From: a virus
Taxonomy: Duplodnaviria > Caudoviricetes
Length of the DNA: 64,000 nt
Direction: 5' to 3' (one strand)
Virus record (IMG/VR): IMGVR_UViG_3300032327_000953
Coordinates: 64,001 to 128,000 of that record
The notes beneath the pieces were generated by a model, which made no database searches, was not told where the DNA came from, and worked only from the letters and a program-made list of their open reading frames with translations. Position numbers and translations under genes: made by a program. Below, one piece after another: positions 1-64,000 of this stretch; position 1 is the stretch's first letter, and the number at the start of each line of letters is the position of its first letter.

Positions 1-3000
1 TGGTGTTGATGCCGCTACATTTAAAGGAGTTGGTTGACGACCACCAACAGCACTTCTCATCATGGTCATCAGATCTAATGCTTCAAATGGGGCTTTTCCT
101 TCAGCTTCTCTTTCGGCATTTTTTCGTTTACGACCGAATGTTGCTTCTCTGCCAGTTTTAGCATCTGACACAGTATCTCTCATATTCTCGATATCATTAG
201 AAGAATATCCACGAGAAGAGGCTATTTCTGATTGTCTAACTCTAGCTCTATCTAACTCGATATCTCCAAGAGCTTTATTTCCAGCACTTGTCATTGCTCT
301 CATAGAATTTACAACATCATCACCTAAAGTAGCAAAATTACTTCTTACAACTTTTTGTATCTCAATTAGAGATTTTCTCATAGTTTCCCAAGAACTTGTA
401 TCAATAGTTGGTAAATCTATTTTATCTACAGCACTACTGACTTCATCGCTAAAAGTTGCCATTACAGCAGCCATACTAGATCTAAATATAGACATTTCTG
501 CAGGAGTCACCGCTTCTCCACCCATCTCGAATCTTTGTATTCCAACAGCTCCACCTTTATTATATCGTCCATATTTATTCATGGTATTTAATTTACCATA
601 ACCAATCTTCTTAGCTTGTGCTTGTGGAACTACTAATTCTCCTGGAGTTAATAATGCTGGAACTTCTCCTCCGGAAGCAAACCCTTGAGATCCTCCTAGT
701 CCTAATTTTGCAACACTACTCTTTCGTATAACAAAATCACCAGCAGTTAATGAAGCAGGGACGGTGTCTCTGTTTCCTGTTCCGGGAACAATACCGCCAC
801 TAGCAAATTTGGGGGTACGAGCAGCAAAATAAGATAATGCCATTGCTCTAGAGTCTGGTTTAGCATCGGGTCTTACAACATCCGGACCTTTAATTAAATT
901 AGGGCTTTTACTATAACCAGTTTGTAATACCCATGCTGGATCATCAGCTGGTGGCCACGTTTCTTTTTTTCCATATAATTTTGGATCTAATAGAGCTTCA
1001 TTATGTGTCCAGTCTTTTGGTTCTAAGGGGGTTTTTTTAACATCTCCCCTATTTTTGAAATAATATTCCCATACTTTTTTAGCATCACCACTAACTACTG
1101 ATCTGTCAGAAGTTAACATTGCTCCTTTTTCGGTGACTGCTTCCATCAATATGTCATAAAGTCTTGGGCCATATCCTTTGGTGGCACTAGATAAGCCAAC
1201 ATAATATAGATTATCTCTTAATTTATAAGCACTAGCATATCCTTGTCTACTATTCTCTTGTCCACTCTTTAGATATCCAGCACTAATCATTCCAGAATCT
1301 TCAGTAATACTAATTTTACCGTATTGTTTTTCTTTTTTCTGTTCAGCTTCAGCAACTCCACCCACAGCAAATCTTCTAACTCTGCCACCCAAGGCTAATT
1401 TAACAGCCTCTGCTCCACCAGTTAGATAACTTCCAATCTCTTCTCTAACTTTCTCTAAACTACTACCATCAATTGTTCTTTTAACTTCTGTTGGAATACC
1501 AGGGTCAATACCAGGAAAGAATTGGGCTGCACTACCTAAACCGTCAGGATAGTCTATGGCTCTGTTCTGTTTAGCGTCTGGTCTTACTGGAGCGCCTAAA
1601 ATAGCCAAAGCTTTTTCTATTATGGCACCCTCAATATTACCCTGACCCATTTTCTCATCTAGTTCTGATGTTGTAGATTGTGGTTCAATATATTGAAATC
1701 CTTTTTTACCAGCTTTATGAGCAGCTCTGATGTTATCTAAGTTATCATCAATAAGTTTTTCTTGTTGTTGTAAATTAGCAGCTTTTAATGATGCAATATT
1801 GCTACTAGCTCCACCACTAACACCAGTAACATCATCTTCAGAATAAGGTAAACCTAAACGCTGTAGTGTTGAGGCAAGAAGATCAGCCGTACTTTGTGGT
1901 CTGGCTGTTAGTATTCTGGTTCTTTTAATGAACGATGGGTCTTGGTCTATTAAGGATTTTAATTTATCTGCTAGTCTTGTTGTTCTTGCTTTTCCAAGAG
2001 CTGCTTTTACTGCATCTCTATTTGAATATTGTGGGATATCAGGCTTGCCAGCAGCATCAAGAATGTCTGCTCCCTCAACTAATGTTTTGTCAAAATCAAA
2101 AGCTAAGTTTTCGCCACCACCAAAAATATTTTTATTCTGTACATTCTCTGCAAATTTTTGAGCAAGTGCTGATGACTCCTTCTGCATTTGTCTTGCTTCT
2201 TCCAAATATGTGCTGCCAAAACCTCTGGCGGTAGCATAAACATCAGTGCCTCCAATATTCCATTCAAATTCTTTTTCATAATCCATTGGTAATAAACCAG
2301 CAATACCAAAATGAAGAGCCTTAGCTTGATACTCTTCTAATCTTTTAGCTTCTGCAGCATCTCTTATACCTTTTGCATCTAAAGCTTTATTGATAAAGTC
2401 TGCTGCTTGTTCTAAGCCTTTACCAGCTTTAATATTTCCTGCCTGTAATAGCGAGCTTAATGTTCTATCTCCACTACCAATACCAAGTATTCTTTTAACT
2501 CCAGCGGGACCACCCAATCCACCCAACTGTTCTAGTATAACATCCTGAATACTTTTACTTTTTTCTTGGGCCAATTGAGCAACTCTACCAACTGGCATTT
2601 GAGCTTGTGAGCTTTGACCCATAACTCTCATTGCCGGAACATTGCCCATAGTTGCTGGTGCAGAAAAGTCTAGAGCGTAGTTTTGTGGATCTTTTTGGGC
2701 TAATGCATCTAATAATTTATATGGGGTAAATCCAGTAGCAGATTTCATCTTTTGTTTTTTAGTTCTTAACTCTTTTAGAACTTCTACTTTAGCTGCATAT
2801 TCTGGATCTTCCTCTATTTTTTTGGAATCTATTCTTTTAATTCCAAGAGCTTCTATCTCTTTATCTATGTGGCTCATTTCCGCTTGAGCTTCTTTTTGAG
2901 CTTGTTCTATAAGAGATGGTAAAACACTAGCTCTATTTTGTATTTTTCCAATATTATTAGAAACGAGATCATATACGCCAGGAGATAATACTGATTGAAG

Positions 3001-6000
3001 TTTAGCCATATCTCCAGCTATAATTAAATCTCTAACCATTGTTCCACTAATGCCGCCAGTTCTTTCTATACTCTTAACGTCATATCCAGCTTGTTTATAT
3101 TTTGCTGTTTGATCTTCTGTTTTATCTGCAACAAAGGCTGTGCTACCTTTACCAGGAATTAATACTTGTCTTCTGTCGGAACCTTGTTGAGTGATATCAA
3201 AACCTTGAGGAACCTCAAAATCTCTTGGTTTGGGAAGTACAGTGGCACCCTTTGCTCCGAAACCAGCCTTAGCCAATAATACTCTAGCGTCTTGATCAAA
3301 TATGGCTGTGCGATAAGATGATGGATCTACGGCCTCATTAGCTCCAACTAATGCTATAAAATCTTCTGGAGGAATACCCATAGCAGCAGCAGCATCCATA
3401 ATCGATTCATGACCAGCTGTAGTTGGAGCAAATCCACCCCATGTGAAACCAATTCTCTTCTTAATAATATCTACTAATTCATTGCCACTCTTTCTTCTTA
3501 GTCTACCAGAACCGCTTCTTCCTAATACTGTAGATTTAGCTCCTAGCTTATCTGATAATAATGCCTCGCCAACAGCAGTATCTGTTGAAACGCCCATGGT
3601 AGTTCCAGGTTGACGACCCTCTAAACCGATCCCCGTAACATCTCTTGACCCTCTTTGATCTTTTACTCTGCTTCTTTCTGCACTAGTGGTTGAACTTAAT
3701 GTATATGCTCTATCAACATCTCCAAAGAAATCATCCATTTTAGTTTTACTTACACTACTAGTAAGAATTAATATTTCAGTAGCCCTATCAATATCTTCTG
3801 GACTAAGAATTGGAAATCTTTCTGTTTGTCTTAGTTTAGCGCTATCTGTGCCTTGACCACGAGCTAATGTTGTTTTACCGCTACCAGCAACGCCATATAT
3901 TGCTCTTAGTTTTTGAATATTAGCAGATTTTCGCGCATTAACAGCTAGCTTGGTAAGATAGTCTGAATAGATTCTTGGACCTTCAGATCCTGTTTCTTTC
4001 ATTCCTTTTTCTACAACAGCTTTATTAGCTTCATTGGCTATAACATCATAATCAATATATCCTACTTTTCTTTGAGCTACTCCACCTTTTTCAAATTTTT
4101 GAATTATACCGCCAAGATTTTTTTCTTCAAATCTACCTGTTAATAGTTTTTTCTCTTTTAGTTTTGCTACTAGATCAGGAGCCTTAAACATTGGCCTACC
4201 AAAAACATCATACTGATTAGTACCTTTAAATATCTTTGTTAAGTCATCTGAACTTTTACTGGAAGCCCACTCTGTTGTTAGATCTTTAGCCTGCTGGGCT
4301 TTCTTTTTTTCTTTTGCTGTATAGTTTTTAGCTCCTTTACCCTTAACTTCATATGTATCAGCACCAACCAAACGAGTTAAAGTTTTATATGGAGTAGCTG
4401 TTGGAGTAAAATCAACCCTTAAACTGTCTCCATCGTACACACTATCTAGTTCTACTTTAGAAACACCACCACCCTTTTTGAATTTCTGAACACCATTATT
4501 TATTTTATGAAGATTACTGGATCCAACAGCTCTTGCAGATTTTTTATTAACAACGAACTCGCCAGGAGTTAATAGTGCAGGAACGCTATCGGTATTACCT
4601 GATCCTGGAACGCTACCTCCCCTAGCAAATTTTCTAACTACTCCACCACGATTTAAGGTAGGGCCTCCACCACCAGGAGGTAAACTAGAAAGATTATTAT
4701 TCAGAGATGTAATCTCATTCAATAGTTGTGTCATAACACCATTGCCAAGATTATCTATTGAGGCAGTTAGTGGGTTAATAGCTGTGGTAAGATTATTTAA
4801 TGCTGTTGTTGTTTTATCAAGAGCAGCACTATTGTCAGTATATGAATCAGCTATCTTTTGGGATTTTGCGGCGGCTGCTTGATCCTGACCTCCAGCTGGG
4901 GATCCATTTGGTTTAACTTTTCTTAGTCCTCCAACGAAACCACCAACAAAACTAGTTAATGCTTTGGCTCCTTTGATAGCTCCAATAGCGGTAATAATTG
5001 GTAGTAATGGTTTAGCAACATCTGCAACTTTGATAAAGGTATTAGCTAGACTCAATCCAAGGCTAACTAATGTTTTAAAACTATCACTATTGCCAATATC
5101 TCTAATTAATGCAACAAAGGATTCTCTTGTTTTTGAAAATTGAACTGCTAATGATGCTTGTGCTTTCACAGCATCCATAGCTAATGATGATTGTCCTCTT
5201 TGAGCCACACCCAATGCTTGTTGAGCAGTAGCGAACTCTTGGATTAATGGCAGAACCTTGCCGATCTGTCTGAAACCACCAAGTTCTTCTACAATTCTGG
5301 AAAAGCTAGTATCTCTTGGATCTAGCTTACCCAATCCTTCGCTTAATAATTTAACTGCTTTATAAGCTCCTACGAATTTACCTTCAACATCAAGAAGATT
5401 AACACCATATTCTTTTAAGGCGTCAATGGTATCTTCTCTTTGAATTCTAGTAAAGATGGTTCTTAAACCGGTAGCAATAGTTTCTGCACTTTCACGAGTG
5501 GTAGCTCGTACGCTAGTAAATACCGCAATAAATTCATTTAGAGCATCTGTTCCTTGACTAACGCCTTTACTTGCAGCAGCAAACACACCACCGGTACGCT
5601 GAATAGCGGTAATAATATCACTAGCTTCAACAGCAAAACCAGCAGCAACAGCATTAATAGAACCTAATGCTTTATCTAAATCTTCTGTACTAATTTTGAA
5701 CTGACGCATTAATGCGATACTACCTTCGACCGTATCATTAAGGTTGTCGAATGATGGGGCCAAAGCTGTTAATGCCAATGCTTTAAGGGCTTGATCTGTT
5801 TCTCTGGCGCTAAAACCAGCTTGTGCTAATGTATCAGATATCTTAATAAGATCAGAAGAAGCAACTCCCAATCCTGTGGATAATCCAGTAATGGTATCTG
5901 TTATTCTACTAAGCTGATCATATGATTCGCCAGTAATCTGAGTTAATCTTACTAACTGTCTATCAAAATCAATAAACTCTTGAGTGGCCTTCGATACAGC

Positions 6001-6465
6001 ATTAAGTAGTCCAAAGATTGCTCCTGTGGCAAAATTAAATGCGGCAAAACGACGAACAGCAAGAGCAGACTGTCTACCAAATTCTTCCATCTCACTTCTT
6101 GCTTCTACTGTTCCTTTTTTCAATTTAGCCATCTGCTGAGTGGTGGCTTGTGCTGATGATACTATCTGGGACATGGAGGAGTTTGATCCATTAAGGGCTC
6201 CTCCAAGACTATTGATAGCACCAACCAAACTAGTGATATTGGTGGTTGTTGATGCAGAAGCTTGGGCTGTTATTTGTAGTTCTTTATTTAGACGGGCCAA
6301 AGCATTTGATGTATTAAGTATTGATCTTTCTGCTGATTTATCTAACTTAACTTTAACGGTAGCGTCTACGGTACCAATCTCTCTTCTAATAGCAGATGCT
6401 ATTTGTCTGAGATTACCTGGTCCTCTTAAATTAAGTTCAGCTGTAAGATTAAAACCTTTTGCCAT
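1..6465 (-). CDS. Tail tape measure protein (TP901-type N-terminal core) with C-terminal enzyme-like cargo domains; runs off the window edge
   Basis: Not in the ORF track. ATG at 6465 (MAKGFNLTAELNLRGPG...) and the frame stayed open in every segment I translated down to position 1. Contains helical TMP-like sequence (EFIDFDRQLVRLTQITG; FAVEASDIITAIQRTG) and F-x-x-GG modules. Lies downstream of the major tail gene. Confidence 0.9.
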   Translation of the reverse strand, partial: MAKGFNLTAELNLRGPGNLRQIASAIRREIGTVDATVKVKLDKSAERSILNTSNALARLNKELQITAQASASTTTNITSLVGAINSLGGALNGSNSSMSQIVSSAQATTQQMAKLKKGTVEARSEMEEFGRQSALAVRRFAAFNFATGAIFGLLNAVSKATQEFIDFDRQLVRLTQITGESYDQLSRITDTITGLSTGLGVASSDLIKISDTLAQAGFSARETDQALKALALTALAPSFDNLNDTVEGSIALMRQFKISTEDLDKALGSINAVAAGFAVEASDIITAIQRTGGVFAAASKGVSQGTDALNEFIAVFTSVRATTRESAETIATGLRTIFTRIQREDTIDALKEYGVNLLDVEGKFVGAYKAVKLLSEGLGKLDPRDTSFSRIVEELGGFRQIGKVLPLIQEFATAQQALGVAQRGQSSLAMDAVKAQASLAVQFSKTRESFVALIRDIGNSDSFKTLVSLGLSLANTFIKVADVAKPLLPIITAIGAIKGAKALTSFVGGFVGGLRKVKPNGSPAGGQDQAAAAKSQKIADSYTDNSAALDKTTTALNNLTTAINPLTASIDNLGNGVMTQLLNEITSLNNNLSSLPPGGGGPTLNRGGVVRKFARGGSVPGSGNTDSVPALLTPGEFVVNKKSARAVGSSNLHKINNGVQKFKKGGGVSKVELDSVYDGDSLRVDFTPTATPYKTLTRLVGADTYEVKGKGAKNYTAKEKKKAQQAKDLTTEWASSKSSDDLTKIFKGTNQYDVFGRPMFKAPDLVAKLKEKKLLTGRFEEKNLGGIIQKFEKGGVAQRKVGYIDYDVIANEANKAVVEKGMKETGSEGPRIYSDYLTKLAVNARKSANIQKLRAIYGVAGSGKTTLARGQGTDSAKLRQTERFPILSPEDIDRATEILILTSSVSKTKMDDFFGDVDRAYTLSSTTSAERSRVKDQRGSRDVTGIGLEGRQPGTTMGVSTDTAVGEALLSDKLGAKSTVLGRSGSGRLRRKSGNELVDIIKKRIGFTWGGFAPTTAGHESIMDAAAAMGIPPEDFIALVGANEAVDPSSYRTAIFDQDARVLLAKAGFGAKGATVLPKPRDFEVPQGFDITQQGSDRRQVLIPGKGSTAFVADKTEDQTAKYKQAGYDVKSIERTGGISGTMVRDLIIAGDMAKLQSVLSPGVYDLVSNNIGKIQNRASVLPSLIEQAQKEAQAEMSHIDKEIEALGIKRIDSKKIEEDPEYAAKVEVLKELRTKKQKMKSATGFTPYKLLDALAQKDPQNYALDFSAPATMGNVPAMRVMGQSSQAQMPVGRVAQLAQEKSKSIQDVILEQLGGLGGPAGVKRILGIGSGDRTLSSLLQAGNIKAGKGLEQAADFINKALDAKGIRDAAEAKRLEEYQAKALHFGIAGLLPMDYEKEFEWNIGGTDVYATARGFGSTYLEEARQMQKESSALAQKFAENVQNKNIFGGGENLAFDFDKTLVEGADILDAAGKPDIPQYSNRDAVKAALGKARTTRLADKLKSLIDQDPSFIKRTRILTARPQSTADLLASTLQRLGLPYSEDDVTGVSGGASSNIASLKAANLQQQEKLIDDNLDNIRAAHKAGKKGFQYIEPQSTTSELDEKMGQGNIEGAIIEKALAILGAPVRPDAKQNRAIDYPDGLGSAAQFFPGIDPGIPTEVKRTIDGSSLEKVREEIGSYLTGGAEAVKLALGGRVRRFAVGGVAEAEQKKEKQYGKISITEDSGMISAGYLKSGQENSRQGYASAYKLRDNLYYVGLSSATKGYGPRLYDILMEAVTEKGAMLTSDRSVVSGDAKKVWEYYFKNRGDVKKTPLEPKDWTHNEALLDPKLYGKKETWPPADDPAWVLQTGYSKSPNLIKGPDVVRPDAKPDSRAMALSYFAARTPKFASGGIVPGTGNRDTVPASLTAGDFVIRKSSVAKLGLGGSQGFASGGEVPALLTPGELVVPQAQAKKIGYGKLNTMNKYGRYNKGGAVGIQRFEMGGEAVTPAEMSIFRSSMAAVMATFSDEVSSAVDKIDLPTIDTSSWETMRKSLIEIQKVVRSNFATLGDDVVNSMRAMTSAGNKALGDIELDRARVRQSEIASSRGYSSNDIENMRDTVSDAKTGREATFGRKRKNAEREAEGKAPFEALDLMTMMRSAVGGRQPTPLNVAASTP

Positions 6466-6488
6466 ATGATCTTATCCTTATAGGGTAC

Positions 6489-6528
6489 AAAAAATAACAC
6501 CAACAGACTCCCTGCCTGCTGGTGCTAT
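6489..6528 (-). terminator. Putative intrinsic terminator between the 308-aa gene and the tape measure gene
   Basis: Minus strand ATAGCACCAGCAG-loop-CTGTTGGTGTTAT followed by a T run. Confidence 0.6.
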
Positions 6529-6562
6529 TCTGTGAGCAAAAATATGGATATGAGACAAACTA

Positions 6563-7489
6563 CTAAGATGCTTTAACAACAGATTCTGTTTCAACAGTGG
6601 TAACTGCAACATCGACTGCTGGTGTGGACGTAGCTGTTGATGCTTCTGGTTGTGGAGTTTCTTCTGCTTTTGGCTCATTTTTCACATCTTCTTCTAAAAT
6701 AATTGGATTACCATCTTCGTCTAAGAATGGCTTATATTCAACAACATACTCGCCATCCTTATCAACCCTATTGCCAAACTTATCCACAAAGTTACCCTTA
6801 TCATCAACATATCTACCATTCTCATCAACTAGTCTACCATCGGCATCTGTTAGTTGTCCCTGTTTATTAATGTAGCGTAGCTTTTCATCAATAAACTTAA
6901 ATTTCTTCAAGAACTTATTTTCCGGCAAATTCAATTCATAGTCATTATCCAATCCATAAAGCATGGAAGCCAAATGCTGAGCAGCCACTATAGCAACTTC
7001 CTCATTTGACCTGTTTAAATAGTCCTCCATATTGCTAAAATATGGCTGTTTGTTACTATCATTATACACCAAGCATGATGATACAAGATAGTTAAATCTA
7101 GCGTTGTCTGCTTGGCCTTCAGCGCTATGATTATCAAGAGATGTTCTTACTGAAATTAATGATCTAATTTCCTCTCTATCTTTCTTCATCTGAATAGCAA
7201 TCTCCTTGGCTTCCTTTAGGGAGATACCACCCTTTGCTAACTTTCTTTCAGAATCAAGAATATCCTGCTGTAGCTTGGTGAACTTGATCTGTTTATCCTG
7301 ATTCCACAGACCTTGATCCTCAAGCAACTCATCCATCTTGGCTCTTACCACGCATTTGGACTTGATAGCGTCTGTAAAGGCTTGGTTATAAACTTTCTGA
7401 GCTTCCCTCTGATCATTTATAGAGGGGGTTTTAACAAGAAATTCTGTTTCCTTTTCATTAATCTTAATCTTGAATGTCTTAGTCTTCAT
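6563..7489 (-). CDS. Hypothetical protein, possibly a tail assembly chaperone
   Basis: 308-aa ORF directly upstream of the TMP gene; position-based inference only. Confidence 0.45.
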   Translation of the reverse strand: MKTKTFKIKINEKETEFLVKTPSINDQREAQKVYNQAFTDAIKSKCVVRAKMDELLEDQGLWNQDKQIKFTKLQQDILDSERKLAKGGISLKEAKEIAIQMKKDREEIRSLISVRTSLDNHSAEGQADNARFNYLVSSCLVYNDSNKQPYFSNMEDYLNRSNEEVAIVAAQHLASMLYGLDNDYELNLPENKFLKKFKFIDEKLRYINKQGQLTDADGRLVDENGRYVDDKGNFVDKFGNRVDKDGEYVVEYKPFLDEDGNPIILEEDVKNEPKAEETPQPEASTATSTPAVDVAVTTVETESVVKAS

Positions 7490-7800
7490 TGATCATCTCC
7501 TGTCTGTGGTGGATAACTGGGCTTAACGTAAAACTTGTAATTGTACTTGTATTTTGACCTAATAAATCTGGTAACTTCTGAAATAGCAGAACGCATCTGA
7601 TGATTGCCGTTATTTAATATAAGCATTCTAGTACGTTCCCACAAGTCTCTAAAATCTAATTCTTTGTCTGTAAGATCTTCTTCATTTTTATCAAGACCCC
7701 ACAAATGTCCAAAAGATTCTTCAAATTTAGCTAGTGATCCAATCATAGTTGTTTGAAATCTTTTTTCTAGATTATAATATACTTCATTATCTGGATTCAT
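7486..7800 (-). CDS. Hypothetical protein (tail region)
   Basis: 104-aa ORF with 4-bp overlap to the next gene in the operon. Confidence 0.6.
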   Translation of the reverse strand: MNPDNEVYYNLEKRFQTTMIGSLAKFEESFGHLWGLDKNEEDLTDKELDFRDLWERTRMLILNNGNHQMRSAISEVTRFIRSKYKYNYKFYVKPSYPPQTGDDQ

Positions 7801-7802
7801 AA

Positions 7803-8855
7803 TTATTTCCTATTGTTATTACGTTTAGCATTTAATTGATTAAGTAAATCTCTTTGAACATCTGGCAATTGAGATTCTTGTAATTCAGAACCACCAACAC
7901 TTCTTATAGCGCTAAATTTTTCTTTCATTCTATACAAACCAGCATTATCATTAGCTTTGAGTATCTCTTTGGTCTCTTCTTTAGAATTGCTAACGAAGAA
8001 GACCTCGTCGGCTTTTTGCATCTTTTTGCTACCAAGCATATTTTGAGCTTTGGTCTTTGACTTGGTTTGTTCGTTCTTTCTTTTTTGTACCGTCATCCAT
8101 CCTTCAAGAGCATCTTCATCATCTATGATTACTTCGCTTGGACATTCTGGATGTTCATATATCGAATCAAACATTTTAGTAATATTTACTAAAGCTCTTT
8201 GCTCATCGGACCATTCACACACTGATCCGTCAAAAACCTTTTCTTTATTTGACGATGACCAGTAGGATTTCCATATGTCTGATCTTGCCAATTCTCTTAT
8301 GGTAGTAACAGAAGGTAATGAAGAAGATATCTGATTAGTAATACCATTCAAGAAAATAGAGTTTTTATTCTTAGAATCTTTGAATACTTTCTTATTCTTA
8401 TAGTAAAGAGTATTCATTATTAAGTATTCATTGCGTATCCTACCAGCATAAGCTTCTAATGTATATTGGTCTAAAGAGTGCTGTGCTGTTAATATCCTGT
8501 CTTTTTGCATATTCATACTTTTAATTTGCTTTTTAATATCCTGTCTCCTAGAAAGCTGAATATAGTTTTCGTATAATTCAACCTTCAAATTTTCCAGTCT
8601 TAGATCAATTTGCTTTAGAGCTTCATGATTCTGAGTTCTCCAAACTCCATTATCAATCAAGATTAGCTCAGTATCCTGCAATAATATCCAATCGCTATAA
8701 AGATTTTCATTATAGATTTGTTGGTACAAAATATCTGCTCGATATTTTAAATCTACAGAAGCTCTTCTTAACTGATATAATTTTCCCTCATAATGAAGGT
8801 ACAAAAAACCAGCAATAATCCTAGAAAGTAATAAGTCTTTATCATTCCGTATCAT
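7803..8855 (-). CDS. Hypothetical protein, possibly a tail assembly chaperone
   Basis: 350-aa ORF between the major tail and TMP genes. Confidence 0.5.
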   Translation of the reverse strand: MIRNDKDLLLSRIIAGFLYLHYEGKLYQLRRASVDLKYRADILYQQIYNENLYSDWILLQDTELILIDNGVWRTQNHEALKQIDLRLENLKVELYENYIQLSRRQDIKKQIKSMNMQKDRILTAQHSLDQYTLEAYAGRIRNEYLIMNTLYYKNKKVFKDSKNKNSIFLNGITNQISSSLPSVTTIRELARSDIWKSYWSSSNKEKVFDGSVCEWSDEQRALVNITKMFDSIYEHPECPSEVIIDDEDALEGWMTVQKRKNEQTKSKTKAQNMLGSKKMQKADEVFFVSNSKEETKEILKANDNAGLYRMKEKFSAIRSVGGSELQESQLPDVQRDLLNQLNAKRNNNRK

Positions 8856-9009
8856 TGCTAGAGTAAGCCGTGTCCTTTGATAGTTTCTTCTTTAAGTCCA
8901 ATATTTCCTGATCTTTTTCTTTTATCTTTTGCTGAAAAGACTCTAATATTTTTTGAGCCTGATTAACATCAGCATATAATTTTCCAATAATCATAAATAA
9001 GTCATCCAT
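8842..9009 (-). CDS. Small coiled-coil hypothetical protein (55 aa)
   Basis: Manual translation MDDLFMIIGKLYADVNQAQKILESFQQKIKEKDQEILDLKKKLSKDTAYSSNDTE*; GGAG RBS upstream. Confidence 0.6.
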   Translation of the reverse strand: MDDLFMIIGKLYADVNQAQKILESFQQKIKEKDQEILDLKKKLSKDTAYSSNDTE

Positions 9010-9076
9010 TTTACAATCTCCTAAGTCTAACCGAAAGTTCCTATTTCAACCGAATGTTACAAACTGACACAACCTA

Positions 9077-10339
9077 TTAGGCTGTTGTGCCAGTATCATT
9101 ACCATCAGTGCCACCACCAGTTCCGAATGTTGCTCCTCCATTGGTAGCAACACCAGTAGCAGTTCTACCACAAGTATTAAAACCACGACCATTATATGGT
9201 GCCTCTGTTACGTTATACTTTGCGCCTTGATCAACATAGAATGAATTATAGCCAGTGTAACTGTATGTTACGGTTACGTTACCGCCACCAGTATCGCCAC
9301 CACTATAATTAACACTTGTTAATCTGCTATTCTTACCTAGATAGAAATTCATGCCCTTCGCATCATCATTTCCATTGTCATCAGCAGTTGGTCCGCAAAG
9401 TCTCAAGAAAATTTCTCTTGGCTGTAAGTTACGAGTATTAGCTGCACAAGCTCCGCTCTTTAGGAAGTCAGAGGCACTAACGTCAAACTCTGTACCAATA
9501 ACTTCGAATTCGCTAGTTACCTCAAGAGGAACATTAACGAAGCGAGTATATGGAGCACGACTACCTAGCTGATAGAGTGGCTCACGACCAAGATCGCAAC
9601 TAACTGTTAGATTAGTAATATGTGGAACAACGTACTTTTGTCCATCCCATGGCATAATGATACCACCATCCCATGAGGTTGTGCCAGTTGGAAGTACTGA
9701 ATTGCCTAGATCAATATTCCATCTTCTGGCAATACCAGTAGCTCTTAGATTATCAAAACCTGTTGTTGTTCCAGCAGTTGGGTGAACTTGATTGGCTCCA
9801 GCATTACTACCTAGAGCATCTTCATTATTGTACCATACTTTATTATTTCCAACGATAGTAGCTTCTTCTGTAAAGTTACCGTCAGTAGCAAAAGTATAGG
9901 TAATTGAAGATAAATACATGCCTGTCATCTTAACAACATAGCCTAGTGTGCCAGTAACATTCTGATTATCAATATCACTACCAACGAATAATCTTACATT
10001 GCATCTGCGAGGAGCAAGCTCAAGAACATTTTTACCAGTTGTAGAAGGAGTAGCTCCTGCGCCACCGAGTGCTAAAACATAAAGAGGATCAGTATAGTCA
10101 ATAACCTTATTTAAGGTAACTTCGATCTCGGGATTATCATCGAGAACGTCGTACTGATCGAATTCACCAAGTTGGAAAATATTCTCAAGGTTGAAATTAG
10201 TTGAAATACCAACGCTTTGTACGCCGAATACGCTTCTCCAAGCTCCCTCAGTTTCTGGAGTATCGTCAATACCAGGACCATTGACACCCTGCATTTGCAC
10301 TGCTTGTACGGCGTAATAAATTCTATTTGCACTTGCCAT
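9077..10339 (-). CDS. Major tail (tube) protein
   Basis: 420-aa beta-rich protein with tail-tube-like motifs (GVQSVGISTNFNLENIFQLG; LGREPLYQLGSRAPY); follows the head-tail genes and precedes TMP. Confidence 0.7.
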   Translation of the reverse strand: MASANRIYYAVQAVQMQGVNGPGIDDTPETEGAWRSVFGVQSVGISTNFNLENIFQLGEFDQYDVLDDNPEIEVTLNKVIDYTDPLYVLALGGAGATPSTTGKNVLELAPRRCNVRLFVGSDIDNQNVTGTLGYVVKMTGMYLSSITYTFATDGNFTEEATIVGNNKVWYNNEDALGSNAGANQVHPTAGTTTGFDNLRATGIARRWNIDLGNSVLPTGTTSWDGGIIMPWDGQKYVVPHITNLTVSCDLGREPLYQLGSRAPYTRFVNVPLEVTSEFEVIGTEFDVSASDFLKSGACAANTRNLQPREIFLRLCGPTADDNGNDDAKGMNFYLGKNSRLTSVNYSGGDTGGGNVTVTYSYTGYNSFYVDQGAKYNVTEAPYNGRGFNTCGRTATGVATNGGATFGTGGGTDGNDTGTTA

Positions 10340-10429
10340 TTCACACCTCTTATGAGTATTTGTAAGATTATTTGAATGTAGGCTTCATTACCAACTAATA
10401 GTACACCAAGAATTTGTAAATTTTTACAA

Positions 10430-11380
10430 TTAGACTATGATCTCCAAGTCTAGTCTAATAGTTGAGTAATAAATACTTAAATTTAGCACATCCATATCCA
10501 TTACGGAAACATTGTTAATATAACCATTTCTCCATAAATATTCACTATCATCACTAACTAATTGATCATAATTTTGACCAGATAAATTTTTTGAACCATT
10601 AGGATTTAGCGAATATATTTTGTTTTTTACCACTTTACTCAAGTCATATAATCTAATATTTTTGTCTTTTTGCAGTCTAATAATATCCACTATATTGTTC
10701 TTCTCAACATAATTTTCAGCAAAAACATGTAATAAAACGCTCTGATTGGCCCAATACTTTGTGGACCCTAACTCATATCCTTTAAAATCAGATCTTGATA
10801 TTGGTTCTACAATAATTGTGGGTAATTGTATTCTGTGGTTTGCGGGGATATTCTTATCAACATCTCCGGTCTTAAATGTATATTCTTGTAGATATTTCCA
10901 GTCAGAAAAGCTATCGTTAGATTTGTATGTTTGTATGCTCTTGAATGAATAGTTCATTTGAACATCTGTTGTGGTGCTAATAGGATTATTAAATATGACC
11001 CTACCTAGCTCATAATTGAAAGAATATGGATAAGTTACATTTCCAGTAGGGCCAGGAATAAATGCATTATTAACATAAATTCCACTAATAGTTATTGGAG
11101 AGGATTCACTATACATAATTCCAGACTCATAAACCCATTGTTTTTTAAAAGTCTCCCAAACTTTACCATTGGCATAAGCAGGATCGGTAACAACTGATAG
11201 TTTGTGAAATCCCGCCGTATTATTGATATTATTTGTGGGCCTATTAATATTTACAAATCCACCAATATTTAAGAATCCCCAGTCTAGAAAGTGTTTGATA
11301 TTATGTTCTAGTTGAGTATATAGCAGATATTGACCAAGACTTTCTACATTTTGAAAGTGTGATTGATAATTGCAACTCAT
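10430..11380 (-). CDS. Putative tail terminator/completion protein
   Basis: C-terminal LPTIIVE...VLLHVFAEN pattern; immediately upstream of the major tail gene. Confidence 0.5.
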   Translation of the reverse strand: MSCNYQSHFQNVESLGQYLLYTQLEHNIKHFLDWGFLNIGGFVNINRPTNNINNTAGFHKLSVVTDPAYANGKVWETFKKQWVYESGIMYSESSPITISGIYVNNAFIPGPTGNVTYPYSFNYELGRVIFNNPISTTTDVQMNYSFKSIQTYKSNDSFSDWKYLQEYTFKTGDVDKNIPANHRIQLPTIIVEPISRSDFKGYELGSTKYWANQSVLLHVFAENYVEKNNIVDIIRLQKDKNIRLYDLSKVVKNKIYSLNPNGSKNLSGQNYDQLVSDDSEYLWRNGYINNVSVMDMDVLNLSIYYSTIRLDLEIIV

Positions 11381-12051
11381 ATAATTGCTCTTTCTATTTC
11401 TTCTTGTATAATATTACTAATAGATTCATCTAGAGAGTCTATGGCTCTTGTTGCCCAATTATTAGATATTGTTCCGGCGAATTCTGGGGGAACTCTCCAA
11501 TTGCTAGACTTATCTTTTTTCATAATGGCAAATCCAGTTCTGGAAGCTCTATTTGGTCCAAATACCACAGAATAATCTTTTACTATAATTTTTCCACCAT
11601 CTAATAATAGCCATTTAAGCCAAGGTAAAGAATAACCATTGGATTCATCTGTTACGGTTGCGGCTGGCAGCATCAGCACATCTGCAAAATCTGAAGATAT
11701 CATTGATAGTGAGAATCCACCAGATAATCCCTGATTATTCATTTTTATTATGCTTTTTTCTAATGACATATTATTAATCCAGGTATCGATAATAGAATCT
11801 GCCCTATTCTGAGAATCTGGAACTCCAAGTTCATATCTTAGATTTCCTCTGGTTAAAGCCTCATATTCTGGTTGAGCTTGCAAGGCATTTTTTACAGCAG
11901 CTCTAATTTTTGTCTGTATCTTGGGGATTGAGGAATTGAATACGTCTTGCATTTGATCTTTCAAACTCTCTAAGATCATTTTGCGTATTTGACTATCAGA
12001 TTCAACAAGTTTGAGGTTATATCTCACTATGTTTGTCTCCAAATAGCCCAC
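11377..12051 (-). CDS. Putative neck/tail completion protein
   Basis: Synteny within the head-tail block; PWLKWLLLDG and WRVPPEFAGT motifs. Confidence 0.45.
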   Translation of the reverse strand: MGYLETNIVRYNLKLVESDSQIRKMILESLKDQMQDVFNSSIPKIQTKIRAAVKNALQAQPEYEALTRGNLRYELGVPDSQNRADSIIDTWINNMSLEKSIIKMNNQGLSGGFSLSMISSDFADVLMLPAATVTDESNGYSLPWLKWLLLDGGKIIVKDYSVVFGPNRASRTGFAIMKKDKSSNWRVPPEFAGTISNNWATRAIDSLDESISNIIQEEIERAII

Positions 12052-12530
12052 ACATAATTGGTATCTCCAAAACCAACTACTTGTGGACCTCCACCTAAAG
12101 TGTATGTGGCGTTGTCTTCGGAGCCAAAAGTAATATAATCAGCACTAGTTAGTTTATTAACAAGTTCAGCTTTACAAAGAGTTTGAACAGTACCACCATC
12201 CGGAATTCTCATTGTTTTTGAACCCCAATCATACCAAGGACTAATATTAGCTAATACTGCTAGATATATAATTTCCACATTGCTACTAGACATATATCCT
12301 TTACCTAGACATACTGGACATATGGAATTATCTTCGAATGGATTAGAACCAGTACCATTGTATACGTTAGAAGATCTATTAGCAATTGGGTCAATCTCGC
12401 AATTATTGCAGTATACTGGCTTTGATGATCCATATTTAAGTTTGCATGGAATGGTCAGGGCAGTTTCTTCCAAAAGAGAATCTATGGCCTGATTAAATAG
12501 TTTTTTCATATCAGATGTGATAATGCTCAT
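12027..12530 (-). CDS. Putative head-closure protein with a Cys-rich (CxxC...CxxC) insert
   Basis: Synteny; YCNNC and ICPVC motifs. Confidence 0.4.
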   Translation of the reverse strand: MSIITSDMKKLFNQAIDSLLEETALTIPCKLKYGSSKPVYCNNCEIDPIANRSSNVYNGTGSNPFEDNSICPVCLGKGYMSSSNVEIIYLAVLANISPWYDWGSKTMRIPDGGTVQTLCKAELVNKLTSADYITFGSEDNATYTLGGGPQVVGFGDTNYVWAIWRQT

Positions 12531-12577
12531 GTAACCTCCAGAGTATGGGTCTATGTTCTATACACCGGGTAAACTAA

Positions 12578-13522
12578 TCAATTATAATATAGATCGTTCT
12601 TAATTTTAGTGTATTTTTTCCAAAAACCATTCTTGTTATTATGTTTCCAATTGATGAGCAAATGCTTTGGAGAAATCTGAAATTTAGTTCCAGAATATAA
12701 AATATTACTATCAATATAACATGTATTATCATAACAAGAAATTAAATCATACTTTGAAGAATTGTCTTTATGAACAAGTGTAATTTTACTATCAATATAA
12801 CCATTTGCAAATTGTAGATTTGATAAATTGATTATGTAACCAAAAATTCTCTCTAGTGAGTGTGGGATTTGTCCTTCTACAGAATCTGATATTGCTCCTT
12901 CTGGAAGCATCTTATAAACACTATCAATAATATCGTTTGTAAAATACCTTTTAAAAATTTTGGTACGTGACATAAAAATAGATCCGGCAAGAAATGACAA
13001 ATCATGCCTAGCTATCTGCTCTACTGGAATATGTAGATAATTATGTAAAATCTGGTATATTAACTCTGTGTTAAATCCTTCTCTTTCTCTATCAAGTAGT
13101 AGTCCCGTATTTCCTATTGCTCCTATGGAACTATTGAAATTCATAAGATCAATATTATTATGAAAAATATCTTCGTTACCTATTAGAGAATTAACAAGAA
13201 GACTTCTCCAAGAAATATTTTTATGAATACCCCACAAAGATTTTTTAGAGTGTAGTTTAATAAAATATGGATATTCATCTTCATCTAGTTCTTTAAGCTG
13301 TAATAAGAATGGCCCTATATCAACTCCCTTATTTGGAAAAACTAGTGTTTTGCAAGAGAATGATTCTTGGGCATCTTCTGATATTAAGGAGTTGTTCTTA
13401 CATAAATCATCTGAGGAAAGAGCTAAGAACAAATCTATTTCAGATTTAATTGGTTCTAGTAGCTGTTTGTATTCTTTCCAGAGTGCCGTATCATATAAGT
13501 ACAATAATACTGCTGTTTTCAT
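12578..13522 (-). CDS. Rhamnan synthesis protein F (RgpF)-like glycosyltransferase
   Basis: PNKGVDIGPFL, KLHSKKS, FLAGSIFMSR and HSLERIFG motifs typical of the RgpF family. Confidence 0.75.
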   Translation of the reverse strand: MKTAVLLYLYDTALWKEYKQLLEPIKSEIDLFLALSSDDLCKNNSLISEDAQESFSCKTLVFPNKGVDIGPFLLQLKELDEDEYPYFIKLHSKKSLWGIHKNISWRSLLVNSLIGNEDIFHNNIDLMNFNSSIGAIGNTGLLLDREREGFNTELIYQILHNYLHIPVEQIARHDLSFLAGSIFMSRTKIFKRYFTNDIIDSVYKMLPEGAISDSVEGQIPHSLERIFGYIINLSNLQFANGYIDSKITLVHKDNSSKYDLISCYDNTCYIDSNILYSGTKFQISPKHLLINWKHNNKNGFWKKYTKIKNDLYYN

Positions 13523-14061
13523 ACTTTATTGATAAACAGGGTTCCTGTCCATATTATATTTTTGCTATTAAGTCCATTAACAATAAAATTAAAAGATCCA
13601 GTAGTATTATCTATAGATAGAGATATAACAACGCTTTCCATACCAGAATCAACAAATGATGTTGTGGATGGTGATCCTACTATCGAAAGAGTACCGCTGC
13701 TATTTCTTTTTATTGCTCCTTGCATATTAAATGATGAACTAGTATCATCAGTAATATTATATGCTGAAATCATTGCTAAAAAGTTTTGAGTTGTGGATAG
13801 TGGTAGATATGTGCTGGAATCCACTAGGGAAAGAGTATATGAGGAATTATTTGTTGTTGTTCCTGATAGTTTGATTATTTCTTTTGGGGTATTGACTGGA
13901 CCAGTTTTTCCTCTTGGGCCTCTTGGGCCGGGTGGTCCTGGAATACCTTGCTTACCAGCTTGTCCTGGAGTACCAGAATTAAACTCAATAATAGTTGATT
14001 GTATAAAATTATCTATTATAGATAGCTTATCTGTTCCATTAATAAGAATTGCTTCTGCCAT
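13519..14061 (-). CDS. Virion-associated protein with a short collagen-like segment
   Basis: GTPGQAGKQGIPGPPGPRGPRGKTGP followed by a beta-rich domain. Confidence 0.55.
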   Translation of the reverse strand: MAEAILINGTDKLSIIDNFIQSTIIEFNSGTPGQAGKQGIPGPPGPRGPRGKTGPVNTPKEIIKLSGTTTNNSSYTLSLVDSSTYLPLSTTQNFLAMISAYNITDDTSSSFNMQGAIKRNSSGTLSIVGSPSTTSFVDSGMESVVISLSIDNTTGSFNFIVNGLNSKNIIWTGTLFINKV

Positions 14062-14063
14062 AA

Positions 14064-15488
14064 TTATTCTTCTGCTATATTATATTTTAATAGTTTAGGA
14101 TCATTAACTGTTCCAGTAATAGCACTATCTATTGTGAATGTGGTCTTGGCTGTTCCAGTAGAATATGATGGAGTTGAGTTGATCTTTCTGGTTGTGGCAA
14201 CAATGCCCGAACCATTATTATATTCAATAATAACAATATCTCCAGATGCTAATGCATATGTTATATCTCCATCAATAGAAACTGAAGTTCCTAATAGTGT
14301 TATATCTCTATGAAGATTACCACAAGCATTAAAGTTTAGTGAACTATTTGATGATTCATTTTGATAATACACAATAAGTTTTACAGCACCAACGAGACCT
14401 GAATCTTTTTCGTTATAGTCCACAGCATATAGTTTCCAGTCTCCAAATACATTCATTCCTTCGAATGTTTTTAATCCACTGCTGTATACAGTTATATTTT
14501 TATTACTGTCTGATGTATCAAATGCGCCAGAAGGTAATGGATATCTTAAAGATGCTGGATTAGAGCATCCTGGTAAAGTTACAGATAAGTTCTTATTATC
14601 TATTAATGTATTTTTATAGTCTGTTATATTCGATGTTGACGGAGAGGATCCATCTGGTCGAGCTACTGCATAATCTGATATTATAAAAGATACATTTTTT
14701 GGTTGGTTATTATAACTAAATTTGTTTTGATCTAATAGAATAACACCACTACCATTATGCACTAAAAGAACTCTTAAGTCTGTTGGATTAGAATGAGAAA
14801 AACCATCGAATAAAACGTCAATTCTCTCTATGGTTCTAGATTCTGTAACGCTTAAAGATGCTGGAAAAGGACTGCTTTTGCCATATGGATTTTCATTACC
14901 AGCAAGAATTCTATCTTTAAAATAAATGACAGATTCTGATGTGGACGTATTGTATACTGGGAAAATATTAGCATTTCCGCCAATAAATTCACAAGGAGAT
15001 CCAACACAACTATCCAATATGCTGTAACTTGATAGATCCTGTTCTGCTCCAAAAATAGTTTGAGCATCTTCTGTAAGAGAGCATGAAGGTAAAGATGCTG
15101 CTGGAATAAGACGTTTTTTAATAGTGATAGTTCCTTGAACAAGTCTTTTAACAATTCTGGATCCGCCATTATAGAACAAATCAGGATAAGTAATTTCTAG
15201 TTCGTAGTTAGCAGTAGGCCAGGTATAACTATTGGTCGTTTCTGCTGGTAGTCTTAGAGAGATGAGTCCTTTCTCTGGAAACATTCTTAATGAATATGCT
15301 GTGGTTGTGGTATTTCCTGTTGTGGTCAATGTGATAAGATCAGTATTTGGTCCACTTAAAGGCTTAATACGTAATACAACACAACAGTTAGAAATATCCA
15401 TAGCGATATTAGAAGTATTTAGATAACTAAAATCTATGGCAAAAATTGTGCCTTGTTCTATAATAAAATTATATTCTGTTGCTGCCAT
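14064..15488 (-). CDS. Structural protein: BppU-like N-terminal domain plus proprotein-convertase P-domain-like module
   Basis: N-terminal IIEQGTIF motif (shared with 31381..31785); FSHSNPTDLRVLLVH and GDWKLYAVDYNEKDSG resemble the P-domain pattern. Confidence 0.55.
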   Translation of the reverse strand: MAATEYNFIIEQGTIFAIDFSYLNTSNIAMDISNCCVVLRIKPLSGPNTDLITLTTTGNTTTTAYSLRMFPEKGLISLRLPAETTNSYTWPTANYELEITYPDLFYNGGSRIVKRLVQGTITIKKRLIPAASLPSCSLTEDAQTIFGAEQDLSSYSILDSCVGSPCEFIGGNANIFPVYNTSTSESVIYFKDRILAGNENPYGKSSPFPASLSVTESRTIERIDVLFDGFSHSNPTDLRVLLVHNGSGVILLDQNKFSYNNQPKNVSFIISDYAVARPDGSSPSTSNITDYKNTLIDNKNLSVTLPGCSNPASLRYPLPSGAFDTSDSNKNITVYSSGLKTFEGMNVFGDWKLYAVDYNEKDSGLVGAVKLIVYYQNESSNSSLNFNACGNLHRDITLLGTSVSIDGDITYALASGDIVIIEYNNGSGIVATTRKINSTPSYSTGTAKTTFTIDSAITGTVNDPKLLKYNIAEE

Positions 15489-16003
15489 TATGAGTACATG
15501 TCTCTACTTCTATAAGGATTAACGTGTAATGTTCTTGGATCAAATTTATTACCAACGAATGGACTAAGAACAGCTCTGATAGCACTAGCCTCTTTAACAT
15601 CCCAATGTGAAACTAATTCATCATACGCGGCACATGGTCCCTCTTCTATAATCATTTTAATTCCAGCAAGACTCCCAGCAACACTTAATTGTGCTGGTCC
15701 CAAAGCTGCGCGAATACCCTCAAGTGCAGCTTTTGTTCTCAAAACACTTTGATCTATTATACAGGCTGTTTTTAAAGATACTAAGCTTATGAAAATACTA
15801 TCATCATATGATGTTGGATCTGGGATGATGGCTGGTTTGACCACATTAACAGTATATTTATTATCCAATGAAACATCAAATTGTACATATTTTGCCGCAA
15901 CAGCAATAACTTGAAGTATTCTTTCATCAGAATATGTTGGAGTTTCTGATAAGTCGTTAATAAGAGTTCTTACAATAATTGGAATTTCAGCTTTCCAAGA
16001 CAT
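15488..16003 (-). CDS. Putative head-tail adaptor/connector
   Basis: VRTLINDLSETPTYSDERI pattern; first gene of the head-tail block. Confidence 0.55.
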   Translation of the reverse strand: MSWKAEIPIIVRTLINDLSETPTYSDERILQVIAVAAKYVQFDVSLDNKYTVNVVKPAIIPDPTSYDDSIFISLVSLKTACIIDQSVLRTKAALEGIRAALGPAQLSVAGSLAGIKMIIEEGPCAAYDELVSHWDVKEASAIRAVLSPFVGNKFDPRTLHVNPYRSRDMYS

Positions 16004-16118
16004 ATTTAAACCCTATGGGGGAAAATGGTAATAACTATAAATACACCTTATATTTGCTCTTATTTATGAATGTGTTGCTTATTTGAATATTTTAAGATAA
16101 TTGGCTAATATGTATATT

Positions 16119-16147
16119 TTGACCAACGGTATGTTTCTTGCTATAAT
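16119..16147 (+). promoter_or_regulatory. sigma70-type promoter for the inverted methyltransferase gene
   Basis: TTGACC-N17-TATAAT with an extended -10 TG. Confidence 0.65.
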
Positions 16148-16182
16148 GAGTGATAGTCATAAAAAAGCAACTGGAGGAATCA

Positions 16183-16722
16183 ATGTCGTCATCTTTAACT
16201 TTAAAGCAAATTTGTTCAATATATGCTACAGATAAGAATTGTCTGCATTGTTATGTGGACGAAGCTTATGAGGAATTACTTAAAGAAGTAAGATACTCTG
16301 CCAATAAAGTTTTAGAAATTGGAGCATATAACGGGGCTAGTATAATGATGTGGAAGGACTATTTTACTAAAGCCGAAATTTTTACAATAGATAATGTACC
16401 ATGTCCCCAGATATCCGGGAGAGAAAGAATTCATGCTTTACTCGGAGATGCCTATAGCTATGAGACTCTAAAAGAGCTACCCAATGATTTTGATGTCATA
16501 ATAGAAGATGGATCTCATAAGATTGAGGATATGAGTTTTGTGGTTGTTGAATATGTTAAAAAACTCAAGCCAAATGGAGTATTGGTCGTAGAAGATATTC
16601 CAGATTTTAATTGGACTAATATATTAAAAAATCTGATACCGGACAACTATAAAGTTGAGGTAAGAGATCTTAGAAGAGTTCGTGGTCGTTATGACGATAT
16701 ATTAATGATTATTAGGGCTTAG
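16183..16722 (+). CDS. Class I SAM-dependent methyltransferase (Methyltransf_24-like)
   Basis: VLEIGAYNGAS motif I and DVIIEDGSH; GGAGGA RBS supports the start at 16183. Confidence 0.8.
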   Translation: MSSSLTLKQICSIYATDKNCLHCYVDEAYEELLKEVRYSANKVLEIGAYNGASIMMWKDYFTKAEIFTIDNVPCPQISGRERIHALLGDAYSYETLKELPNDFDVIIEDGSHKIEDMSFVVVEYVKKLKPNGVLVVEDIPDFNWTNILKNLIPDNYKVEVRDLRRVRGRYDDILMIIRA

Positions 16723-17155
16723 GATACTTAGCTTTAACCGAAGCTATCTTAGCTTGCATATCTAAAAAGGCTTGTGAAGTCATACCCTTCCACATAGCAT
16801 CTAGTTGATCTCCTAATGATGGATATTCATTCCTTCGTAAAGCATAATAGTCGGGAATAGATGGTTTGACTATTTCTTCTTTACTGATAGGAACTTCCGT
16901 TGATTGTCCTGTCATAGGGTCATCAATAGTTTTTGTTTTGGGTTCTAGTTCTGTCCAAGCTAGTTCTTTCTGGTCTATATCGTTAAGGATAGACTGTTGA
17001 GCAGATTCTAGGAATTGGTCGATATTTTCTATATTAGGTGGAATAAAAATTTGCCAATTATAAGTATTATCATTATGTTGAACTTCAATATAGGCAAGAG
17101 CCCTATTTTCATCTGGTAAGTTGGATGCTAATCCTACTAAATTAATATTAGACAT
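16712..17155 (-). CDS. Putative tail-fibre-associated/assembly protein
   Basis: C-terminal YYALRRNEYPSLGDQLDAMW...KAKYPKP motif common in phage fibre-associated proteins; AGGAGG RBS supports the start at 17155. Confidence 0.5.
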   Translation of the reverse strand: MSNINLVGLASNLPDENRALAYIEVQHNDNTYNWQIFIPPNIENIDQFLESAQQSILNDIDQKELAWTELEPKTKTIDDPMTGQSTEVPISKEEIVKPSIPDYYALRRNEYPSLGDQLDAMWKGMTSQAFLDMQAKIASVKAKYPKP

Positions 17156-17981
17156 TTTCTTCCTCCTTATGGTTGGAACCCTTGGGTAGTCTTTCGTGCC
17201 ATCTCTTGTCAAGATATGATCTATCTACTTCTGTTAATACTCCATTCACTGGAATATTAGTGTGGTAGTTGGTAAGATCAACATCTGGGTGGGCGGTATA
17301 TTTTCCACTAGCCAAGTCAATATGTAAACATTGAACATTAGTATCCACTAGTATTTGAGTACCCCTCTTATGAATTCGATGCATAAAGAAGTTATCTTCT
17401 CCAATAAAAGGAATATCTTCGGCAACCCCGTTAGCAATACAACAGAATGGTAGTTCTGGTTCTTCTTCTTTCATCTGCTTCAAAATCTCTACAGGAATAA
17501 GCATAGCATCCATTCCACACATATGAGCTTTTAGTAATTGTCCCGGATCAACATTTGGTACAATAATCCAATTTTTTTCTTTGGTCATAATCATAGCATC
17601 ACCAAGTTTGATATAATAAACTCCAACAATTATACTGCCAGGATTTTCTTCAGCAGTTTTATGCAGTGTCTTGAAGGCGTGGTAAGGAACGACAGTGTCT
17701 TCGCCAATAAAAAACATATATTTAGCATTACTCTCTAATACCTGTTCAATCAAATAATTTCGTGCAACATCTACCTTCTCTCCATAGATATCACAAAATC
17801 CATGAGAAAATCCGTGAAGATCAACATGCTCTTCTCCTAGTCCTTGGCGACCATTAAACTTTTGTGCGGGTTCTTCGTTCTCGCACCTTCTTGGTTGGGC
17901 AATAACTACGTAAGGAGCTATATCTTTAGAGGTTTCAACAATATCTCTAAGAGTTTCCATTATTTTATCTTTACTATACAT
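17148..17981 (-). CDS. GT-A fold (GT2-like) glycosyltransferase
   Basis: VDVARNYLIEQVL, YMFFIGEDTV and GEDNFFMHR motifs. Confidence 0.65.
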   Translation of the reverse strand: MYSKDKIMETLRDIVETSKDIAPYVVIAQPRRCENEEPAQKFNGRQGLGEEHVDLHGFSHGFCDIYGEKVDVARNYLIEQVLESNAKYMFFIGEDTVVPYHAFKTLHKTAEENPGSIIVGVYYIKLGDAMIMTKEKNWIIVPNVDPGQLLKAHMCGMDAMLIPVEILKQMKEEEPELPFCCIANGVAEDIPFIGEDNFFMHRIHKRGTQILVDTNVQCLHIDLASGKYTAHPDVDLTNYHTNIPVNGVLTEVDRSYLDKRWHERLPKGSNHKEEENV

Positions 17982-17996
17982 AATCTTATTTCCTTA

Positions 17997-18407
17997 TTAT
18001 AACTTATTAAAAAATGAACTTAATGCTATATTTTTAAAATCAAATCCAGATAATGTGCTAATTTTTGTTCCATTAGCTGCCGAGTATGGAATGAATTGAA
18101 TATCTCCAGTAGATGTCAATACTCCTCCATAATAAGCTCCAGTTGAACTACTATATAATAAGCTATATGTACTGACGGTGCCAGAAGAGTTTATTTTTTG
18201 TCCAACAGCAGCAGCATAAGGGATAAAGTGGACATCTCCATTTGGTGATAAAACACCACCTTGATAAGCACCACTACTATTAGTATATATTAAACTATAT
18301 GTACTAACTGTTCCACTACTATTAATTTTTTGACCAACAGCGGCTGCCGAAGGAACGAAATGAGTATCTCCATTTGCGGCTAAAACCCCACCAGCATAAA
18401 TACCCAT
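17997..18407 (-). CDS. C-terminal fragment (~3 blades) of a beta-propeller repeat protein
   Basis: Repeats of VSTYSLxY...YxGGVLxxNGDxHFIP ending in the SFFNKL tail seen in full-length paralogues. Confidence 0.7.
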   Translation of the reverse strand: MGIYAGGVLAANGDTHFVPSAAAVGQKINSSGTVSTYSLIYTNSSGAYQGGVLSPNGDVHFIPYAAAVGQKINSSGTVSTYSLLYSSSTGAYYGGVLTSTGDIQFIPYSAANGTKISTLSGFDFKNIALSSFFNKL

Positions 18408-18410
18408 AGT

Positions 18411-18920
18411 TTATAATTCTCCTTTTTGCAAACTTTGCCAAAGTAATATATCATTAAAATATATTTCTATTACTTTATTTTCTTGTTCTTTAGTTAATAT
18501 TGGTTTTTGAGATTCATCTACTGAGTCAAGTTTTGGTAATGGTACAGTGATTCCGATCCAATCTGCACATTCTTGTAGTTGATCTTCAAAACGAAAATAT
18601 TTTACAAAATTTCCACTTGGTAGAGGTTTATATCTTGGGTGACTTAATTGATATTCTACTGTCGAATTAGCATGAGCAACCATACTTTTAAATCTTTCAA
18701 TAGGATTTCTAACAATTATACCAACATTTTCTTGAGTTCCATCGAATGATAAGTCTTCTGGAAAGGCTGCTGCTGCGTGTGCGAAATTCTCAAGTGAGAT
18801 TTCTGGCCAGAATGTTTGCATAGCGGCCATTGCTATAGAATGACTAGCAGTTCGTGGGGCCAATAACAGATATTTTCCATTTGGAGCATGAAGAAGAAAT
18901 CCCATAAATAATCCTTTCAA
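18411..18920 (-). CDS. Sulfotransferase-like protein (Sulfotransfer_2-like)
   Basis: APRTASHSI (5'-PSB-like) and IVRNPIERFKS (3'-PB-like) motifs; paralogue of 28881..29456. Confidence 0.6.
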   Translation of the reverse strand: MKGLFMGFLLHAPNGKYLLLAPRTASHSIAMAAMQTFWPEISLENFAHAAAAFPEDLSFDGTQENVGIIVRNPIERFKSMVAHANSTVEYQLSHPRYKPLPSGNFVKYFRFEDQLQECADWIGITVPLPKLDSVDESQKPILTKEQENKVIEIYFNDILLWQSLQKGEL

Positions 18921-18923
18921 AAA

Positions 18924-20300
18924 TTAAGTAAAATATAAAACTACAGCACCAAGACCATTCCCTCCACCATATCCACTAGTGATTTTTGTGGGCGTTCCCT
19001 TTTTGATTGCTCCACCGGAACCAAACGCAGCAGTTGTACCTTGATCCTCTGTGGCTTTTCCTCCAGCTAAAGTCACTGCTGCTTTTAGGCCAGATATGTC
19101 AATCATCGGGGTGCGTTGGAATGTTGTTGTTGCGCCGTCTGCTCCACCTAATGCTCCATAGGCTTCTCCGGTCCAATCGCCATCTTGTGCATTTCCTCCG
19201 TTCGCACCACCATCACCACCAGTAAATGATCCACCGCCAAATCCCGGTGTATTACCGAGCCAACCGCTATAGCCTTTAATTATTGTACTAGAAAAGGTAA
19301 CACTTGTTGTATTGGTAGCGCTAGTTGAAGATGTAGTAGTATTGATACCAGTGCCAATTGCATAAGTTACGCTTGCACCTCCGCTTACACCTGTCCATGT
19401 TTTATAAGCAACACCGCCAGCACCTGCTAAAGAACCATAGCCTCCGCCTGTTGTTCCGTCGATACCTCCCGGCCCAACAGCCCAAGCCTTCATGGTTGTT
19501 GCTCCTGCGGGTATAGTGAAGCTTGTGCCAGAAGTTAAAATATAAGCAACAGGAGAGAAACCTCCGCCTCCAGCGGCTACGGTATATACCAAACTATATG
19601 TGCTCACCACGCCAGCACTACTAATCTTCTGACCAACAGTAGCATTAAATGGAATAAAATTTATATCACCATTAGGTGCCAATACTCCACCATAATAAGC
19701 ATTAGATGTTGTATATACTAAACTATATGTACTCACCACACCAGCACTACTAATTTTTTGTCCTCTGTTTGCACTACATGGAATAAAGTGAGTGTCACCG
19801 TTTGTTCCTAATACTCCACCAACATACGCTGCTGATGTTGTGTAGACTAAACTATAGGTGCTCACCACTCCCGAACTATTTAATTTTTGTCCAACAGCAG
19901 CACTAAAAGGAATAAAATTTATATCACCGTTTGGCGATAAAACTCCACCGGCATAAGCTGTTGCAACTGTAGAATACACTAAACTATATGTACTAACTAT
20001 TCCAAGGTTACTAATTTTTTGACCTCTATTTGCACTATGCGGGATAAGGTTGATATCTCCGTTTGAACTTAATATCCCTCCTATGTAGGCAGAAGATGTG
20101 GTATATACTAAGCTATAAGTACTAACAACAGCATTAGTAAAAACAGCAGAGCCAGTGGTTGATTCATCCAATATGGTTTTTAATTTGTTCCACGCCACAA
20201 GACCAGTATCTATAGAACTATTATCGCTAGATGGAACTGCTCCATTAACAAGACTTTGAACTTCCAATAAAAATTTTGGTGAAACTAAATGAGTACTCAT
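18924..20300 (-). CDS. Beta-propeller repeat protein (4+ blades) fused to a Gly-rich fibre-type domain
   Basis: Four full ~44-aa repeats, then KAWAVGPGG...GAGGVAYK Gly-rich domain ending GAVVLYFT. Confidence 0.7.
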   Translation of the reverse strand: MSTHLVSPKFLLEVQSLVNGAVPSSDNSSIDTGLVAWNKLKTILDESTTGSAVFTNAVVSTYSLVYTTSSAYIGGILSSNGDINLIPHSANRGQKISNLGIVSTYSLVYSTVATAYAGGVLSPNGDINFIPFSAAVGQKLNSSGVVSTYSLVYTTSAAYVGGVLGTNGDTHFIPCSANRGQKISSAGVVSTYSLVYTTSNAYYGGVLAPNGDINFIPFNATVGQKISSAGVVSTYSLVYTVAAGGGGFSPVAYILTSGTSFTIPAGATTMKAWAVGPGGIDGTTGGGYGSLAGAGGVAYKTWTGVSGGASVTYAIGTGINTTTSSTSATNTTSVTFSSTIIKGYSGWLGNTPGFGGGSFTGGDGGANGGNAQDGDWTGEAYGALGGADGATTTFQRTPMIDISGLKAAVTLAGGKATEDQGTTAAFGSGGAIKKGTPTKITSGYGGGNGLGAVVLYFT

Positions 20301-20301
20301 A

Positions 20302-21429
20302 TTAAAACTTATTTAAAAATGGTGAACAACATAATCCAATATTTAATGGTTTAGCTGGAAGTATTGATATTTTTTGTCCTACAGCAGCATAGTGTGGTAT
20401 TGAATAAATATCTCCATTCGAAGATATTACTCCTCCAATATTGCTATTAGAATTAGTATATACCAAGCTATATGTACTTACAATCCCATTGGTATCTATT
20501 CTTTGTCCTACTCTTCCATTATAATTCATCAAATAAATATTTCCATCTGGTCCGATTACTCCGCCAGTGTAACCATCTCCTACTGTATAGATTAAACTGT
20601 ATGTACTAACAATACCATCTATATTGACTTTTTGTCCTACTGGCGCTCCTCTGGGTATAAAATGAATATCTCCGTTTGGCGATAAAACACCGCCAGCATA
20701 AGCATAAGCTGCCGTATATATTAAACTATATGTACTTACCACTCCACTACTGCTAATTTTTTGTCCTACATTAGAACTAAAAGGAATAAAATAAATATCT
20801 CCCTTTGGACCAAGAACACCACCAACATAATTAAGAGATTGTGTACGAATTAAACTATATGTACTTACCACACCACTAGCACTTATTTTTTGTCCACGAT
20901 TGGTAGAAAATGGAACAAAGTAAATATCTCCATTACCAGCGACAACTCCTCCTGAGTAATTACTAACAGACGTATAAACAAGGCTATAAGTACTAACAAT
21001 ACCAGCACTACTAATCTTTTGACCAACAGCGGCATTCAAAGGAATAAAGTGTATATCTCCATTATTAGCCAAAACACCGCCATAATAAGCTGATGTTGTT
21101 GTATAAATTAAACTATATGTACTAACAATACCATTGCTATTAATTCTTTGTCCAACAGTAGCGCTATGTGGAATAAAATTTATATCTCCATTTGGCGATA
21201 ATATCCCACCGGAATAAGATCCTACTGCGGTATAAACTAAGCTATAAGTACTAACAATAGGACTACTAAAACTTTTTCCATTATTAGCTGACTTTTCCAA
21301 TAATGTCTTGATCTTATTCCAAGCAACTAGATCGGTACCTATGCTACTATTATCGCAAGTTGGGATAGCTCCTCTTGCTTTGTTTTGAACTTCCGTTCGC
21401 CATGTTGGTGATATGTCGTATATTGCCAT
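20302..21429 (-). CDS. Seven-repeat putative beta-propeller protein
   Basis: Seven VSTYSLxY(T)...YxGGxxxxNGDIxFIP repeats counted. Confidence 0.75.
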   Translation of the reverse strand: MAIYDISPTWRTEVQNKARGAIPTCDNSSIGTDLVAWNKIKTLLEKSANNGKSFSSPIVSTYSLVYTAVGSYSGGILSPNGDINFIPHSATVGQRINSNGIVSTYSLIYTTTSAYYGGVLANNGDIHFIPLNAAVGQKISSAGIVSTYSLVYTSVSNYSGGVVAGNGDIYFVPFSTNRGQKISASGVVSTYSLIRTQSLNYVGGVLGPKGDIYFIPFSSNVGQKISSSGVVSTYSLIYTAAYAYAGGVLSPNGDIHFIPRGAPVGQKVNIDGIVSTYSLIYTVGDGYTGGVIGPDGNIYLMNYNGRVGQRIDTNGIVSTYSLVYTNSNSNIGGVISSNGDIYSIPHYAAVGQKISILPAKPLNIGLCCSPFLNKF

Positions 21430-21432
21430 AGT

Positions 21433-22569
21433 TTAAAATTTGTTTAAGAAGGATGAACAACAAGTTCCAATATCAAAAGGAAGGGATGCTGTGGTAGAGA
21501 TTTTTTGACCAATCCCACCCTGAAATGGAATAAAATAAATGTCTCCATTTGGAGCCAAAACTCCACCCACATAAGCATATGCGACTGTTCTAATTAAACT
21601 GTATGTGCTAACAACTCCACTGCTGCTAATTTTTTGCCCTCTATTAGCACTCAATGGAATAAAGTGAATATCTCCATTTGGAGCCAGTAATCCTCCGAAA
21701 TAGGCTTCGTTGACGGTGTATACCAAGCTATAAGTGCTAACCACGCCGCTACTACTTATTTTTTGTCCTACTCTGGCTTGTCTTGGAATAAAATGAACTT
21801 CTCCATTTGAAGACAATACCCCGCCACAATAAGCATTACCAGATGTGGTGTAGACTAAACTATAAGTGCTGACCACTCCGCCACTGCTAATTTTTTGCCC
21901 AACCCCCGTCACTTGTGGAACAAAATGTATATCTCCGTTAGCCGCTAAGACTCCACCAACATAGGTTTCACTGGTGCTTGTATAGACCAAGCTATAGGTA
22001 CTGACAACGCCACTGCTGTTTATTTTTTGTCCCACAGGCGCTGTTGCTGACACAAAATGAATGTCTCCGTTTGGAGCAACTACTCCACCGAAATAAGCAC
22101 CAGTAGTATTAGTGTAAATTAAACTGTATGTACTAACTACGCCGCTGCTGTTTATTTTTTGACCAACTCTTGCCGTATTTGGAACAAAATGAACATCTCC
22201 ATTTGAAGCTAAAACTCCACCAGCATAGGCGTTGGATGTTGTGTAAACTAAACTGTAGGTGCTAACAACTCCACCACTACTAATTTTTTGTCCAATATTG
22301 GCTACTCTAGGGATAAAGTGTATGTCTCCATTGGGAGTAATAATTCCTCCTCCAAATACTCCCGCACTATAAACCAAACTATAAGTGCTAACTATAGGAT
22401 TACTAAAAACGCTCCCGGCAGTAACACTTTTGTTCAAAAGACTTTTAAAGTTATTCCAAGAAGCTAAAAAGGTATCAATACTACTATCATCACCAGATGG
22501 TAGAAAACCATTAGCTGCTATTTGAACATTGTCATCCCATTTTGGAGATATAATATTAATGTCTGGCAT
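21433..22569 (-). CDS. Seven-repeat putative beta-propeller protein
   Basis: Seven repeats; paralogue of 20302..21429. Confidence 0.75.
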   Translation of the reverse strand: MPDINIISPKWDDNVQIAANGFLPSGDDSSIDTFLASWNNFKSLLNKSVTAGSVFSNPIVSTYSLVYSAGVFGGGIITPNGDIHFIPRVANIGQKISSGGVVSTYSLVYTTSNAYAGGVLASNGDVHFVPNTARVGQKINSSGVVSTYSLIYTNTTGAYFGGVVAPNGDIHFVSATAPVGQKINSSGVVSTYSLVYTSTSETYVGGVLAANGDIHFVPQVTGVGQKISSGGVVSTYSLVYTTSGNAYCGGVLSSNGEVHFIPRQARVGQKISSSGVVSTYSLVYTVNEAYFGGLLAPNGDIHFIPLSANRGQKISSSGVVSTYSLIRTVAYAYVGGVLAPNGDIYFIPFQGGIGQKISTTASLPFDIGTCCSSFLNKF

Positions 22570-22570
22570 A

Positions 22571-25500
22571 CTACACTCCTATTACCGTTACTCGGTATTG
22601 GTTTGTTGTTGGTGCAGATACAAATATTACTTGGATAGAATTGGTACCCACATAAAGTATATCAGGATAAACATAATAACCAGTGGCAACTTCTCTAACG
22701 ATGACGAAAGAGTCGCTAGTTACACCTAGACTATGGGTGACTGTATAGGTGGTGTTAATTCCATCTCCTATTGTTGTGGAATATGTTGATGCTATACCCT
22801 TTGTGCCTTGAACACCTTGGCTATTTAGATTACCCTGAACACCTTGAAGACCTTGGGTTCCTTGACTATTTAATGTGCCCTGTACTCCTTGAGTCCCTTG
22901 ACTATTTAATGCTCCTTGTACACCTTGACTTCCCTGACTACCATTAGATCCAACAACTCCTTGAACACCCTGCAAACCTTGAACGCCTTGACTTCCGTTC
23001 GATCCGGCACTACCAACGGTACCTTGTACGCCCTGACTGCCTGCCCCAGCTACTCCCTGAGTTCCTTGAGATACTGTAGATGCTATAGTAAGAGTATCAG
23101 TGCCTGCATCGTAATTGAGAGATATTGCTGTACCTCCCTGTAATGATGTTGTTAAATTAGCATAACCTCCTTGTAGACCCTGTAATCCTTGACTACCAAG
23201 TAAGCCTTGACTTCCAACACTTCCTTGAACTCCTTGACTACCACCCAATCCCTGAACTCCCTGAGAGCCTTGAATGCCCTGATTTCCATTAGATCCAGAT
23301 GAGCCGGTATTGCCTTGAGCACCCTGACTACCGTTAGATCCAGATGATCCGACAATACCTTGACTACCTTGACTTCCAACAAATCCATTAGAGCCAACTG
23401 TTCCTTGAGTTCCTTGGCTGTTTAATGTTCCCTGAACACCCTGTAGGCCTTGTAGACCTTGACCACCTATACTTCCTTGGAGTCCTTGTGAGCCTTGGTT
23501 GCCCACCAAACCTTGAACACCCTGACTGCCTGTATTACCTAAAGTACCCTGAGTGCCTTGACTACCATTAGATCCGGTACTACCAACGGTACCTTGAACG
23601 CCTTGACTACCGATGCTACCTTGAACACCCTGACTTCCGATACTTCCTTGAAGTCCTTGTGAGCCTTGACTGCCCGTATTACCTAATGTGCCTTGTGTTC
23701 CTTGACTACCATTTGATCCAGTACTGCCAATGGTACCTTGAGTTCCTTGGCTTCCAGCCCCAGTAGTTCCTTGTGTTCCTTGAGATACTGTAGATGCTAT
23801 CGTTAAAGTATCTGTTCCAGCATCATAATTAAGAGTTATTGCTGTACCACCTTGTAATGAAGTGGTTAAGTTAGCATAACCTCCTTGTAGTCCCTGTGTT
23901 CCTTGTATTCCTTGACTACCGATGCTACCTTGAACACCTTGACTACCGATGCTACCTTGAAGTCCCTGCAAACCTTGAATACCCTGACTGCCAATAACTC
24001 CTTGGATACCTTGTAATCCTTGAAGTCCCTGACTTCCACTTAATCCCTGAGATCCTTGACTACCAATAATTCCCTGTAAACCTTGACTTCCTTGAACTCC
24101 CTGAGTTCCTTGTAGACCTTGAACTCCTTGTAGTCCTTGAGAACCTTGAAGCCCTTGACTTCCTATAGTTCCTTGAAGACCTTGAGTTCCTTGAGTTCCT
24201 TGACTACCTTGACTTCCAATACTACCTTGAACACCTTGGGTTCCTTGGCTACCTTGGCTTCCGATGCTTCCGATGCTTCCTTGTGAACCTTGAGATCCTT
24301 GACTACCAATAATACCTTGAAGGCCTTGTAAACCTTGAATTCCTTGACTACCGATACTTCCTTGAGCCCCTTGTAAGCCTTGAACTCCTTGGCTACCAAC
24401 TAAGCCTTGAACACCCTGAGAGCCTTGAGACCCTTGACTTCCAGCATTACCTTGGAGTCCCTGCAGTCCTTGTAACCCCTGACTTCCGATACTACCTTGA
24501 ACGCCTTGACTACCAATAATACCTTGAATTCCCTGTAATCCCTGACTGCCCTGAGACCCAACAAGACCTTGAAGTCCTTGTAATCCTTGAGATCCTTGAT
24601 TTCCAGATAAACCTTGTAAGCCTTGCAAACCTTGAATTCCCTGAGAACCAATACTTCCTTGAACTCCTTGAGAACTTTCTAATCCTTGAACACCCTGATT
24701 ACCCTGTAATCCTTGTACTCCTTGACTACCAATGCTACCTTGAACACCCTGCAAACCTTGACTCCCCTGGCTGCCGATAGTACCTTGAATTCCCTGCAAG
24801 CCTTGACTACCGACAGTTCCTTGAAGTCCTTGGACTCCTTGGCTACCAATACTTCCTTGAACTCCCTGTATCCCCTGTAAACCTTGTATACCCTGACTAC
24901 CAACCAAACCTTGAACACCTTGTCTTCCTTGCAGCCCTTGAGAACCTTGGCTACCTATGGCTCCTTGAACGCCCTGCAAGCCTTGAATGCCTTGTAAACC
25001 TTGGTTACCTTGGACTCCTTGTAAACCTTGACTGCCAATATTTCCTTGAACTCCCTGAGTTCCTTGAGATCCCTGACTACCAATGGTTCCTTGTAGTCCT
25101 TGTAGGCCCTGTAGTCCTTGAGACCCTTGACTTCCGATACTCCCTTGAACCCCTTGTGTGCCTTGACTACCTTGACTACCAGCCAAACCTTGAATACCTT
25201 GCAATCCTTGTAGTCCTTGACTGCCGATACTTCCTTGAACTCCTTGCAAGCCTTGGCTACCCTGACTGCCAACCAAACCTTGAACACCTTGCAACCCCTG
25301 CAAACCCTGCAAACCTTGAACTCCCTGTAATCCTTGAGTTCCTTGTAATCCCTGCAATCCCTGTAATCCTTGGACACCTTGAAGTCCTTGATTACCCTGT
25401 AAGCCTTGAGATCCTTGCAGTCCTTGAACGCCTTGATTTCCCTCTAATCCTTGAATACCTTGGACTCCTTGCACTCCTTGAACGCCTTGTAGTCCCTGTA

Positions 25501-25771
25501 ATCCCTGAATACCTTGAACTCCTTGAGTACCTTGCATTCCCTGTAATCCTTGAACCCCATGTGATCCTTGAAGTCCTTGTGATCCTTGAACACCTTGTGT
25601 ACCTTGAACTCCAGCGATTGGTAATAATGACCATTTAAGTTCACCATCTCCAATTTTTAGTATATTATTTGTTGTATCATATCCTGGCTCTCCAGCCTCT
25701 AATACTGGATCGACATCTATCCACTCAGCATATGAACCTTTGCGGAGCATGAAAATATTATTTGCAGGCAT
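22571..25771 (-). CDS. Collagen-like (Gly-X-Gln) tail fibre with an Mtd_N/hyaluronidase-N-like domain
   Basis: N-terminal [34 protein letters not shown]; very long (G-X-Q)n tract; C-terminal [16 protein letters not shown] domain; start reassigned to MPANN. Confidence 0.85.
23061..23884 (-). repeat. Duplicated ~100-bp non-collagen interruption in the fibre gene (about 23061-23167 and 23783-23884)
   Basis: Both copies encode [16 protein letters not shown][ST][22 protein letters not shown]. Confidence 0.85.
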
Positions 25772-25858
25772 AATTGATCCATTTATAAAGGTGGTCAGGG
25801 ATATAGTAATATACACTTATTTGATGCATACTATATCTATCTGCATATATTGACAATA

Positions 25859-27841
25859 TTAATGGAATATATGTTTCTCTATATTTTTGATACTATTGTT
25901 ATACATTGGTTCAAATTTTGAATAATCTATCAAATCCGGATGAATCCACCAATCTTCAAAAGGAGTACTATCGTCCATAGACACATCTCCAATTAATAGT
26001 TTATACCCTAAAGATTGAAGATAATTTCTAGATTTTTGTCTGTATGATCTGGTCATATCCAAATAGTAGTCATGCTCATATGTTATAATTGAGAATCTAT
26101 ATTTATCAAAAGGAATAGATAATAGAGTTTCGAATGTTTTGCCCGGAGGTTCGCAATCTAACTGTAAGTAATCAAAGTCCGTACCCATATTCAAATCATT
26201 TAATATACTGCTATAGTTTAATTTAGTAGCATCTCCCTGCATAATCTTATTAGATCTATTTGATTGAAATCTATTAACTAATTCTGTATTAATGTCTATA
26301 GATAATCCTTTCCACCCATATTGTTTTTCTAATAGATAAGTATTATTGCCAAAATATGGATCTCCAGCCCCTATCTCTAAATATTTACCATTTCTCTTAC
26401 CATTTGTTGCAGCTAATACAAACAGGTCTTGATATGACTGTGAATAATTCTCTTCTATGTCCTGAGCGCCATCAAATTTAATCTTTAATTTATTATATTG
26501 GTTTTTATGGTATTTAAGATGTTTCTGTCTTTTCTTCTCTATTTCTGTGAGTTGGTACTCAATGGTGGATAGTTGGCTTTCTGTTAATTTATGGTCACTA
26601 TCTATTATAGTATTTAGTAATGATCTAGACTGTTCTATTTTATCCCAGCTATTAGCTCCAGTTGCCCTGCACAATAATATAGACTCTTTACCAAAATATC
26701 CTATATCTATCCTGAGTGAAATATTATTAAAATCACAAATTTCTGAAGCTATAGAAGAATAAGTATAGCAGTCATACCATTGATGGTATTTTTCATAATG
26801 CTTTGAAAGTAGAAAGTATGCTTCCGGTCTTTTTGGTAATAAGGTAATAGCATGTTTTAATAAATGAGTTGATGTAAAGTCCCTACTTTTTTGAGCATCA
26901 AAACAGAAATATCCACGTATTAGACATTCATAAGATAAGTTAATATCGTTTGTTCTTTCTGCGCATCTTAGGTAATGACTAAATGCTGATGCTGTATGTC
27001 CTAATTTTTCATATTCATAAGCCATATCGAAATTCAGCTCTGCATTTTCTGTATCTAAAGCAAATCTGGTAGTCAGATCAATAGTATTAATATCAGATAT
27101 TTGTTTTTTATGTCCTTCATTTTTCCACCAATTTAAAATATAGTTATAAGAATTAACATGTATTTGATCGTTAGATTGTGAGAAATTAGTATTTGTATTA
27201 TTAATATCTTCAACAAAAAGAGGCATATTATATACAGATCCAATTCCTTCAAATAGTATATTTTCTACAATTGGAAAAAGGTCATATGTTACATACTCTC
27301 CGGGACTGATCTGAATTTTAGCATTAAAGTTATCAAGGTTAAAATGAGTATCAGAAATGTAGTATTTGCTAATTAGCTTTTTGGCGTATTCTCTTTTAAT
27401 TAAATAAGCCTGACATCCCCAGTCACTATTTAATCTTGATCTGGTTTTTATCTCTATATTATCAAAAGATTCTCTAATGCAACTAAGTTGAATACATTCC
27501 CAGTCTTGAGGTAGAGAGTATATAAAATATGAGAAAGTAAAGTTCCAATAATCGATAGTCTCTAAACTAATATCGTCTTCCATTATCATAACATATGGAT
27601 CTTCTGATGAGTCTAGCCAATCTTTAATAGCTAATAAATGAGAGGTTGTGGGTCCCTTACTATTATCATGTATATCATTTATGTATTTACCAGTAAGAGC
27701 AAATCTATCTACTTGATATGGTTTAAATTTTACTATTTTATAGTTATCTATATTATAAGCAGAACATTGATCTATGAAATTATCTATCCTATGGTCTGAT
27801 CCTTCTGTGGTTATGCAGATAATGCTCGATGATTTAAACAT
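25859..27841 (-). CDS. Fusion of GT25-like glycosyltransferase, TPR region and FkbM-type methyltransferase
   Basis: SHLLAIKDWL...VMIMEDD and GCQAYLI (GT25); RPEAYFLL (TPR); YLEIGAGDPYFGNNT, DYLQLDCE and FEDWW (FkbM-like). Confidence 0.75.
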   Translation of the reverse strand: MFKSSSIICITTEGSDHRIDNFIDQCSAYNIDNYKIVKFKPYQVDRFALTGKYINDIHDNSKGPTTSHLLAIKDWLDSSEDPYVMIMEDDISLETIDYWNFTFSYFIYSLPQDWECIQLSCIRESFDNIEIKTRSRLNSDWGCQAYLIKREYAKKLISKYYISDTHFNLDNFNAKIQISPGEYVTYDLFPIVENILFEGIGSVYNMPLFVEDINNTNTNFSQSNDQIHVNSYNYILNWWKNEGHKKQISDINTIDLTTRFALDTENAELNFDMAYEYEKLGHTASAFSHYLRCAERTNDINLSYECLIRGYFCFDAQKSRDFTSTHLLKHAITLLPKRPEAYFLLSKHYEKYHQWYDCYTYSSIASEICDFNNISLRIDIGYFGKESILLCRATGANSWDKIEQSRSLLNTIIDSDHKLTESQLSTIEYQLTEIEKKRQKHLKYHKNQYNKLKIKFDGAQDIEENYSQSYQDLFVLAATNGKRNGKYLEIGAGDPYFGNNTYLLEKQYGWKGLSIDINTELVNRFQSNRSNKIMQGDATKLNYSSILNDLNMGTDFDYLQLDCEPPGKTFETLLSIPFDKYRFSIITYEHDYYLDMTRSYRQKSRNYLQSLGYKLLIGDVSMDDSTPFEDWWIHPDLIDYSKFEPMYNNSIKNIEKHIFH

Positions 27842-28811
27842 TTAATAAACTTCCTATAAAATCAATTGGAAACTCTAATAAGAATGATGAATTATCTTGA
27901 AATCCAAAAGTTATCAGAATTTTATCTTTAAACTGGGCCATACCACATGAGAACTCTATTTCTGCGCCAAGAAAATCAAAGGGCTCTCCATAAGATATTA
28001 TATTCCAGTTTTTATCCCATACTATGAATCGATGTCTGTATTTAGCATTTTTCCTGCCATTCATATTATTGAATAAATTAACCTGATGAGTTAAAGCTAT
28101 TCTATAATTATCTTTCCAAGGAATAACCTGAGATCCTCCTCTAAAGTCATGACTTTGATAAACATAATTACCGAGAAATACTGTTTCTGTTACTCCTTTA
28201 TTAATATCAACTCTAACAATTTCAGTAGGATTGCACCACTTAACATAATGATATGGCATATCTAAAATAGGCATCCAATTTTTTTCACAATAACTATCAT
28301 TAACTCCCGGTGTTGGTACGCGAAATCGTGATATCTCTTTAAAGGTATTGTCTTCATAAACTATCTCAGATAATTCCATTCGACCTTGACCATTAGGAGT
28401 AGTATCTCTTCGCACTCCTGTACCATATAATTTATTATTCCATTCCACTAGTCTTATATCTTCTAGACCTACAAATTCCCATATTGGAGTAACATCTAGT
28501 TTAGAAGTATCTATTTTAGAGTAATTAGTAATATCATAATTATCATTTAAATTACAGAGATAATTATTAGTTATTAGCCTCATATCGTTTTCCCTATGAA
28601 GATACTGCAATGGTCCCCATGGGTGGCAGAATTTGCCTTTCTCGGCATGGTATAGGGTGTATTCGACGTGTCTTAAATTAACTAGTATAGAATCCCTATA
28701 AATCAAAATGGATGGATTTGTGAGGCCTGTACCATTAGTTAAAGAAGAGTCAATTAATAATTTATTAATCCTACCACCATTTAAAATGGCTAATTTGGCA
28801 AAGTTTTCCAT
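27834..28811 (-). CDS. GH130/GH43-like five-bladed beta-propeller glycosidase or phosphorylase
   Basis: TNPSI, GLEDIRL, EKNWMP, RGGSQ and IEFSCG motifs. Confidence 0.7.
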   Translation of the reverse strand: MENFAKLAILNGGRINKLLIDSSLTNGTGLTNPSILIYRDSILVNLRHVEYTLYHAEKGKFCHPWGPLQYLHRENDMRLITNNYLCNLNDNYDITNYSKIDTSKLDVTPIWEFVGLEDIRLVEWNNKLYGTGVRRDTTPNGQGRMELSEIVYEDNTFKEISRFRVPTPGVNDSYCEKNWMPILDMPYHYVKWCNPTEIVRVDINKGVTETVFLGNYVYQSHDFRGGSQVIPWKDNYRIALTHQVNLFNNMNGRKNAKYRHRFIVWDKNWNIISYGEPFDFLGAEIEFSCGMAQFKDKILITFGFQDNSSFLLEFPIDFIGSLLNV

Positions 28812-28880
28812 TTGATTTCCTATTTTAAACCTAGTATTCTATTTTATAGTAGAACGATTAAGAATAGTGTCAATAATGAA

Positions 28881-29456
28881 CTATAAGGATTTCCATAATA
28901 CAATATCATCAGAATAGATTTGTCTAACTTTATATTCTTGTTCTGGTGTTAAGATTATTTTTTCTGCTGTCTTGCTAAAGTTAATTTTTTCTATTGGAGT
29001 ATTAATACCCAAATAATTAGCCATACCCATAATATCTGGAAATACAAATAGTTTACTTTTTTCATTCATTAAATGGCTTACAGGGGCTAGATGATACCAA
29101 GATGTTCCAGCACAGTATTCTAAATCATGTCTATCGGTATATTCTGGCTTGTCTCCAAGACCATGAAACCAATATAACCAACAAAATGCTTTTTCAGGAG
29201 ATATGTTCATTCTCCAAAGTAGTGAGATGAATCTTTCTATAGGGTTTCGTACCATAACAGCGCAACCATCTGGAAGATCTTCTCCAATCATATAATTATT
29301 TAATCGGTGTCCTTCTCCATCTATTATTGGATAATCTGGTATACGTTCTGGATAAAAATAACGAAGAGACATCATTCCGATTGATGATGTTCCAGATCGA
29401 CTAACAAAACAAAAGTTTTTATTGTTCGGTAGGGAATACCATATTTTCCAAGTCAT
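28881..29456 (-). CDS. Sulfotransferase-like protein
   Basis: SRSGTSSI and VRNPIERFISL; C-terminus (LTPEQEYKVRQIYSDDIVLWKSL) matches 18411..18920. Confidence 0.6.
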   Translation of the reverse strand: MTWKIWYSLPNNKNFCFVSRSGTSSIGMMSLRYFYPERIPDYPIIDGEGHRLNNYMIGEDLPDGCAVMVRNPIERFISLLWRMNISPEKAFCWLYWFHGLGDKPEYTDRHDLEYCAGTSWYHLAPVSHLMNEKSKLFVFPDIMGMANYLGINTPIEKINFSKTAEKIILTPEQEYKVRQIYSDDIVLWKSL

Positions 29457-29919
29457 GTGGTTTCTCCTGTAGGTGCCAGCCAATGCTTACACGCCAACAA
29501 CTAGCAAATACCGCATGCCATTCTGGACATGAGAACGCACGAATATTCCAACCTGGTTTGTCATAATCAATAATAGTCTTGCCATCTTTATACCAAAGCA
29601 TACCACTATTACCATTTTCACTCCAAGCAGCATATAGTCTTTGTCCTGGCCAGTCGCCATTAGTGTGCCAGTCCATATAACCTCCTGGTGGGTAGATCAT
29701 CCTGCCGCTAATACGATGTGTTGTAGTTTCATACGCTTCTCGTCCAATATTGAAGTTTGTATTACATCCTGGCCCACGATAACGAGCTTCCGAAGGAGGT
29801 ATTGTTTGGATAAAAATATCTATATTTGTAGGCAAAACTTGAGATGGTATGTAATATTGAGTTAACCATTCTGATGTGATTTCAGGCAGCTTTACGCCAA
29901 AAATAATCATGTTGTCCAC
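29419..29919 (-). CDS. 2OG-Fe(II) oxygenase/cupin-like protein
   Basis: GYMDWHTN (HxN/D), distal WHAV and RVSIG motifs. Confidence 0.6.
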   Translation of the reverse strand: MDNMIIFGVKLPEITSEWLTQYYIPSQVLPTNIDIFIQTIPPSEARYRGPGCNTNFNIGREAYETTTHRISGRMIYPPGGYMDWHTNGDWPGQRLYAAWSENGNSGMLWYKDGKTIIDYDKPGWNIRAFSCPEWHAVFASCWRVSIGWHLQEKPHDLENMVFPTEQ

Positions 29920-30914
29920 ACCTTTAAGTCTGTGACATTATTACCGGGGTAGGCAAGCATGTACAATCGGTAAAAGGTGTTGGCTGTTGCAGTAAATGAG
30001 CGGCTGCCTGATGTTCCTTCGTGAATGTATGGAGCTTCTGTGACTATGTCATAAGGAGTATAAGAGAAACTACCAGCCTCGTTTCCTAAGGACTGCCTAA
30101 TTTTGTATGAGTTCAAGTCCACACCGTTATCGTCCGCAACATTTGCTATTGCGCAACTATAATTCACAGTACATGCTTTAAGAGTACGGATAATAAGTGT
30201 ACCCCATCCGTATTGCAAATAATTGTAGGCTAGAGGCGTTGGGAACGTGAATTTATTATCTGCCGTGCCAATACCAGTGATTGCACCACCAAATATGGTA
30301 ATCGGTAGGGGAGTCCACTGATTGTTGCCAGAGTTTGTTACCGACATAAACTCTACATTGCTGGGACGTGTAGATGTTGCGTAAACAGATATATTGCTGT
30401 AAGTATCTACCTTGCCAGCATTTGTTTTTACAGTAAGTGTCTGGCCTGATAACAATGAGACCATACGTGTTTGCGTACCTGTGGCGTTCCCATAGGGTCC
30501 AGAAGGCGTAAAACGATGACAAAGATTGATGCCTATGGTTCCGTTAATTGCATAATTCAAATCCTGAGCACCTCCATTATCATCTATGTAAGTAGTATGA
30601 TTTAGAGTAACTGTAATCTCGCAATCAGAACTCGCAGTAAATGAGAACGGAAGAGCAGCCGCTGCGCCGCCTGTAGTGAAAGTTGAACTACTGATAAATG
30701 GTGAGGAGGAAGTACCCAACCCACTCCAGGATCCTCCTGTATAAGATAGACTGATATAGCTGGAAGAAGCAGGGGATGGGGTTGGGGTAGGAGTTAAGGT
30801 CGAAGTTGGTGTTGGGCTGGATCCTCCTCCGGAAGAATATAGAATCTTATTAAGACTTCCACTCCTATATATTCTTGCTTTTCCTCCAGAATATCCAACA
30901 CGAAAGTTAGTCAT
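29907..30914 (-). CDS. Putative fibre/adhesin with a Pro-Thr linker
   Basis: SPTPTSTLTPTPTPSP linker followed by Ser/Thr/Gly-rich beta domains. Confidence 0.5.
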   Translation of the reverse strand: MTNFRVGYSGGKARIYRSGSLNKILYSSGGGSSPTPTSTLTPTPTPSPASSSYISLSYTGGSWSGLGTSSSPFISSSTFTTGGAAAALPFSFTASSDCEITVTLNHTTYIDDNGGAQDLNYAINGTIGINLCHRFTPSGPYGNATGTQTRMVSLLSGQTLTVKTNAGKVDTYSNISVYATSTRPSNVEFMSVTNSGNNQWTPLPITIFGGAITGIGTADNKFTFPTPLAYNYLQYGWGTLIIRTLKACTVNYSCAIANVADDNGVDLNSYKIRQSLGNEAGSFSYTPYDIVTEAPYIHEGTSGSRSFTATANTFYRLYMLAYPGNNVTDLKVWTT

Positions 30915-31393
30915 GGACTTCCTCCATCTATAACACAATTTATCAATGTTGTTGGAGAATTAATACTAACTCCACTAATCATTGTTAAACCATTAATTTC
31001 AGTATAGTTATTTCCTAAAGAGAATAATGAGCCTCCAATAGAAAGACCACTAGTATTTATCTCTGTTAGTCCACTAGACTCATTATAATAAATTCCAATA
31101 CCTGATCCTGGAATAACTCCGCTTAAGCCAATAATTTTCTGAACGTCACTAGTGTTAACCCCAGTAGGAAGAAGTCCACTCACAGCACTATTAAAATCTA
31201 TAATTTTAGTGTGATAAAAATCTGGCAAATCACTAGGATTAATAATAACTGATGGACCTAGAATATTAACTGTTGGAGATGGAAAGACTTCCACCTCTAC
31301 TACTCCTGGTGAATCAGAAGAGCTATTTTCTATAGAAACAATATTAGGAGGTGGATTTTCAACAATTACAATAAAGTCATTCATGTTTGACAA
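30911..31393 (-). CDS. Hypothetical structural protein
   Basis: 160-aa ORF ending IDGGSP, within the structural operon. Confidence 0.5.
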   Translation of the reverse strand: MSNMNDFIVIVENPPPNIVSIENSSSDSPGVVEVEVFPSPTVNILGPSVIINPSDLPDFYHTKIIDFNSAVSGLLPTGVNTSDVQKIIGLSGVIPGSGIGIYYNESSGLTEINTSGLSIGGSLFSLGNNYTEINGLTMISGVSINSPTTLINCVIDGGSP

Positions 31394-31785
31394 TCTAGTA
31401 CAGTATTATCTTCACTAAATCTATGTATAATCTTAACTGTTCCAAAAAGTAGTCTTATTATTTCTTTACCTCCTCCAGCATACATATCTTCTGGACTCTC
31501 CAATTCGATATCATATTTAGCCTTATCAAAAGTAAATTGATTTGTAGTATTAGCTGGCATCTGCAATAAGAGCTTGCCATCTACTCCGATTATATCAAAT
31601 TTATAGATTTCGTGATCTAAATTTGCTGTGGTAAAAATCTGTACAACATCAAGATCAGTTGTCCATATTAATCTGGCACACCAGTCAGATATGTCAATGG
31701 GTTGACTTGTCGAATCTTTATAGGTCAAAGATAAGGTAAAAGAAGTTCCTTGCTCTATTGAGAAATCATGTTTACTTGCTGGCAT
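31381..31785 (-). CDS. BppU-like baseplate/adaptor domain protein
   Basis: SIEQGTSFTLSLTYKD...PIDISDWCARL and AKYDIELES motifs. Confidence 0.55.
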   Translation of the reverse strand: MPASKHDFSIEQGTSFTLSLTYKDSTSQPIDISDWCARLIWTTDLDVVQIFTTANLDHEIYKFDIIGVDGKLLLQMPANTTNQFTFDKAKYDIELESPEDMYAGGGKEIIRLLFGTVKIIHRFSEDNTVLDCQT

Positions 31786-31877
31786 AATTAAGCCTATTAA
31801 TGGTGATATAAAATACCTACCAGATGTTTTATCTTAAAACTATATACACCTACTAAGAATTTTATGATTGTAAGTAT

Positions 31878-31912
31878 AAAAAAAGAAGGGCCGGGATTTT
31901 ACCCCCAGCCCT
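31878..31912 (-). terminator. Intrinsic terminator after the major capsid gene
   Basis: Minus strand AAGGGCTGGG-loop-CCCGGCCCTT followed by a T run. Confidence 0.8.
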
Positions 31913-31952
31913 TACTTTCATTTCAGTTCTTGTATTATTACAAGATGAATTA

Positions 31953-32963
31953 TTATAGTGAGCCTAGTAGCACTCTGCGGTTGTCTAGAACAGCAAAACC
32001 CTGCTCGCCCCAACCATAGAAACCGGCTCTCTTCTGACGGTGTAGAGTGTCGTCCTCGAAAATCTGGACTTCTTCTCTAACTGGCATAATAAAGCTGTCT
32101 CTCTTGCGCATGTCAAGACCAACTACCATTTCTGCTTTACCGGCTGGCATAGAGCCACTTAGAACGTTTTCAAAGAAGAGTTGGTATTGCTGACCTTCAC
32201 CTAGTTCATCAAGGTCATGTAGATTAATACCAAAGACTCTATTAAGAGTGCCATCGGCAGCAGTATAGATCTCACGACGAGTAACCTCGTCAACTTGATC
32301 AATACCCCAGTTACGAATATCTTCCATTGACTCTGGGGAAACATAAAGATCAGTTAACATGCCACGGTTGGTACTAGCTGAGTTACCACCACCGTTTCTA
32401 CGCATAACTGTCTTCATGAGACTTACGAGTCTCTTTGTAAACTGACCACTGCTAGCGTCACTATCGAACACAACGATGTTGCGATCAACACCAGCAGCTA
32501 GTAGTGTGTGCCAGCCGTCATCATTCATCTTCTTGACGAATTGACCTTCTAGCACTTCCATAGCGCGACCGACTACGTCCCAACGAGCATCACGAGCATA
32601 CTTAAGCAACCAGTCAACACTAGCACCAATATCATATGTTGGTACCATGACGTAATCGCTCTCGATATGACGCTCTGGAATATATCCATGGTTAGGAATA
32701 GTATAGGCCACAAAGTCCTTCTCTGTGCCTGGAGCAAGGAAGTCTAAGGGGAATTCTGGTGTGGCGCTTTGAGCCAAACGAATTGGTTCAAAAATGCCTC
32801 CTAGAATATCGCCGCTCATGATGCCCTGTCTGAGTGGTAGCTCTAGTGCCTTAGCAAACTCAGAGTTTGCAGCAAGAGCGACCTCTCGGTTCATTGAACC
32901 TGAACGAACTAGAAGATCTGTTAGTTCTGGTGATGGTTGAAAAGCTTTATTGTTACCTGTCAT
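31953..32963 (-). CDS. Major capsid protein (HK97 fold)
   Basis: 336 aa after the protease and decoration genes; strong terminator; C-terminal GFYGWGEQGFAVLDNRRVLLG. Confidence 0.8.
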   Translation of the reverse strand: MTGNNKAFQPSPELTDLLVRSGSMNREVALAANSEFAKALELPLRQGIMSGDILGGIFEPIRLAQSATPEFPLDFLAPGTEKDFVAYTIPNHGYIPERHIESDYVMVPTYDIGASVDWLLKYARDARWDVVGRAMEVLEGQFVKKMNDDGWHTLLAAGVDRNIVVFDSDASSGQFTKRLVSLMKTVMRRNGGGNSASTNRGMLTDLYVSPESMEDIRNWGIDQVDEVTRREIYTAADGTLNRVFGINLHDLDELGEGQQYQLFFENVLSGSMPAGKAEMVVGLDMRKRDSFIMPVREEVQIFEDDTLHRQKRAGFYGWGEQGFAVLDNRRVLLGSL

Positions 32964-32986
32964 GGTTTTTCTCCTATGGATATTTA

Positions 32987-33436
32987 TTATGTTAAGTTGA
33001 CCGATAATTTAGCGTAACCATCAGCGTCAACTGCACTTAAGAACTGACCGATCTTAACTGCGTTTGTGCTAGATGTACCAATTAGTCCGTTAGCACCAAC
33101 ATAAGCGTCAACGCCGGCTGCTGGACTACCAGTTACTTTATTTGTTGTTACCTGACCCTGGCGAAGTAGAGTTACCTTGCCACCGACCTGCACTTCATCT
33201 TTGAACCAGTTGATGTGCTGTCTTGTTAGATCAAGATTAACTACGTCGTTTAGGAGAACACCAACAGGTTTTGCACCAGATACTGTAGCTGCATAGGCAA
33301 CAACTGCGTTGGCATCATCCATCGATACGCCAACACCACCTGTTACCACAGAAGCAACACCACCGCGCTCGGCTGTAGTATTCATGAAAAAAGAAACGTC
33401 TGTTAGAAGTTCAATGCGATCTGGTTTAAGAGCCAT
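32987..33436 (-). CDS. Capsid decoration/cement protein
   Basis: 149 aa between protease and MCP; beta-tulip-like pattern (PVGVLLNDV; KVTLLRQGQVTT). Confidence 0.6.
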   Translation of the reverse strand: MALKPDRIELLTDVSFFMNTTAERGGVASVVTGGVGVSMDDANAVVAYAATVSGAKPVGVLLNDVVNLDLTRQHINWFKDEVQVGGKVTLLRQGQVTTNKVTGSPAAGVDAYVGANGLIGTSSTNAVKIGQFLSAVDADGYAKLSVNLT

Positions 33437-33438
33437 TT

Positions 33439-34983
33439 TTATTCTCCCTTATTAAGTGTTTTACCTAATCTACTATAAACAAATTCTACTAAAGCTGAGC
33501 GAGTAGAAGCGACTGATGTTTCGACATCAGAACCGCCAACGCTAAGGTCAACTGATTCTTCAGCTACAACAGTATCCAATACCGTCTCATCAATTTTTGG
33601 TGTTTCAGAAGCCTGGACCTTTTCGGTGGCCTCTTCTTTGGTTTTCTTTTCATCGTCCTTCTTCTTGTTTAATAACCATGGTGGCATCTTGCCAGCAACA
33701 AGGGAAGTAACGGCTGCAAAAGTATCGTCATCTAGACTCTCAAATTGGTCAACAGTACTATTGGCTGTTTCAGCATCAAAACCGTTTTCCATCAAAGAAG
33801 CGGCTCTCTTCATTTTCTTTTCTTTCTTAGCCATTTCTTCTTCTTTCATCTTATAACCAGCAATAGTTTCATTAGCTGTTTCTAGAGCTGCTTTAAGATT
33901 CTTATTCTCTTCATCCTTAGCACTTTCATCTTCTTTGAACTTCTTAGCAGCTTCAGCTTCTGTTGATAGAGCACTGATGGCTGCATCAAGTTCGGCCTTT
34001 AGCTTCTTCATCTCTTCATCCTTGCTTTTCATGGCAGCTTGTAAGGATTCTAGCTGAAGTTGTAGTTCTGTATTATTTGTATTGGTTTCTGTAGTGGCTT
34101 CAACACTACTAACAGATACGGTCTCTGTCTTTTCTGTCGATTCGACCATTTCTGGTTGTAAGTCTGCGCTCATATTAATATTCTCCGTATTAGAGTGAAA
34201 CTGACTATTAGATACACCCAAATTATCAAAATTATCATTTTTTGGTTCGTATAAATTGTCTAATGTAAATATTATACTATCTGGATTGGCTGGTTTGTCA
34301 ACAAAACCTTTTCCAGAAAATGTAATATTTCTTAAAACTCTACCAATTTTATATTCTTCATGTTGTCCTTGACCACCATAAGACCTTAAATATTTAGTAA
34401 GATAGGCAGTGGCATCATTCCTGGTTAAAATTGAAAATTGACCATTACTCTTATTTAATAGCCCATAATCAAAACCCTTAAAAAAGCATTCCATGCTAAC
34501 ATATTTTTGTCCAGATTGAATCTCAGCAATTAATTTTTCTGATCTTTCTTTTAGTTCTGGACTAGCAAATGCTCTATAAATTACTGATCCTGTTAATATA
34601 TGGTATTTTTCTGGTAAATTATCTATGGGTGTATTTTCATTGATTAATATCCCATCTTCTGTAATAGGCCAGTTAGATGTTATATGTCCGATAATTAAAC
34701 CTTCATCATGCTCAAGATTTGTTGGCTTATCTTCTGGAGTATTTCTGGCTGCCCATACTTCTTTTTTGTCGAAAATATCGTCGTTTTTATTCCATGTTGT
34801 ACTTACAAGAATTGATTGTACATAATATAAATCTTCATCATTTAAAGAAGCGATACTCTGCAAAGCCTTACTAATACTATCTGACTTGGAAGATGTTTGA
34901 ATAGCAGAGGCATAAGAAATTGATGCAGATGTTGTTATAAGCTCGGATAAGCCGTCAGCCTCTTCTTGTGGATAGATTTTCAT
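33439..34983 (-). CDS. Prohead protease fused to a scaffold coiled coil
   Basis: NKNDDIF, NLEHD (His) and VSMEC (Ser) motifs; charged helical C-terminal half. Confidence 0.75.
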   Translation of the reverse strand: MKIYPQEEADGLSELITTSASISYASAIQTSSKSDSISKALQSIASLNDEDLYYVQSILVSTTWNKNDDIFDKKEVWAARNTPEDKPTNLEHDEGLIIGHITSNWPITEDGILINENTPIDNLPEKYHILTGSVIYRAFASPELKERSEKLIAEIQSGQKYVSMECFFKGFDYGLLNKSNGQFSILTRNDATAYLTKYLRSYGGQGQHEEYKIGRVLRNITFSGKGFVDKPANPDSIIFTLDNLYEPKNDNFDNLGVSNSQFHSNTENINMSADLQPEMVESTEKTETVSVSSVEATTETNTNNTELQLQLESLQAAMKSKDEEMKKLKAELDAAISALSTEAEAAKKFKEDESAKDEENKNLKAALETANETIAGYKMKEEEMAKKEKKMKRAASLMENGFDAETANSTVDQFESLDDDTFAAVTSLVAGKMPPWLLNKKKDDEKKTKEEATEKVQASETPKIDETVLDTVVAEESVDLSVGGSDVETSVASTRSALVEFVYSRLGKTLNKGE

Positions 34984-34988
34984 GAGAT

Positions 34989-37187
34989 TTAGCCTTCTTC
35001 AGAATGAATTTGAATATAAAAAGCAGTTTTGGACTGTTTGATTTCTTCAACAGTAAGCTGCTTACCAATAGCACTTGTGAGGTTTTTGAGCCATATATTA
35101 TACCCCATTAATATACTTTTGGTGTTTTTTTGATCTATATCGGCCAGTATTTTGATTAATCCAGCTTCATCTATATTTTCAAATGGCTGTAATGAAAATA
35201 ATACTTTACTCTTTAGAGTTTCTATTTCCTGACTTTCAGTATTAGATAAGCTTCTCAAATTTTTCTTTTGATAAAAATCTAGAAGAATAGGATTGAGGCA
35301 GGAGTTGATCCTATCCTGAGTGTCGTTTGCCCATAACATTAGATGTGCGCCAGTTTGTGGGCTGAATACTTTTGTTTTTCTTTTTGTTTGATCCGTACTA
35401 TTTTTTGGTCTTCCTTGGCCGGGCTGACCGGGCAAAGAACTGGGGACATCCTTTGCCAACTGCGTTGGGCTGTTCTGACCAACTGGTGGCTGCTTAAGCT
35501 CTAATGCTGTCTTCTCTCCAGATTTTTTCTTTTCTAATTCAAGACCTACTTGACCAGGAGTAACAGATCCACTCTGTAATGCTATCTTCTTTAAAGCATT
35601 TTCAAGCTGTGGGTCATGCCATGGTCCAGCTTTTCTTGCCATTCTTTCGCTCTTTCTCTCTCTGGATTCTTTATTTAGTCTGAATTTCTCCATATCGGGA
35701 TCAAAGCCAAATCGTGTTTGCAATAATTCGTCAGATATCAGATTTCTATCTGCTAATTGAATTAGTAGAGCTTTTTCAGCATCTTCATTGCTGAGATCCA
35801 TAGTATCAAATTCAATTTTAGCTGGATACTTAAAACCCATAGCTTTTTGTACTGCAATAATTTCTTTCTCCCAAAACTCTACAAGAATATCACGACCATA
35901 CTGAAGTCTTTGGGTTAGTGTCTTGAGACTAATGAAATTGTTTGTGGTGCCAGCAGCACCGAATGTTCCTGTTAAGGTTGGAGGAATTCCAAGACCAGCA
36001 TAAACACTATTTAAATGTGGAACATATTTAGCTTCGCCAAGAAAATTATGTACATTAGTATTGGATTCTAAGAGTTGAATATCTGGACCCCATACTAAGT
36101 CCATTGTGCCTCCACCAACATTATTACCCAAAATACTAGCTAGTTTTGCTGCTGCTGCTTTGGTTGGAGAAATCTTATGTTCTAGACTTCCTAGTTTAAA
36201 AATACGAATATTTGAAATAGCTCCATCAAGAGCTGCCATATCAGCAAGCTTTAGTTTCTCAATGACTGTAATATCATCCATAATAGCATAGATCATTGGA
36301 TATGCCCAACTCTGCCAATCATCTTTTTTATAATGGAATACTGAGACCTTATTAGGATCTAATGGATATGGCTTTCTTGTTTTTGCTGCTTCAATAATTT
36401 GTGGTGGAAGTTTGGATACGATGTCTTGTTCATTTTGATTTTTGGGACTATTAACAGTTTTTCTTAAACCAGCTGGTAAAACTAACTCGTATCTTTTTTC
36501 TGAAACGAATGAAGATAACTGACCAGCAGATACCTCAACATAAACAGGATCTATGAAAGTATATTTCCAAGGAATTTCTCTTTTTTCTAATTGTAAATTA
36601 TCAAGATCATCAATGATCATATCGGGAGCAGCCACTGCTTGATATAGTTTATCTGCAACTTTTAAACTAAGTTTTCCTGTTTGTCTATTAACTACAACAT
36701 TACCAGTTTTATATAGATTATTTAAGAATCTTTCAGTTCTATCTTTTCCTCTTACTCTCTTAAACCACTGACGATAAAATCTTTCAATTCTCTTATTTTT
36801 ATGTACAAGCTTGATTCCTTGAGCTGCAAAATCACCCATGAGATCAATTACATTTTTTACTAATCCAACTTTTTGATATATATCATCAGCTCTTCTAAGA
36901 ATAGCTTTGACTTGAGTTGGTACTGCTTCAGATGGTCTAAAGAAATCATAATCAGAACGAGTTAAACCAGGACGACCACCGACATTGGGAGTAAGATTAG
37001 AATAGTCGATTCCATATCTTAAAGATCCCTGAGCTTTCTGAATGCCTATATATTCTTCCAAAGATCCAGCATTAGCGTCTAGTGCTGCTTGCCTACTAGC
37101 CTGATCATCTCCCCATGTAATATAGGCCGGAATATCGGTCGATGAGCTATTTTGGATTGATTCGCTTTTTGGATACTTTTTGGCCAT
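34989..37187 (-). CDS. Portal protein
   Basis: 732 aa between terminase and protease; VKNVIDLMGDF and WAYPMIY patterns. Confidence 0.75.
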   Translation of the reverse strand: MAKKYPKSESIQNSSSTDIPAYITWGDDQASRQAALDANAGSLEEYIGIQKAQGSLRYGIDYSNLTPNVGGRPGLTRSDYDFFRPSEAVPTQVKAILRRADDIYQKVGLVKNVIDLMGDFAAQGIKLVHKNKRIERFYRQWFKRVRGKDRTERFLNNLYKTGNVVVNRQTGKLSLKVADKLYQAVAAPDMIIDDLDNLQLEKREIPWKYTFIDPVYVEVSAGQLSSFVSEKRYELVLPAGLRKTVNSPKNQNEQDIVSKLPPQIIEAAKTRKPYPLDPNKVSVFHYKKDDWQSWAYPMIYAIMDDITVIEKLKLADMAALDGAISNIRIFKLGSLEHKISPTKAAAAKLASILGNNVGGGTMDLVWGPDIQLLESNTNVHNFLGEAKYVPHLNSVYAGLGIPPTLTGTFGAAGTTNNFISLKTLTQRLQYGRDILVEFWEKEIIAVQKAMGFKYPAKIEFDTMDLSNEDAEKALLIQLADRNLISDELLQTRFGFDPDMEKFRLNKESRERKSERMARKAGPWHDPQLENALKKIALQSGSVTPGQVGLELEKKKSGEKTALELKQPPVGQNSPTQLAKDVPSSLPGQPGQGRPKNSTDQTKRKTKVFSPQTGAHLMLWANDTQDRINSCLNPILLDFYQKKNLRSLSNTESQEIETLKSKVLFSLQPFENIDEAGLIKILADIDQKNTKSILMGYNIWLKNLTSAIGKQLTVEEIKQSKTAFYIQIHSEEG

Positions 37188-37236
37188 AATTGTAATCTAA
37201 TTGTAATGGGAATGTATTGATATTGATCTATACACC

Positions 37237-39276
37237 TTAGTTCTTATATATTCCTTTATATATATCGTCATTCGCACCTCCAGTAAACCACTCTGGCCCC
37301 TTATATAGTTTATCATCATCAGATGGTGCTATGTTTGTTCTAAAGTCACCAATCATATTATATTCCATTGGTTTCATTGCTCTGGCAAGCTGTCTGGCCA
37401 ACATGTTAGCTATAACTAATGCGCTATATCGGTCTTTTCTTAATCTTCCTTTTTTGCCATTAGGCATTTTAACTTCTGGAGTATCCCATCTATCTCTAGC
37501 ATTAGAACCAGTACTAGTTTGAGTCATAACTATAGTAGTTAATTCATTTTTCAATTCTTCTATTTCTAAAATACATTCGCTATATGTATCATATATTGGA
37601 TTTAAATCTGTAGAAACTATATCTCTACCCTCAGCATCAAGAGCTAGTCCTAATGTAAGATTATCAAAGCGTGGAAATAATAATAACTTATCTTCTAGAT
37701 CTTTACGTAAACCATGATTAGCCTGTGCTGTCCAATCGGCTTTAGCAAATTGCACTAATTCTAGAATATGTAATCCTGCTTGATCATCAGTATCTCTAGA
37801 TTTATTTGGATCTACTGCTGGCCATATTAGATTTTCTCCTTCTTCTAATTTTGATGGATCATGAAATGCTTCTTCAATTGCCACACCACCACCCTGAGCA
37901 TCCATTCCTATTCGTATGGGAGGAAAACTTTTCATTAGATTGCGAATTTTTCTACAACAGAATCCATAAAAATCATGTTCATTAATTAATCCAGTTTTCT
38001 GTCTTTCTTTAAAATTAGCTCGATTAGTAGACCATCCATATACTACCCTATTATGATCATGATGAACTTCTATAATTACTATGCTAAAATTATCTTGTTC
38101 ACTAGCTGGGTCGATTCCATAAACATATTTACAGTCAGGATTGCCTTTTGTGGATGCATCAAATATAATTGATTTATCATTAACTTTAATATTATTAGAG
38201 TCTCCCACAACGCAGCTCTCAATTAAACTTCTTCTGAAGAATCCTTCGCTATCGCTAATAAAACAAGCAGCATATTCCATATTATAAATACCAGAATGTA
38301 TAGTAGCTTTTGCTCTACTTACTTGCTTATCATCCATGAATCCTTTTGGAATTAATTCATACGGGATACGAATGATTGAATAATCTTGCCAATTAAAATT
38401 ACTGGGAACTTCTCCTTTAAAAATTTCTTCTAATTTTCTAACATCTCCTCTGCTTTCAATAATTCCCTTGTATCTTTTCCAATAACTGGCAAAATGCTTG
38501 AAACCATAATCAGCAGTTCCAGATATGATGGCTTGATTTCCCATTTTGAAATTAATAATATCTAATTCATCATTCCATAATCCTGCTTCAATCATAGCTT
38601 GTCTTTTAGCTTGCTCTTTAACATTCTGTATTGGACTAGCGGATACGGCAGCGAATCCCGATACTACTGTCTCATAAATCTCTGGACTTATAGATGCAAA
38701 TTCGTCTGCAATGATAATATGGGCACGCAAACCTCTAATCTTACTTCCATCACCCATAGGAATAGCTATGGTCCAACTATCTCCTAGTCTCATAGTACAT
38801 CTATCAACGTCTCTTCTTGGTCCGTCATCATTGCCATTAAAAATACTTCTTAATATTGGACTACCTCTCCAAATAGTTTCCATATATTCAAAAATAATCT
38901 TACTCTGACGAAAAGCAGCACCGACAACCACAATCTTGGTTCCTGGAAAGAATGTCATTCGTAAAATACAGTATAATGATAGAAGAAATGATTTACCCCA
39001 ACCACGACTTGCAACATACATGGGAAATGCTCGTACCCAAAATTCTTGCAAAATACAAATCTGCATAGGATGCAACTCAATATTGAAAAGAAGTTTACAT
39101 GTTGATCCAATATATTTTGGATTTCTCAGTATCCTCATTAAATGAAGATCTGGATTTTCTATCTCCTTTTCAGTTCTATTGATCATAAGATTATGACCAA
39201 GAGATAATGAAGATATTTCTCCTAAGCCTAACCAGGCATCGTCAAATCTTGTTGTTTGATTTACTGTGGATTTCAA
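37237..39276 (-). CDS. terL: Terminase large subunit
   Basis: Walker A ASRGWGKS, Walker B IIADEF, KIRGLRA and nuclease YGIDPA motifs. Confidence 0.92.
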   Translation of the reverse strand: MKSTVNQTTRFDDAWLGLGEISSLSLGHNLMINRTEKEIENPDLHLMRILRNPKYIGSTCKLLFNIELHPMQICILQEFWVRAFPMYVASRGWGKSFLLSLYCILRMTFFPGTKIVVVGAAFRQSKIIFEYMETIWRGSPILRSIFNGNDDGPRRDVDRCTMRLGDSWTIAIPMGDGSKIRGLRAHIIIADEFASISPEIYETVVSGFAAVSASPIQNVKEQAKRQAMIEAGLWNDELDIINFKMGNQAIISGTADYGFKHFASYWKRYKGIIESRGDVRKLEEIFKGEVPSNFNWQDYSIIRIPYELIPKGFMDDKQVSRAKATIHSGIYNMEYAACFISDSEGFFRRSLIESCVVGDSNNIKVNDKSIIFDASTKGNPDCKYVYGIDPASEQDNFSIVIIEVHHDHNRVVYGWSTNRANFKERQKTGLINEHDFYGFCCRKIRNLMKSFPPIRIGMDAQGGGVAIEEAFHDPSKLEEGENLIWPAVDPNKSRDTDDQAGLHILELVQFAKADWTAQANHGLRKDLEDKLLLFPRFDNLTLGLALDAEGRDIVSTDLNPIYDTYSECILEIEELKNELTTIVMTQTSTGSNARDRWDTPEVKMPNGKKGRLRKDRYSALVIANMLARQLARAMKPMEYNMIGDFRTNIAPSDDDKLYKGPEWFTGGANDDIYKGIYKN

Positions 39277-39724
39277 GATAATATACCTTATTCATTATGA
39301 ATTCTGCCATTTTTTCTGCATTGCTTGGACATCCGCAAAATACTACTTTGATATTATGATACATTTGCCATTCTAATATGTGTTTCATAATAAAGCTTGG
39401 ACTGATCTTAACTTTATCCCACATTTTCTTAGGTAATGTGGATCCTATCGGATAGCTAAGAACATTCTCTAAGTCAAATTCTAAAAGAATATATGAATGT
39501 TTAATTTTTGAAAGTCTCTCTATTACATCTTTGAATCTGGGTTCAATAATATTATTTGCTATTTCATTAATACTCTTTTTTCTTTCAATAGCTAATAGAT
39601 TCTCTAGTCCCTCAATGCTATAGTCTCCGGTATCTAGTTTTCTATTAGCAATAGCATAGTTATCAAAACTCCATGGTTGCTGCTCTCTAGTATCTACTAT
39701 TATAGTAAAATCATTTTTTATCAT
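39242..39724 (-). CDS. ERCC4-type nuclease
   Basis: IIVDTREQ, LDTGDYS and IERKK motifs. Confidence 0.85.
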   Translation of the reverse strand: MIKNDFTIIVDTREQQPWSFDNYAIANRKLDTGDYSIEGLENLLAIERKKSINEIANNIIEPRFKDVIERLSKIKHSYILLEFDLENVLSYPIGSTLPKKMWDKVKISPSFIMKHILEWQMYHNIKVVFCGCPSNAEKMAEFIMNKVYYLEIHSKSNNKI

Positions 39725-40004
39725 AATGTTCAGCCACTATTTTTAGGAAAACTGCCTCATAAATTGCTTCCATGCCCGTTATCATCTTATGATGTTCTTT
39801 GCATAAGGTGATTCCATTTTTTGGTTCAAATCTTAATCCAGGATAATGCGCCCATTGTTTAATATGATGAGCATTAAGTTTTTTCTTAATAGAACATCCT
39901 GGCCATTGGCATTTGTGATTATCTCGTGAATAAACTTCTTTGCGCCATTTTTTGTATAAAGGATCATTGAAATCTCTAAGCATGAGTAAAAACCTCAATA
40001 TCAT
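39711..40004 (-). CDS. HNH endonuclease (packaging-associated type)
   Basis: RDNHKCQWPGC, AHHI and NGITLCKEHH motifs. Confidence 0.85.
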   Translation of the reverse strand: MILRFLLMLRDFNDPLYKKWRKEVYSRDNHKCQWPGCSIKKKLNAHHIKQWAHYPGLRFEPKNGITLCKEHHKMITGMEAIYEAVFLKIVAEHYDKK

Positions 40005-40968
40005 TAGTTACCATATCTTTTACTAAATCTTCAAAACTAATTTGTGGAAACCATTTTAATTCTCGTCTAGCCCTATCGCTCTTACCGCATAAATAATCTA
40101 CTTCGGCCGGACGATATAAGTTATGGTCTATCTCAACATGTTTAGTATAGTCTAAGTTAACATATTCAAATGCTGTTTTAAGAAACTCAAGAACAGTATG
40201 GGTTTTACCAGTACAGATAACATAGTCTTGAGGATAATCATTTTGTAACATTAAAAACATTGCATTCACATAATCCTTAGCATGGCCCCAGTCTCTGCTA
40301 GAATTAAGATTACCGAGTTTTAAATTTTCTTTAATATTATGATTTACTAGTTGTCCTATATATTTGGTAATCTTTCGTGTAACAAATTGTTCTCCTCGTC
40401 TCGGACTTTCATGATTAAATAAAATACCACTCACGGCAAATATACCATATGCTTCTCGATATATCTGTACTAATCTGTGAGATGCTAGCTTTGCAACACC
40501 ATAAGGACTTTGTGGTAATAGTTCTGTAGTTTCATCTTGATATTTAACGCCATCTTTATCTGTGCTAAAATTACGACCAAACATTTCACTTGTGCTAGCT
40601 TGATAAAATTTGGTGGTGGGAGATGTTCTTCTGATAGATTCTAATATGTTGACTACTCCAACCGTATCTATTTGAAATGTTGTTGATGGCTGCTTAAAGC
40701 TTGTTCCAACATGACTTTGAGCTGCTAAATTATAAAACTCATCTGGTTGATAATGATTAATAATATAGTCGCAGATACTAGGATCGGTAATATCAAATTC
40801 TTCCAATTGAAACTCTGGATTATCTATTAGATGATTTATTCTTTCAAAATTATTGATACTACTTCTTCTGTGTAAACCAATAACTTTATATTTGTGTTTC
40901 AGTAGTAGCTCCGACAGATAGGAACCGTCTTGTCCAGTGATACCAGAAACTAATGCTATTTTAGCCAC
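39976..40968 (-). CDS. gmd: GDP-mannose 4,6-dehydratase
   Basis: GITGQDGSYL, NLAAQSHV, QASTSEMFG, SPYGVAK, LFNHESPRRG and RDWGHA motifs. Confidence 0.95.
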   Translation of the reverse strand: MAKIALVSGITGQDGSYLSELLLKHKYKVIGLHRRSSINNFERINHLIDNPEFQLEEFDITDPSICDYIINHYQPDEFYNLAAQSHVGTSFKQPSTTFQIDTVGVVNILESIRRTSPTTKFYQASTSEMFGRNFSTDKDGVKYQDETTELLPQSPYGVAKLASHRLVQIYREAYGIFAVSGILFNHESPRRGEQFVTRKITKYIGQLVNHNIKENLKLGNLNSSRDWGHAKDYVNAMFLMLQNDYPQDYVICTGKTHTVLEFLKTAFEYVNLDYTKHVEIDHNLYRPAEVDYLCGKSDRARRELKWFPQISFEDLVKDMVTNDIEVFTHA

Positions 40969-41524
40969 GATATGCTCCTTCTGTTTTTTTCACAACCCAA
41001 CAATCACCATGCATTGTGTTAATATTGGAAAATTTTTCATTTACTGCTTGCTTAACACCAGGATGATAGTGCGAATAATCATGACCAGCTATATATCCAT
41101 TAAATTTAACTTTAGGATACCACGCTTCAATATCTTCTTTAACACATTCATACATATGACACATATCAATAAATACTACATCTAAAGATTTGTCTTCAAA
41201 GTTTTTTGAAGCTTCTAATGAATTTGATTTGATAGTAGTAAATTTTCTATTTCCCATATTATTTAAAAATAGTTGGTATATATCATGTGTTTTAGCTAAA
41301 CTATGAGTATCATCAATTTCTTCAATAGATCCTTTCCAATTATCAACAATAAATACATTAATATTTTTAGATAGTGACTGAATTTTATCACATAAGTAAG
41401 CTGAGCTTTTACCTAGCCAAGCTCCTCCTTCCACAAAGGTACCATTTTCTGGTATGCTATCTATAAGAAAATCAAAAGTTTCTTCGTAATTAAACCATCC
41501 GTCTATTTGATCTGAATTTTTCAA
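40961..41524 (-). CDS. SAM-dependent methyltransferase (Methyltransf_24-like)
   Basis: VEGGAWLGKS, DVVFIDMCH and GYIAGHDY motifs. Confidence 0.8.
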   Translation of the reverse strand: MKNSDQIDGWFNYEETFDFLIDSIPENGTFVEGGAWLGKSSAYLCDKIQSLSKNINVFIVDNWKGSIEEIDDTHSLAKTHDIYQLFLNNMGNRKFTTIKSNSLEASKNFEDKSLDVVFIDMCHMYECVKEDIEAWYPKVKFNGYIAGHDYSHYHPGVKQAVNEKFSNINTMHGDCWVVKKTEGAYRG

Positions 41525-41528
41525 GATA

Positions 41529-42335
41529 TTATTCCTTTACTGTGTCTGGTGTTAAAAAGGGACGATCTATTACTCCGTCTTGATAAGTATGTAGTTCAGA
41601 CATTTTTTTCAAGTTGTTTTGCGCTGCCATACTTAGTATAGCTATTTCCTTACCTTCTTTTTCTCTCAACTCTTCATCTTCCAACATTCGGATTAATCCT
41701 GTCCAACTACTTTTTCCATCTTCTATTCTTTTTATTCTTTGTTCTCGTGTAGCTTTAAGATCTTTACTAATTTTTTGCTGTTCATTAAGAAGCTTGGTAT
41801 ACTCATTAGTGTAATTAGCGATACTGTTGCGGGCAAACGAAAGTTGAGTTTCAAGATTAGCCAGTTTAGGAATATCTCGTTGATCTTCAGGTTTTTCATA
41901 TTCTTTATCAACCTGTCTTTGGAGTTTTTCGGTTTCTGCTATATGACGCTTTCTTTCTTTCATGCTTCTATTAATAAGAATATCAATTGTGATAAATTGT
42001 TTGATCTGTAATTCTTCTGCTGGTAAAACGTCTTCTCTAAATTGTTTTATTAAACCAACCCATGTATCTTCAAAATACTGAAGTTCGCCCGTATCTTCAT
42101 CAAACTGACGTTTAATTTCATTCCAGAATGTTTTGCTATGTAATTTATACTTCAAATAATCATTATTATTTTTTTCAGTATCTGGAATCATTAGAGCCTG
42201 CTCATCAATATATCTTTTAATTGGAGCGGAGCTTCGATTTAGTTGTTCTGCTATTTGATCTATAGTGAGAGATTCAACATTATCTCTAATGAATTTCTCT
42301 TCATCTAGTCCTAGCTGTCCTCGCTTTTTTGGCAT
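41529..42335 (-). CDS. HTH plus coiled-coil protein, possibly terminase small subunit
   Basis: N-terminal LTIDQIAEQLNRS HTH-like segment; lies upstream of terL. Confidence 0.4.
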   Translation of the reverse strand: MPKKRGQLGLDEEKFIRDNVESLTIDQIAEQLNRSSAPIKRYIDEQALMIPDTEKNNNDYLKYKLHSKTFWNEIKRQFDEDTGELQYFEDTWVGLIKQFREDVLPAEELQIKQFITIDILINRSMKERKRHIAETEKLQRQVDKEYEKPEDQRDIPKLANLETQLSFARNSIANYTNEYTKLLNEQQKISKDLKATREQRIKRIEDGKSSWTGLIRMLEDEELREKEGKEIAILSMAAQNNLKKMSELHTYQDGVIDRPFLTPDTVKE

Positions 42336-43006
42336 ACTTTTATCTTATCTATTAGGGTTTTAATATATTGTTGTAGCTTAAGTAATTGTTGTTTAGGAAC
42401 CTTTAATCCATGTTTCAACTTTAAATAGTTCTCTCTATATTCTTGCTCAATATTTTTATCTAAGTAATCTAATAGTTCTTTATTCTCAATTTTATCGACT
42501 AAATTATTGCTAGAAAATACCGAAGCTTCAGGATCCTTCTCAATGTATGTTGGCTGCATAATATTCTTTTTGGTTTCATTTCTGTGAGACCAACTAGCAT
42601 ATAGTTCACAGTCTTGCTTGCTGCTGTATTTTGAACACTGATTCTTAGAACAGGCATACGTCTTATCGAAAAAAGGACAGCCAAAACAAGGCTTGTCAGG
42701 ACGCTGATAGTTATTTCTTTTATAGTTGAAAAGTCGATTGCGTATGTGGGTCCATAGGAAATTTTCCAAGGGACGTTTATTATCGTACTTTTGAACACCC
42801 TCTAAAGCAAAAATATATGCCTGTTGCTTCATGTCATCAAAATCATGATAACCAAATTTGAATTTATATCCTAACCTTTTGCTAATATTTTCAACTACTC
42901 TGATAAATTCTTTTTCATCAATATCATGAGGTAATGAGGACGTTTCTATAACTGGTTTATTCTTGGTGGTTTTCTTGACTATTTTTTTCTTGTTCTTTTT
43001 CTTCAT
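42311..43006 (-). CDS. Phage sigma-70-family factor (region 2-like) with a Cys-rich insert
   Basis: DFDDMKQQAYIFALEGVQKYD...NFLWTHIRNRLFNYKR. Confidence 0.7.
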   Translation of the reverse strand: MKKKNKKKIVKKTTKNKPVIETSSLPHDIDEKEFIRVVENISKRLGYKFKFGYHDFDDMKQQAYIFALEGVQKYDNKRPLENFLWTHIRNRLFNYKRNNYQRPDKPCFGCPFFDKTYACSKNQCSKYSSKQDCELYASWSHRNETKKNIMQPTYIEKDPEASVFSSNNLVDKIENKELLDYLDKNIEQEYRENYLKLKHGLKVPKQQLLKLQQYIKTLIDKIKVCQKSEDS

Positions 43007-43145
43007 ATAATAATTGTGCTATGCTCTTTCCTTCTGGTAAATTAAGTTCCTCAGCACTAACGTCACAATTGGCCGATATTTTAACATCCAGCGTACTGGA
43101 AACAAATTGAGGTAATATTGGATCGATCATTTTTTCTCCTTGCAC
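42957..43145 (-). CDS. Small hypothetical protein
   Basis: 62-aa ORF heading the minus-strand operon; GGAG RBS favours a start near 43130. Confidence 0.5.
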   Translation of the reverse strand: MQGEKMIDPILPQFVSSTLDVKISANCDVSAEELNLPEGKSIAQLLYEEKEQEKNSQENHQE

Positions 43146-43220
43146 GAAATAACCAACTTGATACTATTATATGGTTAGTATACACTTTAGTCAACAATAA
43201 AAACGAAAGGACATATTGTT

Positions 43221-43454
43221 ATGGCAACATACAAGAAATGGGCCGAATCAGAACTTGAGTTTATCAGAAATAATCAAAAGCTACTAAGTGATGATGAATT
43301 GGCCGCAAAACTAGGACAAATGACTGGTAATGGGGTAACAACAGCTATGGTTAGACGACAAAGACGAAAGCTTGGCATTCAAAAGCCCAAGGGAAGAAGG
43401 CCCAAGAACAGAGTTGTAGAATCTCCAATTAATCAAGAAGTTAGTAATACTTGA
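43221..43454 (+). CDS. Myb/GcrA-like HTH DNA-binding protein
   Basis: KWAESELEFIR...SDDELAAKLG...MVRRQRRKLG. Confidence 0.65.
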   Translation: MATYKKWAESELEFIRNNQKLLSDDELAAKLGQMTGNGVTTAMVRRQRRKLGIQKPKGRRPKNRVVESPINQEVSNT

Positions 43455-43501
43455 TATTATTAGTAGTAAATTAAAATAGTTATTAAATTATTTTGTAAAT
43501 T

Positions 43502-43529
43502 GGGCGGGTCTAGTACCTGCCCTTTTTAT
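43502..43529 (+). terminator. Intrinsic terminator
   Basis: GGGCGGGT-CTAGT-ACCTGCCC followed by TTTTT. Confidence 0.75.
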
Positions 43530-43547
43530 TTGTATAAGGGATAATTT

Positions 43548-44786
43548 ATGGATATATTAAAATACGAAGAAGAAGTAAAGATTTTTTTAAAGTCAAAATC
43601 TAAAGGAGAGAAACTTATTGAAGAGTATGTTTCTTTTTGTAATTATTTACTTTATATGGATTCTGATATTGTGTTAGAAGTAACTGATAAATTAAAGAAT
43701 AATATAATAGAATATGCTACTAATAATAGTTTAGTTTATAAGGACTTTAATCCAGAAAAGATTTATTCTAGAAAAGATCTGAATAATAATGAATGTTGGT
43801 TTGTTAAAGATTTGAAAGAAGAAAATCAGATATTTAATACTAGTGGTAGTAGTAGCGGAGAACCTTTTAGTTATGGTGTGTGGAACAAATATATTAGATT
43901 CTTAGAAGACGAAAGTCATTATGGAATGATTTTGGATGAATTTCATATTAATAAAAAGAATCCTAAAATATTAATGCTTAAAAAATTAGCATATAATCCA
44001 AGTCATAAAGAATTTTTACATAAGCAAGAAGGAGATTCTCCATATACTCTTCATACTCATAAGAGCATTGATAGCATAAGGTATTTTGTTAATTTTGAGA
44101 ATTACATGAATAATAATGATAGTTGGTTTGAAGAATTGTTGCAGAAAATAAGGCCTATTGTGCCATTTGACATTATTATGATTACTGGGCCAATAATGAA
44201 TTCTTTGGTAAATTATTTGACTAAAAATAATATTGATATAAAGTTGGGGAATTTGATGAGTCAGACCGGGGAGTTTATGAGATTGGTTGATAAGGAAACG
44301 ATTATATTAAAAAAATATGCTAATAATGTTTGTGATCATATGAGATGTTGGGATGGTGGAGCAACTTTTTTTACATGTCGATATGATACGTATCATTTGT
44401 TAGATAATTTGAGTTGGGTAACTCAAGGAGCGGACAATAAGATGATTAGTACTGATTATTTTAATTTATCCTCTCCTTTTGTTAATTATTACAATGGAGA
44501 TCTTTGTGAGATTAAAAATGATTATTCCAGATGTGAGTGTGGAAGATTATATAGACCTTTTAGAATGATAGAGAATCGTCCTTTCGCTTTAAAGGGACCT
44601 GGAAGATTGACCGATATAAAACAACAAATATCTCAATTATCTTTTAGGAATGATTTAAATCAAATTCAATTTGAGAATCTTAGTGTCAGGGTGGTATCAA
44701 ATAGGATTTTGGATCAATCGGAAAAAGAAAAGCTAAAGAGTGTATTAACTGGATATGAGATTATATATCAGGAAAATAACACATGA
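43548..44786 (+). CDS. Adenylate-forming (ANL) enzyme, PaaK/CapK/F390-synthetase-like
   Basis: TSGSSSGEP P-loop-like motif, YYNGDL (YxxGD) and CECGR. Confidence 0.7.
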   Translation: MDILKYEEEVKIFLKSKSKGEKLIEEYVSFCNYLLYMDSDIVLEVTDKLKNNIIEYATNNSLVYKDFNPEKIYSRKDLNNNECWFVKDLKEENQIFNTSGSSSGEPFSYGVWNKYIRFLEDESHYGMILDEFHINKKNPKILMLKKLAYNPSHKEFLHKQEGDSPYTLHTHKSIDSIRYFVNFENYMNNNDSWFEELLQKIRPIVPFDIIMITGPIMNSLVNYLTKNNIDIKLGNLMSQTGEFMRLVDKETIILKKYANNVCDHMRCWDGGATFFTCRYDTYHLLDNLSWVTQGADNKMISTDYFNLSSPFVNYYNGDLCEIKNDYSRCECGRLYRPFRMIENRPFALKGPGRLTDIKQQISQLSFRNDLNQIQFENLSVRVVSNRILDQSEKEKLKSVLTGYEIIYQENNT

Positions 44787-45838
44787 GCTATGATAATAAT
44801 GGGCCGATTTATAGTGTTCTAAATGGCAAATCTCCTTGCGGAGCTTATGATGGTGTGGAATTGGATGGCTCCACAGTTAATGGAGTAGTATTAAATGGAT
44901 CAAATTGTACTGAAGGAAAATTAGGTCCGTATTGCCGAGGAGGAATCGTTTCTGGGTGGTGTTGTTTTGGTCCTTGTTCTAGTAATTCAGACTGCTTGAA
45001 TTCTAATCCTTGTACTAATGGATCTTGTTGTGGTGTTGTTCCTTGTTCTGTTACTCCTAATGATTGTACCACAAGGTTAGTATTTCGTCCTTATTTTGAT
45101 GATTCATATTCAGGCGCTGGTATTACTGGTGATACTGGAGCATGGCCCAAATCTATAAGAGTTATTATCGCTGGAAATGTTAATTCAAATTTGAATATGA
45201 CTGTGGATCTTAATGGTTCAAACTATAGTAATTCTTATGGAGGAGGAAACTGGAACAAAACCCTGTCTCCTACTATGAGCATTAGCGTATCAAGAGATAT
45301 GGGTAATGGATATTCTAGTCCTTTTTACTCAAGAAGTAATCCTTATTATGGTCCAAGTTCTGGGGGAGTTGGTGCTTGGAATGTATCAATTAATGAAATA
45401 GATCCTAACGGAGATCCAGAATGGGGCCCTACTACCATATCAAGTTTTAACGGAACTATTCCAGTACTAGTTCACAGAGTAGTATCTCCATCAGTAACAA
45501 TCGAAGGAGTAGGTAGTTATAATTTGGAATTAAGTCCAATACAAGAACAAAAGACTTTTTTTACTTGTGCTTATTGTTTTGCTACTCTTTACGGAGATGT
45601 TGAGACTAATTATCCTCAGGGAGATAGTCCTAACTATGGATACGGAAGAACTTTTTGGTATAATATGAGTGAGTATACAACAACAAGAGAATATTTTGAT
45701 CAAGGTATAATATCGGGAGGTAAATGTGTTTCGGTTATTACTGGACAAAGAAATGGATATCAATATAGTCCAGCAATAGAGAATCTATCTGATATTACGG
45801 ATGGTCAACGATCAATTAAAATACAATCTATGGGATAA
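44783..45838 (+). CDS. Cys-rich protein 1 with shared N-terminal leader (351 aa)
   Basis: MSYDNNGPIYSVLNGK; 12 Cys in the first ~95 aa. Confidence 0.75.
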   Translation: MSYDNNGPIYSVLNGKSPCGAYDGVELDGSTVNGVVLNGSNCTEGKLGPYCRGGIVSGWCCFGPCSSNSDCLNSNPCTNGSCCGVVPCSVTPNDCTTRLVFRPYFDDSYSGAGITGDTGAWPKSIRVIIAGNVNSNLNMTVDLNGSNYSNSYGGGNWNKTLSPTMSISVSRDMGNGYSSPFYSRSNPYYGPSSGGVGAWNVSINEIDPNGDPEWGPTTISSFNGTIPVLVHRVVSPSVTIEGVGSYNLELSPIQEQKTFFTCAYCFATLYGDVETNYPQGDSPNYGYGRTFWYNMSEYTTTREYFDQGIISGGKCVSVITGQRNGYQYSPAIENLSDITDGQRSIKIQSMG

Positions 45839-45841
45839 TTT

Positions 45842-46204
45842 ATGATGTATAATAATACTGGTCCTATTTATAGTGTTTTAACAGGTAAGGGTGATGGATA
45901 TTTGTGTCAAGGAGGTTTGGGGTGTGCTCCTTGCTATAGTTGTTTAGGAGGTCCTAATACTTATGCTGATTTAAATACCTGTCAACAAAATTGTATAATA
46001 AGAAATCCTTTAACTGGATGTGGGCCATCTGCTAATTGTCCAGAAGGTTATTGTAGGTATAGTACTTGCGTGAGCGAGCAAGATCCTTCCTATAACCCAA
46101 CCATGATGAGCTGCGGATATCCTACACAAATTAATTGTTATACTTATGTAGTATCAGATTCGGAAAGTTCTTTGAATTGTATTTCATATTGTGATAATGT
46201 TTAG
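45842..46204 (+). CDS. Cys-rich protein 2 with shared leader (120 aa)
   Basis: MMYNNTGPIYSVLTGK; 14 Cys. Confidence 0.75.
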   Translation: MMYNNTGPIYSVLTGKGDGYLCQGGLGCAPCYSCLGGPNTYADLNTCQQNCIIRNPLTGCGPSANCPEGYCRYSTCVSEQDPSYNPTMMSCGYPTQINCYTYVVSDSESSLNCISYCDNV

Positions 46205-46273
46205 AAAGAAATTTTAGGTTATCTTGTCAATCTCCAGTCTCTTTCTATAATAAAGAAACCAAGGAGACTTAAT

Positions 46274-46678
46274 ATGATTAATACTAATAATGTGACCGAT
46301 GTTCTGCCAATGTTGATTAAAGATGATGAAACTTTCTCAAAACTAAAGAATGCCTTTCCTTCCATATTAGCGGATCTTGTTACTTTTAAAGATAATCCTA
46401 ATTGTACCTGTCGAGGAAAAGTCTTTAAGTTTTTTACTGAACAGCTAGAAAAGAATAGTTCAGTATTAGATACTTATGTTAAGGACGCTTCAGAAATAAC
46501 TCTTAAGCTACAATCTTTAAATGAAGAAAGAGCTAATAATAATTATGCAGGAAAAGTTTTTGTGATTGATAAGGGTGACGAAGCTTGGAAGAATTTCGCG
46601 GCCAATCTGCCTGGCAAAATGTTTAGGATGTTTAGTGTGGCCGAAAGAGATAATAAAGTTGCAGTTTATTTCTTATGA
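46274..46678 (+). CDS. Hypothetical protein with a CxC motif
   Basis: DNPNCTCRGK; AAGGAG RBS; possible TTGTCA-N16-TATAAT promoter at 46224-46251. Confidence 0.65.
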   Translation: MINTNNVTDVLPMLIKDDETFSKLKNAFPSILADLVTFKDNPNCTCRGKVFKFFTEQLEKNSSVLDTYVKDASEITLKLQSLNEERANNNYAGKVFVIDKGDEAWKNFAANLPGKMFRMFSVAERDNKVAVYFL

Positions 46679-46965
46679 CACTTTTTATAATTTATCTATT
46701 CACTTCATTAGCTCTAAGTTATGCTTGGAGCGATACTGAAATTAGTGTACCATTAAGAAATTTGGTTGCGCGAGTTCCGTACATTAGTAAGCCTTTGCTT
46801 TGTCATGAGTGCGTTAGCTTTTGGATTAGTTTAACTCTTTCGTATTTTTTTAATCCTTTGGAAGATCTGACTCAGCCAATAGTGAGCAACTTATTGAGTG
46901 CTTTCTGTGGATTCTTCATTAATATGATCTTTGTGCGAAAGCATCTGATTCCTTATAAGGACTAA
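46675..46965 (+). CDS. Small membrane protein with CxxC (DUF1360-like)
   Basis: Three hydrophobic segments; KPLLCHECVSFW. Confidence 0.6.
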   Translation: MTLFIIYLFTSLALSYAWSDTEISVPLRNLVARVPYISKPLLCHECVSFWISLTLSYFFNPLEDLTQPIVSNLLSAFCGFFINMIFVRKHLIPYKD

Positions 46966-47010
46966 GGGTGTATATATTATCTCAGTAGTCATCCTCTATA
47001 AGGCGTTTAA

Positions 47011-47427
47011 ATGATATATGATAATAATGGACCAATATATAGCATCCTAGATGGGAAAAATCCAGTACCTCCGTGTTTATATTATTATACAGGGAGGATT
47101 GGTATGGGTGGTCGAAATGAATGGAGATTAATTGGTGGCGGCAATGGAGGTTGTGCTCAGACTAATAGCAATTGTTTTAATTTGACTTTTAATCCATGCT
47201 TACCAGAACAGCCAGGATGTGATCAAAAGTACGGAGAGACTACAACGATTTGTGTTGCTGGAAATGATGGATCAATATCTTCTACTACTAGAACAGTGCT
47301 TTATTACTGTTATAATGATAATGGGGATATTGGTTGTTGGGAGTGTGATACATACGCTGACTATCTCTCATTTTGTCCAGAACGTGTAACGACATATACT
47401 AGTAATAATTGTGATGGTAATTGTTAA
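47011..47427 (+). CDS. Cys-rich protein 3 with shared leader (138 aa)
   Basis: MIYDNNGPIYSILDGK; 12 Cys. Confidence 0.75.
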   Translation: MIYDNNGPIYSILDGKNPVPPCLYYYTGRIGMGGRNEWRLIGGGNGGCAQTNSNCFNLTFNPCLPEQPGCDQKYGETTTICVAGNDGSISSTTRTVLYYCYNDNGDIGCWECDTYADYLSFCPERVTTYTSNNCDGNC

Positions 47428-47451
47428 TTCTTAAAATAAAAAGGAAAATAT

Positions 47452-48054
47452 ATGAAACTAAATAATACTATATCAATAACTCCTCCTCCTTTTACTAATA
47501 ATCTTGGAAAAGTAGTTTATCCAGATACATTGGTATTAGATAATTTAGATTTAGTATTTACTGATAATCCAATAAATAAAACAGTAAGTGTTAATCTTCT
47601 TGGAATACAAACTCCAATTAATCTTTGGTCTGGATCAGAATATGATCTTGTGGGGGACTGGACTCAAGCTCAAGCTGAAGATAAATTAACTGAAATATTA
47701 GGAGATGATCCAGCAGCATTTTTACGATCATTATTTCCAAAAACTTTGGAGGAATATCCAAATAATCCAGGAACAGTTCTGGTTAAAGTTCTAAAAAATC
47801 AAGGAGTTGTAATATCAGATAATTGTTCTTGTACAAAATATATCTTAGAAATGAACGAGAATGGTAATGATTGGTGTGTTGAAAATATAGAAAAAATAGT
47901 AGCTTGGCTCAAAGTAGAAGCAAATAATCTTAAAATTATATTCATAGATAGTGTTGCAAAACTATTAATTATGCGAGCAATTAAAAAATCTCGTAGACTA
48001 TTAAATAATCAGCCGGTTCCAACTAATGACTCAGATCTGGATATTATGGAATAA
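47452..48054 (+). CDS. Hypothetical protein with a CxC...WC domain
   Basis: NPGTVLVKVL...NCSCTKYILEMNENGNDWC. Confidence 0.65.
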   Translation: MKLNNTISITPPPFTNNLGKVVYPDTLVLDNLDLVFTDNPINKTVSVNLLGIQTPINLWSGSEYDLVGDWTQAQAEDKLTEILGDDPAAFLRSLFPKTLEEYPNNPGTVLVKVLKNQGVVISDNCSCTKYILEMNENGNDWCVENIEKIVAWLKVEANNLKIIFIDSVAKLLIMRAIKKSRRLLNNQPVPTNDSDLDIME

Positions 48055-48056
48055 AA

Positions 48057-48260
48057 ATGGTATATAATAATGAAGGTCCAATATATAGTATTTTGAGTGG
48101 CAAACCATGTTCTGGTAATTGTAAGGTACAATGGTATCAGGATGGAGGAGGAGGATGGGATGCTTTTGAAAATAATTGTCCAGCAGGATGTGATTGTGTA
48201 ATTCCTGGGGACTCTGGATATAATGATGAGATACGAACTGTTAACTGTGCAACAGTTTAA
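48057..48260 (+). CDS. Cys-rich protein 4 with shared leader (67 aa)
   Basis: MVYNNEGPIYSILSGK; 6 Cys. Confidence 0.75.
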   Translation: MVYNNEGPIYSILSGKPCSGNCKVQWYQDGGGGWDAFENNCPAGCDCVIPGDSGYNDEIRTVNCATV

Positions 48261-48335
48261 AGTTTGCTGACGGCTTCTGTCGATAAAGTATGTGTGGAAA
48301 CTGGCCAATTGTTTTTTAACCCCTAGGAAAATTTT

Positions 48336-48632
48336 ATGAAAAAGATATTAGCTGGAATATTATTGTTTGTTGCAGGAAATGTTGCTCTTGGTGATGAGGG
48401 TTGGGTTCCTTATGTTTATCATCCTCCGGTTGTGGTTCAACAAGTTCCAGCGGCAGTTGCTGCTCCATACTATTATTATGTTCCAGTGGTAACTATGGTG
48501 CCTGTGGTTCCTCAGTACGTTCCTGTGACAAGTTATCAAAATGTTCTGGTGGAGCGTCGATACCACTGTTTTTTTAAAAGATATGAGGTACTAAGTGTGC
48601 CTCAGACTGTTTATGTTCCAAATCGGTACTAA
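48336..48632 (+). CDS. Putative secreted Val/Pro/Tyr-rich protein
   Basis: Signal-peptide-like MKKILAGILLFVAGNVALG. Confidence 0.6.
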   Translation: MKKILAGILLFVAGNVALGDEGWVPYVYHPPVVVQQVPAAVAAPYYYYVPVVTMVPVVPQYVPVTSYQNVLVERRYHCFFKRYEVLSVPQTVYVPNRY

Positions 48633-48965
48633 TAACTGGCTAATAAACTGGCCAATTTATATATGGTGGTCCCTATTGTGTTTGCACCACCGCGACTTGT
48701 AGTGAAAAATCCGTACCAACCTTCTAAAAACGAAAAAACCCCCTAAGTATATGGTAGGTAAGGACTTATGTCTTGTTGGACGGGCCGGGCTTGACGTAAG
48801 TTGTTTGGTACCAACGACTTATGTCGAGTCAGCGTAAAGTCAGCCGATTCGGCACGATATTTGCACTACAAACCTTACGAAAATGCAAGGAAACTTTTCA
48901 CTTGCAAATAAAGTTTGGGATGGTATAATGTCGATATAAGAATAAGAGAAAGAAAAGAGGAAAAA

Positions 48966-49187
48966 ATGGAAAATCTGAATTATGATCTGGTTTCTGACTG
49001 CTGCGGTGCTGGTTGCTCTTTTGAGACCGGCGAGGGTAAGGATAGAATCGGGATTTGTATGGATTGCAAGGAATGGTGTGGTGTGGTTGAGGATATTCCG
49101 GAAGATGAGGCCGACTATATTCCGGGCCTTGACGATGGCGAATGGGAATCCGATGAGGATTGCTGTGGTGAAGAGGATTTTGCCTAA
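48966..49187 (+). CDS. Small acidic Zn-ribbon-like protein
   Basis: SDCCGA...CMDCKEWC; C-terminal DEADYIPGLDDGE shared with 50144..50392. Confidence 0.6.
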   Translation: MENLNYDLVSDCCGAGCSFETGEGKDRIGICMDCKEWCGVVEDIPEDEADYIPGLDDGEWESDEDCCGEEDFA

Positions 49188-49245
49188 GCCCTTGACAAAC
49201 TAATAGCCGATACTGTATAATAGCAACAACACAAAGGAAAAGAAA

Positions 49246-49467
49246 ATGAAAACTGCAACCGTGCGATCTGTTGGTAGGGTGTATCTGTTGAGCGACATTG
49301 TAAAGGCTATGATGGATCGATCCTATATTGGTCTGGTCGATCCTGCTGGGAAGTGCCATGTCGGTACGGTGAATGGTCTACAGATTGAAGATGGTAGTGG
49401 AAAGAATTATATCGTGACGATATACGCTAATGGTAAATCATCTAAGGTTTTTATCAAGGCTTCTTGA
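49246..49467 (+). CDS. Hypothetical protein
   Basis: 73 aa; own promoter and AAGGA RBS. Confidence 0.6.
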   Translation: MKTATVRSVGRVYLLSDIVKAMMDRSYIGLVDPAGKCHVGTVNGLQIEDGSGKNYIVTIYANGKSSKVFIKAS

Positions 49468-49607
49468 AAGGATATAGTATGTCGATTATTGATTATGTTA
49501 TATTGTTTTCTCTAATTGGTTTCTGTGCATTTATCACCTATACTGTGCATGAGGTGGGTAACGCTATCCATTCCATGCTGAATGACTAACACACTAAGGA
49601 ATATAGA

Positions 49608-49925
49608 ATGACACACGATGAAGCTACTAAGATGGTACATGGTAAGACTAAGCGGAAATCTCGTAAGGTAGGTAACAATACATACGCTGAGATATTGCCT
49701 GATAGTAGCGTAGGTATTATGCTACATGGTACGTATGTGGTAAAGATTCATTCTGACAATAGTGCTACCCTTAACACTGGGGGATGGTATACTAGTACCA
49801 CTAAGGATAGAATCAATCAGTATTCACCTGTACGTGTGTATCAACGTAAGGGAGAATGGTATTTAGAGAATGGTGATGAGTATACTGATGGTGTCGTAGT
49901 AGCTGATAATAATCTGGTATACTAG
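49608..49925 (+). CDS. Hypothetical phage protein
   Basis: 105 aa; LHGTYVVK and TSTTKDRIN pattern; AAGGA RBS. Confidence 0.65.
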   Translation: MTHDEATKMVHGKTKRKSRKVGNNTYAEILPDSSVGIMLHGTYVVKIHSDNSATLNTGGWYTSTTKDRINQYSPVRVYQRKGEWYLENGDEYTDGVVVADNNLVY

Positions 49926-50143
49926 ACGTAAGTCCTTGTCCCTAAACGACTTAGGGCGAGGCCGGCGGGCCCACGTTGACGTAACTCCTTATGTGCCAAC
50001 ATGTTACAGCTAATGCAAACGGCTAGCAAACGGTGTGCCACAACACGCCACGAACCTTACGGTATTGTAAGGAAAGATTTTGCTTGCAAGCTCAAGAATA
50101 CTTTGGTATAATGTCGATATAAGAAAGAATAGGAGAAAGAAAA

Positions 50144-50392
50144 ATGATTACGCTCGACAAGGTTATGGCTGGTGTTCGACAGGTTTTTGGTAAGGATTCC
50201 CACAAGGTGCGTGTGATTCAAGCCGGATCGTCGTTCAAGGTTGAGCCGAAAGATATGGTTCACGATGGGGTGTGGATTCGTTCGGAAAATGGTATTGAAA
50301 ATCAGCTGAACGATCTGTATTATGACATGGTGTGCGAGGCTTGTGCCGACGAGGCTGATTACATTCCGGGCCTTGACGATGGGGAGTTTTGA
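50144..50392 (+). CDS. Hypothetical protein
   Basis: 82 aa; AGGAG RBS; ends DEADYIPGLDDGEF. Confidence 0.65.
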   Translation: MITLDKVMAGVRQVFGKDSHKVRVIQAGSSFKVEPKDMVHDGVWIRSENGIENQLNDLYYDMVCEACADEADYIPGLDDGEF

Positions 50393-50590
50393 ATGAGCGT
50401 TTTTACCTTTCATCGAATAGACACTCACGAATATATCGGTATGTTTTTTGGTAAGGATTGGATGGAGGCTCGAAGTAAGGCTAGTATAAAAAGTGGAATA
50501 CCAGTGGATGATATTCTACCTTGGGCTTTCAATACTGAAACCTTTCCCCTACCTGAGAGGGATGAGACTCCCCACTACCCATATGACTGA
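50393..50590 (+). CDS. Hypothetical protein
   Basis: 65 aa, abutting the upstream stop codon. Confidence 0.5.
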   Translation: MSVFTFHRIDTHEYIGMFFGKDWMEARSKASIKSGIPVDDILPWAFNTETFPLPERDETPHYPYD

Positions 50591-50678
50591 ACCTTACGAC
50601 ATTGTAAGGTTGACAACATAAAATCAGTTTGGTATAATGCACACACAAGAGAACGATAGACCTAAGAGAGAAAAGAAA

Positions 50679-51053
50679 ATGAAAACCAAGTTCCCCATCA
50701 TCGAAAATGCCAAGCGTCAAGCCCGTATGATCTTCAAGGGTATCGCAGTGCCGATGCTCGTGGAAATCCCCGATGATAAGGTTGTGGACGATACCGATTA
50801 CGTCTACGGTGTGACCGATCAAAAGCGGTATGTCGTGACCGAAAAGGTTCTCAAGTTCAATCGTACCGCACTGAAGAATATCGGCAAGGCTCGTAAGGAA
50901 AAGGCTGATCCCCGCTATGTGGGGGGTGAGGATACCATGATCGTTCCGGTTGGCAAGCCGGGTAGCCGTGAACGTGTTGAAGAACTGACCAAGCAGTATG
51001 GTGCGGTTGCTCACCTTGAAATCAGCCCGTTCAGCTTCAAGGGGGAAGAATGA
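50679..51053 (+). CDS. Hypothetical protein
   Basis: Follows a TTGACA-N17-TATAAT promoter; start reassigned to MKTK. Confidence 0.6.
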   Translation: MKTKFPIIENAKRQARMIFKGIAVPMLVEIPDDKVVDDTDYVYGVTDQKRYVVTEKVLKFNRTALKNIGKARKEKADPRYVGGEDTMIVPVGKPGSRERVEELTKQYGAVAHLEISPFSFKGEE

Positions 51054-51404
51054 ACGACTGTACACTAGTGTACGACGTTACACTAGAGACTGAGCGATGG
51101 GTAAAGAGTACGTATGTAAGGCTATATCCTAAGCTATACCTACCCATATGGGTGGGTACTGAACGAATATACAGGAAACGAAAAACTTGACGTAAACCCT
51201 TGCTACTAAAGGACTTAGGGCAAGGGCGGCCCGCCGGGCGCGACGTAAGTGCTTATGCCTCAATGACTTACGGCAACATAGCAAATGCTGTACCAAATCA
51301 TGTTAGAAATACCTTACAGTATTGCAAGGAAAATTTTTCTGCTCTACCCTATTGACAAATGACGATAATAGATGTATAATCATAGGACAAGAAAGAAAGA
51401 GAGA

Positions 51405-51638
51405 ATGAAGATGAGAAAGCCTCCAAAAGTTTCGACCGTCAAGCGTAGCATCAATGGCTATGCCTACAAGTGTGGGTTCACATTTCATCCGAAAGAGGAT
51501 GGATCGTTTGCCCTGTTCGACATTCACATGGGATACTACGTTTGTCGTGGTACTCATGATCGTGTTGTCCAGTTTGTGATGGATGATCTGTGGGCAAGAT
51601 ACTACCGGTCGAATCCTACTCCGGTTAGTCTCAGCTAA
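51405..51638 (+). CDS. Hypothetical protein
   Basis: Downstream of the promoter at 51352; start approximate. Confidence 0.55.
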   Translation: MKMRKPPKVSTVKRSINGYAYKCGFTFHPKEDGSFALFDIHMGYYVCRGTHDRVVQFVMDDLWARYYRSNPTPVSLS

Positions 51639-51755
51639 CCCTACGGACTGGCCGTGCTGCATATAGTCAGTAAAGATAGGGGATCCTTTCGATATTGTAA
51701 GGTGTTGCAGGCTAAAGGTTGATGTGGTAGAATGTCGATAATAGATATAGGAAAG

Positions 51756-51983
51756 ATGACCAGTAACCAAGAGGAAAGTATGAAAAACGCTGTGTTGCCC
51801 CAGAGGTATGATTGGGTGGAGTTTGATTATAAGGGTGAGAACTTCCGTGGTGAGGTTCGTAGGGTTGAAGATAAGCCCAAGGGTAAATTAATGATTGTGA
51901 AAATCGGCCTGACCGAATATCGTTCGTGCTATCTTGACCAGTGTGAGAATCTGACCAATATCCCCCATGAGACGGAGGCTTGA
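51756..51983 (+). CDS. Hypothetical protein (SH3/WYL-like beta barrel?)
   Basis: VEFDYKGENFRGEV...YRSCYLDQC; start approximate. Confidence 0.45.
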   Translation: MTSNQEESMKNAVLPQRYDWVEFDYKGENFRGEVRRVEDKPKGKLMIVKIGLTEYRSCYLDQCENLTNIPHETEA

Positions 51984-52548
51984 ACATGAGAATGATCGAA
52001 TATCCTTTTGTGTGGGTTATGGGGGCTTTCCTTAAAGTGATGGAAACGCTCTGTGAAGTTTGGCAGAGAATTAACGAATATGAGAATATGAAATCTAGGG
52101 GTTATACTCTTATGAAAAGTGATAAGGGTGATGATTTCTGGGTAGGATATGGGGATTGATCCAATAACACTGGAGATACAGGGATGTATCAATTTGATTT
52201 TATTAGTGTTGCTTTTGGCTATATTGTCGGCATTTTACTGTCTGCTAGTATGTCACATATCATGTATATGGAGGAAAATAATGAAATCGAGTGACTACAT
52301 CTTATGGGGGGTATGCTTTACCCTTGGCTGCATTATGACGTATCTCCTTCATCAGTAAGGACTTACGTCGAGGCCGGCCCGCCCCGCGAAGCGTAAGTCT
52401 TTTCCCCACAACACTTTACGTCAACTGCAAAATTTTTCTGTTTGGCATGAAATTATATTTGCGAATTTTCCAAGTTACTGCTTGACACTAGCCGATAATA
52501 AGTGTAGAATCACAACATCACGAACGGTAACCACTAAGGAACAGAATC

Positions 52549-52716
52549 ATGCTGAACGATTTTGACGCTGTGAATCGGATTCTTGCTGAGATGGCCGAAC
52601 TGAACATCGTGGAGCCGATTGACGATCCTAGTATCCAGACCGATTTCTACGACTATGCCGAAGTGGTCGGAATTGATATTGACGATTTCGTTCCTCCGGA
52701 GTATGATAATGCTTAG
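52549..52716 (+). CDS. Small acidic protein (55 aa)
   Basis: Manual translation MLNDFDAVNRILAEMAELNIVEPIDDPSIQTDFYDYAEVVGIDIDDFVPPEYDNA*; AAGGA RBS. Confidence 0.6.
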   Translation: MLNDFDAVNRILAEMAELNIVEPIDDPSIQTDFYDYAEVVGIDIDDFVPPEYDNA

Positions 52717-52776
52717 TGTGATTGCGTTTGTTGCGTCCTATATTGGCCTGTTCTACATTACTACCATTGTGAAGGA

Positions 52777-53034
52777 TTGACCATGAGCTACGAATACGAC
52801 GATGTTGAAGATTTCTACGGTGAGTGCATGGACACTGACCTTTCCGATTATGAGGTTGAGGATGATTCGTTTGATGACAGTATGGATGGTGATGCTGAGT
52901 CTGCGTTGGCTTCCGCTGGATGGGGAACCGATGAGGATTACGGTTACTATGGCGACGATGGAGTAGAAGATTTCCACGCCGATGAGGCTGTGGGATTTGT
53001 GGATTACAATGAAGATGGCCCATATAACGACTAA
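52777..53034 (+). CDS. Extremely acidic protein lacking Lys and Arg
   Basis: About 30 Asp/Glu in 85 aa. Confidence 0.65.
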   Translation: MTMSYEYDDVEDFYGECMDTDLSDYEVEDDSFDDSMDGDAESALASAGWGTDEDYGYYGDDGVEDFHADEAVGFVDYNEDGPYND

Positions 53035-53051
53035 TTGAAAGGAAAGTAATA

Positions 53052-53450
53052 ATGGAATATCGTAAGATTGCAACGGGTATGATTGAGGCTACATACGAAA
53101 ATTATGTACAGTGGAGACAAGATGGTGTGCTGGATGAAGAACTGAATAAGCACAATCAAGAAATTCCCGTATGGGATGAAATGGATGATAATACCAAATG
53201 CTCTGCAATAGAGTATGTTTATCTCAACAGAGATACTATTGAGTTGCATTCGGGACTTGTAGAATCATGGGTACAGGCTACGGCTTACTTTATGATCTAT
53301 GATTTTGCTGCTATTCTCGCATATGACGGAAAGCCAGAAATCGAAATCTTTTTTGATGATTTGGATTTCATGATGGATGAGGATACTTTGGGGGATGAGA
53401 ATGTTCAGGAGCAACTTGGAATTAGTCCAGATTTTGGAGGAAAATTCTGA
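53052..53450 (+). CDS. Acidic hypothetical protein
   Basis: 132 aa; AAGGA RBS. Confidence 0.6.
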   Translation: MEYRKIATGMIEATYENYVQWRQDGVLDEELNKHNQEIPVWDEMDDNTKCSAIEYVYLNRDTIELHSGLVESWVQATAYFMIYDFAAILAYDGKPEIEIFFDDLDFMMDEDTLGDENVQEQLGISPDFGGKF

Positions 53451-53637
53451 GGTTCGCCGTAAACCCTTTGTGCATCAGCACTTAGGGCTTGCGCGGCCCG
53501 CCGGGCGCGACGTAAGTTCTTATACCACAACACTTTATGTCAACCTTACGATATTGTAAGGAAACTTTTTCTGATCTAACCTATTGACTTTGGACGATAA
53601 TAGATATATAATCATAGCAGAAGAAAGAGAGACAGAG

Positions 53638-53811
53638 ATGAAATATCAAGTTGGTGATGTTGTTCAAATGACTAATGGATACGGAATTATCAAGCAAATC
53701 ATTGGAAAGAATGTGCGAGTTCTGGTTTCTGGTCAATACGGATACGGTGAATGGTATACGTTTGATCAGATTGTTTCCCATGCTGCTCTGAGCAGAAATA
53801 AAGGGGATTGA
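53638..53811 (+). CDS. KOW/SH3-like small protein
   Basis: MKYQVGDVVQMTNGYGIIKQI. Confidence 0.5.
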   Translation: MKYQVGDVVQMTNGYGIIKQIIGKNVRVLVSGQYGYGEWYTFDQIVSHAALSRNKGD

Positions 53812-53860
53812 CATCGCGGAAAAGTTGTGGTAGAATGAAATACAAGAAAGAGAGTGAAAG

Positions 53861-54052
53861 ATGAGCAGTCGATATTACGAAGGTCGTTTTAATCCCTATA
53901 ACCGTCATGATACTGGGATGTATGTGGTCTATCGTAAGGCTGACAACAAGTATCTTGGTACTATTGTGGATTGTCGTAGTGCTACTGAAGCCAAGCGTAA
54001 AGCTGGTTATGAGTATGATTGTGAATGTTATGTAAGTGAAATTGAGGAATAG
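53861..54052 (+). CDS. Hypothetical protein
   Basis: 63 aa after a TTGACA-N17-TAGAAT promoter. Confidence 0.55.
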   Translation: MSSRYYEGRFNPYNRHDTGMYVVYRKADNKYLGTIVDCRSATEAKRKAGYEYDCECYVSEIEE

Positions 54053-54193
54053 AATGAAAACAAAAAAGAAAGAGTTGACAGCACACGAAAAAGCTGTTAT
54101 ACTCATGAATCGTGAGACTGATCGTGCAGTGAATCGCGTGAAGATGTTGGAACAGTTGTATCTTGAAACCATGAAAGCAAAGGAAGTTATTAA

Positions 54194-54424
54194 ATGAAGT
54201 GCGTTGTTACCCATACTGATACTTTTGGTGGTGAAGCTAACTACGGCTGGGTGAATCGTTACGAGTTTATCCCCAAGAAGAATGCTAGTCAGCGTAGCGT
54301 TGTTCGGAAAGCTAAGGCTCTGGCTGGTATGACTGCAGTCAAGGCTGATACCTATGACTATGGTGATCACTATAGTGTTAAGCCTCGTGGCTATGCTCAG
54401 ATCATCTTTGTTGATTTTGAGTAA
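54194..54424 (+). CDS. Hypothetical phage protein
   Basis: 76 aa; TDTFGGEANYGWVNR motif. Confidence 0.6.
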   Translation: MKCVVTHTDTFGGEANYGWVNRYEFIPKKNASQRSVVRKAKALAGMTAVKADTYDYGDHYSVKPRGYAQIIFVDFE

Positions 54425-54612
54425 ACTCTCCATCGTCGTAAACCCTTTGTGTTCAAGCACTTAGGGCCGACGGGGCGGGCCGAATTTGACGTAAGTTCTT
54501 ATGCTGCAACACTTTACGAGAATCCTTACAATCTCTTAAGATTCAAGTTTACCCCTTGCATTAGACGATAATAGATAGTAGAATGACGTATACAAGAAAG
54601 AGAGAGTGAAGC

Positions 54613-54876
54613 ATGAGTCCCGATGGATCATATCACGGATATCAAAACTACCAGACATGGAATGTTTGTCTGTGGATCAGCAATGATGAAACTTTGTATA
54701 GTCTGGCAAAGCAGTGTGGCTCTTACGAACATTTCAGAATTTTGATTCGTGAAATTTTTGAAGTGAGTCCTATCCGATTCGAAACGCCCGATTGTGTGGC
54801 TTGGAATGATAGTGGTATCAACATGGCTGAAATGGTAGAGTATTGGGAAGAAAATTTTTCTAAAGTTCCCGCTTGA
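54613..54876 (+). CDS. Hypothetical phage protein
   Basis: YHGYQNYQTWNVCLWISNDE motif. Confidence 0.6.
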   Translation: MSPDGSYHGYQNYQTWNVCLWISNDETLYSLAKQCGSYEHFRILIREIFEVSPIRFETPDCVAWNDSGINMAEMVEYWEENFSKVPA

Positions 54877-54946
54877 CAAACGCCGATAATTAGTGTAGAC
54901 TTGTGGCATGGATGTTGTGATAGGTTTTCAATTTGAAAGGGTTTCT

Positions 54947-55351
54947 ATGAACGATGTGATTTTGCTTGGTTCGATTCTGTCGGCTGTTGCCGCTGCTGTT
55001 GTGGGTTTCGTCTTCTATTCGGTCTATGGTGGATCGAAAGCTAGTTTGGCGAATGCCCAAGAGGGTCAAGTCTATAACTTTGTTTATGAGCAGCCGTTGC
55101 ACGGAACGCATGAGCGTTTTCTTGCTAAGGTGATCGGCAAGCAGACGTTGACTGCTGACCAGATTGCGAGACTGAATCGCAAGAGTCGGTATCGTATCAA
55201 TGATCCTGAGTTCATCCGTACCAGTAATCTGGTAACGTGTCGAACTGCGGATGGTAAGGTGCGTAATTTCTATGCAGAGCGAGTGACCAAGTGCCGAAAG
55301 CCTCTCCTGGCCGGTGCTTTGTTCAAGAGCGGGTTTGCTAACCTGTTCTAA
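54947..55351 (+). CDS. Membrane-anchored protein with a WYL-like C-terminal motif
   Basis: N-terminal hydrophobic helix; VTCRTADGKVRNFYAERV. Confidence 0.45.
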   Translation: MNDVILLGSILSAVAAAVVGFVFYSVYGGSKASLANAQEGQVYNFVYEQPLHGTHERFLAKVIGKQTLTADQIARLNRKSRYRINDPEFIRTSNLVTCRTADGKVRNFYAERVTKCRKPLLAGALFKSGFANLF

Positions 55352-55550
55352 AAACTAGCAGTCTCTGCCTACTAACTGACCAACCCCTAACCCTTTGACA
55401 CCAAAGGACTTAGGGCGAGGTCGGCTGCCCCGCTTCGTCGTAAGTCTTTATGTATCAACACTTTACGACAATCTTTTTTTGCTCAAGTTTTTCCTCTTGA
55501 CAAGCCGATAATAGTAGTGTAGAATACAGGGAATCAAAAGGAGAAAAAAG

Positions 55551-55832
55551 ATGTTTATGTTCAATAAGCCGTATGCTTTGTCGGATCGTACAACTCGGAC
55601 GATCACCACAGTGAATGATGTGGATATGATCGAGTTCAGTGGCATTTCCCTTGGTGGTCGTGAGTTTAGCATAGTCACGAAACTTGAGGATGCCCAGCGT
55701 TGGGTGAACGGAGAGTTGATTCAAATTGCTTTTCCGTATCTCAATGCTGATGATCGTGAGGTTCTTAAAACGGGAATTGATGCTGAGTCTTGGGAAGCAA
55801 TGTTCGCAGGATCAGAGGAGGATGAAGAATGA
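55551..55832 (+). CDS. Hypothetical phage protein
   Basis: LIQIAFPYLNADDREVLKTGI motif; AAGGAG RBS. Confidence 0.65.
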   Translation: MFMFNKPYALSDRTTRTITTVNDVDMIEFSGISLGGREFSIVTKLEDAQRWVNGELIQIAFPYLNADDREVLKTGIDAESWEAMFAGSEEDEE

Positions 55833-56074
55833 ATACTGATACCTATATGGTGATGAAGGGTAATAAGGTTGTGGGCTATGTGGAAGCCTATAGTACCTAT
55901 CATGCACTGGTTATGGCCGAAAAGTTGTATGGTAAGAATTTGCTCATTGAGCGAATCTCCAATGTTTGTCCCGCCTAACCCTACGGGGTCGGGCTGGATG
56001 GGTTTAGTCAGCCAATAGTCGGGGCTTGACAAGGGGTCTTTAATAGAGTATATTGGGCAGAAAGGGAGAGAATT

Positions 56075-56278
56075 ATGTTGACCAATGAAGAACGAAACGC
56101 TGTTTGTGATAGTGTGGCCGAGTTTGCCATTCGTTTGCTGAATGCTGCTACTGTTGATGAGCAAGCTATGCACGAAGAACTGGATATTTTCTTTGAGTTC
56201 TTTTGTAAGGCTCTTGAGATTGCCCGAAGGGATGGGGTGGTTAGGGTTCGTGAGTCTATTGGTGCTAGTAATAACTAA
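56075..56278 (+). CDS. Hypothetical protein
   Basis: 67 aa; GGGAG RBS. Confidence 0.55.
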   Translation: MLTNEERNAVCDSVAEFAIRLLNAATVDEQAMHEELDIFFEFFCKALEIARRDGVVRVRESIGASNN

Positions 56279-56287
56279 GGGGATATC

Positions 56288-56467
56288 ATGAAAGTTTGTC
56301 CATGTGGGTCTGGCAAGAAAAGTTGGTGGGAAAGTGATGCTCGGGGAATTCCACTGGGTAAGGTTTGTTTGGAGTGTGTGGATAAAAAGTTGAGTAAGTA
56401 TAGGCCAGAAGTGTTGACCAACTCAAATTATGAGTGTGATGAGCCTATTGAGGCCGAAGACTATTAG
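56288..56467 (+). CDS. Small Zn-binding protein with a SEC-C-like CPCGSGK motif (59 aa)
   Basis: Manual translation MKVCPCGSGKKSWWESDARGIPLGKVCLECVDKKLSKYRPEV... Confidence 0.65.
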   Translation: MKVCPCGSGKKSWWESDARGIPLGKVCLECVDKKLSKYRPEVLTNSNYECDEPIEAEDY

Positions 56468-56624
56468 TCGTAAGTCCTTATCCTTAAACAACTTAGGGAT
56501 AGGGCGGGCGGCCGACTTTGACATAAGTGCTTGTGTGTCATAAGGTTACATCAATGCTAAAAAATTTTTGGAATTTCTACAGATAGCTCTTGACAAGTGA
56601 CGATAATAGATGTATACTTAGCAC

Positions 56625-57300
56625 ATAAGCAGATGAGGGCCGCTGGCAGAATGATATCAAAGAAGCCACGGTTAAATGCAAGGCCGAGTATGGCATAACC
56701 CAATCTGTTTATTTTACAATACAAAACTCGTGGGTCCATGCCTTGGACTAGGTTGGGATAGCCTATTTCGATAAACACTGCGGCTGTAATGCAGCGTAGG
56801 GTTGCCAACGGGGCTATACGTTGGATAGAAGTACCAATCTATGGGGGGTCGCGTCCTCACCACGATTCATACAATCATGCGGTGGAGATTATCAGGTATG
56901 ATTTCCTTTACTATGCGTGGCCTAACAGCCTAGACGTTGCAACGCCGCATAGACGCATGATACAATACAATCAGTAATCGTTCCCAAGAGCCAGACAGAT
57001 TGCTTCATGAACAATCTCAGGGAGGTTTCCGTGGACGGTTTCCACTAGTGTTTACCTGGCCCAAGGGTTAAAAATATCGGGTATTAGTGGAGTATAGAAC
57101 CGGAGTCGTAAATGGTTCGCTGATTATAAACAGGGGTCGGATAGAAACCTTAGATAAGGTAAAACCTTGAGGTTGGTTAATGCGTGATACCGGACATTAT
57201 CTGTAAAACTATCGTGGTGATAAAACAAGCACGCTCTAGCAGCGTATGGGTGCAATTCCCATATCATCATAAGTCGATCCATTAACACCCGGTATACAAT
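56625..57300 (+). ncRNA. Candidate large structured non-coding RNA or small-RNA array
   Basis: Follows the promoter at 56590-56618; no RBS-supported ORF seen; many hairpins; repeated ACAATAC-type linkers; tRNA-like fold at 57215-57270. Confidence 0.5.
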
Positions 57301-57313
57301 ACAAAGGAGAAAG

Positions 57314-57520
57314 ATGATGATTGCTACAAAAGAATTGATTGCTGAAGCAAAACAACTTGCCCAAGATAATTATGCGGGTTGGGGGCAATATGTGGTAGAA
57401 TGCTATGAGGATAGTGAGTTAGCCGAAAGTCTTGAGAGTTTTGATACTCTAGAAGATTGGGTAGAAGTTAGGATTGCGGTGGCAGAAGTATATGCAGAGA
57501 GGGAGGCTTTCTATGAGTAA
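57314..57520 (+). CDS. Hypothetical protein
   Basis: 68 aa; AAGGAG RBS. Confidence 0.6.
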   Translation: MMIATKELIAEAKQLAQDNYAGWGQYVVECYEDSELAESLESFDTLEDWVEVRIAVAEVYAEREAFYE

Positions 57521-57676
57521 GGACGAAGCGATCATTAAGGTTCTAAGGGTTTTAAGGAGCCAATCGGCTGCTGTAAATAAGAGTAATCGGGAAGAGGCAT
57601 TGACTTTAGCAGAAGAGCATGGTATAACTGCTAAGGAATTGATTGACACTTGGGTGGAAATTTGTAGGAATATATA

Positions 57677-57931
57677 ATGGAATGGATTAGTTTTTTTGAG
57701 AAGCAACCAGAGGATGGACAAGGTATTTGGTATTATGGTGAACATATTGGTGTGTGGGCTGGAGAGTATTCTTATTCTCCAAATGACCCTTTTAGTCCTC
57801 ATCTTATATTTTGTCATGAATCTCCCGGTCTAGTTGACCGAATGGATGCTCCGTGGTGGATGCTTGATGATGGAGTGATGAATAGGCCAATTAAACCAAT
57901 AAAAGATTATCCAGCCGATTATCCTAGTTGA
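57677..57931 (+). CDS. DUF551-like protein
   Basis: MEWISFFEKQPEDGQGIWYY start pattern. Confidence 0.5.
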   Translation: MEWISFFEKQPEDGQGIWYYGEHIGVWAGEYSYSPNDPFSPHLIFCHESPGLVDRMDAPWWMLDDGVMNRPIKPIKDYPADYPS

Positions 57932-58097
57932 CATAAGTCCTTGCTGCTAAAGCACTTAGCACAAGGCCGGCCGGCCCCATTCGCCATAAGTCCTTACTAC
58001 TAAAGGGTTTAGGTTTAATCCTGATTTTTTCAAGATTCTCTATTGACAGGTCGATACTAGTAGTGTAAGATACTAGCAACACACGAAAGGGAATAAG

Positions 58098-58337
58098 ATG
58101 ACTGTTGCTGAACTGATCGAAGAACTGAACAAGCTGCCACAAGATATGCTGGTACTGGTGCCGGGTTATGAGTGTGGATATGATAATGTTGAAGTTAGAC
58201 CTAATACTGCTGTTCGTCTAAATGATAATTGGGATGGACAAGAGAAGATTAATTGGTGGGATGGCAGACATTCTATGTCTTTCGGCCCTACTGAAGATGA
58301 GATTACGCATTGTGTTGTTCTTTGGAGAGGTAAATGA
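58098..58337 (+). CDS. Hypothetical phage protein
   Basis: MTVAELIEELNKLPQDMLVLV motif. Confidence 0.65.
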   Translation: MTVAELIEELNKLPQDMLVLVPGYECGYDNVEVRPNTAVRLNDNWDGQEKINWWDGRHSMSFGPTEDEITHCVVLWRGK

Positions 58338-58753
58338 AAACGGTTGAAAAACACGCCGAAGTACGATTTCATCTACTAAACGGGCCTAATTATAAAAAAT
58401 GGCAGGTAAACGTGATGCAAGGAAAGAAAAGGGTTGACCAATTTTATGTAGACCCTACAGAATACCAGCTGGAGATGCGTGGTTGCAAGCTGGTAAATAA
58501 GGTAGCTAGGGCAAAATGGGTCAACAAGAAACAGAAAAAGAATGTTAGTGGTTGGGTGCAGTGTGAGGAGGTTATGCTTCGCAAGGATTTACCTATTGAT
58601 GGTCTTGAAAAACTATATTACAATCCAATTAAAGACATTAGATGGCGTAGAGAATCGGACTCTGGAGAATTTGAGTGGGATGATTATGAGTTTGATACTC
58701 TTGTAACTGACGGCAGACAGGTTCATGTGCTTGAGGAAAGATCGTCTGGGTGA
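58334..58753 (+). CDS. Hypothetical phage protein
   Basis: 139 aa; RFHLLNGPNYKKWQV. Confidence 0.6.
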   Translation: MKTVEKHAEVRFHLLNGPNYKKWQVNVMQGKKRVDQFYVDPTEYQLEMRGCKLVNKVARAKWVNKKQKKNVSGWVQCEEVMLRKDLPIDGLEKLYYNPIKDIRWRRESDSGEFEWDDYEFDTLVTDGRQVHVLEERSSG

Positions 58754-59199
58754 TGTAAAATAAAATGACAATTAGCACACAAACATTCACATTTGTTAAT
58801 TTCAGATATTAATTTATCCCAACTAGTATGTGCTGCTTGTGATGCTATTGTGAAAGATTTAGTAGATGGATCTTGATGGTGCCACTGTAATGCTCTATAA
58901 TCATTAAACCCACACTTGTTGCATTTTTGTTTTTTCATAAATTCTCTATATTTCTGTATTTTCTTTTTACGAGACTTAGAAGAATTTTGATTTAACTTTA
59001 ATCTAGTGTCTTCATTTTGATAAAGCTTTTTAATTCTTTGGCTATGGTATTTTTTTCTATCTACTAGATTTTTACTATAGTATTTTTGTGATTCTTTAAC
59101 TCTGCACTCTTTACATTGTGGTCTTGGTTTACCACGATTGTAGCTGAACATGTCTAGTGATTTATCTATTTTGCATTTTGTACATATTTTAGTATTCAT
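58723..59199 (-). CDS. HNH endonuclease with an N-terminal Zn ribbon
   Basis: CTKC...CKEC; CNKCG...WHHQDP...CLCANCH; start reassigned to MNTKIC. Confidence 0.8.
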   Translation of the reverse strand: MNTKICTKCKIDKSLDMFSYNRGKPRPQCKECRVKESQKYYSKNLVDRKKYHSQRIKKLYQNEDTRLKLNQNSSKSRKKKIQKYREFMKKQKCNKCGFNDYRALQWHHQDPSTKSFTIASQAAHTSWDKLISEINKCECLCANCHFILHHPDDLSSST

Positions 59200-59334
59200 T
59201 ATATCTCCTATTGTTGACTCCAATGTAAAATACACCAAAAATATCTCTGGAGTCAAAAAAGATTTTCAAGAGAGCTATTGACATTGGCCGATAAGAAGAT
59301 ATACTAAGCAGAACAACACCTTTGGAGGAAAAAG

Positions 59335-59709
59335 ATGATCAAGATCGAACTGAGCGTCCGTGAGTCGTTGAACATGATTGCAAACGGTTGCAGTCTGGAT
59401 ATGTTCGACAAGATTGTGTGTGCGTTGGAGGTGGCATTGGGTGTTAACCAGCGTCGTATGGTAACGATCACCGGAGGTCTGACTCTGGACAATCGTATCC
59501 ATTCCATCAAAGCTATTCGGCTTCATACCGGATGGGGCTTGAAGGAAGCCAAGGATTGGAGTGACTATCTGGTTGGCGGCTGGCATTACGACAAGTTCGT
59601 TCCTGCTAAATCCGGAGCCAAGCAGAGCATCACTCTGAAAACGCCCGAAGCGGCAGAGGCACTGCTGCGTGATCTGGTTGGTCTGGGTTGCGAGGGTTTT
59701 CTATCTTGA
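59335..59709 (+). CDS. Protein with a ribosomal protein bL12 (L7/L12) C-terminal-like domain
   Basis: RIHSIKAIRLHTGWGLKEAKDWSD. Confidence 0.6.
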   Translation: MIKIELSVRESLNMIANGCSLDMFDKIVCALEVALGVNQRRMVTITGGLTLDNRIHSIKAIRLHTGWGLKEAKDWSDYLVGGWHYDKFVPAKSGAKQSITLKTPEAAEALLRDLVGLGCEGFLS

Positions 59710-59994
59710 CCTAAAGCCTTGTCCCTAAAGCACTTAGGGCGAGGCCGACCCGCCGAATTTGACGTAAGTCCTTATCAGCAAACAACTTAGGACAAAATCA
59801 AAAATCTTTGAGGCTCACTCAAGTTCCTGCTTGACAATGACGATACTATACTGTAGAATGGTAGTATCACGAGACAAGACCCCACGATGATGCCAACACT
59901 AGAAACCATCACGACGGACTTGACAAGTGGGTAACAGTAACGTATACTGATACTAGAACGATTGGTAACTGTAACACTTTTTGGAGAACGTAAG

Positions 59995-60249
59995 ATGAAG
60001 AAGTTTAGCTTTGCGGTTGATATTGTTGGCGACGAGATTGATTCGGCTGATGTGGTTGCTACTCTTACAAAGGCGTTGAATGATGAGCTTCCTGGTGATG
60101 TTCATGCGAATGTCAAGGCTGCTGGTATCAAGGCTTTTAGCGAGCAGGGTTATAAGGTGTGGCGTGCCCGCGTGACGGGTGTGACTGCCGAAGCTGCGGG
60201 TGATGCCCATGATGGTAAGGTAGAGAAGGAAGTTGAGACGGTTGCGTGA
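59995..60249 (+). CDS. Hypothetical protein
   Basis: Preceded by two tandem promoters (59831 and ~59920). Confidence 0.55.
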   Translation: MKKFSFAVDIVGDEIDSADVVATLTKALNDELPGDVHANVKAAGIKAFSEQGYKVWRARVTGVTAEAAGDAHDGKVEKEVETVA

Positions 60250-60339
60250 TCGACTCTATGGAGTTATAATGACTGCGAGCCTCTACAGGACGCTGTGGGG
60301 GCTTGCGGTATTGAGTGAGTACGGTATAATATACAACAC

Positions 60340-60412
60340 GCTGCCGTGGCCGAGTAGATTAGGCATCAACCTTCTAAGTTGATTTACGAGGGTGCAAATC
60401 CTTCCGGCAGTA
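60340..60412 (+). tRNA. tRNA-Arg(UCU)
   Basis: Acceptor GCTGCCG/CGGCAGT; anticodon loop CTTCTAA; atypical T-loop TGCAAAT. Confidence 0.8.
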
Positions 60413-60869
60413 TTAAGTCTCCATGATCTAATTCCCAGTGGTGGTTGGGACAAAGAGCTATAAGATTATCTATCTTATTTATCTCTCCGACTGTTGCTGT
60501 TTTAGGGAATGATGAAATAGCTTTGATATGACATACTTCAAAGTGTTTATCGTACCCACAAATCATACAACATTCTGGTTTTCCAGACGATTTATAAATT
60601 TTTCTGGATAGATTTCTAATCCTAGAATTTTTTTGATATTTCCGAGTTTGGATAGCATCTCCATAAGTTATAGAATTCCAATCTTTATTCATTGGATTAC
60701 AATCTACGCAAAATTTTCTTCTAAAGAATCCAGTTTCTTTACCACAAGATGAGCAGTAATTGATTCTTTTTTTGCGTTTAGGTATTTTATTAGTGGTTTT
60801 AGCTGCACAAGATCTAGAGCAAAAATTTGGATTATTTGTTTCCTTGCCGCAATGTCTACAATTGATCAT
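60384..60869 (-). CDS. HNH endonuclease
   Basis: CMICGYDKHFEVCHIK...NLIALCPNHHWELD; N-terminal Zn motifs. Confidence 0.85.
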   Translation of the reverse strand: MINCRHCGKETNNPNFCSRSCAAKTTNKIPKRKKRINYCSSCGKETGFFRRKFCVDCNPMNKDWNSITYGDAIQTRKYQKNSRIRNLSRKIYKSSGKPECCMICGYDKHFEVCHIKAISSFPKTATVGEINKIDNLIALCPNHHWELDHGDLILPEGFAPS

Positions 60870-61085
60870 ATTAATCTCCTAATAGAAAGTGAAACTACTT
60901 CTATATACACCAAAACATATTCGATTCTAAATCCTTTGCCAGTAAGCACTTAGGGCAAACTCGGCGGGCCGGCCTTGTCGTAAGTCCTTATCTACCAACG
61001 ACTTGCATCAAAAATAATTTTGTGAAGTTTTTCGCTTGACCTTGCCGATACTATAGTGTAGAATCGGTAGACACAGGAGAAGAAC

Positions 61086-61790
61086 ATGAAAACTGCTGAT
61101 GGTAATGATAAGTTGGGTAAGGGTTGTATTGTGGTTTCGCGTCCGGTTGGCGATACTTGCCCGCCCGATTGCGACTATCTTGGTAATGGCTGTTATGCCG
61201 AAGCGACTGAGAATCAGTATAAAAATGCCCGCACTGCCGGGTTTGCTAATGTTATCACGGAGAAGAATAAAATCCGTGCCATGATTCTAGAAGCAAAGCG
61301 TCGTGAGAAGTCTATTCGCTGGCATGAGCGTGGCGACTGGTTTCTCAATGGCGAGCTTGATCTTGACTATGTTGCGAATGTAACGTGGGCTTGTGAGAGT
61401 ATTCTTGCCGATGGTAATACTCTGCCCGATATGTGGTTTTATACTCATATTTATGATTCCCGGCTTGTGAGTCTGGAAAAGTATATGAATGTATATGCTA
61501 GTATTCACGATGATAATGATATGGGTGAAGCACTGGCACAGGGTTTCAAAAAGTTTGCATGGTGTGATAGTGATATGAAGTTTGCTCCCAAGCGTCCCAA
61601 GAGCAAAGCAAAAGCCGAAGCATGGAGACAAGCACTGCCGAAGCTGGTTGTAATCAATGCTACAAAGTTTGTAGTATGTCCCGAAATCCGTCGTGGTCGT
61701 TCGGAAATCACTTGCACCGGCACTAAAGATAGTATATCATGTGACTTGTGTGTTCGTGGTTTAGGCAACGTATTATTCCCCGCCCATTGA
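61086..61790 (+). CDS. Gp88-like Cys-motif protein
   Basis: TCPPDCDYLGNGCYA and IRWHERGDW motifs. Confidence 0.55.
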   Translation: MKTADGNDKLGKGCIVVSRPVGDTCPPDCDYLGNGCYAEATENQYKNARTAGFANVITEKNKIRAMILEAKRREKSIRWHERGDWFLNGELDLDYVANVTWACESILADGNTLPDMWFYTHIYDSRLVSLEKYMNVYASIHDDNDMGEALAQGFKKFAWCDSDMKFAPKRPKSKAKAEAWRQALPKLVVINATKFVVCPEIRRGRSEITCTGTKDSISCDLCVRGLGNVLFPAH

Positions 61791-61801
61791 AAGGATTTGG
61801 C

Positions 61802-62362
61802 ATGAGCTACGTTGGATTGTATGATGATGCAGGAAGTAAGAACGCTTTCTATATTATTAAGGACAAAAAGATTGGCCGTAAACGTGTGGGCTTCAAAGAG
61901 TTTGAGAATGAGCAAGAGGCACAGTTTGCCCATCGGGCTCAAAAGCATCTGGCACAGTTTGATTTGGCCCCTATGGTATATGGGGATGTTGGTATGATTC
62001 GTAGGCATGATGGTGAATTAACTTGTTATGGTTATTTAACCGAAGTTGCTCGACCTATGCCAGTATGTCATGACGATGATTGTGATGGTGAATGTTTTCA
62101 ATCGGAATGTAGTAATGGTATAACTATCTGTGAAGTAGTTTCCGATTTAAGTGAACAAGGTTTAGAATATAATGATTCCCACAAGGGTAATTTTGGTTAT
62201 GTTCGACGTAAGGGTTCATGGGTTCCGGTTGCTATCGACCTTGGGGTTGAGAGTTTTACTGAATGGGATGAAGATATTTATGGAGAGTTTGATTACGATG
62301 ATAACGATGGTTATGGAGAATGTAACTGTGTTCAATGTTGTATGTTTCGAGAGGAACAATAA
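61802..62362 (+). CDS. Protein-kinase-like fold enzyme
   Basis: VGFKEF (beta3 Lys), DSHKGN catalytic loop and IDLG (DFG-like). Confidence 0.65.
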   Translation: MSYVGLYDDAGSKNAFYIIKDKKIGRKRVGFKEFENEQEAQFAHRAQKHLAQFDLAPMVYGDVGMIRRHDGELTCYGYLTEVARPMPVCHDDDCDGECFQSECSNGITICEVVSDLSEQGLEYNDSHKGNFGYVRRKGSWVPVAIDLGVESFTEWDEDIYGEFDYDDNDGYGECNCVQCCMFREEQ

Positions 62363-62592
62363 TGAGCAAATACTATATCAAATGTGGGACACTAGAACTA
62401 ATTTATTCCTGCAATAAATGTCCACGAGATGCTGCTATGGATGCAATATGGGAAACAAATGAAAATGATACGCTAGATGAACACTTCTATATAGATGAAC
62501 GTGGATATAAAGACTATGTTACTGCTGATGGACGAACAAAAGTATTACGCACTTCTCATATTCTAAAAGACGCAGGATGGAGTATTGAATAA
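62362..62592 (+). CDS. Hypothetical protein
   Basis: MSKYYIKCGTLE; abuts the kinase-like gene stop. Confidence 0.55.
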   Translation: MSKYYIKCGTLELIYSCNKCPRDAAMDAIWETNENDTLDEHFYIDERGYKDYVTADGRTKVLRTSHILKDAGWSIE

Positions 62593-62939
62593 TGTGGATT
62601 ATTATTGATGAGAAAAAAGTAAGACACTTGTGGGAATGTGCAGATTGCGAGGCTAGTGTTTATGTAGAACCTTGGTTCTATTCTGAAATGGGAACGCCTT
62701 TCTGTAAGGATTGTGAGAAAGATATGGAATATATAAACACGCAGATAGATATTGAAAAATAAGACTTGCCGCAAACCCTTGGTGTGTAAGCACTTAGGGC
62801 AAGCGCGGCGGGCCGGCTTTGACGTAAGTTGTTGCAGGATAAAGACTTAGGGAATTTCAGAAAAGTCCTAAAGTGTTGGGGGTGGTTGGCCGATAAATAT
62901 GGTATGAGAACGAGAAGGATATTGACAAGGACTGAGATT

Positions 62940-63299
62940 ATGATACAATGGATCGGGATTCTGATTACGATTGTGGGTTTGGCGTATACTGGTGTAAAAG
63001 ATTATCAAAAAGGTGATATTAAATTGTCCAGACTTCCACAAAAACAAGTCTTGACAAAACCAGTCTATCCGGTACAATACTGTCTGATGGCTTACGACCC
63101 TAATGTTGACAAGGTTTTTTACTTACACGAAAATGGACAATGGCATGATTACGCTCCACAACAACGACGATACCAGACCACGCCGCAACCATATCAAGAT
63201 CAAGGTGCGACCGCAGTGGCAAGTTCCTACGGGTCACAAGGAACACCGCAATACTATTATGGACAATCGCCCCAAGCGTCTGCGAACCCGATCCGCTGA
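62940..63299 (+). CDS. Membrane-anchored Gln/Tyr/Pro-rich protein
   Basis: MIQWIGILITIVGLAYTG transmembrane-like segment. Confidence 0.5.
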   Translation: MIQWIGILITIVGLAYTGVKDYQKGDIKLSRLPQKQVLTKPVYPVQYCLMAYDPNVDKVFYLHENGQWHDYAPQQRRYQTTPQPYQDQGATAVASSYGSQGTPQYYYGQSPQASANPIR

Positions 63300-63349
63300 A
63301 AAGCGTAGGGCTTGCGACTATGGGGACTATTGACTATAATAACCTGTTT

Positions 63350-63422
63350 GCCGATGTAACTCAGTTGGTAGAGTAGCAGTTTTGTAAACTGCCTGTCGTC
63401 AGTTCGATTCTGACCATCGGCT
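63350..63422 (+). tRNA. tRNA-Thr(UGU)
   Basis: Acceptor GCCGATG/CATCGGC; loop TTTGTAA; TTCGATT T-loop. Confidence 0.92.
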
Positions 63423-63423
63423 C

Positions 63424-63494
63424 TCCGGGATGGTGAAACGGTATCACAAAGGATTTTGGTTCCTTTTTTCTACGTTCGAATCGTAGTCCCGGAA
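63424..63494 (+). tRNA. tRNA-Gln(UUG)
   Basis: Acceptor TCCGGGA/TCCCGGA; loop TTTTGGT. Confidence 0.9.
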
Positions 63495-63505
63495 CTGTAA
63501 GATGA

Positions 63506-63577
63506 TGTCCGATAGCTCAACGGTAGAGTAGGCGGCTGTTAACCGCTTGGTTCTAGGTTCGAATCCTAGTCGGACAG
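63506..63577 (+). tRNA. tRNA-Asn(GUU)
   Basis: Acceptor TGTCCGA/TCGGACA; loop CTGTTAA. Confidence 0.92.
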
Positions 63578-63582
63578 CTTAA

Positions 63583-63671
63583 GGAAGAATGGCAGAGTGG
63601 TCTAATGCACCGGTTTACTAAACCGGAGATCCCTTAACCGGGGTCCGTGGGTTCGAATCCTACTTCTTCCG
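63583..63671 (+). tRNA. tRNA-Ser with the rare ACU anticodon
   Basis: Acceptor GGAAGAA/TTCTTCC; G73; long variable arm; loop TTACTAA. Confidence 0.85.
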
Positions 63672-63811
63672 CTATAAATCCTTAACATATAAAGACTTAG
63701 AGCAAATCCGGCGGGCCGCGCTCAACGTAAGTTCTTTATCCATAACGACTTAGGATTTTCTAAAGAAATCACTTGACTCTTGACGATACATAGTGTAGAA
63801 TAGTCCAGCAC

Positions 63812-63887
63812 GGGGCGTAAGGTAAGCCGGTAGCATCCGTCACTCTTATAAGGTGATCATAGGTACGTTCGACTCGTACACGCCCTA
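63812..63887 (+). tRNA. tRNA-Ile(UAU)
   Basis: Acceptor GGGGCGT/ACGCCCT; A73; loop CTTATAA. Confidence 0.85.
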
Positions 63888-63916
63888 CTCGGAGGCTGAT
63901 GATTGAGTTACGAAAC

Positions 63917-63987
63917 ATTGGAGTAGTTCAACGGTAGAATGACGGTCTCCAAAACCGTAGATGAGGGTTCGATTCCCTCCTCCTTTG
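63917..63987 (+). tRNA. tRNA-Trp(CCA), acceptor stem imperfect
   Basis: Loop CTCCAAA; canonical T-arm; ATTGGAG/CTCCTTT contains two T-T mismatches. Confidence 0.65.
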
Positions 63988-64000
63988 CTTGGCCCCATTG

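Follow-up and report, generated by a model that had tools for sequence, protein, structure and literature searches.

A PaaK/CapK-type ligase and a short N-terminal tag that look like a two-component protein-tagging module in phages

We show that a ligase with a predicted PaaK/CapK-type fold is genomically coupled to a short N-terminal protein tag, with tag types that are specific to enzyme clades. The ligase and the tagged proteins are paired in more than a hundred related metagenomic phage loci, and together they look like a phage-specific two-component module, previously undescribed, for modifying or mounting proteins. We put at roughly 55% the probability that ligase and tag work together as partners, the tagged proteins being what the ligase acts on. 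Our reference cluster lies in the window, the whole 64,000-nt stretch of phage DNA analyzed here, in which all positions are given:

43502..43522, + strand: hairpin resembling a terminator, with a T-run, at the upstream edge of the cluster
43548..44786, + strand: CapK/PaaK-like adenylate-forming ligase, 412 aa, with a short C-terminal domain
44783..45838, + strand: tagged protein 1, 351 aa, 15 Cys, tag at residues 1-16; start codon and ligase stop codon overlap as ATGA
45842..46204, + strand: tagged protein 2, 120 aa, 14 Cys; body family conserved in other phages (C-terminal ...CVSYCDNV)
46224..46251, + strand: sigma-70-like promoter match (TTGTCA-16-TATAAT, 11/12) before 46274, a consensus match only
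46274..46678, + strand: CxC protein (NCTC), 134 aa, conserved in more than 400 phage proteins (39-97% identity); no known fold
46675..46965, + strand: small DUF1360-like membrane protein, 96 aa, with a CxxC motif (LLCHEC), always paired with 46274
46967..46974, + strand: GGTGTATA motif, 37 nt upstream of the 47011 start codon
47011..47427, + strand: tagged protein 3, 138 aa, 12 Cys
47452..48054, + strand: CxC protein (NCSC), 200 aa
48057..48260, + strand: tagged protein 4, 67 aa, 6 Cys
48336..48632, + strand: Pro/Val/Tyr-rich protein, 98 aa, with a signal peptide; its synteny with the cluster is kept in relatives
48584-48654: terminator-like hairpins, the closing border of the cluster

The tag, its carriers and their neighbors

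The four + strand ORFs starting at 44783, 45842, 47011 and 48057 share a 16-residue N-terminus (M-x-Y-[DN]-N-[NTE]-G-P-I-Y-S-[VI]-L-x-G-K), and beyond residue 16 their sequences are unrelated, just as the initial annotation of this DNA had described. Two of its finer observations also held: Cys counts are even in the three small tagged proteins (14, 12, and 6), and the first tagged ORF overlaps the end of the enzyme gene, the ATG of 44783 sharing its ATGA with the stop codon. Searched with a tag HMM in six-frame translation, the entire 238,135-bp genome of this uncultured phage returned these four ORFs at 25-30 bits and a runner-up at 9.8 bits, giving exactly four tags and one enzyme, all contiguous. 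The leader DNA alignment contains third-position synonymous changes (GGG/GGT/GGA, CCG/CCT/CCA, ATT/ATA), so it is the peptide rather than the DNA that is under selection.

When the leader profile was searched against 1.84 billion proteins, 77 cluster representatives (50% identity) matched at E<=0.001. Nearly all of these matches begin at residue 1, and in the few with an internal start a Met precedes the match and the called start looks too far upstream. Among about 57 distinct tags, Lys alone is invariant; many have Ala in place of Ser, and the residue following the Lys is frequently Pro. The tag is 12-30 residues long, hydrophilic and without a transmembrane segment, the alignment contains no Glu or Asp conserved at a fixed position, and the end of the tag consists of two hydrophobic residues, F/Y, S/A, any residue, L, zero to two further residues, and K. 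Two types can be told apart: GPIYS-x-L-x-GK, which occurs with clade A enzymes, and hh[FY][SA]L-x-x-K (the FSLxxK type), which occurs with clade B enzymes.

Behind the tag, the bodies range from 40 to 2654 aa across relatives, some of them entirely without Cys. Tagged products of 40-140 aa with even Cys counts are common, and relatives with folded domains span 277-2654 aa and include 27 STIG1 repeats, 5 Laminin_G_3 domains, DUF285, Big_12, and an FGE-sulfatase fold. A Pro/Thr (PTPT) linker directly follows the tag in many of these proteins, and the tagged payloads are without signal peptides. Judged by sequence, the payloads, most of them Cys-rich, look like binding-type modules, namely disulfide-rich mini-domains, STIG1-like repeats, and lectin-like and Ig-like domains.

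The cluster lies beside the packaging and portal module, and other Cys-motif genes sit within it. The initial annotation had noted two CxC proteins and a CxxC membrane protein interleaved with the tagged ones. Their interleaving was borne out (46274, NCTC; 47452, NCSC; 46675, CHEC), but replication modules that have no enzyme in their vicinity contain the 46274/46675 pair too, so the CxC/CxxC genes are only candidate members of the system. The 46675 protein had no Pfam match at E<=0.1, and in its neighbor clusters in Atlas (scores 0.90-0.92) PF07098 (DUF1360) is present in only 20-37% of members. The C-terminal domain of 47452 (PGT..L..GI..NCSC...MN..G..WC) recurs directly behind tagged proteins at two clade-B loci (L017 and L023). 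A further claim, that a late-type motif upstream of 47011 favors a late or virion role, stood in part. The GGTGTATA motif is enriched in the window (7 observed vs. 1.8 expected) and lies about 35-60 nt before start codons, the starts of the portal gene and 47011 among them, but among the tagged genes an exact copy is found at 47011 alone.

The ligase and its genomic coupling to the tag

The assignment of 43548 to the ANL family was supported by structure comparison. On its AF2 model (pLDDT 90.3), the product is a two-domain ANL fold of the PaaK/CapK branch: the best Foldseek matches in the PDB are all PaaK-family proteins (BT_0428, ClxA, PaaK1, AjiA1, and NatL2; E 7e-17 to 1e-11, TM 0.5-0.58), and the Swiss-Prot neighbors are CapK (3.9e-19), PaaK, indoleacetate-lysine synthetase IaaL, a dapdiamide ligase, and the acyl-protein synthetase LuxE. 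The fold group thus contains amide-forming enzymes that act on amines, the epsilon-amine of lysine among them. Sequence profiles gave no Pfam family at E<=0.1, 25.4 bits against TIGR02304 (cutoff 251.9), and ClxA alone in a PDB profile search (E 0.0016).

The ligase P-loop (A3), TSGSSSGEPF at residues 98-107, fits [ST][ST]G[ST][ST]GxP[KF], and G100, S101, G104, and F107 are invariant across 40 ligase homologues. Also invariant are N316-G317-D318, G332-R333, and a Cys cluster (C262/C267/C277/C329/C331), and K349-G350 is invariant in clades A and B; the placing of NGD and G-R as A7 and A8 follows motif order alone. After residue 350, no Lys of the A10 type is invariant or nearly so in the 40-sequence alignment, which leaves the P-loop and NGD motifs as the sole grounds for presuming that the enzyme can adenylate. 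The only conserved Lys of that region is K349 at the domain hinge, and in clades A and B only; it belongs to a motif, R344-P-F-x-x-K349-G350, that is invariant in the tag-associated clades only.

The link between the leader and the ANL enzyme extends far past the window, to dozens of divergent loci and in step with enzyme phylogeny. On the enzyme tree, a tagged gene lies <=1 kb downstream of 35 of the 44 non-identical clade A and B enzymes, compared to none of the 12 outgroup enzymes. In homologues with at least 33% identity, the gene next downstream starts with the tag, often with a 4-8 nt overlap. The type of tag tracks the clade of the enzyme, GPIYS with clade A and FSLxxK with clade B, and a single 381-kb phage has enzymes of both clades together with tags of both types. 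A 150-kb relative whose genome is 100% complete has three tags, all adjoining the enzyme; elsewhere, tagged genes can be about 140 kb away from the enzyme. At one locus (L150), the enzyme gene ahead of a tagged gene is reduced to its final ~72 codons. The clade-A enzymes of L002, L006, and L128 have no tagged gene nearby, and in L003/L004 the clade-A enzyme is followed not by a tagged gene but by a 12-Cys mini-protein with a signal peptide, with no A-type tag found in that 75%-complete genome. Because A-type tags occur in just one lineage of related phages, some of this synteny is due to common descent. The ligase family was seen only in phage and metagenome contigs, and none of the cultured phages carries the enzyme.

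The ligase also keeps company with glycan genes. Its homologues are variously fused to GT47, GT2, GT9, or a methyltransferase, a GT2 gene lies directly upstream of the enzyme at five loci (L014, L015, L017, L018, and L025), and a dispersed tag cluster is set among GT34- and GT2-like genes. In the window, the region 2-3.5 kb upstream encodes a GDP-mannose dehydratase and a methyltransferase. The enzyme occurs in glycan gene clusters without tags as well (L128, L018, and outgroup clades). A PaaK/CapK-like protein, VpsH, is genetically required for glycine addition to a uronic-acid sugar of Vibrio polysaccharide (PMC13463779).

Proposed function and rival explanations

In the mechanism we propose, the ligase would recognize the tag, adenylate a carboxylate, and transfer it to the epsilon-amine of the invariant tag Lys to form an amide. 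The tag would thereby decorate binding-type modules or mount them covalently, probably on or together with the virion, and production of 47011, if not of the others, would be late. Going by sequence and gene order, the ligase probably acts on the tag. That the tag Lys is the acceptor is a more tentative proposal, and display of the tagged products on virions seems slightly less likely than its opposite. The carboxylate is most plausibly a sugar acid or glycan because the ligase family is fused or adjacent to glycosyltransferases and because its nearest characterized relatives amidate sugar acids or ligate acids to lysine; still, we regard a glycan-derived acyl group as doubtful. Taken as a whole, a viral post-translational system new to science, in which the ligase joins the tag Lys covalently to a carboxylate (the likeliest being a sugar acid from a phage-built glycan or an acidic group of a virion protein), is a possibility that we raise tentatively. 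If true, large phages would gain plug-and-play mounting of interchangeable disulfide-rich, lectin-like, and Ig-like binding modules.

One rival explanation, in our view unlikely, is that the tag is a non-covalent docking or assembly peptide for the virion or another phage structure, while the ligase, like CapK and VpsH, only tailors a glycan and is a syntenic neighbor. The Pro/Thr linkers and adhesin-type domains behind the tag, the enzyme-glycosyltransferase fusions, the tagless glycan clusters, the distance of some tagged genes from the enzyme, and the GGTGTATA motif in common with the portal gene would all be consistent with this. However, start/stop overlaps and a tag type that switches with enzyme clade between widely differing phages are difficult to account for unless tag and ligase are direct partners, the hinge motif is kept specifically in tag-associated clades, and the sole invariant tag residue is a nucleophilic Lys. 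It is improbable that the tag instead acts as a capsid-targeting sequence, with variable proteins loaded into the prohead for injection into the host. The set does have the same shape as the T4 internal proteins, a diverse group with only a conserved N-terminal capsid targeting sequence in common (PMC3012670), and the genes adjoin the packaging and portal module. Yet the lectin-like, Ig-like, and STIG1-type repeat payloads, which have PT linkers and can be as long as 2654 aa, resemble external proteins more than injected cargo, and the coupling to the ligase would be left unexplained. T4-type prohead proteases cut after an acidic residue, and the tag has no conserved one to offer.

Of the two alternatives in the initial annotation, a shared tag on variable modules fits better than a RiPP-like leader that guides modification of a Cys-rich core and is cleaved after GK to release small bioactive peptides. 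A conserved leader, hypervariable cores, an adjacent ATP-dependent enzyme, and numerous 40-140 aa products with even Cys counts are what made the RiPP reading attractive, but we now consider it highly improbable. Body lengths extend to 351 aa here and to 811-2654 aa in relatives, with Cys missing from some; behind the tag come PT linkers as well as lectin or Ig domains; and Pro often comes next after the Lys. Pfam, PHROGs, and NCBIfam searches detected no peptidase, ABC transporter, or recognizable RRE among the cluster genes, although the cluster may contain a novel element, and the nearest characterized relatives of the ligase tailor glycans or form amides with amines rather than process peptides. 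We know of no described RiPP class defined by a PaaK-type ligase. A role for the tag as a non-classical export or membrane-targeting signal, moving disulfide-rich proteins out of the reducing cytoplasm with the help of the CxxC membrane protein, is similarly remote. It would account for payloads that look extracytoplasmic yet have no signal peptides, for the 12-Cys protein with a signal peptide at the equivalent position in L003/L004, and for the synteny of the DUF1360-like membrane protein and a Sec-secreted protein with the cluster. Against this, the membrane-protein pair also turns up in replication modules that have neither tags nor enzyme, a translocase-like component is missing, and the tag is hydrophilic.

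Comparison with known systems

The ligase is closest to the CapK/VpsH/PaaK branch (also IaaL, DdaG, NatL2/AjiA1/ClxA, and LuxE), with which it has in common the two-domain fold, the P-loop [ST]SGS[ST]xGxPF, and an NGD motif; CapK and VpsH also occur in a glycan-gene context, and members of the branch form amides with amines (IaaL, lysine epsilon-amine) or acylate proteins (LuxE). However, it is only 11-18% identical to this branch and scores under every curated HMM cutoff, and it has its own invariant Cys cluster, a short C-terminal domain, and no conserved A10-type Lys. A protein tag as the amine substrate, as proposed here, would be without precedent in the branch.

RiPP systems likewise combine a short conserved N-terminus and hypervariable Cys-rich sequence with an adjoining ATP-dependent enzyme, but the phage bodies are as long as 2654 aa and contain folded domains and linkers, the family searches turned up no protease, transporter, or RRE, and the enzyme class is not known from RiPP pathways. 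Glycocin clusters, such as that of sublancin on prophage SPbeta, combine a leader and disulfide-rich core with a GT2 enzyme, thiol-redox accessory genes, and a phage context. The phage system differs in lacking a double-glycine leader and a C39 ABC transporter, in its far larger payloads, and in having an ANL ligase, not a GT2 enzyme, as the constant partner. T4 internal proteins are likewise unrelated phage proteins with one short N-terminal tag at a variable locus (PMC3012670), but the tag described here has no protease-type cleavage motif, its payloads look external, and it has a dedicated ligase partner.

Sortase/LPXTG and exosortase/PEP-CTERM pairs follow the same logic, in which a short terminal tag on unrelated surface-type proteins is co-distributed with one dedicated enzyme family, as it is in the phage system (35/44 vs. 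0/12), and the matching of tag variant to enzyme subfamily is common to these sorting-tag pairs and the phage system. Unlike them, the phage system is viral, its tag is N-terminal and hydrophilic, and its enzyme is a cytoplasmic ATP-dependent ligase rather than a transpeptidase.

A shared N-terminal tag on unrelated proteins

The virus record that holds the window is 238,135 bp long, and the gene cluster studied here forms a plus-strand run bordered on both sides by hairpins. Genes are named by their start positions. Searches of all ten cluster proteins against Pfam, PHROGs and NCBIfam returned nothing useful except a weak match of the first, an enzyme, to an F390-synthetase-related model.

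The tag cluster and its surroundings (window coordinates)
34989-37187, minus: portal gene
37237-39276, minus: large terminase
39711-41524, minus: HNH endonuclease-like ORF, GDP-mannose 4,6-dehydratase, and methyltransferase-like gene (187 aa)
41529-42335: D5-like regulator
42311-43006: sigma-factor-like protein (phrog_1740)
43221-43454: HTH-like protein, 77 aa
43502-43522: terminator-like hairpin, upstream border of the gene run
43548-44786, plus: enzyme, 412 aa
start 44783, plus: tagged protein, 351 aa, ATG overlapping the enzyme stop codon
start 45842, plus: tagged protein, 120 aa
start 46274, plus: CxC protein, 134 aa
start 46675, plus: membrane protein with CxxC, 96 aa
start 47011, plus: tagged protein, 138 aa
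start 47452, plus: CxC protein, 200 aa
start 48057, plus: tagged protein, 67 aa
start 48336, plus: protein with signal peptide, 98 aa
48584-48654: hairpins, downstream border of the gene run
7063, 12559, 31843, 37229, 46967, 60904: GGTGTATA, usually preceded by TAA or TAAG

The initial annotation described four proteins with one N-terminal leader and unrelated bodies, the first overlapping the stop codon of an ANL-family enzyme. Both descriptions hold. The 44783, 45842, 47011 and 48057 products all begin M-x-Y-[DN]-N-x-G-P-I-Y-S-[VI]-L-x-G-K (the tag) and have nothing recognisable in common beyond it. The codons encoding the tag vary at synonymous positions between the four genes, so it is the peptide that is conserved. 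Chance resemblance was ruled out by HMM and profile searches. In a six-frame translation of the whole genome, the leader HMM gave the four tags 25-30 bits, against 9.8 for the runner-up, and a profile of the first 30 residues matched 77 proteins of 40-295 aa at E<=0.001 among 1.84 billion cluster representatives. The match starts at residue 1 in almost all 77; in the few others a Met directly precedes it, and the called start is apparently too far upstream. Five newer matches were traced only to contigs of 1-5 kb. Across ~57 distinct tags, Lys is the sole invariant residue and lies 4-7 residues past an aromatic residue, while Ser is often replaced by Ala and Pro often directly follows the Lys.

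The bodies behind the tag are diverse. The four window proteins contain 15 (44783), 14 (45842), 12 (47011) and 6 (48057) Cys, the last three agreeing with the even counts originally reported for the small proteins. Most of the 77 matches are Cys-rich, about 10 are Cys-poor and Tyr/Gly-rich, and some tagged members of 277-312 aa have no Cys at all. Including relatives, tagged proteins range from ~40 to 2654 aa. A giant one in locus L015 carries 455 Cys as 27 STIG1-like repeats, one in L014 has five Laminin_G_3 domains, and others contain a DUF285, Big_12 or FGE-sulfatase-fold domain. In several, (PT)n linkers directly follow the tag. By sequence, the domains in these bodies are typical of extracellular binding proteins and stand apart from the tag behind linkers; no signal peptide was found among the tagged proteins. 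These linkers and unrelated bodies argue against the tag being simply the first strand of a known fold.

Genomic coupling of the tag to a PaaK-like enzyme

The 43548 enzyme matches no Pfam family, and its sole curated match, TIGR02304 (F390-synthetase-related), scores 25 bits against a cutoff of 252. An AlphaFold model built with a 40-sequence alignment is confident and two-domain (pLDDT 90.3). All of its top PDB matches are PaaK-family ANL enzymes (BT_0428, ClxA, PaaK1/2, AjiA1 and NatL2; E 7e-17 to 1e-11), and the nearest reviewed proteins are S. aureus CapK, phenylacetate-CoA ligases, indoleacetate-lysine synthetase, dapdiamide fumarate-DAP ligase and LuxE acyl-protein synthetase, in line with the original assignment to the ANL family. 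Invariant features are the P-loop TSGSSSGEPF, an NGD motif and a family-specific Cys cluster (C262, C267, C277, C329 and C331). In the short C-terminal domain, the homologue alignment shows no conserved Lys where A10 usually lies. More than 300 homologues were found, every one from metagenomic contigs, many of 150-460 kb; blastn and tblastn of 50,697 cultured-phage records gave no match, and neither pattern nor tblastn searches of 185,579 species genomes revealed a relative.

The surroundings of enzyme homologues were examined in 32 viral and 80 metagenomic loci. When a homologue was at least ~33% identical to the window enzyme, the next downstream gene almost always began with a related tag, often with the two genes overlapping by 4-8 nt. 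Close relatives carry tags of the form ...GP[IV]YS-x-L-x-GK, and more distant ones carry, for example, MRLGE...DVLFSLLDKPPPP, MIDPKLVENWNIIFALADKAC, NVVFSLAKPC or DILFVMLAKAEGCC. Maximum-likelihood analysis groups the tag-associated enzymes in a single clade (support 97/94) that divides into clade A (16 rows, 100/100), paired with GPIYS-type tags, and clade B (28 rows, 100/95), paired with hh[FY][SA]L-x-x-K tags. A hinge segment, R344-P-F-x-x-K349-G350, is invariant in both clades and not in the outgroup of deeper branches (<=32% identity), where no tagged neighbour was found. A tagged gene lies <=1 kb downstream of 35 of the 44 non-identical clade A and B enzymes, a count that takes in L078 and L055, which the automatic classifier missed, compared with 0 of 12 outgroup enzymes. 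Tag and enzyme are therefore genomically coupled.

Individual genomes show how this coupling varies. The enzyme is single-copy in the window's genome, and in a 150-kb relative rated 100% complete there are three tags in all, every one adjoining the enzyme. A 381-kb phage has both an A-clade enzyme and a B-clade enzyme, the latter followed by a B-type tagged protein, and its six A-type tagged genes are clustered ~140 kb from the A enzyme. Five viral fragments bear tags without the enzyme, but each is just 29-65% complete, making them uninformative. Three observations cut against an obligatory partnership. In two clade-A loci (L003:11225-11404 and L004:11199-11393), the gene after the ligase encodes a 59-64-aa protein with 12 Cys, a hydrophobic signal peptide and no tag, and no tag was detected in the 75%-complete genome of such a phage. 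In L150:1281-1526, the ligase gene is reduced to its last ~72 codons (69% identity) between a homologue of the HTH-like gene 43221 and a tagged gene, which looks like a deletion remnant. Finally, A-type tags are restricted to one phage lineage.

Neighbouring genes, glycan context and expression

The initial annotation also noted CxC and CxxC genes interleaved with the tagged ones. They are present, but a role for 46274 and 46675 in the system was not borne out. This strongly conserved pair adjoins the enzyme in both clades, yet elsewhere it is flanked by a DNA polymerase gene and a helicase gene, or comes behind a PHP/PolIII gene, and there no enzyme lies within 10 kb. We therefore withdrew the two genes as components and treat them as a conserved phage gene pair bordering a variable region. 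The 46274 AF2 model is confident (pLDDT 92), and no fold match stands out (best VIA-align Z 4.7; AFDB clusters E>=0.15); a likeness to the leader-binding region of NisB ranked third at Z 4.4, which is noise level. The 46675 product is DUF1360-like by language-model neighbours only. 46274 and 47452 are not treated as homologues: all they have in common is a local xNCxC motif (hhalign, 51% probability across 16 columns). In L017 and L023, the C-terminal domain of 47452 turns up again immediately behind tagged proteins, which is suggestive of a link to them, but no more.

Glycan-related genes recur around the enzyme. Various homologues are fused to a GT47, GT2 or GT9 glycosyltransferase domain or to a methyltransferase, and a GT2 gene lies directly upstream of the enzyme in five loci (L014, L015, L017, L018 and L025), with an ADP-heptose synthase-like gene following it in L018. 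A dispersed tag cluster in L035 sits among GT34-like and GT2-like genes. In the window, the GDP-mannose 4,6-dehydratase (TIGR01472, E 4e-114) and methyltransferase genes lie 2-3.5 kb upstream of the cluster on the opposite strand. The PaaK/CapK-like protein VpsH is needed for glycine addition to a gulosaminuronic-acid residue of a Vibrio polysaccharide, as judged from the lipid-linked intermediates of mutants, with the activation chemistry left open (2026; PMC13463779).

With 7 copies in the window where 1.8 would be expected, the GGTGTATA motif is enriched. Several start codons, among them those of the portal gene and 47011, have it ~35-60 nt upstream. It is a candidate promoter element for the phage's sigma-like factor and consistent with late expression of the 47011 paralogue. 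The late-type motif reported there is present, but no exact copy precedes any other cluster gene, and ahead of 46274 stands a sigma-70-like match instead.

We note several further features of these loci. The HNH and GDP-mannose 4,6-dehydratase genes keep synteny with the cluster in L007 and L008, and the 42311, 41529 and 43221 genes, which flank a divergent promoter region, are kept with it in relatives at 56-79% identity. GC content rises from ~0.31-0.34 in the cluster to 0.40-0.45 in the downstream plus-strand region (48001-64000), where two otherwise unrelated small proteins (48915-49187 and 50144-50392) have a common stretch, DEADYIPGLDDGE[WF]. On the minus strand at 20302-22569, two adjoining ORFs of ~375 aa, found as incidental regex matches, carry repeats of Y-x-GGV-x-x-P-x-GDIYFIPF-x(4)-GQKIS that recall beta-propeller blades. 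In the 381-kb phage, a 71-aa acyl-carrier protein (L013:12159-12374; PF00550, E 3e-7) is encoded after the 46274/46675 homologues, 1 kb downstream from the clade-A ligase, and hints that some enzyme family members may load a carrier protein.

Possible roles of the tag and ligase

The best-supported reading, to which we assign a probability of roughly 55%, is that tag and ligase form one module. The ligase probably acts on the tag: it would recognise the N-terminal tag and may form an amide on the invariant Lys, by analogy with the chemistry of IaaL, VpsH and CapK. The carboxylate would most plausibly be glycan-derived, and the reaction would serve to decorate variable binding modules or to mount them.

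Of the two original readings, a docking tag for disulfide-rich modules fares better than a RiPP-like system. Non-covalent docking, with the ligase working on glycans only, is unlikely but deserves the most weight among the alternatives; even so, the tag would define a large hidden phage protein family whose common N-terminus needs explaining. A capsid-targeting signal like that of T4 (PMC3012670) is improbable, and we give slightly less credence to a non-classical export signal for these proteins, among which no classical one was seen. The leader-and-variable-core arrangement beside a modifying enzyme had suggested RiPP precursors, but payloads range up to large sizes, linkers occur, some members are devoid of Cys and neither a protease nor an exporter was found. 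On these grounds, this reading is the weakest of the rivals and very improbable.

If the tag-plus-ligase reading is true, proteins could be modified or conjugated site-specifically by a new enzymatic means, an ANL ligase acting on an N-terminal acceptor tag of 16 residues, and the pair, being small, self-contained and portable, might serve as a protein-ligation tool. Such a finding would also explain what a phage-only enzyme family with more than 300 members, unrecognised by curated models, and at least 77 clusters of orphan Cys-rich proteins do, and it would reveal a new way for large uncultured phages to diversify binding modules that they carry on their surface or release. We found no description of this gene combination in the literature searched, curated family libraries or cultured phages. 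The logic of a terminal tag served by a dedicated enzyme is already known, as is the enzyme fold; what is new is that a ligase of CapK/PaaK type is paired, in viruses, with a protein tag at the N-terminus.

Follow-up and report, generated by a model that had tools for sequence, protein, structure and literature searches.

A divergent PaaK-family ligase and a shared N-terminal tag: a putative protein-tagging system in a jumbo phage and its uncultured relatives

The window (the whole 64-kb stretch of DNA that was analysed) belongs to a 238,135-bp jumbo phage genome. It carries a plus-strand cluster, bounded upstream by a terminator-like hairpin, in which a predicted ligase gene is followed by four genes with a common N-terminal tag and by three interleaved genes with Cys motifs; two minus-strand genes, of a sugar-dehydratase and a methyltransferase family, lie nearby. 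The features are as follows:

39976–40968, minus strand: GDP-mannose-4,6-dehydratase/epimerase family gene; members of this family lie near the enzyme in 12 loci
40961–41524, minus strand: Methyltransf_24 methyltransferase, weakly TylF-like; in other loci, enzyme homologues have this domain as a fusion or as a neighbour
43502–43522, plus strand: GC-rich hairpin with a T-run after it, resembling a terminator, at the upstream edge of the cluster
43548–44786, plus strand: divergent PaaK-family (ANL superfamily) predicted adenylate-forming ligase, 412 aa, assigned by AF2, Foldseek and motifs
44783–45838, plus strand: tagged protein 1, 351 aa (body 335 aa, 15 Cys); residues 1–16 form the tag, the last being K16
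45842–46204, plus strand: tagged protein 2, 120 aa (body 104 aa, 14 Cys)
46274–46678, plus strand: conserved partner, 134 aa, with CxC at C44/C46 in an invariant N-P-N-C-x-C loop
46675–46965, plus strand: membrane protein, 96 aa, with CxxC (CHEC) in a conserved L-L-C-H-E-C-x-S-F-W
46967–46974, plus strand: promoter-like motif GGTGTATA, 37 nt upstream of tagged gene 3
47011–47427, plus strand: tagged protein 3, 138 aa (body 122 aa, 12 Cys)
47452–48054, plus strand: CxC protein, 200 aa, C125/C127, with the C-terminal module PGT-L..L...G...C-x-C...MN.NG.(E/D)WC
48057–48260, plus strand: tagged protein 4, 67 aa (body 51 aa, 6 Cys)

The initial annotation had described a 16-residue leader shared by ORFs 44783, 45842, 47011 and 48057, followed by complete divergence. 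Comparison of the ORFs confirmed this: all four start with M-x-Y-[DN]-N-x-G-P-I-Y-S-[VI]-L-x-G-K, and the tag-stripped bodies have no BLAST similarity to one another or to the rest of the genome. The body lengths and the even Cys counts of the three small proteins were also as first described. By six-frame scanning of the whole genome, exactly four copies of the tag were found. Between paralogues, different synonymous codons are used at 4–7 of 11–13 identical tag residues (pairwise), so the peptide has been kept by selection and is not the product of recent DNA duplication.

Across 37 compiled tagged proteins the tag core reads φ-[YF(W)]-[SA]-x-L-x-x-K and lies 11–24 residues from the protein start (29 in one further case). 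Lysine, 11–24 residues from the N terminus, is the sole residue found in 37/37 tags, an invariance that is partly a product of the regex used for compiling; at least 90 % of the rows of MAFFT alignment A2, made without the regex, conserve it. This lysine closes each of the 37 tags (Lys-Pro in 13 of them), and no conserved Glu was found among them.

The proteins that carry the tag range from 56 to 2654 aa. One body consists of 27 STIG1-like repeats with 455 Cys and one starts with Thr/Pro mucin-like repeats; Thr/Pro-rich stretches are typical of O-glycosylated linkers. The Cys richness noted at the outset proved frequent but not defining, three compiled clients being free of Cys. Only 1 homologous body pair was found among 21, and homologues of the body of tagged protein 2 (CPEGY...CVSYCDNV) exist elsewhere, every one of them tagged. 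Because the bodies are unrelated, the tag is the only feature that a common enzyme could recognise, and no residue common to the bodies that a single enzyme could modify was found. The idea that the leader is the first strand of one known fold is ruled out, since it precedes unrelated bodies.

The ligase gene is present in one copy. No Pfam match was obtained for its product at E≤1, and among curated family HMMs the sole NCBIfam match was TIGR02304 (25 bits versus a cutoff of 252), so the earlier ANL assignment drew nothing from domain databases; it was upheld by the fold. The AF2 model (pLDDT 89) has the two-domain ANL fold over its full length, and Foldseek returned full-length matches to BT_0428, PaaK1/2, ClxA, NatL2 and AjiA1 (E 2e-16 to 1e-10), with 4r1m at E 2.4e-16 and 2y27, 9s45, 6tm4 and 6wuq also at probability 1.00. 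On this predicted structure the 412-aa enzyme is a PaaK-fold ANL protein. ANL enzymes are marked by the A3 phosphate-binding loop [ST][ST]G[ST][ST]GxP, by A7 (Y-x-x-G-D) and by the A8 hinge (R...K-x-G). All three motifs are present in the enzyme family: T98-S-G-S-x-x-G-x-P-F107 (TSGSxxGxPF), Y314-x-N-G-D318 (YWNGD) and R344...K349-G350 are invariant in the 25 sequences of alignment A1, and a profile search aligned A7 and A8 with ClxA. The A10 C-terminal lysine is normally used by ANL enzymes for adenylation; in alignment A1 no conserved A10-type lysine was found after residue 358, and K/R358 might be its substitute. Six Cys are invariant in the same alignment, of which C329 and C331 align with Cys of ClxA.

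The phage ligase thus shares the whole-protein fold, P-loop, Y-x-x-G-D and hinge R...K-G with ClxA, NatL2, AjiA1, PaaK1/2 and BT_0428. It differs from these enzymes in its low identity (just 11–18 %), the missing conserved A10 lysine and the six invariant Cys of its family; genetically it is coupled to a protein tag made on the ribosome and not to a small-molecule pathway. ClxA, NatL2 and AjiA1 form amides or esters directly, and PaaK1/2 and BT_0428 are aryl-CoA ligases. ClxA and NatL2 acylate N/O nucleophiles without CoA (PMC9400959, PMC7204872, PMC12519233).

Linkage of enzyme and tag was scored at related phage loci by using the first-downstream ORF, defined as a plus-strand ORF with its start within −20 to +150 nt of the enzyme stop. 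This ORF was tagged in 14/17 clade A/B loci that have one, compared with 10/1228 other ORFs, 7 of these 10 being further true paralogues; the loci are phylogenetically related, and the Fisher p-value for this comparison is therefore descriptive only. A truncated ORF (L018) and the single match in the cellular collection (L071) show the same enzyme-then-tag arrangement. In the window, the start of 44783 overlaps the enzyme stop as ATGA, as had been reported, which suggests translational coupling of the enzyme and the first tagged gene.

The tag variant follows the enzyme phylogeny. Enzyme clade A (support 100/99) pairs with GP[IV]YS..K tags and clade B (support 100/96) with φ-φ-F-[SA]-L..K tags, and genome G001 carries one enzyme of each clade together with both tag types; no tags were found with the outgroup enzymes (≤32 % identity). 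Tags and enzyme occur together in G000 and G007 (both complete) and in G001 (79 % complete), and tagged records without the enzyme are fragments (29–65 % complete), so that leader genes devoid of the enzyme, raised earlier as a possible counterexample, are absent from complete or near-complete tagged genomes. The proposed co-occurrence of leader and enzyme was thereby strongly borne out, with adjacency in two deep clades. With the tag profile used, no tag was found in two clade-A records, G009 (89 % complete) and G011 (74 % complete), and the distance from the enzyme to a tagged gene can reach 100–145 kb. One locus (L071, phage-like) was found in 185,579 species genomes of the cellular survey, and no homologues were found in GenBank phages; as judged from these surveys, the system is virus-restricted.

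The interleaved genes were as listed in the initial annotation (two CxC proteins and a CxxC membrane protein), but only in part specific to the system. The 134-aa partner adjoins the enzyme in 10 viral-contig loci and in L069/L070, belongs to a family of 205 representative clusters and was modelled (pLDDT 92) as a mostly helical protein with a small C-terminal beta domain; no known fold was matched (Foldseek E>0.6, VIA Z≤4.7). The Trx core has the order beta-strand, active-site Cys motif and helix within beta-alpha-beta. A thioredoxin-fold oxidoreductase was rejected for the 134-aa partner, given that the segment before its CxC is helical in the model (H29–40) and that no Trx-fold match was obtained. 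The 96-aa membrane gene is always paired with the 134-aa gene. Its product gave no match in Pfam hmmscan at E≤1, and assignment to DUF1360 (PF07098), returned by an Atlas feature search at 0.90–0.91, was rejected as nothing in the genome matched PF07098 at E≤10. The C-terminal module of the 200-aa CxC protein recurs beside the enzyme/tag pair in L019 and L026; its family also occurs in the structural module of another phage group with no tags nearby, which makes its place in the tagging system doubtful.

The initial annotation had proposed either a RiPP-like peptide-modification system or a shared docking tag. In a RiPP-like scheme, the leader tag would recruit the ligase to core residues and would later be cut after Lys, possibly by phage trypsin-family proteases. 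The likeness lies in the conserved N-terminal segment before hypervariable sequence, in the several paralogous substrates beside one modifying enzyme, where tag type tracks clade, and in the several small clients (56–140 aa) with even Cys counts. RiPP precursors are short peptides, whereas the "cores" here extend to 2654 aa and include domain-scale repeat arrays, the largest clients having 1438–2654 aa; the conserved tag core comprises only ~8 residues. The Cys-free clients and the lack of a common modifiable residue also count against the scheme, and neither a protease/transporter pair nor an RRE nor a known RiPP enzyme family was detected. Six loci have a trypsin-family gene ~1 kb away from the enzyme; in this genome such proteases carry signal peptides and are encoded tens of kb from the enzyme, and no protease was found within the cluster. 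Trypsin-type enzymes cut the Lys-Pro bond poorly, and the frequent Lys-Pro tag ends argue against simple leader removal of this kind. Moreover, the position of the sole invariant residue, inside the tag, suggests that the chemistry takes place there, unlike in RiPPs, and we know of no ANL enzyme that acts as the primary, leader-dependent enzyme of a RiPP pathway. A RiPP of the classic kind is unlikely, and the RiPP-like scheme in general is regarded as improbable.

The tag might instead be a passive docking or targeting signal, a non-covalent address that brings variable modules, adhesive or disulfide-rich, to an export route or to a component of the virion, with the ligase and the sugar genes as neighbouring decorators of the same surface structures and the ligase not acting on the tag. 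The extracellular, adhesin-like character of the bodies agrees with this, as do tagged genes unlinked from the enzyme and an enzyme–GT47 fusion that adjoins Mtd_N tail-fibre-type genes. Promoter-like sequences point the same way: GGTGTATA occurs 7 times in the window versus 1.8 expected, and five of the seven copies, correctly oriented, precede a start codon by 28–60 nt, including those of the portal gene and of 47011 (the latter, noted earlier, was recovered in the motif scan); other minus-strand genes are also preceded by it. The T4 capsid-targeting sequence of the internal proteins IPI–III is a close parallel, in that otherwise unrelated phage proteins have a short N-terminal peptide in common, just as observed here, and differ beyond it. 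T4- and phiKZ-type prohead proteases are specific for x-x-Glu. The tag ends in Lys, often Lys-Pro, and a T4-type targeting sequence with a Glu-specific protease site was accordingly rejected. The docking explanation is further opposed by the co-variation of tag variant and enzyme clade, even inside the one genome with both, and by the adjacent or overlapping genes in two deep clades; T4 has no counterpart of this coupling to a ligase, and no virion partner was identified. Passive docking is considered possible but rather doubtful.

Glycosyltransferase, sugar-dehydratase and methyltransferase genes recur near the enzyme loci, a neighbourhood that was absent from the initial annotation. A GT2 gene immediately precedes the enzyme gene in 12 clade-B loci and in L071, GlmS is found near the enzyme in 4 loci, fusions of enzyme homologues to PF03016, PF00535 and PF13578 domains occur, and an unlinked cluster of tagged genes is flanked by GT34-like and GT2-like genes. 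No tagged gene was found within 6 kb of some homologues fused to glycosyltransferase or methyltransferase domains; together with the flanking sugar genes, this means that the enzyme could act on a sugar and not on a protein. The enzyme's substrate would then be a sugar or glycan (amidation or acylation of a sugar acid is one example), and it would work in concert with GT2, GT34, GT47, the dehydratase (represented in the window and in 12 loci) and the methyltransferase, and the tagged proteins would be glycosylated substrates or carriers whose tag is read by a glycosyltransferase or another factor. The client with the Thr/Pro-rich body fits such a pathway. Virion glycosylation is known in phages (Freeman et al. 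2023, PMC10527164, as cited in PMC12619734); in mycobacteriophages, glycosyltransferases and methyltransferases are likewise clustered with their presumed targets, but the C termini of capsid and tail-tube subunits are modified, and neither an adenylating ligase nor an N-terminal lysine tag is known there. Against a glycan pathway, no glycosyltransferase was found in the window's own cluster (43.5–48.6 kb), the upstream GT2 is missing from clade-A loci, and the ligase clade co-varies with the tag and not with a glycosylation-prone feature of the bodies. This explanation is judged unlikely.

The enzyme and the tagged proteins, in this phage and in many uncultured relatives, look from their sequences like an undescribed protein-tagging system. 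Our tentative best guess is acylation of the tag lysine by the ligase. It is favoured by the linkage, the universal Lys, the clade co-variation, the genome co-occurrence, the portable tag, the PaaK fold, the ATGA overlap and the restriction to viruses; it is weakened by the lack of a conserved A10 lysine, the sub-threshold scores in every curated family model, the distant tagged genes and the two clade-A records without a tag. The phage-specific module would comprise the ligase, the 134-aa CxC and 96-aa CxxC membrane partners and the tagged clients. The ligase would recognise the tag, activate a carboxylic acid as an acyl-adenylate and pass the acyl group on to the epsilon-amine of the lysine in the tag, either directly, as ClxA and NatL2 do with small-molecule nucleophiles, or through a thiol carried by a partner protein. 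The attached group may be built or extended by the co-encoded glycosyltransferases, sugar-nucleotide enzymes and methyltransferases.

The proposed logic resembles that of lipoate- and biotin-protein ligases (LplA, BirA), in which a carboxylic acid is adenylated and joined as an amide to one specific Lys of a conserved acceptor motif. In clade B the tags finish with ...L-x-D-K-[APG]; the likeness to the D-K-A lipoyl motif is taken as a lead only. LplA and BirA have a class II aaRS-like fold and modify a folded ~80-aa domain, whereas the phage ligase is of the ANL type and its candidate acceptor is a short terminal tag. If acylation of the tag is correct, varied extracellular modules (disulfide-rich domains, giant STIG1-like arrays and mucin-like stretches rich in Thr/Pro) would all acquire the same chemical handle, which could serve their display on the virion or on the envelope of the infected cell.

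Four genes of the window encode a shared N-terminal stretch, the tag, which ends in a lysine (K16); the tagged proteins are referred to as clients and the remainder of each as its body. The window belongs to a 238,135-bp IMG/VR phage with direct terminal repeats (IMGVR_UViG_3300032327_000953; G000). The features used in this analysis were as follows:

1-6465, minus strand: open reading frame (ORF) of >2155 aa, running off the window start
22571-25816, minus strand: collagen-like tail-fibre protein, 1081 aa, very strong PHROG tail-fibre matches
34989-37187, minus strand: portal
37237-39276: terminase
39976-40968: GDP-mannose-dehydratase-family gene
40961-41524: Methyltransf_24 gene
42311-43006: sigma-like factor (Sigma70_r2)
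43548-44786, plus strand: 412-aa enzyme, the putative ligase
start 44783, plus strand: tagged ORF, body 335 aa, 15 Cys in total
start 45842, plus strand: tagged ORF, body 104 aa, 14 Cys
46274: 134-aa CxC protein
46675: 96-aa CHEC membrane protein
start 47011, plus strand: tagged ORF, body 122 aa, 12 Cys
47452: 200-aa CxC protein
start 48057, plus strand: tagged ORF, body 51 aa, 6 Cys

The tagged ORFs begin with M-x-Y-[DN]-N-x-G-P-I-Y-S-[VI]-L-x-G-K, and a six-frame scan of the whole genome found these four copies only. The shared leader, the divergent bodies and the interleaved CxC and membrane proteins described in the initial annotation were thus confirmed. The tag-stripped bodies had no detectable similarity to one another or elsewhere in the genome. 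Between paralogues, 4-7 of 11-13 identical leader residues use different synonymous codons, so the peptide, not the DNA, is conserved. The enzyme stop and the start of the first tagged gene overlap (ATGA). Next after the cluster comes an ORF for a 98-aa protein (48336-48632, plus strand) that has a signal peptide and is rich in Pro, Val and Tyr in its body; similar ORFs come after the cluster at two other loci (L009, 12762; L010, 14154).

IMG/VR was scanned with an enzyme profile, which gave 37 loci. In clade after clade, the gene starting up to about 70 nt from the enzyme stop encodes a related N-terminus. Within the two deep enzyme clades (A and B) the first gene at the enzyme stop is tagged in 14 of the 17 loci having such a gene, versus 10 of 1228 among all other ORFs, seven of these ten being further genuine paralogues; the p value for linkage (6e-24) is descriptive only, as the loci share ancestry and the same data served to define the pattern. 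The scoring of leader and ANL enzyme together, proposed in the initial annotation, therefore came out in favour of a link. The incomplete ORF after the enzyme in locus L018 is also tagged. Among 185,579 prokaryotic species genomes a single match was obtained, on a phage-like contig of a MAG, in the order GT2, enzyme and a protein with ...NLIWSLAKNGC (K at residue 29). Leader-DNA scans of IMG/VR gave true tags in 3/5 cases with a first pattern and true N-terminal tags in 15/15 with a second.

The enzyme is present in the tagged genomes G000 and G007 (both complete) and G001 (79% complete). Tagged records without it are fragments (29-65% complete), and in four of these there is a 56-aa gene with an identical copy in G007. 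A tagged gene can lie about 100 kb from the enzyme (G010). Two clade-A records (89% and 74% complete) gave no tag with the profile used, so co-occurrence, though strong, is not proven absolute. In two clade-A loci (L005:11225-11404; L006:11199-11393) the gene after the enzyme encodes an untagged 59-64-aa protein with 12 Cys and a lipoprotein-like signal peptide; the L006 genome nonetheless encodes a tagged Cys-rich protein (L067), at a distance of about 100 kb. Deposited phage genomes (GenBank collection) matched neither the region at the DNA level nor the enzyme or the 200-aa protein at the protein level, and the module was not found described in the searchable literature.

In a maximum-likelihood tree of the enzyme, clades A (100/99) and B (100/96) were separated from long-branch outgroups (≤32% identity), at whose loci no tags were found. 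Clade-A tags include MNNEPIFSVLSGK, ...DQDGPIYSILEDK and MIYNNDGPIYSVLSGGK; clade-B tags include ...WNIIFALADK, ...PEILFSLTDK, ...NVVFSLAK, ...DDILFVMLAK and ...KDVLFSLLDK. GP[IV]YS-type tags were found with clade A only and phi-phi-F-[SA]-L-type tags with clade B only; the tag variant follows the enzyme clade. The 381-kb record G001 (IMGVR_UViG_3300032334_002567) has one full enzyme paralogue of each clade, with a type-B client following the clade-B copy and at least five type-A clients clustered separately, about 145 kb from the clade-A enzyme. Two more open frames of this record (420-434 aa) match the central part of the enzyme profile only and may be more distant family members (profile positions 53.8, 86.4, 108.2 and 120.5 kb, two full and two partial). 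Common to the 37 compiled tagged proteins is a lysine-anchored core, phi-[YF]-[SA]-x-L-x-x-K, with the lysine at residue 11-24; the shortest tag is M-E-T-I-Y-S-N-L-G-G-K. The first Cys lies within six residues after the tag lysine in 30 of the 37.

Many clients are 56-190 aa long with 6-20 Cys. The largest has 2654 aa, 455 Cys and 27 STIG1-like repeats (PF04885), another carries a long TPTLTPT mucin-like repeat after the tag, and Cys is absent from two clients (277 and 312 aa) that are homologous to each other. In L016 the enzyme is followed first by the gene for a 1678-aa protein, in which five lectin-type domains (Laminin_G_3) were recognised; a clear tag was looked for and not found, and the protein was therefore left out of the tagged count. 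By eye, no signal peptide was seen at tagged N-termini, which have a polar start and no long hydrophobic run. The clients are predicted to be modules of an extracellular type that serve binding or structure; the tag is a portable N-terminal addition. As it precedes unlike modules, the tag is not simply the N-terminal strand of one single fold, which the initial annotation had named as grounds for refutation. Its suggestion of a RiPP-like leader, with cleavage, appears very doubtful, given that the clients are large and domain-like, that some are free of Cys and that a Lys-Pro junction occurs in 13 of the 37 tags. Trypsin-family genes (PF00089) with signal peptides occur twice in the genome, outside the window (G000:C1:177909-178622 and 180946-181569), and also at L004, L016, L018, L022, L023 and L028; in five clade-B loci one is found on the opposite strand, some 1 kb ahead of the GT2-enzyme pair. 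Such a protease was rejected as leader peptidase on account of the distance of the genes here, the signal peptides and the frequent Lys-Pro junctions.

No Pfam or PHROG family was found for the 412-aa enzyme; its sole curated match was NCBIfam TIGR02304 ('F390 synthetase-related'), far below threshold, and beyond this Pfam, PHROGs and NCBIfam gave nothing usable for any cluster protein. Its homologues number hundreds and lie chiefly on 100-500 kb contigs. A confident AlphaFold2 model (pLDDT 89, built on 25 homologues) matched PaaK-family ANL structures over the full length, best BT_0428 (E 2e-16), followed by ClxA, PaaK1/2, HCL, AjiA1 and NatL2, so that the earlier ANL call was right by fold. 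Across the 25-sequence alignment the phosphate loop (T-S-G-S-x-x-G-x-P-F), the hinge (R...K-G) and a motif Y-x-N-G-D are invariant, as are six Cys; the hinge and the Y-x-N-G-D motif align with ClxA in a profile search. No C-terminal A10-type lysine is conserved. On the model, the enzyme is a divergent PaaK-like clade of a superfamily already known, from which we infer enzymatic activity. In L069 (12197-13808) a second, different PaaK-like gene (CSTSGSTGEP motif) adjoins a TylF-like methyltransferase gene, 4 kb from a 712-aa enzyme fusion.

The genes for the 134-aa and 96-aa proteins lie side by side and often overlap; the pair accompanies the enzyme in 10 viral-contig loci of both clades and also adjoins 712-aa enzyme fusions with no tagged gene within 6 kb. 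The 134-aa model (pLDDT 92) comprises a helical domain with an invariant N-P-N-C-x-C loop and a small beta domain. Fold searches found no match to any solved fold, and on these and the secondary structure of the model a thioredoxin-like reading was rejected; VIA rows at noise level, those of the NisB/MadB N-terminal regions (Z 4.0-4.5) among them, were not counted. The family comprises 205 representative clusters; in an exhaustive profile search for fused relatives, the longer forms sampled showed internal duplications or N-terminal extensions, with no domain recognisable by eye and no hint of a function. Homology between the 134-aa and 200-aa CxC proteins was rejected (hhalign probability 8%, 16 columns only), Atlas searches with both were uninformative, and a DUF1360 reading of the 96-aa protein was not confirmed. 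L019 and L026 likewise have the C-terminal module of the 200-aa protein next to an enzyme/client pair; since the family of this protein also occurs among the structural genes of a related phage group, with no tags in the vicinity, it was not counted as core.

Sugar-related genes, missed in the initial annotation, are a consistent part of the context. In 12 clade-B loci the gene immediately upstream of the enzyme is GT2. The GDP-mannose-dehydratase family is represented at 12 loci, the window's among them, and GlmS at four; the window also has the Methyltransf_24 gene. Fusions of enzyme homologues to a GT47, GT2 or methyltransferase domain occur as well, and the unlinked client cluster is flanked by GT34-like and GT2-like genes. 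A ligase that works on a glycan, with the tag read by some other factor, seems rather improbable. In L068 (2198-8437) an enzyme-GT47 fusion (714 aa) directly follows two Mtd_N (PF18454) tail-fibre-type genes, one with 32 Cys, and is followed by Methyltransf_24 and GT2 genes, with a gene for a PP-binding carrier protein at a distance of 6 kb. A conserved 170-198-aa protein between tagged genes (L010:12904-13416; L041:9457-10053) has an R-D-P-x-x-R-F-x-S motif, which is reminiscent of carbohydrate sulfotransferases; the label 'sulfotransferase-like' was dropped, as Pfam gave no match.

Given the positions of the tail fibre, the >2155-aa ORF, the terminase and the portal, the tagged cluster borders on the structural region. 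The motif GGTGTATA was observed seven times in the window (7063, 12559, 21715, 31843, 37229, 46967 and 60904) versus 1.8 expected; five copies, correctly oriented, precede a start by 28-60 nt, among them those before the portal (37187, minus strand) and tagged gene 47011. The motif could be a promoter element of the phage, perhaps one read with the sigma-like factor, and its placement gives modest support to co-expression with structural genes. A passive docking tag is, in our estimate, rather unlikely, though the likeliest of the rival readings.

We tentatively favour tag-directed N-epsilon-acylation of the tag lysine by the ligase. Because the bodies share nothing and the only universal residue is the tag lysine, chemistry on the tag, if any, would be the simplest reading; acylation is preferred since the PaaK family makes acyl-adenylates and since, in the structural relatives ClxA and NatL2, N/O nucleophiles receive the acyl group directly (PMC9400959, PMC7204872, PMC12519233). 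The acyl group may be sugar-derived, or glycosylated afterwards. A thioester relay, which is speculation, would be compatible with Cys near the tag lysine and with the invariant CxC of the partner. The full proposal is a possibility held with little confidence: large aquatic phages would possess a new post-translational tagging system, in which a putative ANL/PaaK ligase modifies the lysine of a portable 8-residue tag, possibly by an E1/E2-like relay via the CxC partner, and couples any tagged protein, from a 56-aa disulfide knot to a 2654-aa array (455 Cys), to a common acyl/glycan handle or the virion.

The principle of tag- or leader-directed modification is already known. For a PaaK-like ligase paired with a short lysine tag that is borne by huge and diverse phage proteins of extracellular type, no earlier description seems to exist. 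Should the tag indeed be the target of the ligase, widespread uncultured jumbo phages would encode a new enzyme/tag pair by which proteins are modified site-specifically, and the enzyme would be the first of the ANL family to have a ribosomal protein tag for its dedicated partner; a short portable tag with a dedicated ligase is also a possible bioconjugation tool. Even as a docking signal only, the tag defines a large unannotated class of phage proteins and a simple sequence search rule. If true, the proposal would help to explain how highly diverse disulfide-rich, mucin-like and other extracellular-type modules, which probably serve adsorption or host-surface interactions, are deployed.

Follow-up and report, generated by a model that had tools for sequence, protein, structure and literature searches.

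A conserved double-box element at early-unit boundaries of an uncultured phage and its possible role as paired protein-binding sites

The p4 sites of phi29, the KorB O_B sites of RK2 and the C1 operators of P1 are dispersed or paired operators of global regulators. In T4-like phages, promoter-early stem-loop (PeSL) cassettes have been described (Arbiol 2010; Comeau 2014, PMC4122927), in which small early ORFs are separated by a palindrome that directly precedes A/T-rich DNA, followed by a near-consensus sigma70 promoter and an SD sequence. The palindrome sequence is specific to each lineage and is linked to indels and to the shuffling of units (PMC4122927). The early host-takeover regions of large uncultured phages consist mostly of orphan genes, and their organisation and exchange are poorly understood. 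Here we analyzed a repeated double palindrome in such a phage, for which 13 copies had been claimed in a 64,000-nucleotide stretch (the window) of the 238-kb genome.

Anatomy and distribution of the double box

We found all 13 copies, each consisting of two near-palindromic 25-bp boxes that flank a 28-bp GC-rich core. This 78-bp element has a constant 25/28/25 geometry and lies on the + strand at positions 48744..48821 (copy 1), 49929..50006 (copy 2), 51193..51270 (copy 3), 52341..52418 (copy 4), 53460..53537 (copy 5), 54439..54516 (copy 6), 55388..55465 (copy 7), 56471..56548 (copy 8), 57934..58011 (copy 9), 59712..59789 (copy 10), 60928..61005 (copy 11), 62772..62849 (copy 12) and 63675..63752 (copy 13). 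The successive starts are 903–1844 bp apart, in agreement with the 0.9–1.85 kb reported earlier. Copy 3 had the highest PWM score, and copy 1, which is preceded by AAAAAACCCCC, is the most degenerate; this copy heads the array, as it does in relatives.

The box form proposed in the first-pass annotation, TAAGT-N15-ACTTA, gave nine exact matches compared with 0.18 expected by chance, but only 9 of the 26 boxes conform to it exactly. The invariant skeleton is TAA-N4-TT-N7-AA-N4-TTA, which is present twice per element, 53 bp apart, and which has 24 matches genome-wide (22 of them within elements), compared with 3.6 in shuffled sequences. The exact spacing claimed for the boxes was observed in every pair; boxes occur only in this paired form, and no solitary box exists elsewhere in the 238-kb genome. 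The spacer had been thought to vary freely; however, the core contains 78% GC, compared with 35% for the flanks and the boxes themselves, and it ends on the 3′ side with a conserved (T)TTGACG. The boxes proved to be poor palindromes in their middles, and most copies are unpaired at positions 4–6/20–22 and 59–60/72–73. The core motifs GGCGGGCC (n = 42 copies) and GGCCCGCC (n = 15 copies) appear in either orientation, which suggests a property of the duplex rather than an RNA motif. GGCC is also frequent within the core.

The complete genome harbors 15 copies, all on the + strand and all within one 18-kb stretch, with two of them just beyond the end of the window (genome positions 129236 and 130393). 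The reported absence of the element from window positions 1–48700 accordingly extends to the rest of the genome, since the scan of all 238 kb found copies in this array alone. Related uncultured jumbo phages contain 14–17 copies per genome, and the element was found on many related freshwater contigs. It was absent from GenBank phages, and a search of 596 Gb of prokaryote sequence gave multi-copy matches solely on freshwater MAG contigs that were short and inconsistent in taxonomy, most likely phage DNA binned in error. The phage belongs to a clade without a cultured relative; the best matches of its terminase are Bacillus siphophages, at 24% identity. It also has a very long tape-measure gene.

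Early-unit boundaries, promoters and rearrangement

Every copy sits after a stop codon or a tRNA, at the end of a block of small early genes. The previously given distance of 0–40 bp past the stop codon or tRNA-Ser applies to most copies, which lie 2–36 bp downstream (for example, 3 bp after the stop codon at copy 2 and 3 bp after the tRNA-Ser at copy 13), but two ORFs end inside box 1, one of them upstream of copy 4. A promoter had been said to follow usually, within ~30–150 bp. We confirmed these promoters computationally as one family of strong, host-type consensus sigma70 promoters, but they follow every copy, at 20–81 bp. All are predicted on the + strand: at 48902..48929 after copy 1, 50084..50112 after copy 2, 51352..51380 after copy 3 (a 12/12 consensus match), 52482..52510 after copy 4, 53584..53612 after copy 5 and 62922..62949 after copy 12, with a weaker member of the same family (8/12) at 54555..54584 after copy 6. 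Distances from the element to the –35 box cluster at 20, 30–31 and 41 bp in different units, namely 20 bp after copy 13 (63773..63801, driving tRNA-Ile and tRNA-Trp), 30 bp after copy 11 (61036..61064), 31 bp after copies 7 (55497..55525) and 9 (58043..58071), and 41 bp after copies 8 (56590..56618) and 10 (59831..59859), although these preferred distances could reflect the descent of whole duplicated modules, and orthologues are not independent counts. A small palindrome, CCTTAC-N6-GYAAGG, lies between the element and the –35 box at 48873..48890 (+), with other copies starting at 50055, 50592, 51312, 51685 and 53544.

Each early unit carries one or more consensus promoters of its own, and the module runs from a stop codon through the 78-bp double box and A/T-tract (UP-like) DNA to a consensus sigma70 promoter. 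The A/T-rich region, sigma70-like early promoter, SD sequence and downstream gene start were all present at the elements.

We compared gene order among relatives and found that gene adjacency is kept in 72–73% of cases across elements versus 89–92% within units. Synteny breaks are approximately 3-fold enriched at elements, and the units therefore behave as rearrangement modules. In rearranged units the element remains next to its upstream gene, and in three junctions the breakpoint lies at or just after box 2. Between genomes, whole units are inserted, swapped and fused, but gene content also changes inside units. Being near-identical repeats, the modules would also favor homologous rearrangement of whole units at these points, as PeSLs do.

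Conserved positions, base pairing and candidate explanations

To describe conservation we used 176 distinct copies collected from diverged phages, whose terminases are only 76–84% identical. Seven positions (A2, T23, T24, A55, A56, T76 and T77) are invariant in 176/176 copies and conservation is at least 95% at eight more (A3, T9, A17, A18, T54, T61, T62 and A70), whereas drift in the N7 centres and in the middles of the arms proceeds at background rate, even among orthologues. Fully invariant positions beside freely drifting neighbors argue for selection on specific contacts rather than mere homogenisation. What is conserved is a set of symmetric sequence positions and not a structure. Indeed, in 41 copies the two hairpins of the first-pass annotation were paired in 73.2% of cells, compared with 73.8 ± 0.4% in column shuffles; RNAalifold energies were no better than those of within-column shuffles; the two strands folded to a similar extent; no covariation was found for fixed helices; and the GC core was no more structured than shuffles. 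A candidate left-half hairpin did not pass the composition control, and a register-tolerant signal disappeared under within-copy shuffling, with 70/200 shuffles as good.

A sister lineage (G005, L016, L034, L069 and L071) holds in the same slot an unrelated double palindrome, 2 × CTGCCAAAATGGCAG, whose two parts are exactly 29 bp apart, enclosing a GC-rich spacer of 14 bp, and which usually lies 23–24 bp from the –35 box of the same promoter family. Its 62 copies were without compensatory change, and the two element types never occur on one contig. Because 29 bp does not correspond to a whole number of helical turns, binding on the same DNA face is not a general rule.

Among the three readings proposed at first, that of a paired operator or roadblock fits best with the symmetric conservation, the exact box spacing, the quantised –35 distances and the sister palindrome. 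We therefore propose, tentatively and from sequence comparison, that the double box may provide paired duplex-DNA sites for a putative lineage-specific protein that insulates or regulates early units. The element would be the upstream half of a module that recurs at the boundaries of early units, and the double box most likely works as duplex DNA. A sequence-specific protein, encoded by phage or host and probably acting as two dimers, would bind two quasi-palindromic sites (half-site near TAARYNSTT) whose centres are 53 bp, or about five helical turns, apart and which a stiff GC-rich core would hold apart. The bound complex may block read-through from the upstream unit; alternatively, it may switch the next promoter globally, for instance in early shut-off. 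The HTH protein at 43221..43454, suggested as a binder, is equally conserved in the lineage with the other palindrome and hence does not track the element. No DNA-binding domain, and no binder, was found among the lineage-specific or fast-diverging early proteins examined; there is no ParB/KorB-type gene, and ParB is not conserved in these genomes.

It is also conceivable, but rather unlikely, that the element acts in the transcript as a 3′-end mark of early units (a non-canonical terminator, processing site or exonuclease block) recognised by an RNA-binding factor. All copies are co-oriented with transcription, lie shortly past stop codons or a tRNA and move with the upstream gene; moreover, a strong hairpin across box 1 is possible in 12/54 non-redundant copies, or in 46% when every copy is counted, changes there appear compensatory in some orthologues, and the left and central parts fold slightly better on the forward strand. 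However, the fixed helices lack covariation, the register-tolerant signal was lost on shuffling, symmetric invariants with unpaired arm middles are unexpected for an RNA hairpin, and the GC core is not strand-specific. No canonical terminator with a GC hairpin and U-tract was flagged at any of the 13 copies, although none was predicted elsewhere in the region either, which speaks for such a role; an Rfam scan matched only tRNAs (gathering score and E ≤ 1) and gave no match to the element at E ≤ 1. Less probable still is a PeSL-type repeat, homogenised by duplication and gene conversion, that forms a loose stem-loop without a dedicated factor and serves mainly as homology for shuffling. Its architecture and lineage-specific stems would agree with the published description (PMC4122927), as would the lower adjacency across elements and the whole-unit insertions, swaps and fusions between genomes, but it does not account for positions that are 100% invariant amid drift in phages with such diverged terminases, nor does it explain the GC-rich core or why the spacings are exactly 53 bp and 29 bp.

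The enriched synteny breaks and the three box-2 junctions, together with the geometry of 9-bp arms around a 7-bp centre, could also suggest a site for integron-like cassette exchange by an unrecognised or host recombinase. This earlier proposal now appears very improbable, because a Pfam-model search of the complete genome (G000) found no tyrosine or serine recombinase, extending the absence noted for the window, the N7 centres vary among copies as well as among orthologues, each cassette is equipped with its own promoters, gene content often changes within units and attC-like motifs are lacking. In particular, PF00589 was absent from G000 and had no above-threshold match in G001–G005, no resolvase was found and no serine recombinase is conserved among the five relatives; the same holds for a Y1 transposase, absent from G000 and not conserved in relatives. 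Marginally less improbable, yet still very doubtful, is an exchange that is recombinase-independent or host-driven, in which crossovers at box 2 move promoter-plus-gene units between phages, analogous to an integron with a non-attC site. A single-stranded DNA or hairpin signal (for priming or nicking, or as a hairpin promoter used by an injected polymerase) would suit the single-strand orientation, the hairpin potential of a subset and the GGCC in the core, but we regard it as highly improbable given the consensus sigma70 promoter after every copy and the lack of structural covariation; no T7-type RNA polymerase was matched with Pfam, but neither was one in any of the control genomes, so this does not demonstrate absence. 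Finally, a selfish repeat of REP or MITE type that the phage would have in common with the host chromosome, which extragenic palindromes 3′ of genes superficially recall, is hardly credible: the element is restricted to one strand of one 18-kb region, a Y1 transposase and matches in GenBank phages are lacking, and the prokaryote genomes yielded no host copy, only the probably mis-binned contigs.

A sharply defined and highly conserved cis element here delimits early transcription units and has an interchangeable counterpart in a sister lineage, and the modules mark sites at which early-gene blocks are rearranged. If a cognate binder exists, the two together would make up an operator/regulator or insulator system that is compact and orthogonal, and would give access to the control of early genes in a phage clade that is uncultured.

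Comparison with known systems

The many palindromic sites at variable but phased distances upstream of promoters, and their paired arrangement, which is consistent with cooperative binding, resemble the operators of phi29 p4, RK2 KorB and P1 C1; their sequences are unrelated, however, and no ParB/KorB-type gene accompanies them. Integron attC sites, too, are imperfect palindromes that close gene cassettes on the 3′ side, but they are conserved in structure and variable in sequence and length, whereas the present element is of fixed length, conserved in sequence and devoid of covariation; it also lacks an integrase (IntI) and R/L box motifs, and its cassettes have their own promoters. Arms like those of a tyrosine-recombinase core site are present, but the overlap (N7) is not identical between partners. 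As in enterobacterial REP/BIME elements, which can affect mRNA ends and bind proteins, paired extragenic palindromes lie downstream of genes; unlike them, the element has no host-chromosome copies and no RAYT (Y1) transposase, and it occurs in a single orientation and a single cluster. The RNase III processing sites of T7, which are repeated and structured, similarly punctuate an early region that is polycistronic, but here there is no conserved long helix or covariation, and every unit has its own promoter.

PeSLs share with this element the position between early ORFs, the combination of palindrome, A/T-rich DNA, sigma70 promoter and SD sequence, the lineage-specific sequence and the link to rearrangement. 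They differ from it in that the element has a fixed double box (25 + 28 + 25 bp) whose core is GC-rich and whose symmetric positions are invariant; it is not simply a stem-loop, nor is it a canonical terminator, and it shows no U-tract and no selected pairing. PeSLs are associated with hyperplastic regions of T4-like myoviruses; the present region is variable, but the phage is not a recognised T4-like phage. Indels and replacements cluster at the elements as they do at PeSLs, though changes inside units also occur. The element thus looks like an extension, beyond the T4-like phages, of the kind of promoter-linked repeat that PeSLs represent.

Copies, geometry and carriers of the double palindrome

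The 13 copies reported for the window by the first-pass annotation were recovered in place by a mismatch-tolerant search and by reading of the sequence, each consisting of a 25-bp box, a 28-bp spacer and a second 25-bp box (positions 1–78; type A). The exact pattern TAAGT-N15-ACTTA occurred nine times in the window compared with 0.18 expected, and all of these matches lay beyond 48.7 kb, in agreement with none having been noticed earlier in the window. Because the window represents bases 64001–128000 of a complete phage record of 238,135 bp with terminal repeats, we scanned the whole genome with a PWM built from the copies and obtained 15 copies, exclusively on the + strand and all within an array at genome positions 112,744–130,470. 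Their start-to-start spacing was 903–1844 bp, compared with the 0.9–1.85 kb previously given. A relaxed skeleton, TAA-N4-TT-N7-AA-N4-TTA, matched the genome 24 times (3.6 in shuffles); 22 of these matches were element boxes, every one of them paired at a spacing of exactly 53 bp, and this whole-genome scan found no solitary box.

In the source phage (G000), the tape-measure gene is very long and the structural genes are on the minus strand. No DNA relatives of it were found among GenBank phages, in which the best terminase match was 24% identical; IMG/VR contained hundreds of related contigs (about 600 terminase matches), with terminase identities of 76–84% among the best 80. We compared five complete or near-complete relatives (G001–G005), and found that G001–G004 contained 14–17 copies each, on one strand and within a single stretch of ~18–20 kb. 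Overall, 176 distinct type-A copies were gathered, although cross-genome counts overstate the sample size because orthologous copies are not independent. The type-A element was not found in GenBank phages, and matches to a 14-base pattern in viral contigs were mostly due to chance. When 596 Gb of prokaryote genomes were scanned with a 20-base skeleton, multi-copy matches were confined to short freshwater MAG contigs whose taxonomic labels were inconsistent. These contigs are most likely mis-binned phage DNA, and therefore a host REP or MITE family, with which the element might have been identified, was not found in that set. No link between a paper on a 'moraphage' (PMC12619734) and the clade of the source phage was found.

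Genes, promoters and variation of the early units

The linkage to stop codons and tRNA genes described in the first-pass annotation was confirmed: the distance from the stop codon of the preceding, conserved last gene to the element start was 2–36 bp, and that from the end of tRNA-Ser to copy 13 was 3 bp. In two conserved ORF families (window 52300–52365; genome 128758–129261), the stop codon lies within box 1, which is accordingly both coding sequence and element. Seven tRNA genes (Arg, Thr, Gln, Asn, Ser, Ile, Trp) were located inside promoter/element units (window 60340–60412 and 63350–63988).

The predicted downstream sigma70 promoters proved to belong to one family, found 20–81 bp after every genome copy (for example, window 51352–51380, 53584–53612, 55497–55525 and 56590–56618), with further promoters within units. 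Its members consist of TTGACA, a conserved spacer (..CGATAAT.. / ..GACGATAATAGATG..) and TAGAAT or TATAAT, with two phased T-tracts upstream; this family is also common to the lineage with an unrelated, type-B palindrome. The sequence TTGACG, at the 3΄ end of the element spacer, was rejected by inspection as a promoter on either strand, since no –10 was present at a usable spacing. Across five genomes, the distance from the element end to the –35 was most commonly 30–31 bp (20 cases), followed by 41 (7), 35 (6) and 20 bp (3), and in G000 alone seven different units lay at 20, 30–31 or 41 bp. The steps between 20, 30–31 and 41 bp correspond to one helical turn each; alternatively, they could derive from the descent of duplicated modules.

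The first units contain a small palindrome, CCTTAC-N6-G(T/C)AAGG, located after the element and 0–25 bp upstream of the –35 (window 48873, 50055, 50592, 51312, 51685 and 53544), which may represent either a weak hairpin or an additional operator. In the relatives, it often adjoins box 2 (..CGAACCTTACGG..). Both lineages share a motif, (A/T)TAGCAAAT...GT(G/A)CCAAA, located after the first few elements (window 50007–50050 and 51271–51300; early units of G005). Behind the consensus promoter at 56590–56618 lies an ORF-poor stretch of 650 nt (window 56625–57275), which is 77–98% identical at the DNA level in G001–G004 and 72% in G005, where it is kept though most neighbouring early genes are missing. 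It had no Rfam match and an RNA-fold z-score of only –1.7, and is a possible conserved non-coding RNA.

Unit order was largely syntenic between genomes, and the most conserved gene was the last of each unit. Variation of whole units among relatives, which the integron-like reading of the array anticipates, was found in part: units were swapped and moved in G001, G002 and G004 had one extra unit each, G004 had an additional element between two genes, and G003 lacked one element, but genes also changed inside units, mostly at the unit 5΄ ends. Gene adjacency was retained in 72–73% of comparisons across an element versus 89–92% within units. Three junctions were mapped, each at box 2 or at the 3΄ edge of box 2, which leaves the element attached to the gene upstream. 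The window had been noted to lack a recombinase gene; the whole of G000 likewise contained no tyrosine recombinase, serine recombinase or Y1 transposase, and none was conserved among the relatives. The integron-like reading did not survive its defining tests.

Sequence conservation and folding of the element

Seven positions were invariant in 176 of 176 copies (A2, T23, T24, A55, A56, T76 and T77), and eight more were at least 95% conserved (A3, T9, A17, A18, T54, T61, T62 and A70). The invariant positions are mirror-symmetric inside each box, with the same pattern in box 1 and box 2, and the middles of the arms are conserved yet non-complementary; the four half-sites read TAAACCCTT, TAAGTSCTT, TAAGTSCTT and TAA(A)GTSGTT. 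Between orthologous copies the skeleton was more than 90% identical, and the 7-bp box centre (N7) and part of the spacer showed 40–60% pairwise identity, approximately the rate of unconstrained flanks. The spacer, previously described as varying freely, does so only in this part; its core (positions 32–47) has a GC content of 78% compared with 35% in boxes and flanks, and contains motifs in either orientation (GGCGGGCC in 42 copies and GGCCCGCC in 15).

We compared the folding of these sequences with that of shuffled ones. For the two local hairpins proposed in the first-pass annotation, 73.2% of cells were paired in 41 copies, compared with 73.8 ± 0.4% when the 3΄ letters were shuffled, and box positions 4–6/20–22 and 59–60/72–73 were unpaired in most copies; the hairpins were rejected, as pairing did not exceed that of column shuffles. 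A long hairpin or central helix spanning the whole element was likewise rejected, its RNAalifold energy (–11.8) being within the range of within-column shuffles (–10.4 ± 2.5), and an MI signal at 21/22–57/58, which includes a C.C mismatch, was attributed to subfamily co-inheritance. Folding was approximately equal on the forward and reverse strands, with a small forward advantage in the left and central parts. The GC core was no more stable than shuffles and was rejected as a terminator hairpin; under a hairpin-plus-T-run rule, 0 elements were terminator-like, and no Rfam family matched the element even at E ≤ 1.

One candidate left-half hairpin (H1) pairs positions 5–16 with 24–35, joining the N7 of box 1 to the start of the spacer. 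It gave z = –6.3 against between-copy permutation, at most 1 of 200 such permutations was as good on 54 non-redundant copies, and seemingly compensatory orthologues exist (e.g. CCCTAA/TTAGGG versus CTGTAA/TTACAG). At a fixed register H1 did not exceed shuffles, and its variable-segment signal was lost under within-copy shuffling, a composition control in which 70 of 200 shuffles were as good. Because H1 failed this control and a strong hairpin in its region was present in only 12 of the 54 copies, it is regarded as a feature of a subset and not of the family.

A counterpart in the sister lineage and the possible role of the element

G005, whose terminase is ~79% identical to that of G000, has no type-A element. 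In its early region, pairs of CTGCCAAAATGGCAG at a distance of exactly 29 bp recur instead, separated by a GC-rich spacer of 14 bp (type B; G005:C1:10001–42000, L228/L229, minus strand), and are followed at 23–24 bp (in one case 13 bp) by T-tracts and the promoter family that also accompanies type A. Type B was also present on the related contigs L016, L034, L069 and L071, and no contig contained both types. Among 62 distinct type-B copies, deviations were one-sided only, the centre AAA was conserved and no compensatory pairs were found; only one copy in the scanned stretch was terminator-like. The type-B stem CTGCC...GGCAG resembles the type I-F CRISPR repeat stem, a likeness ascribed to chance since the flanks do not match. 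The two palindromes are unrelated yet share a layout: each occurs as a pair at an exact spacing, has a GC-rich spacer and is located just upstream of promoter A/T tracts. The simplest explanation would be two sequence-specific recognition systems in one functional slot.

Sequence-level conservation that is mirror-symmetric but shows no selection for base pairs points to duplex-DNA recognition, as do the obligatory pairing of the boxes, the exact distance, the GC-constrained and strand-indifferent core and the replaceable type-B counterpart. Judged from sequence, the element would be duplex DNA recognised by a symmetric protein bound at two sites. Where one early unit meets the next, such a protein would serve as an insulator or roadblock, would repress or activate the promoter that follows, or would do both. 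A role at the transcript level is a serious rival, because the orientation of the element is strict and it is linked to stop codons.

The candidate binder put forward earlier (window 43221..43454) does not track element type. Profiling for presence in G003 and absence in G005 yielded 143 ORFs; no DNA-binding Pfam domain and no useful Atlas neighbour was found for the best conserved of them or for the fastest-diverging ORFs. A search for ParB found none. A search for a T7-type RNA polymerase gave no match here or in any control genome, and its absence is therefore not shown. The phage encodes a sigma factor. A pair of sigma-factor-like ORFs with Sigma70_r2 and Sigma70_r4 matches (window 42311–43006, minus strand; genome 194087–194206), together with the lack of a detected phage RNA polymerase, is consistent with redirection of the host RNA polymerase by the phage.

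Among regulatory systems, the operators of phi29 p4, KorB and P1 C1 may resemble the element. The closest known system in architecture and evolutionary behaviour is that of the promoter-early stem-loop (PeSL) cassettes of T4-like phages (PMC4122927), of which the fixed-geometry double box represents a new variant.
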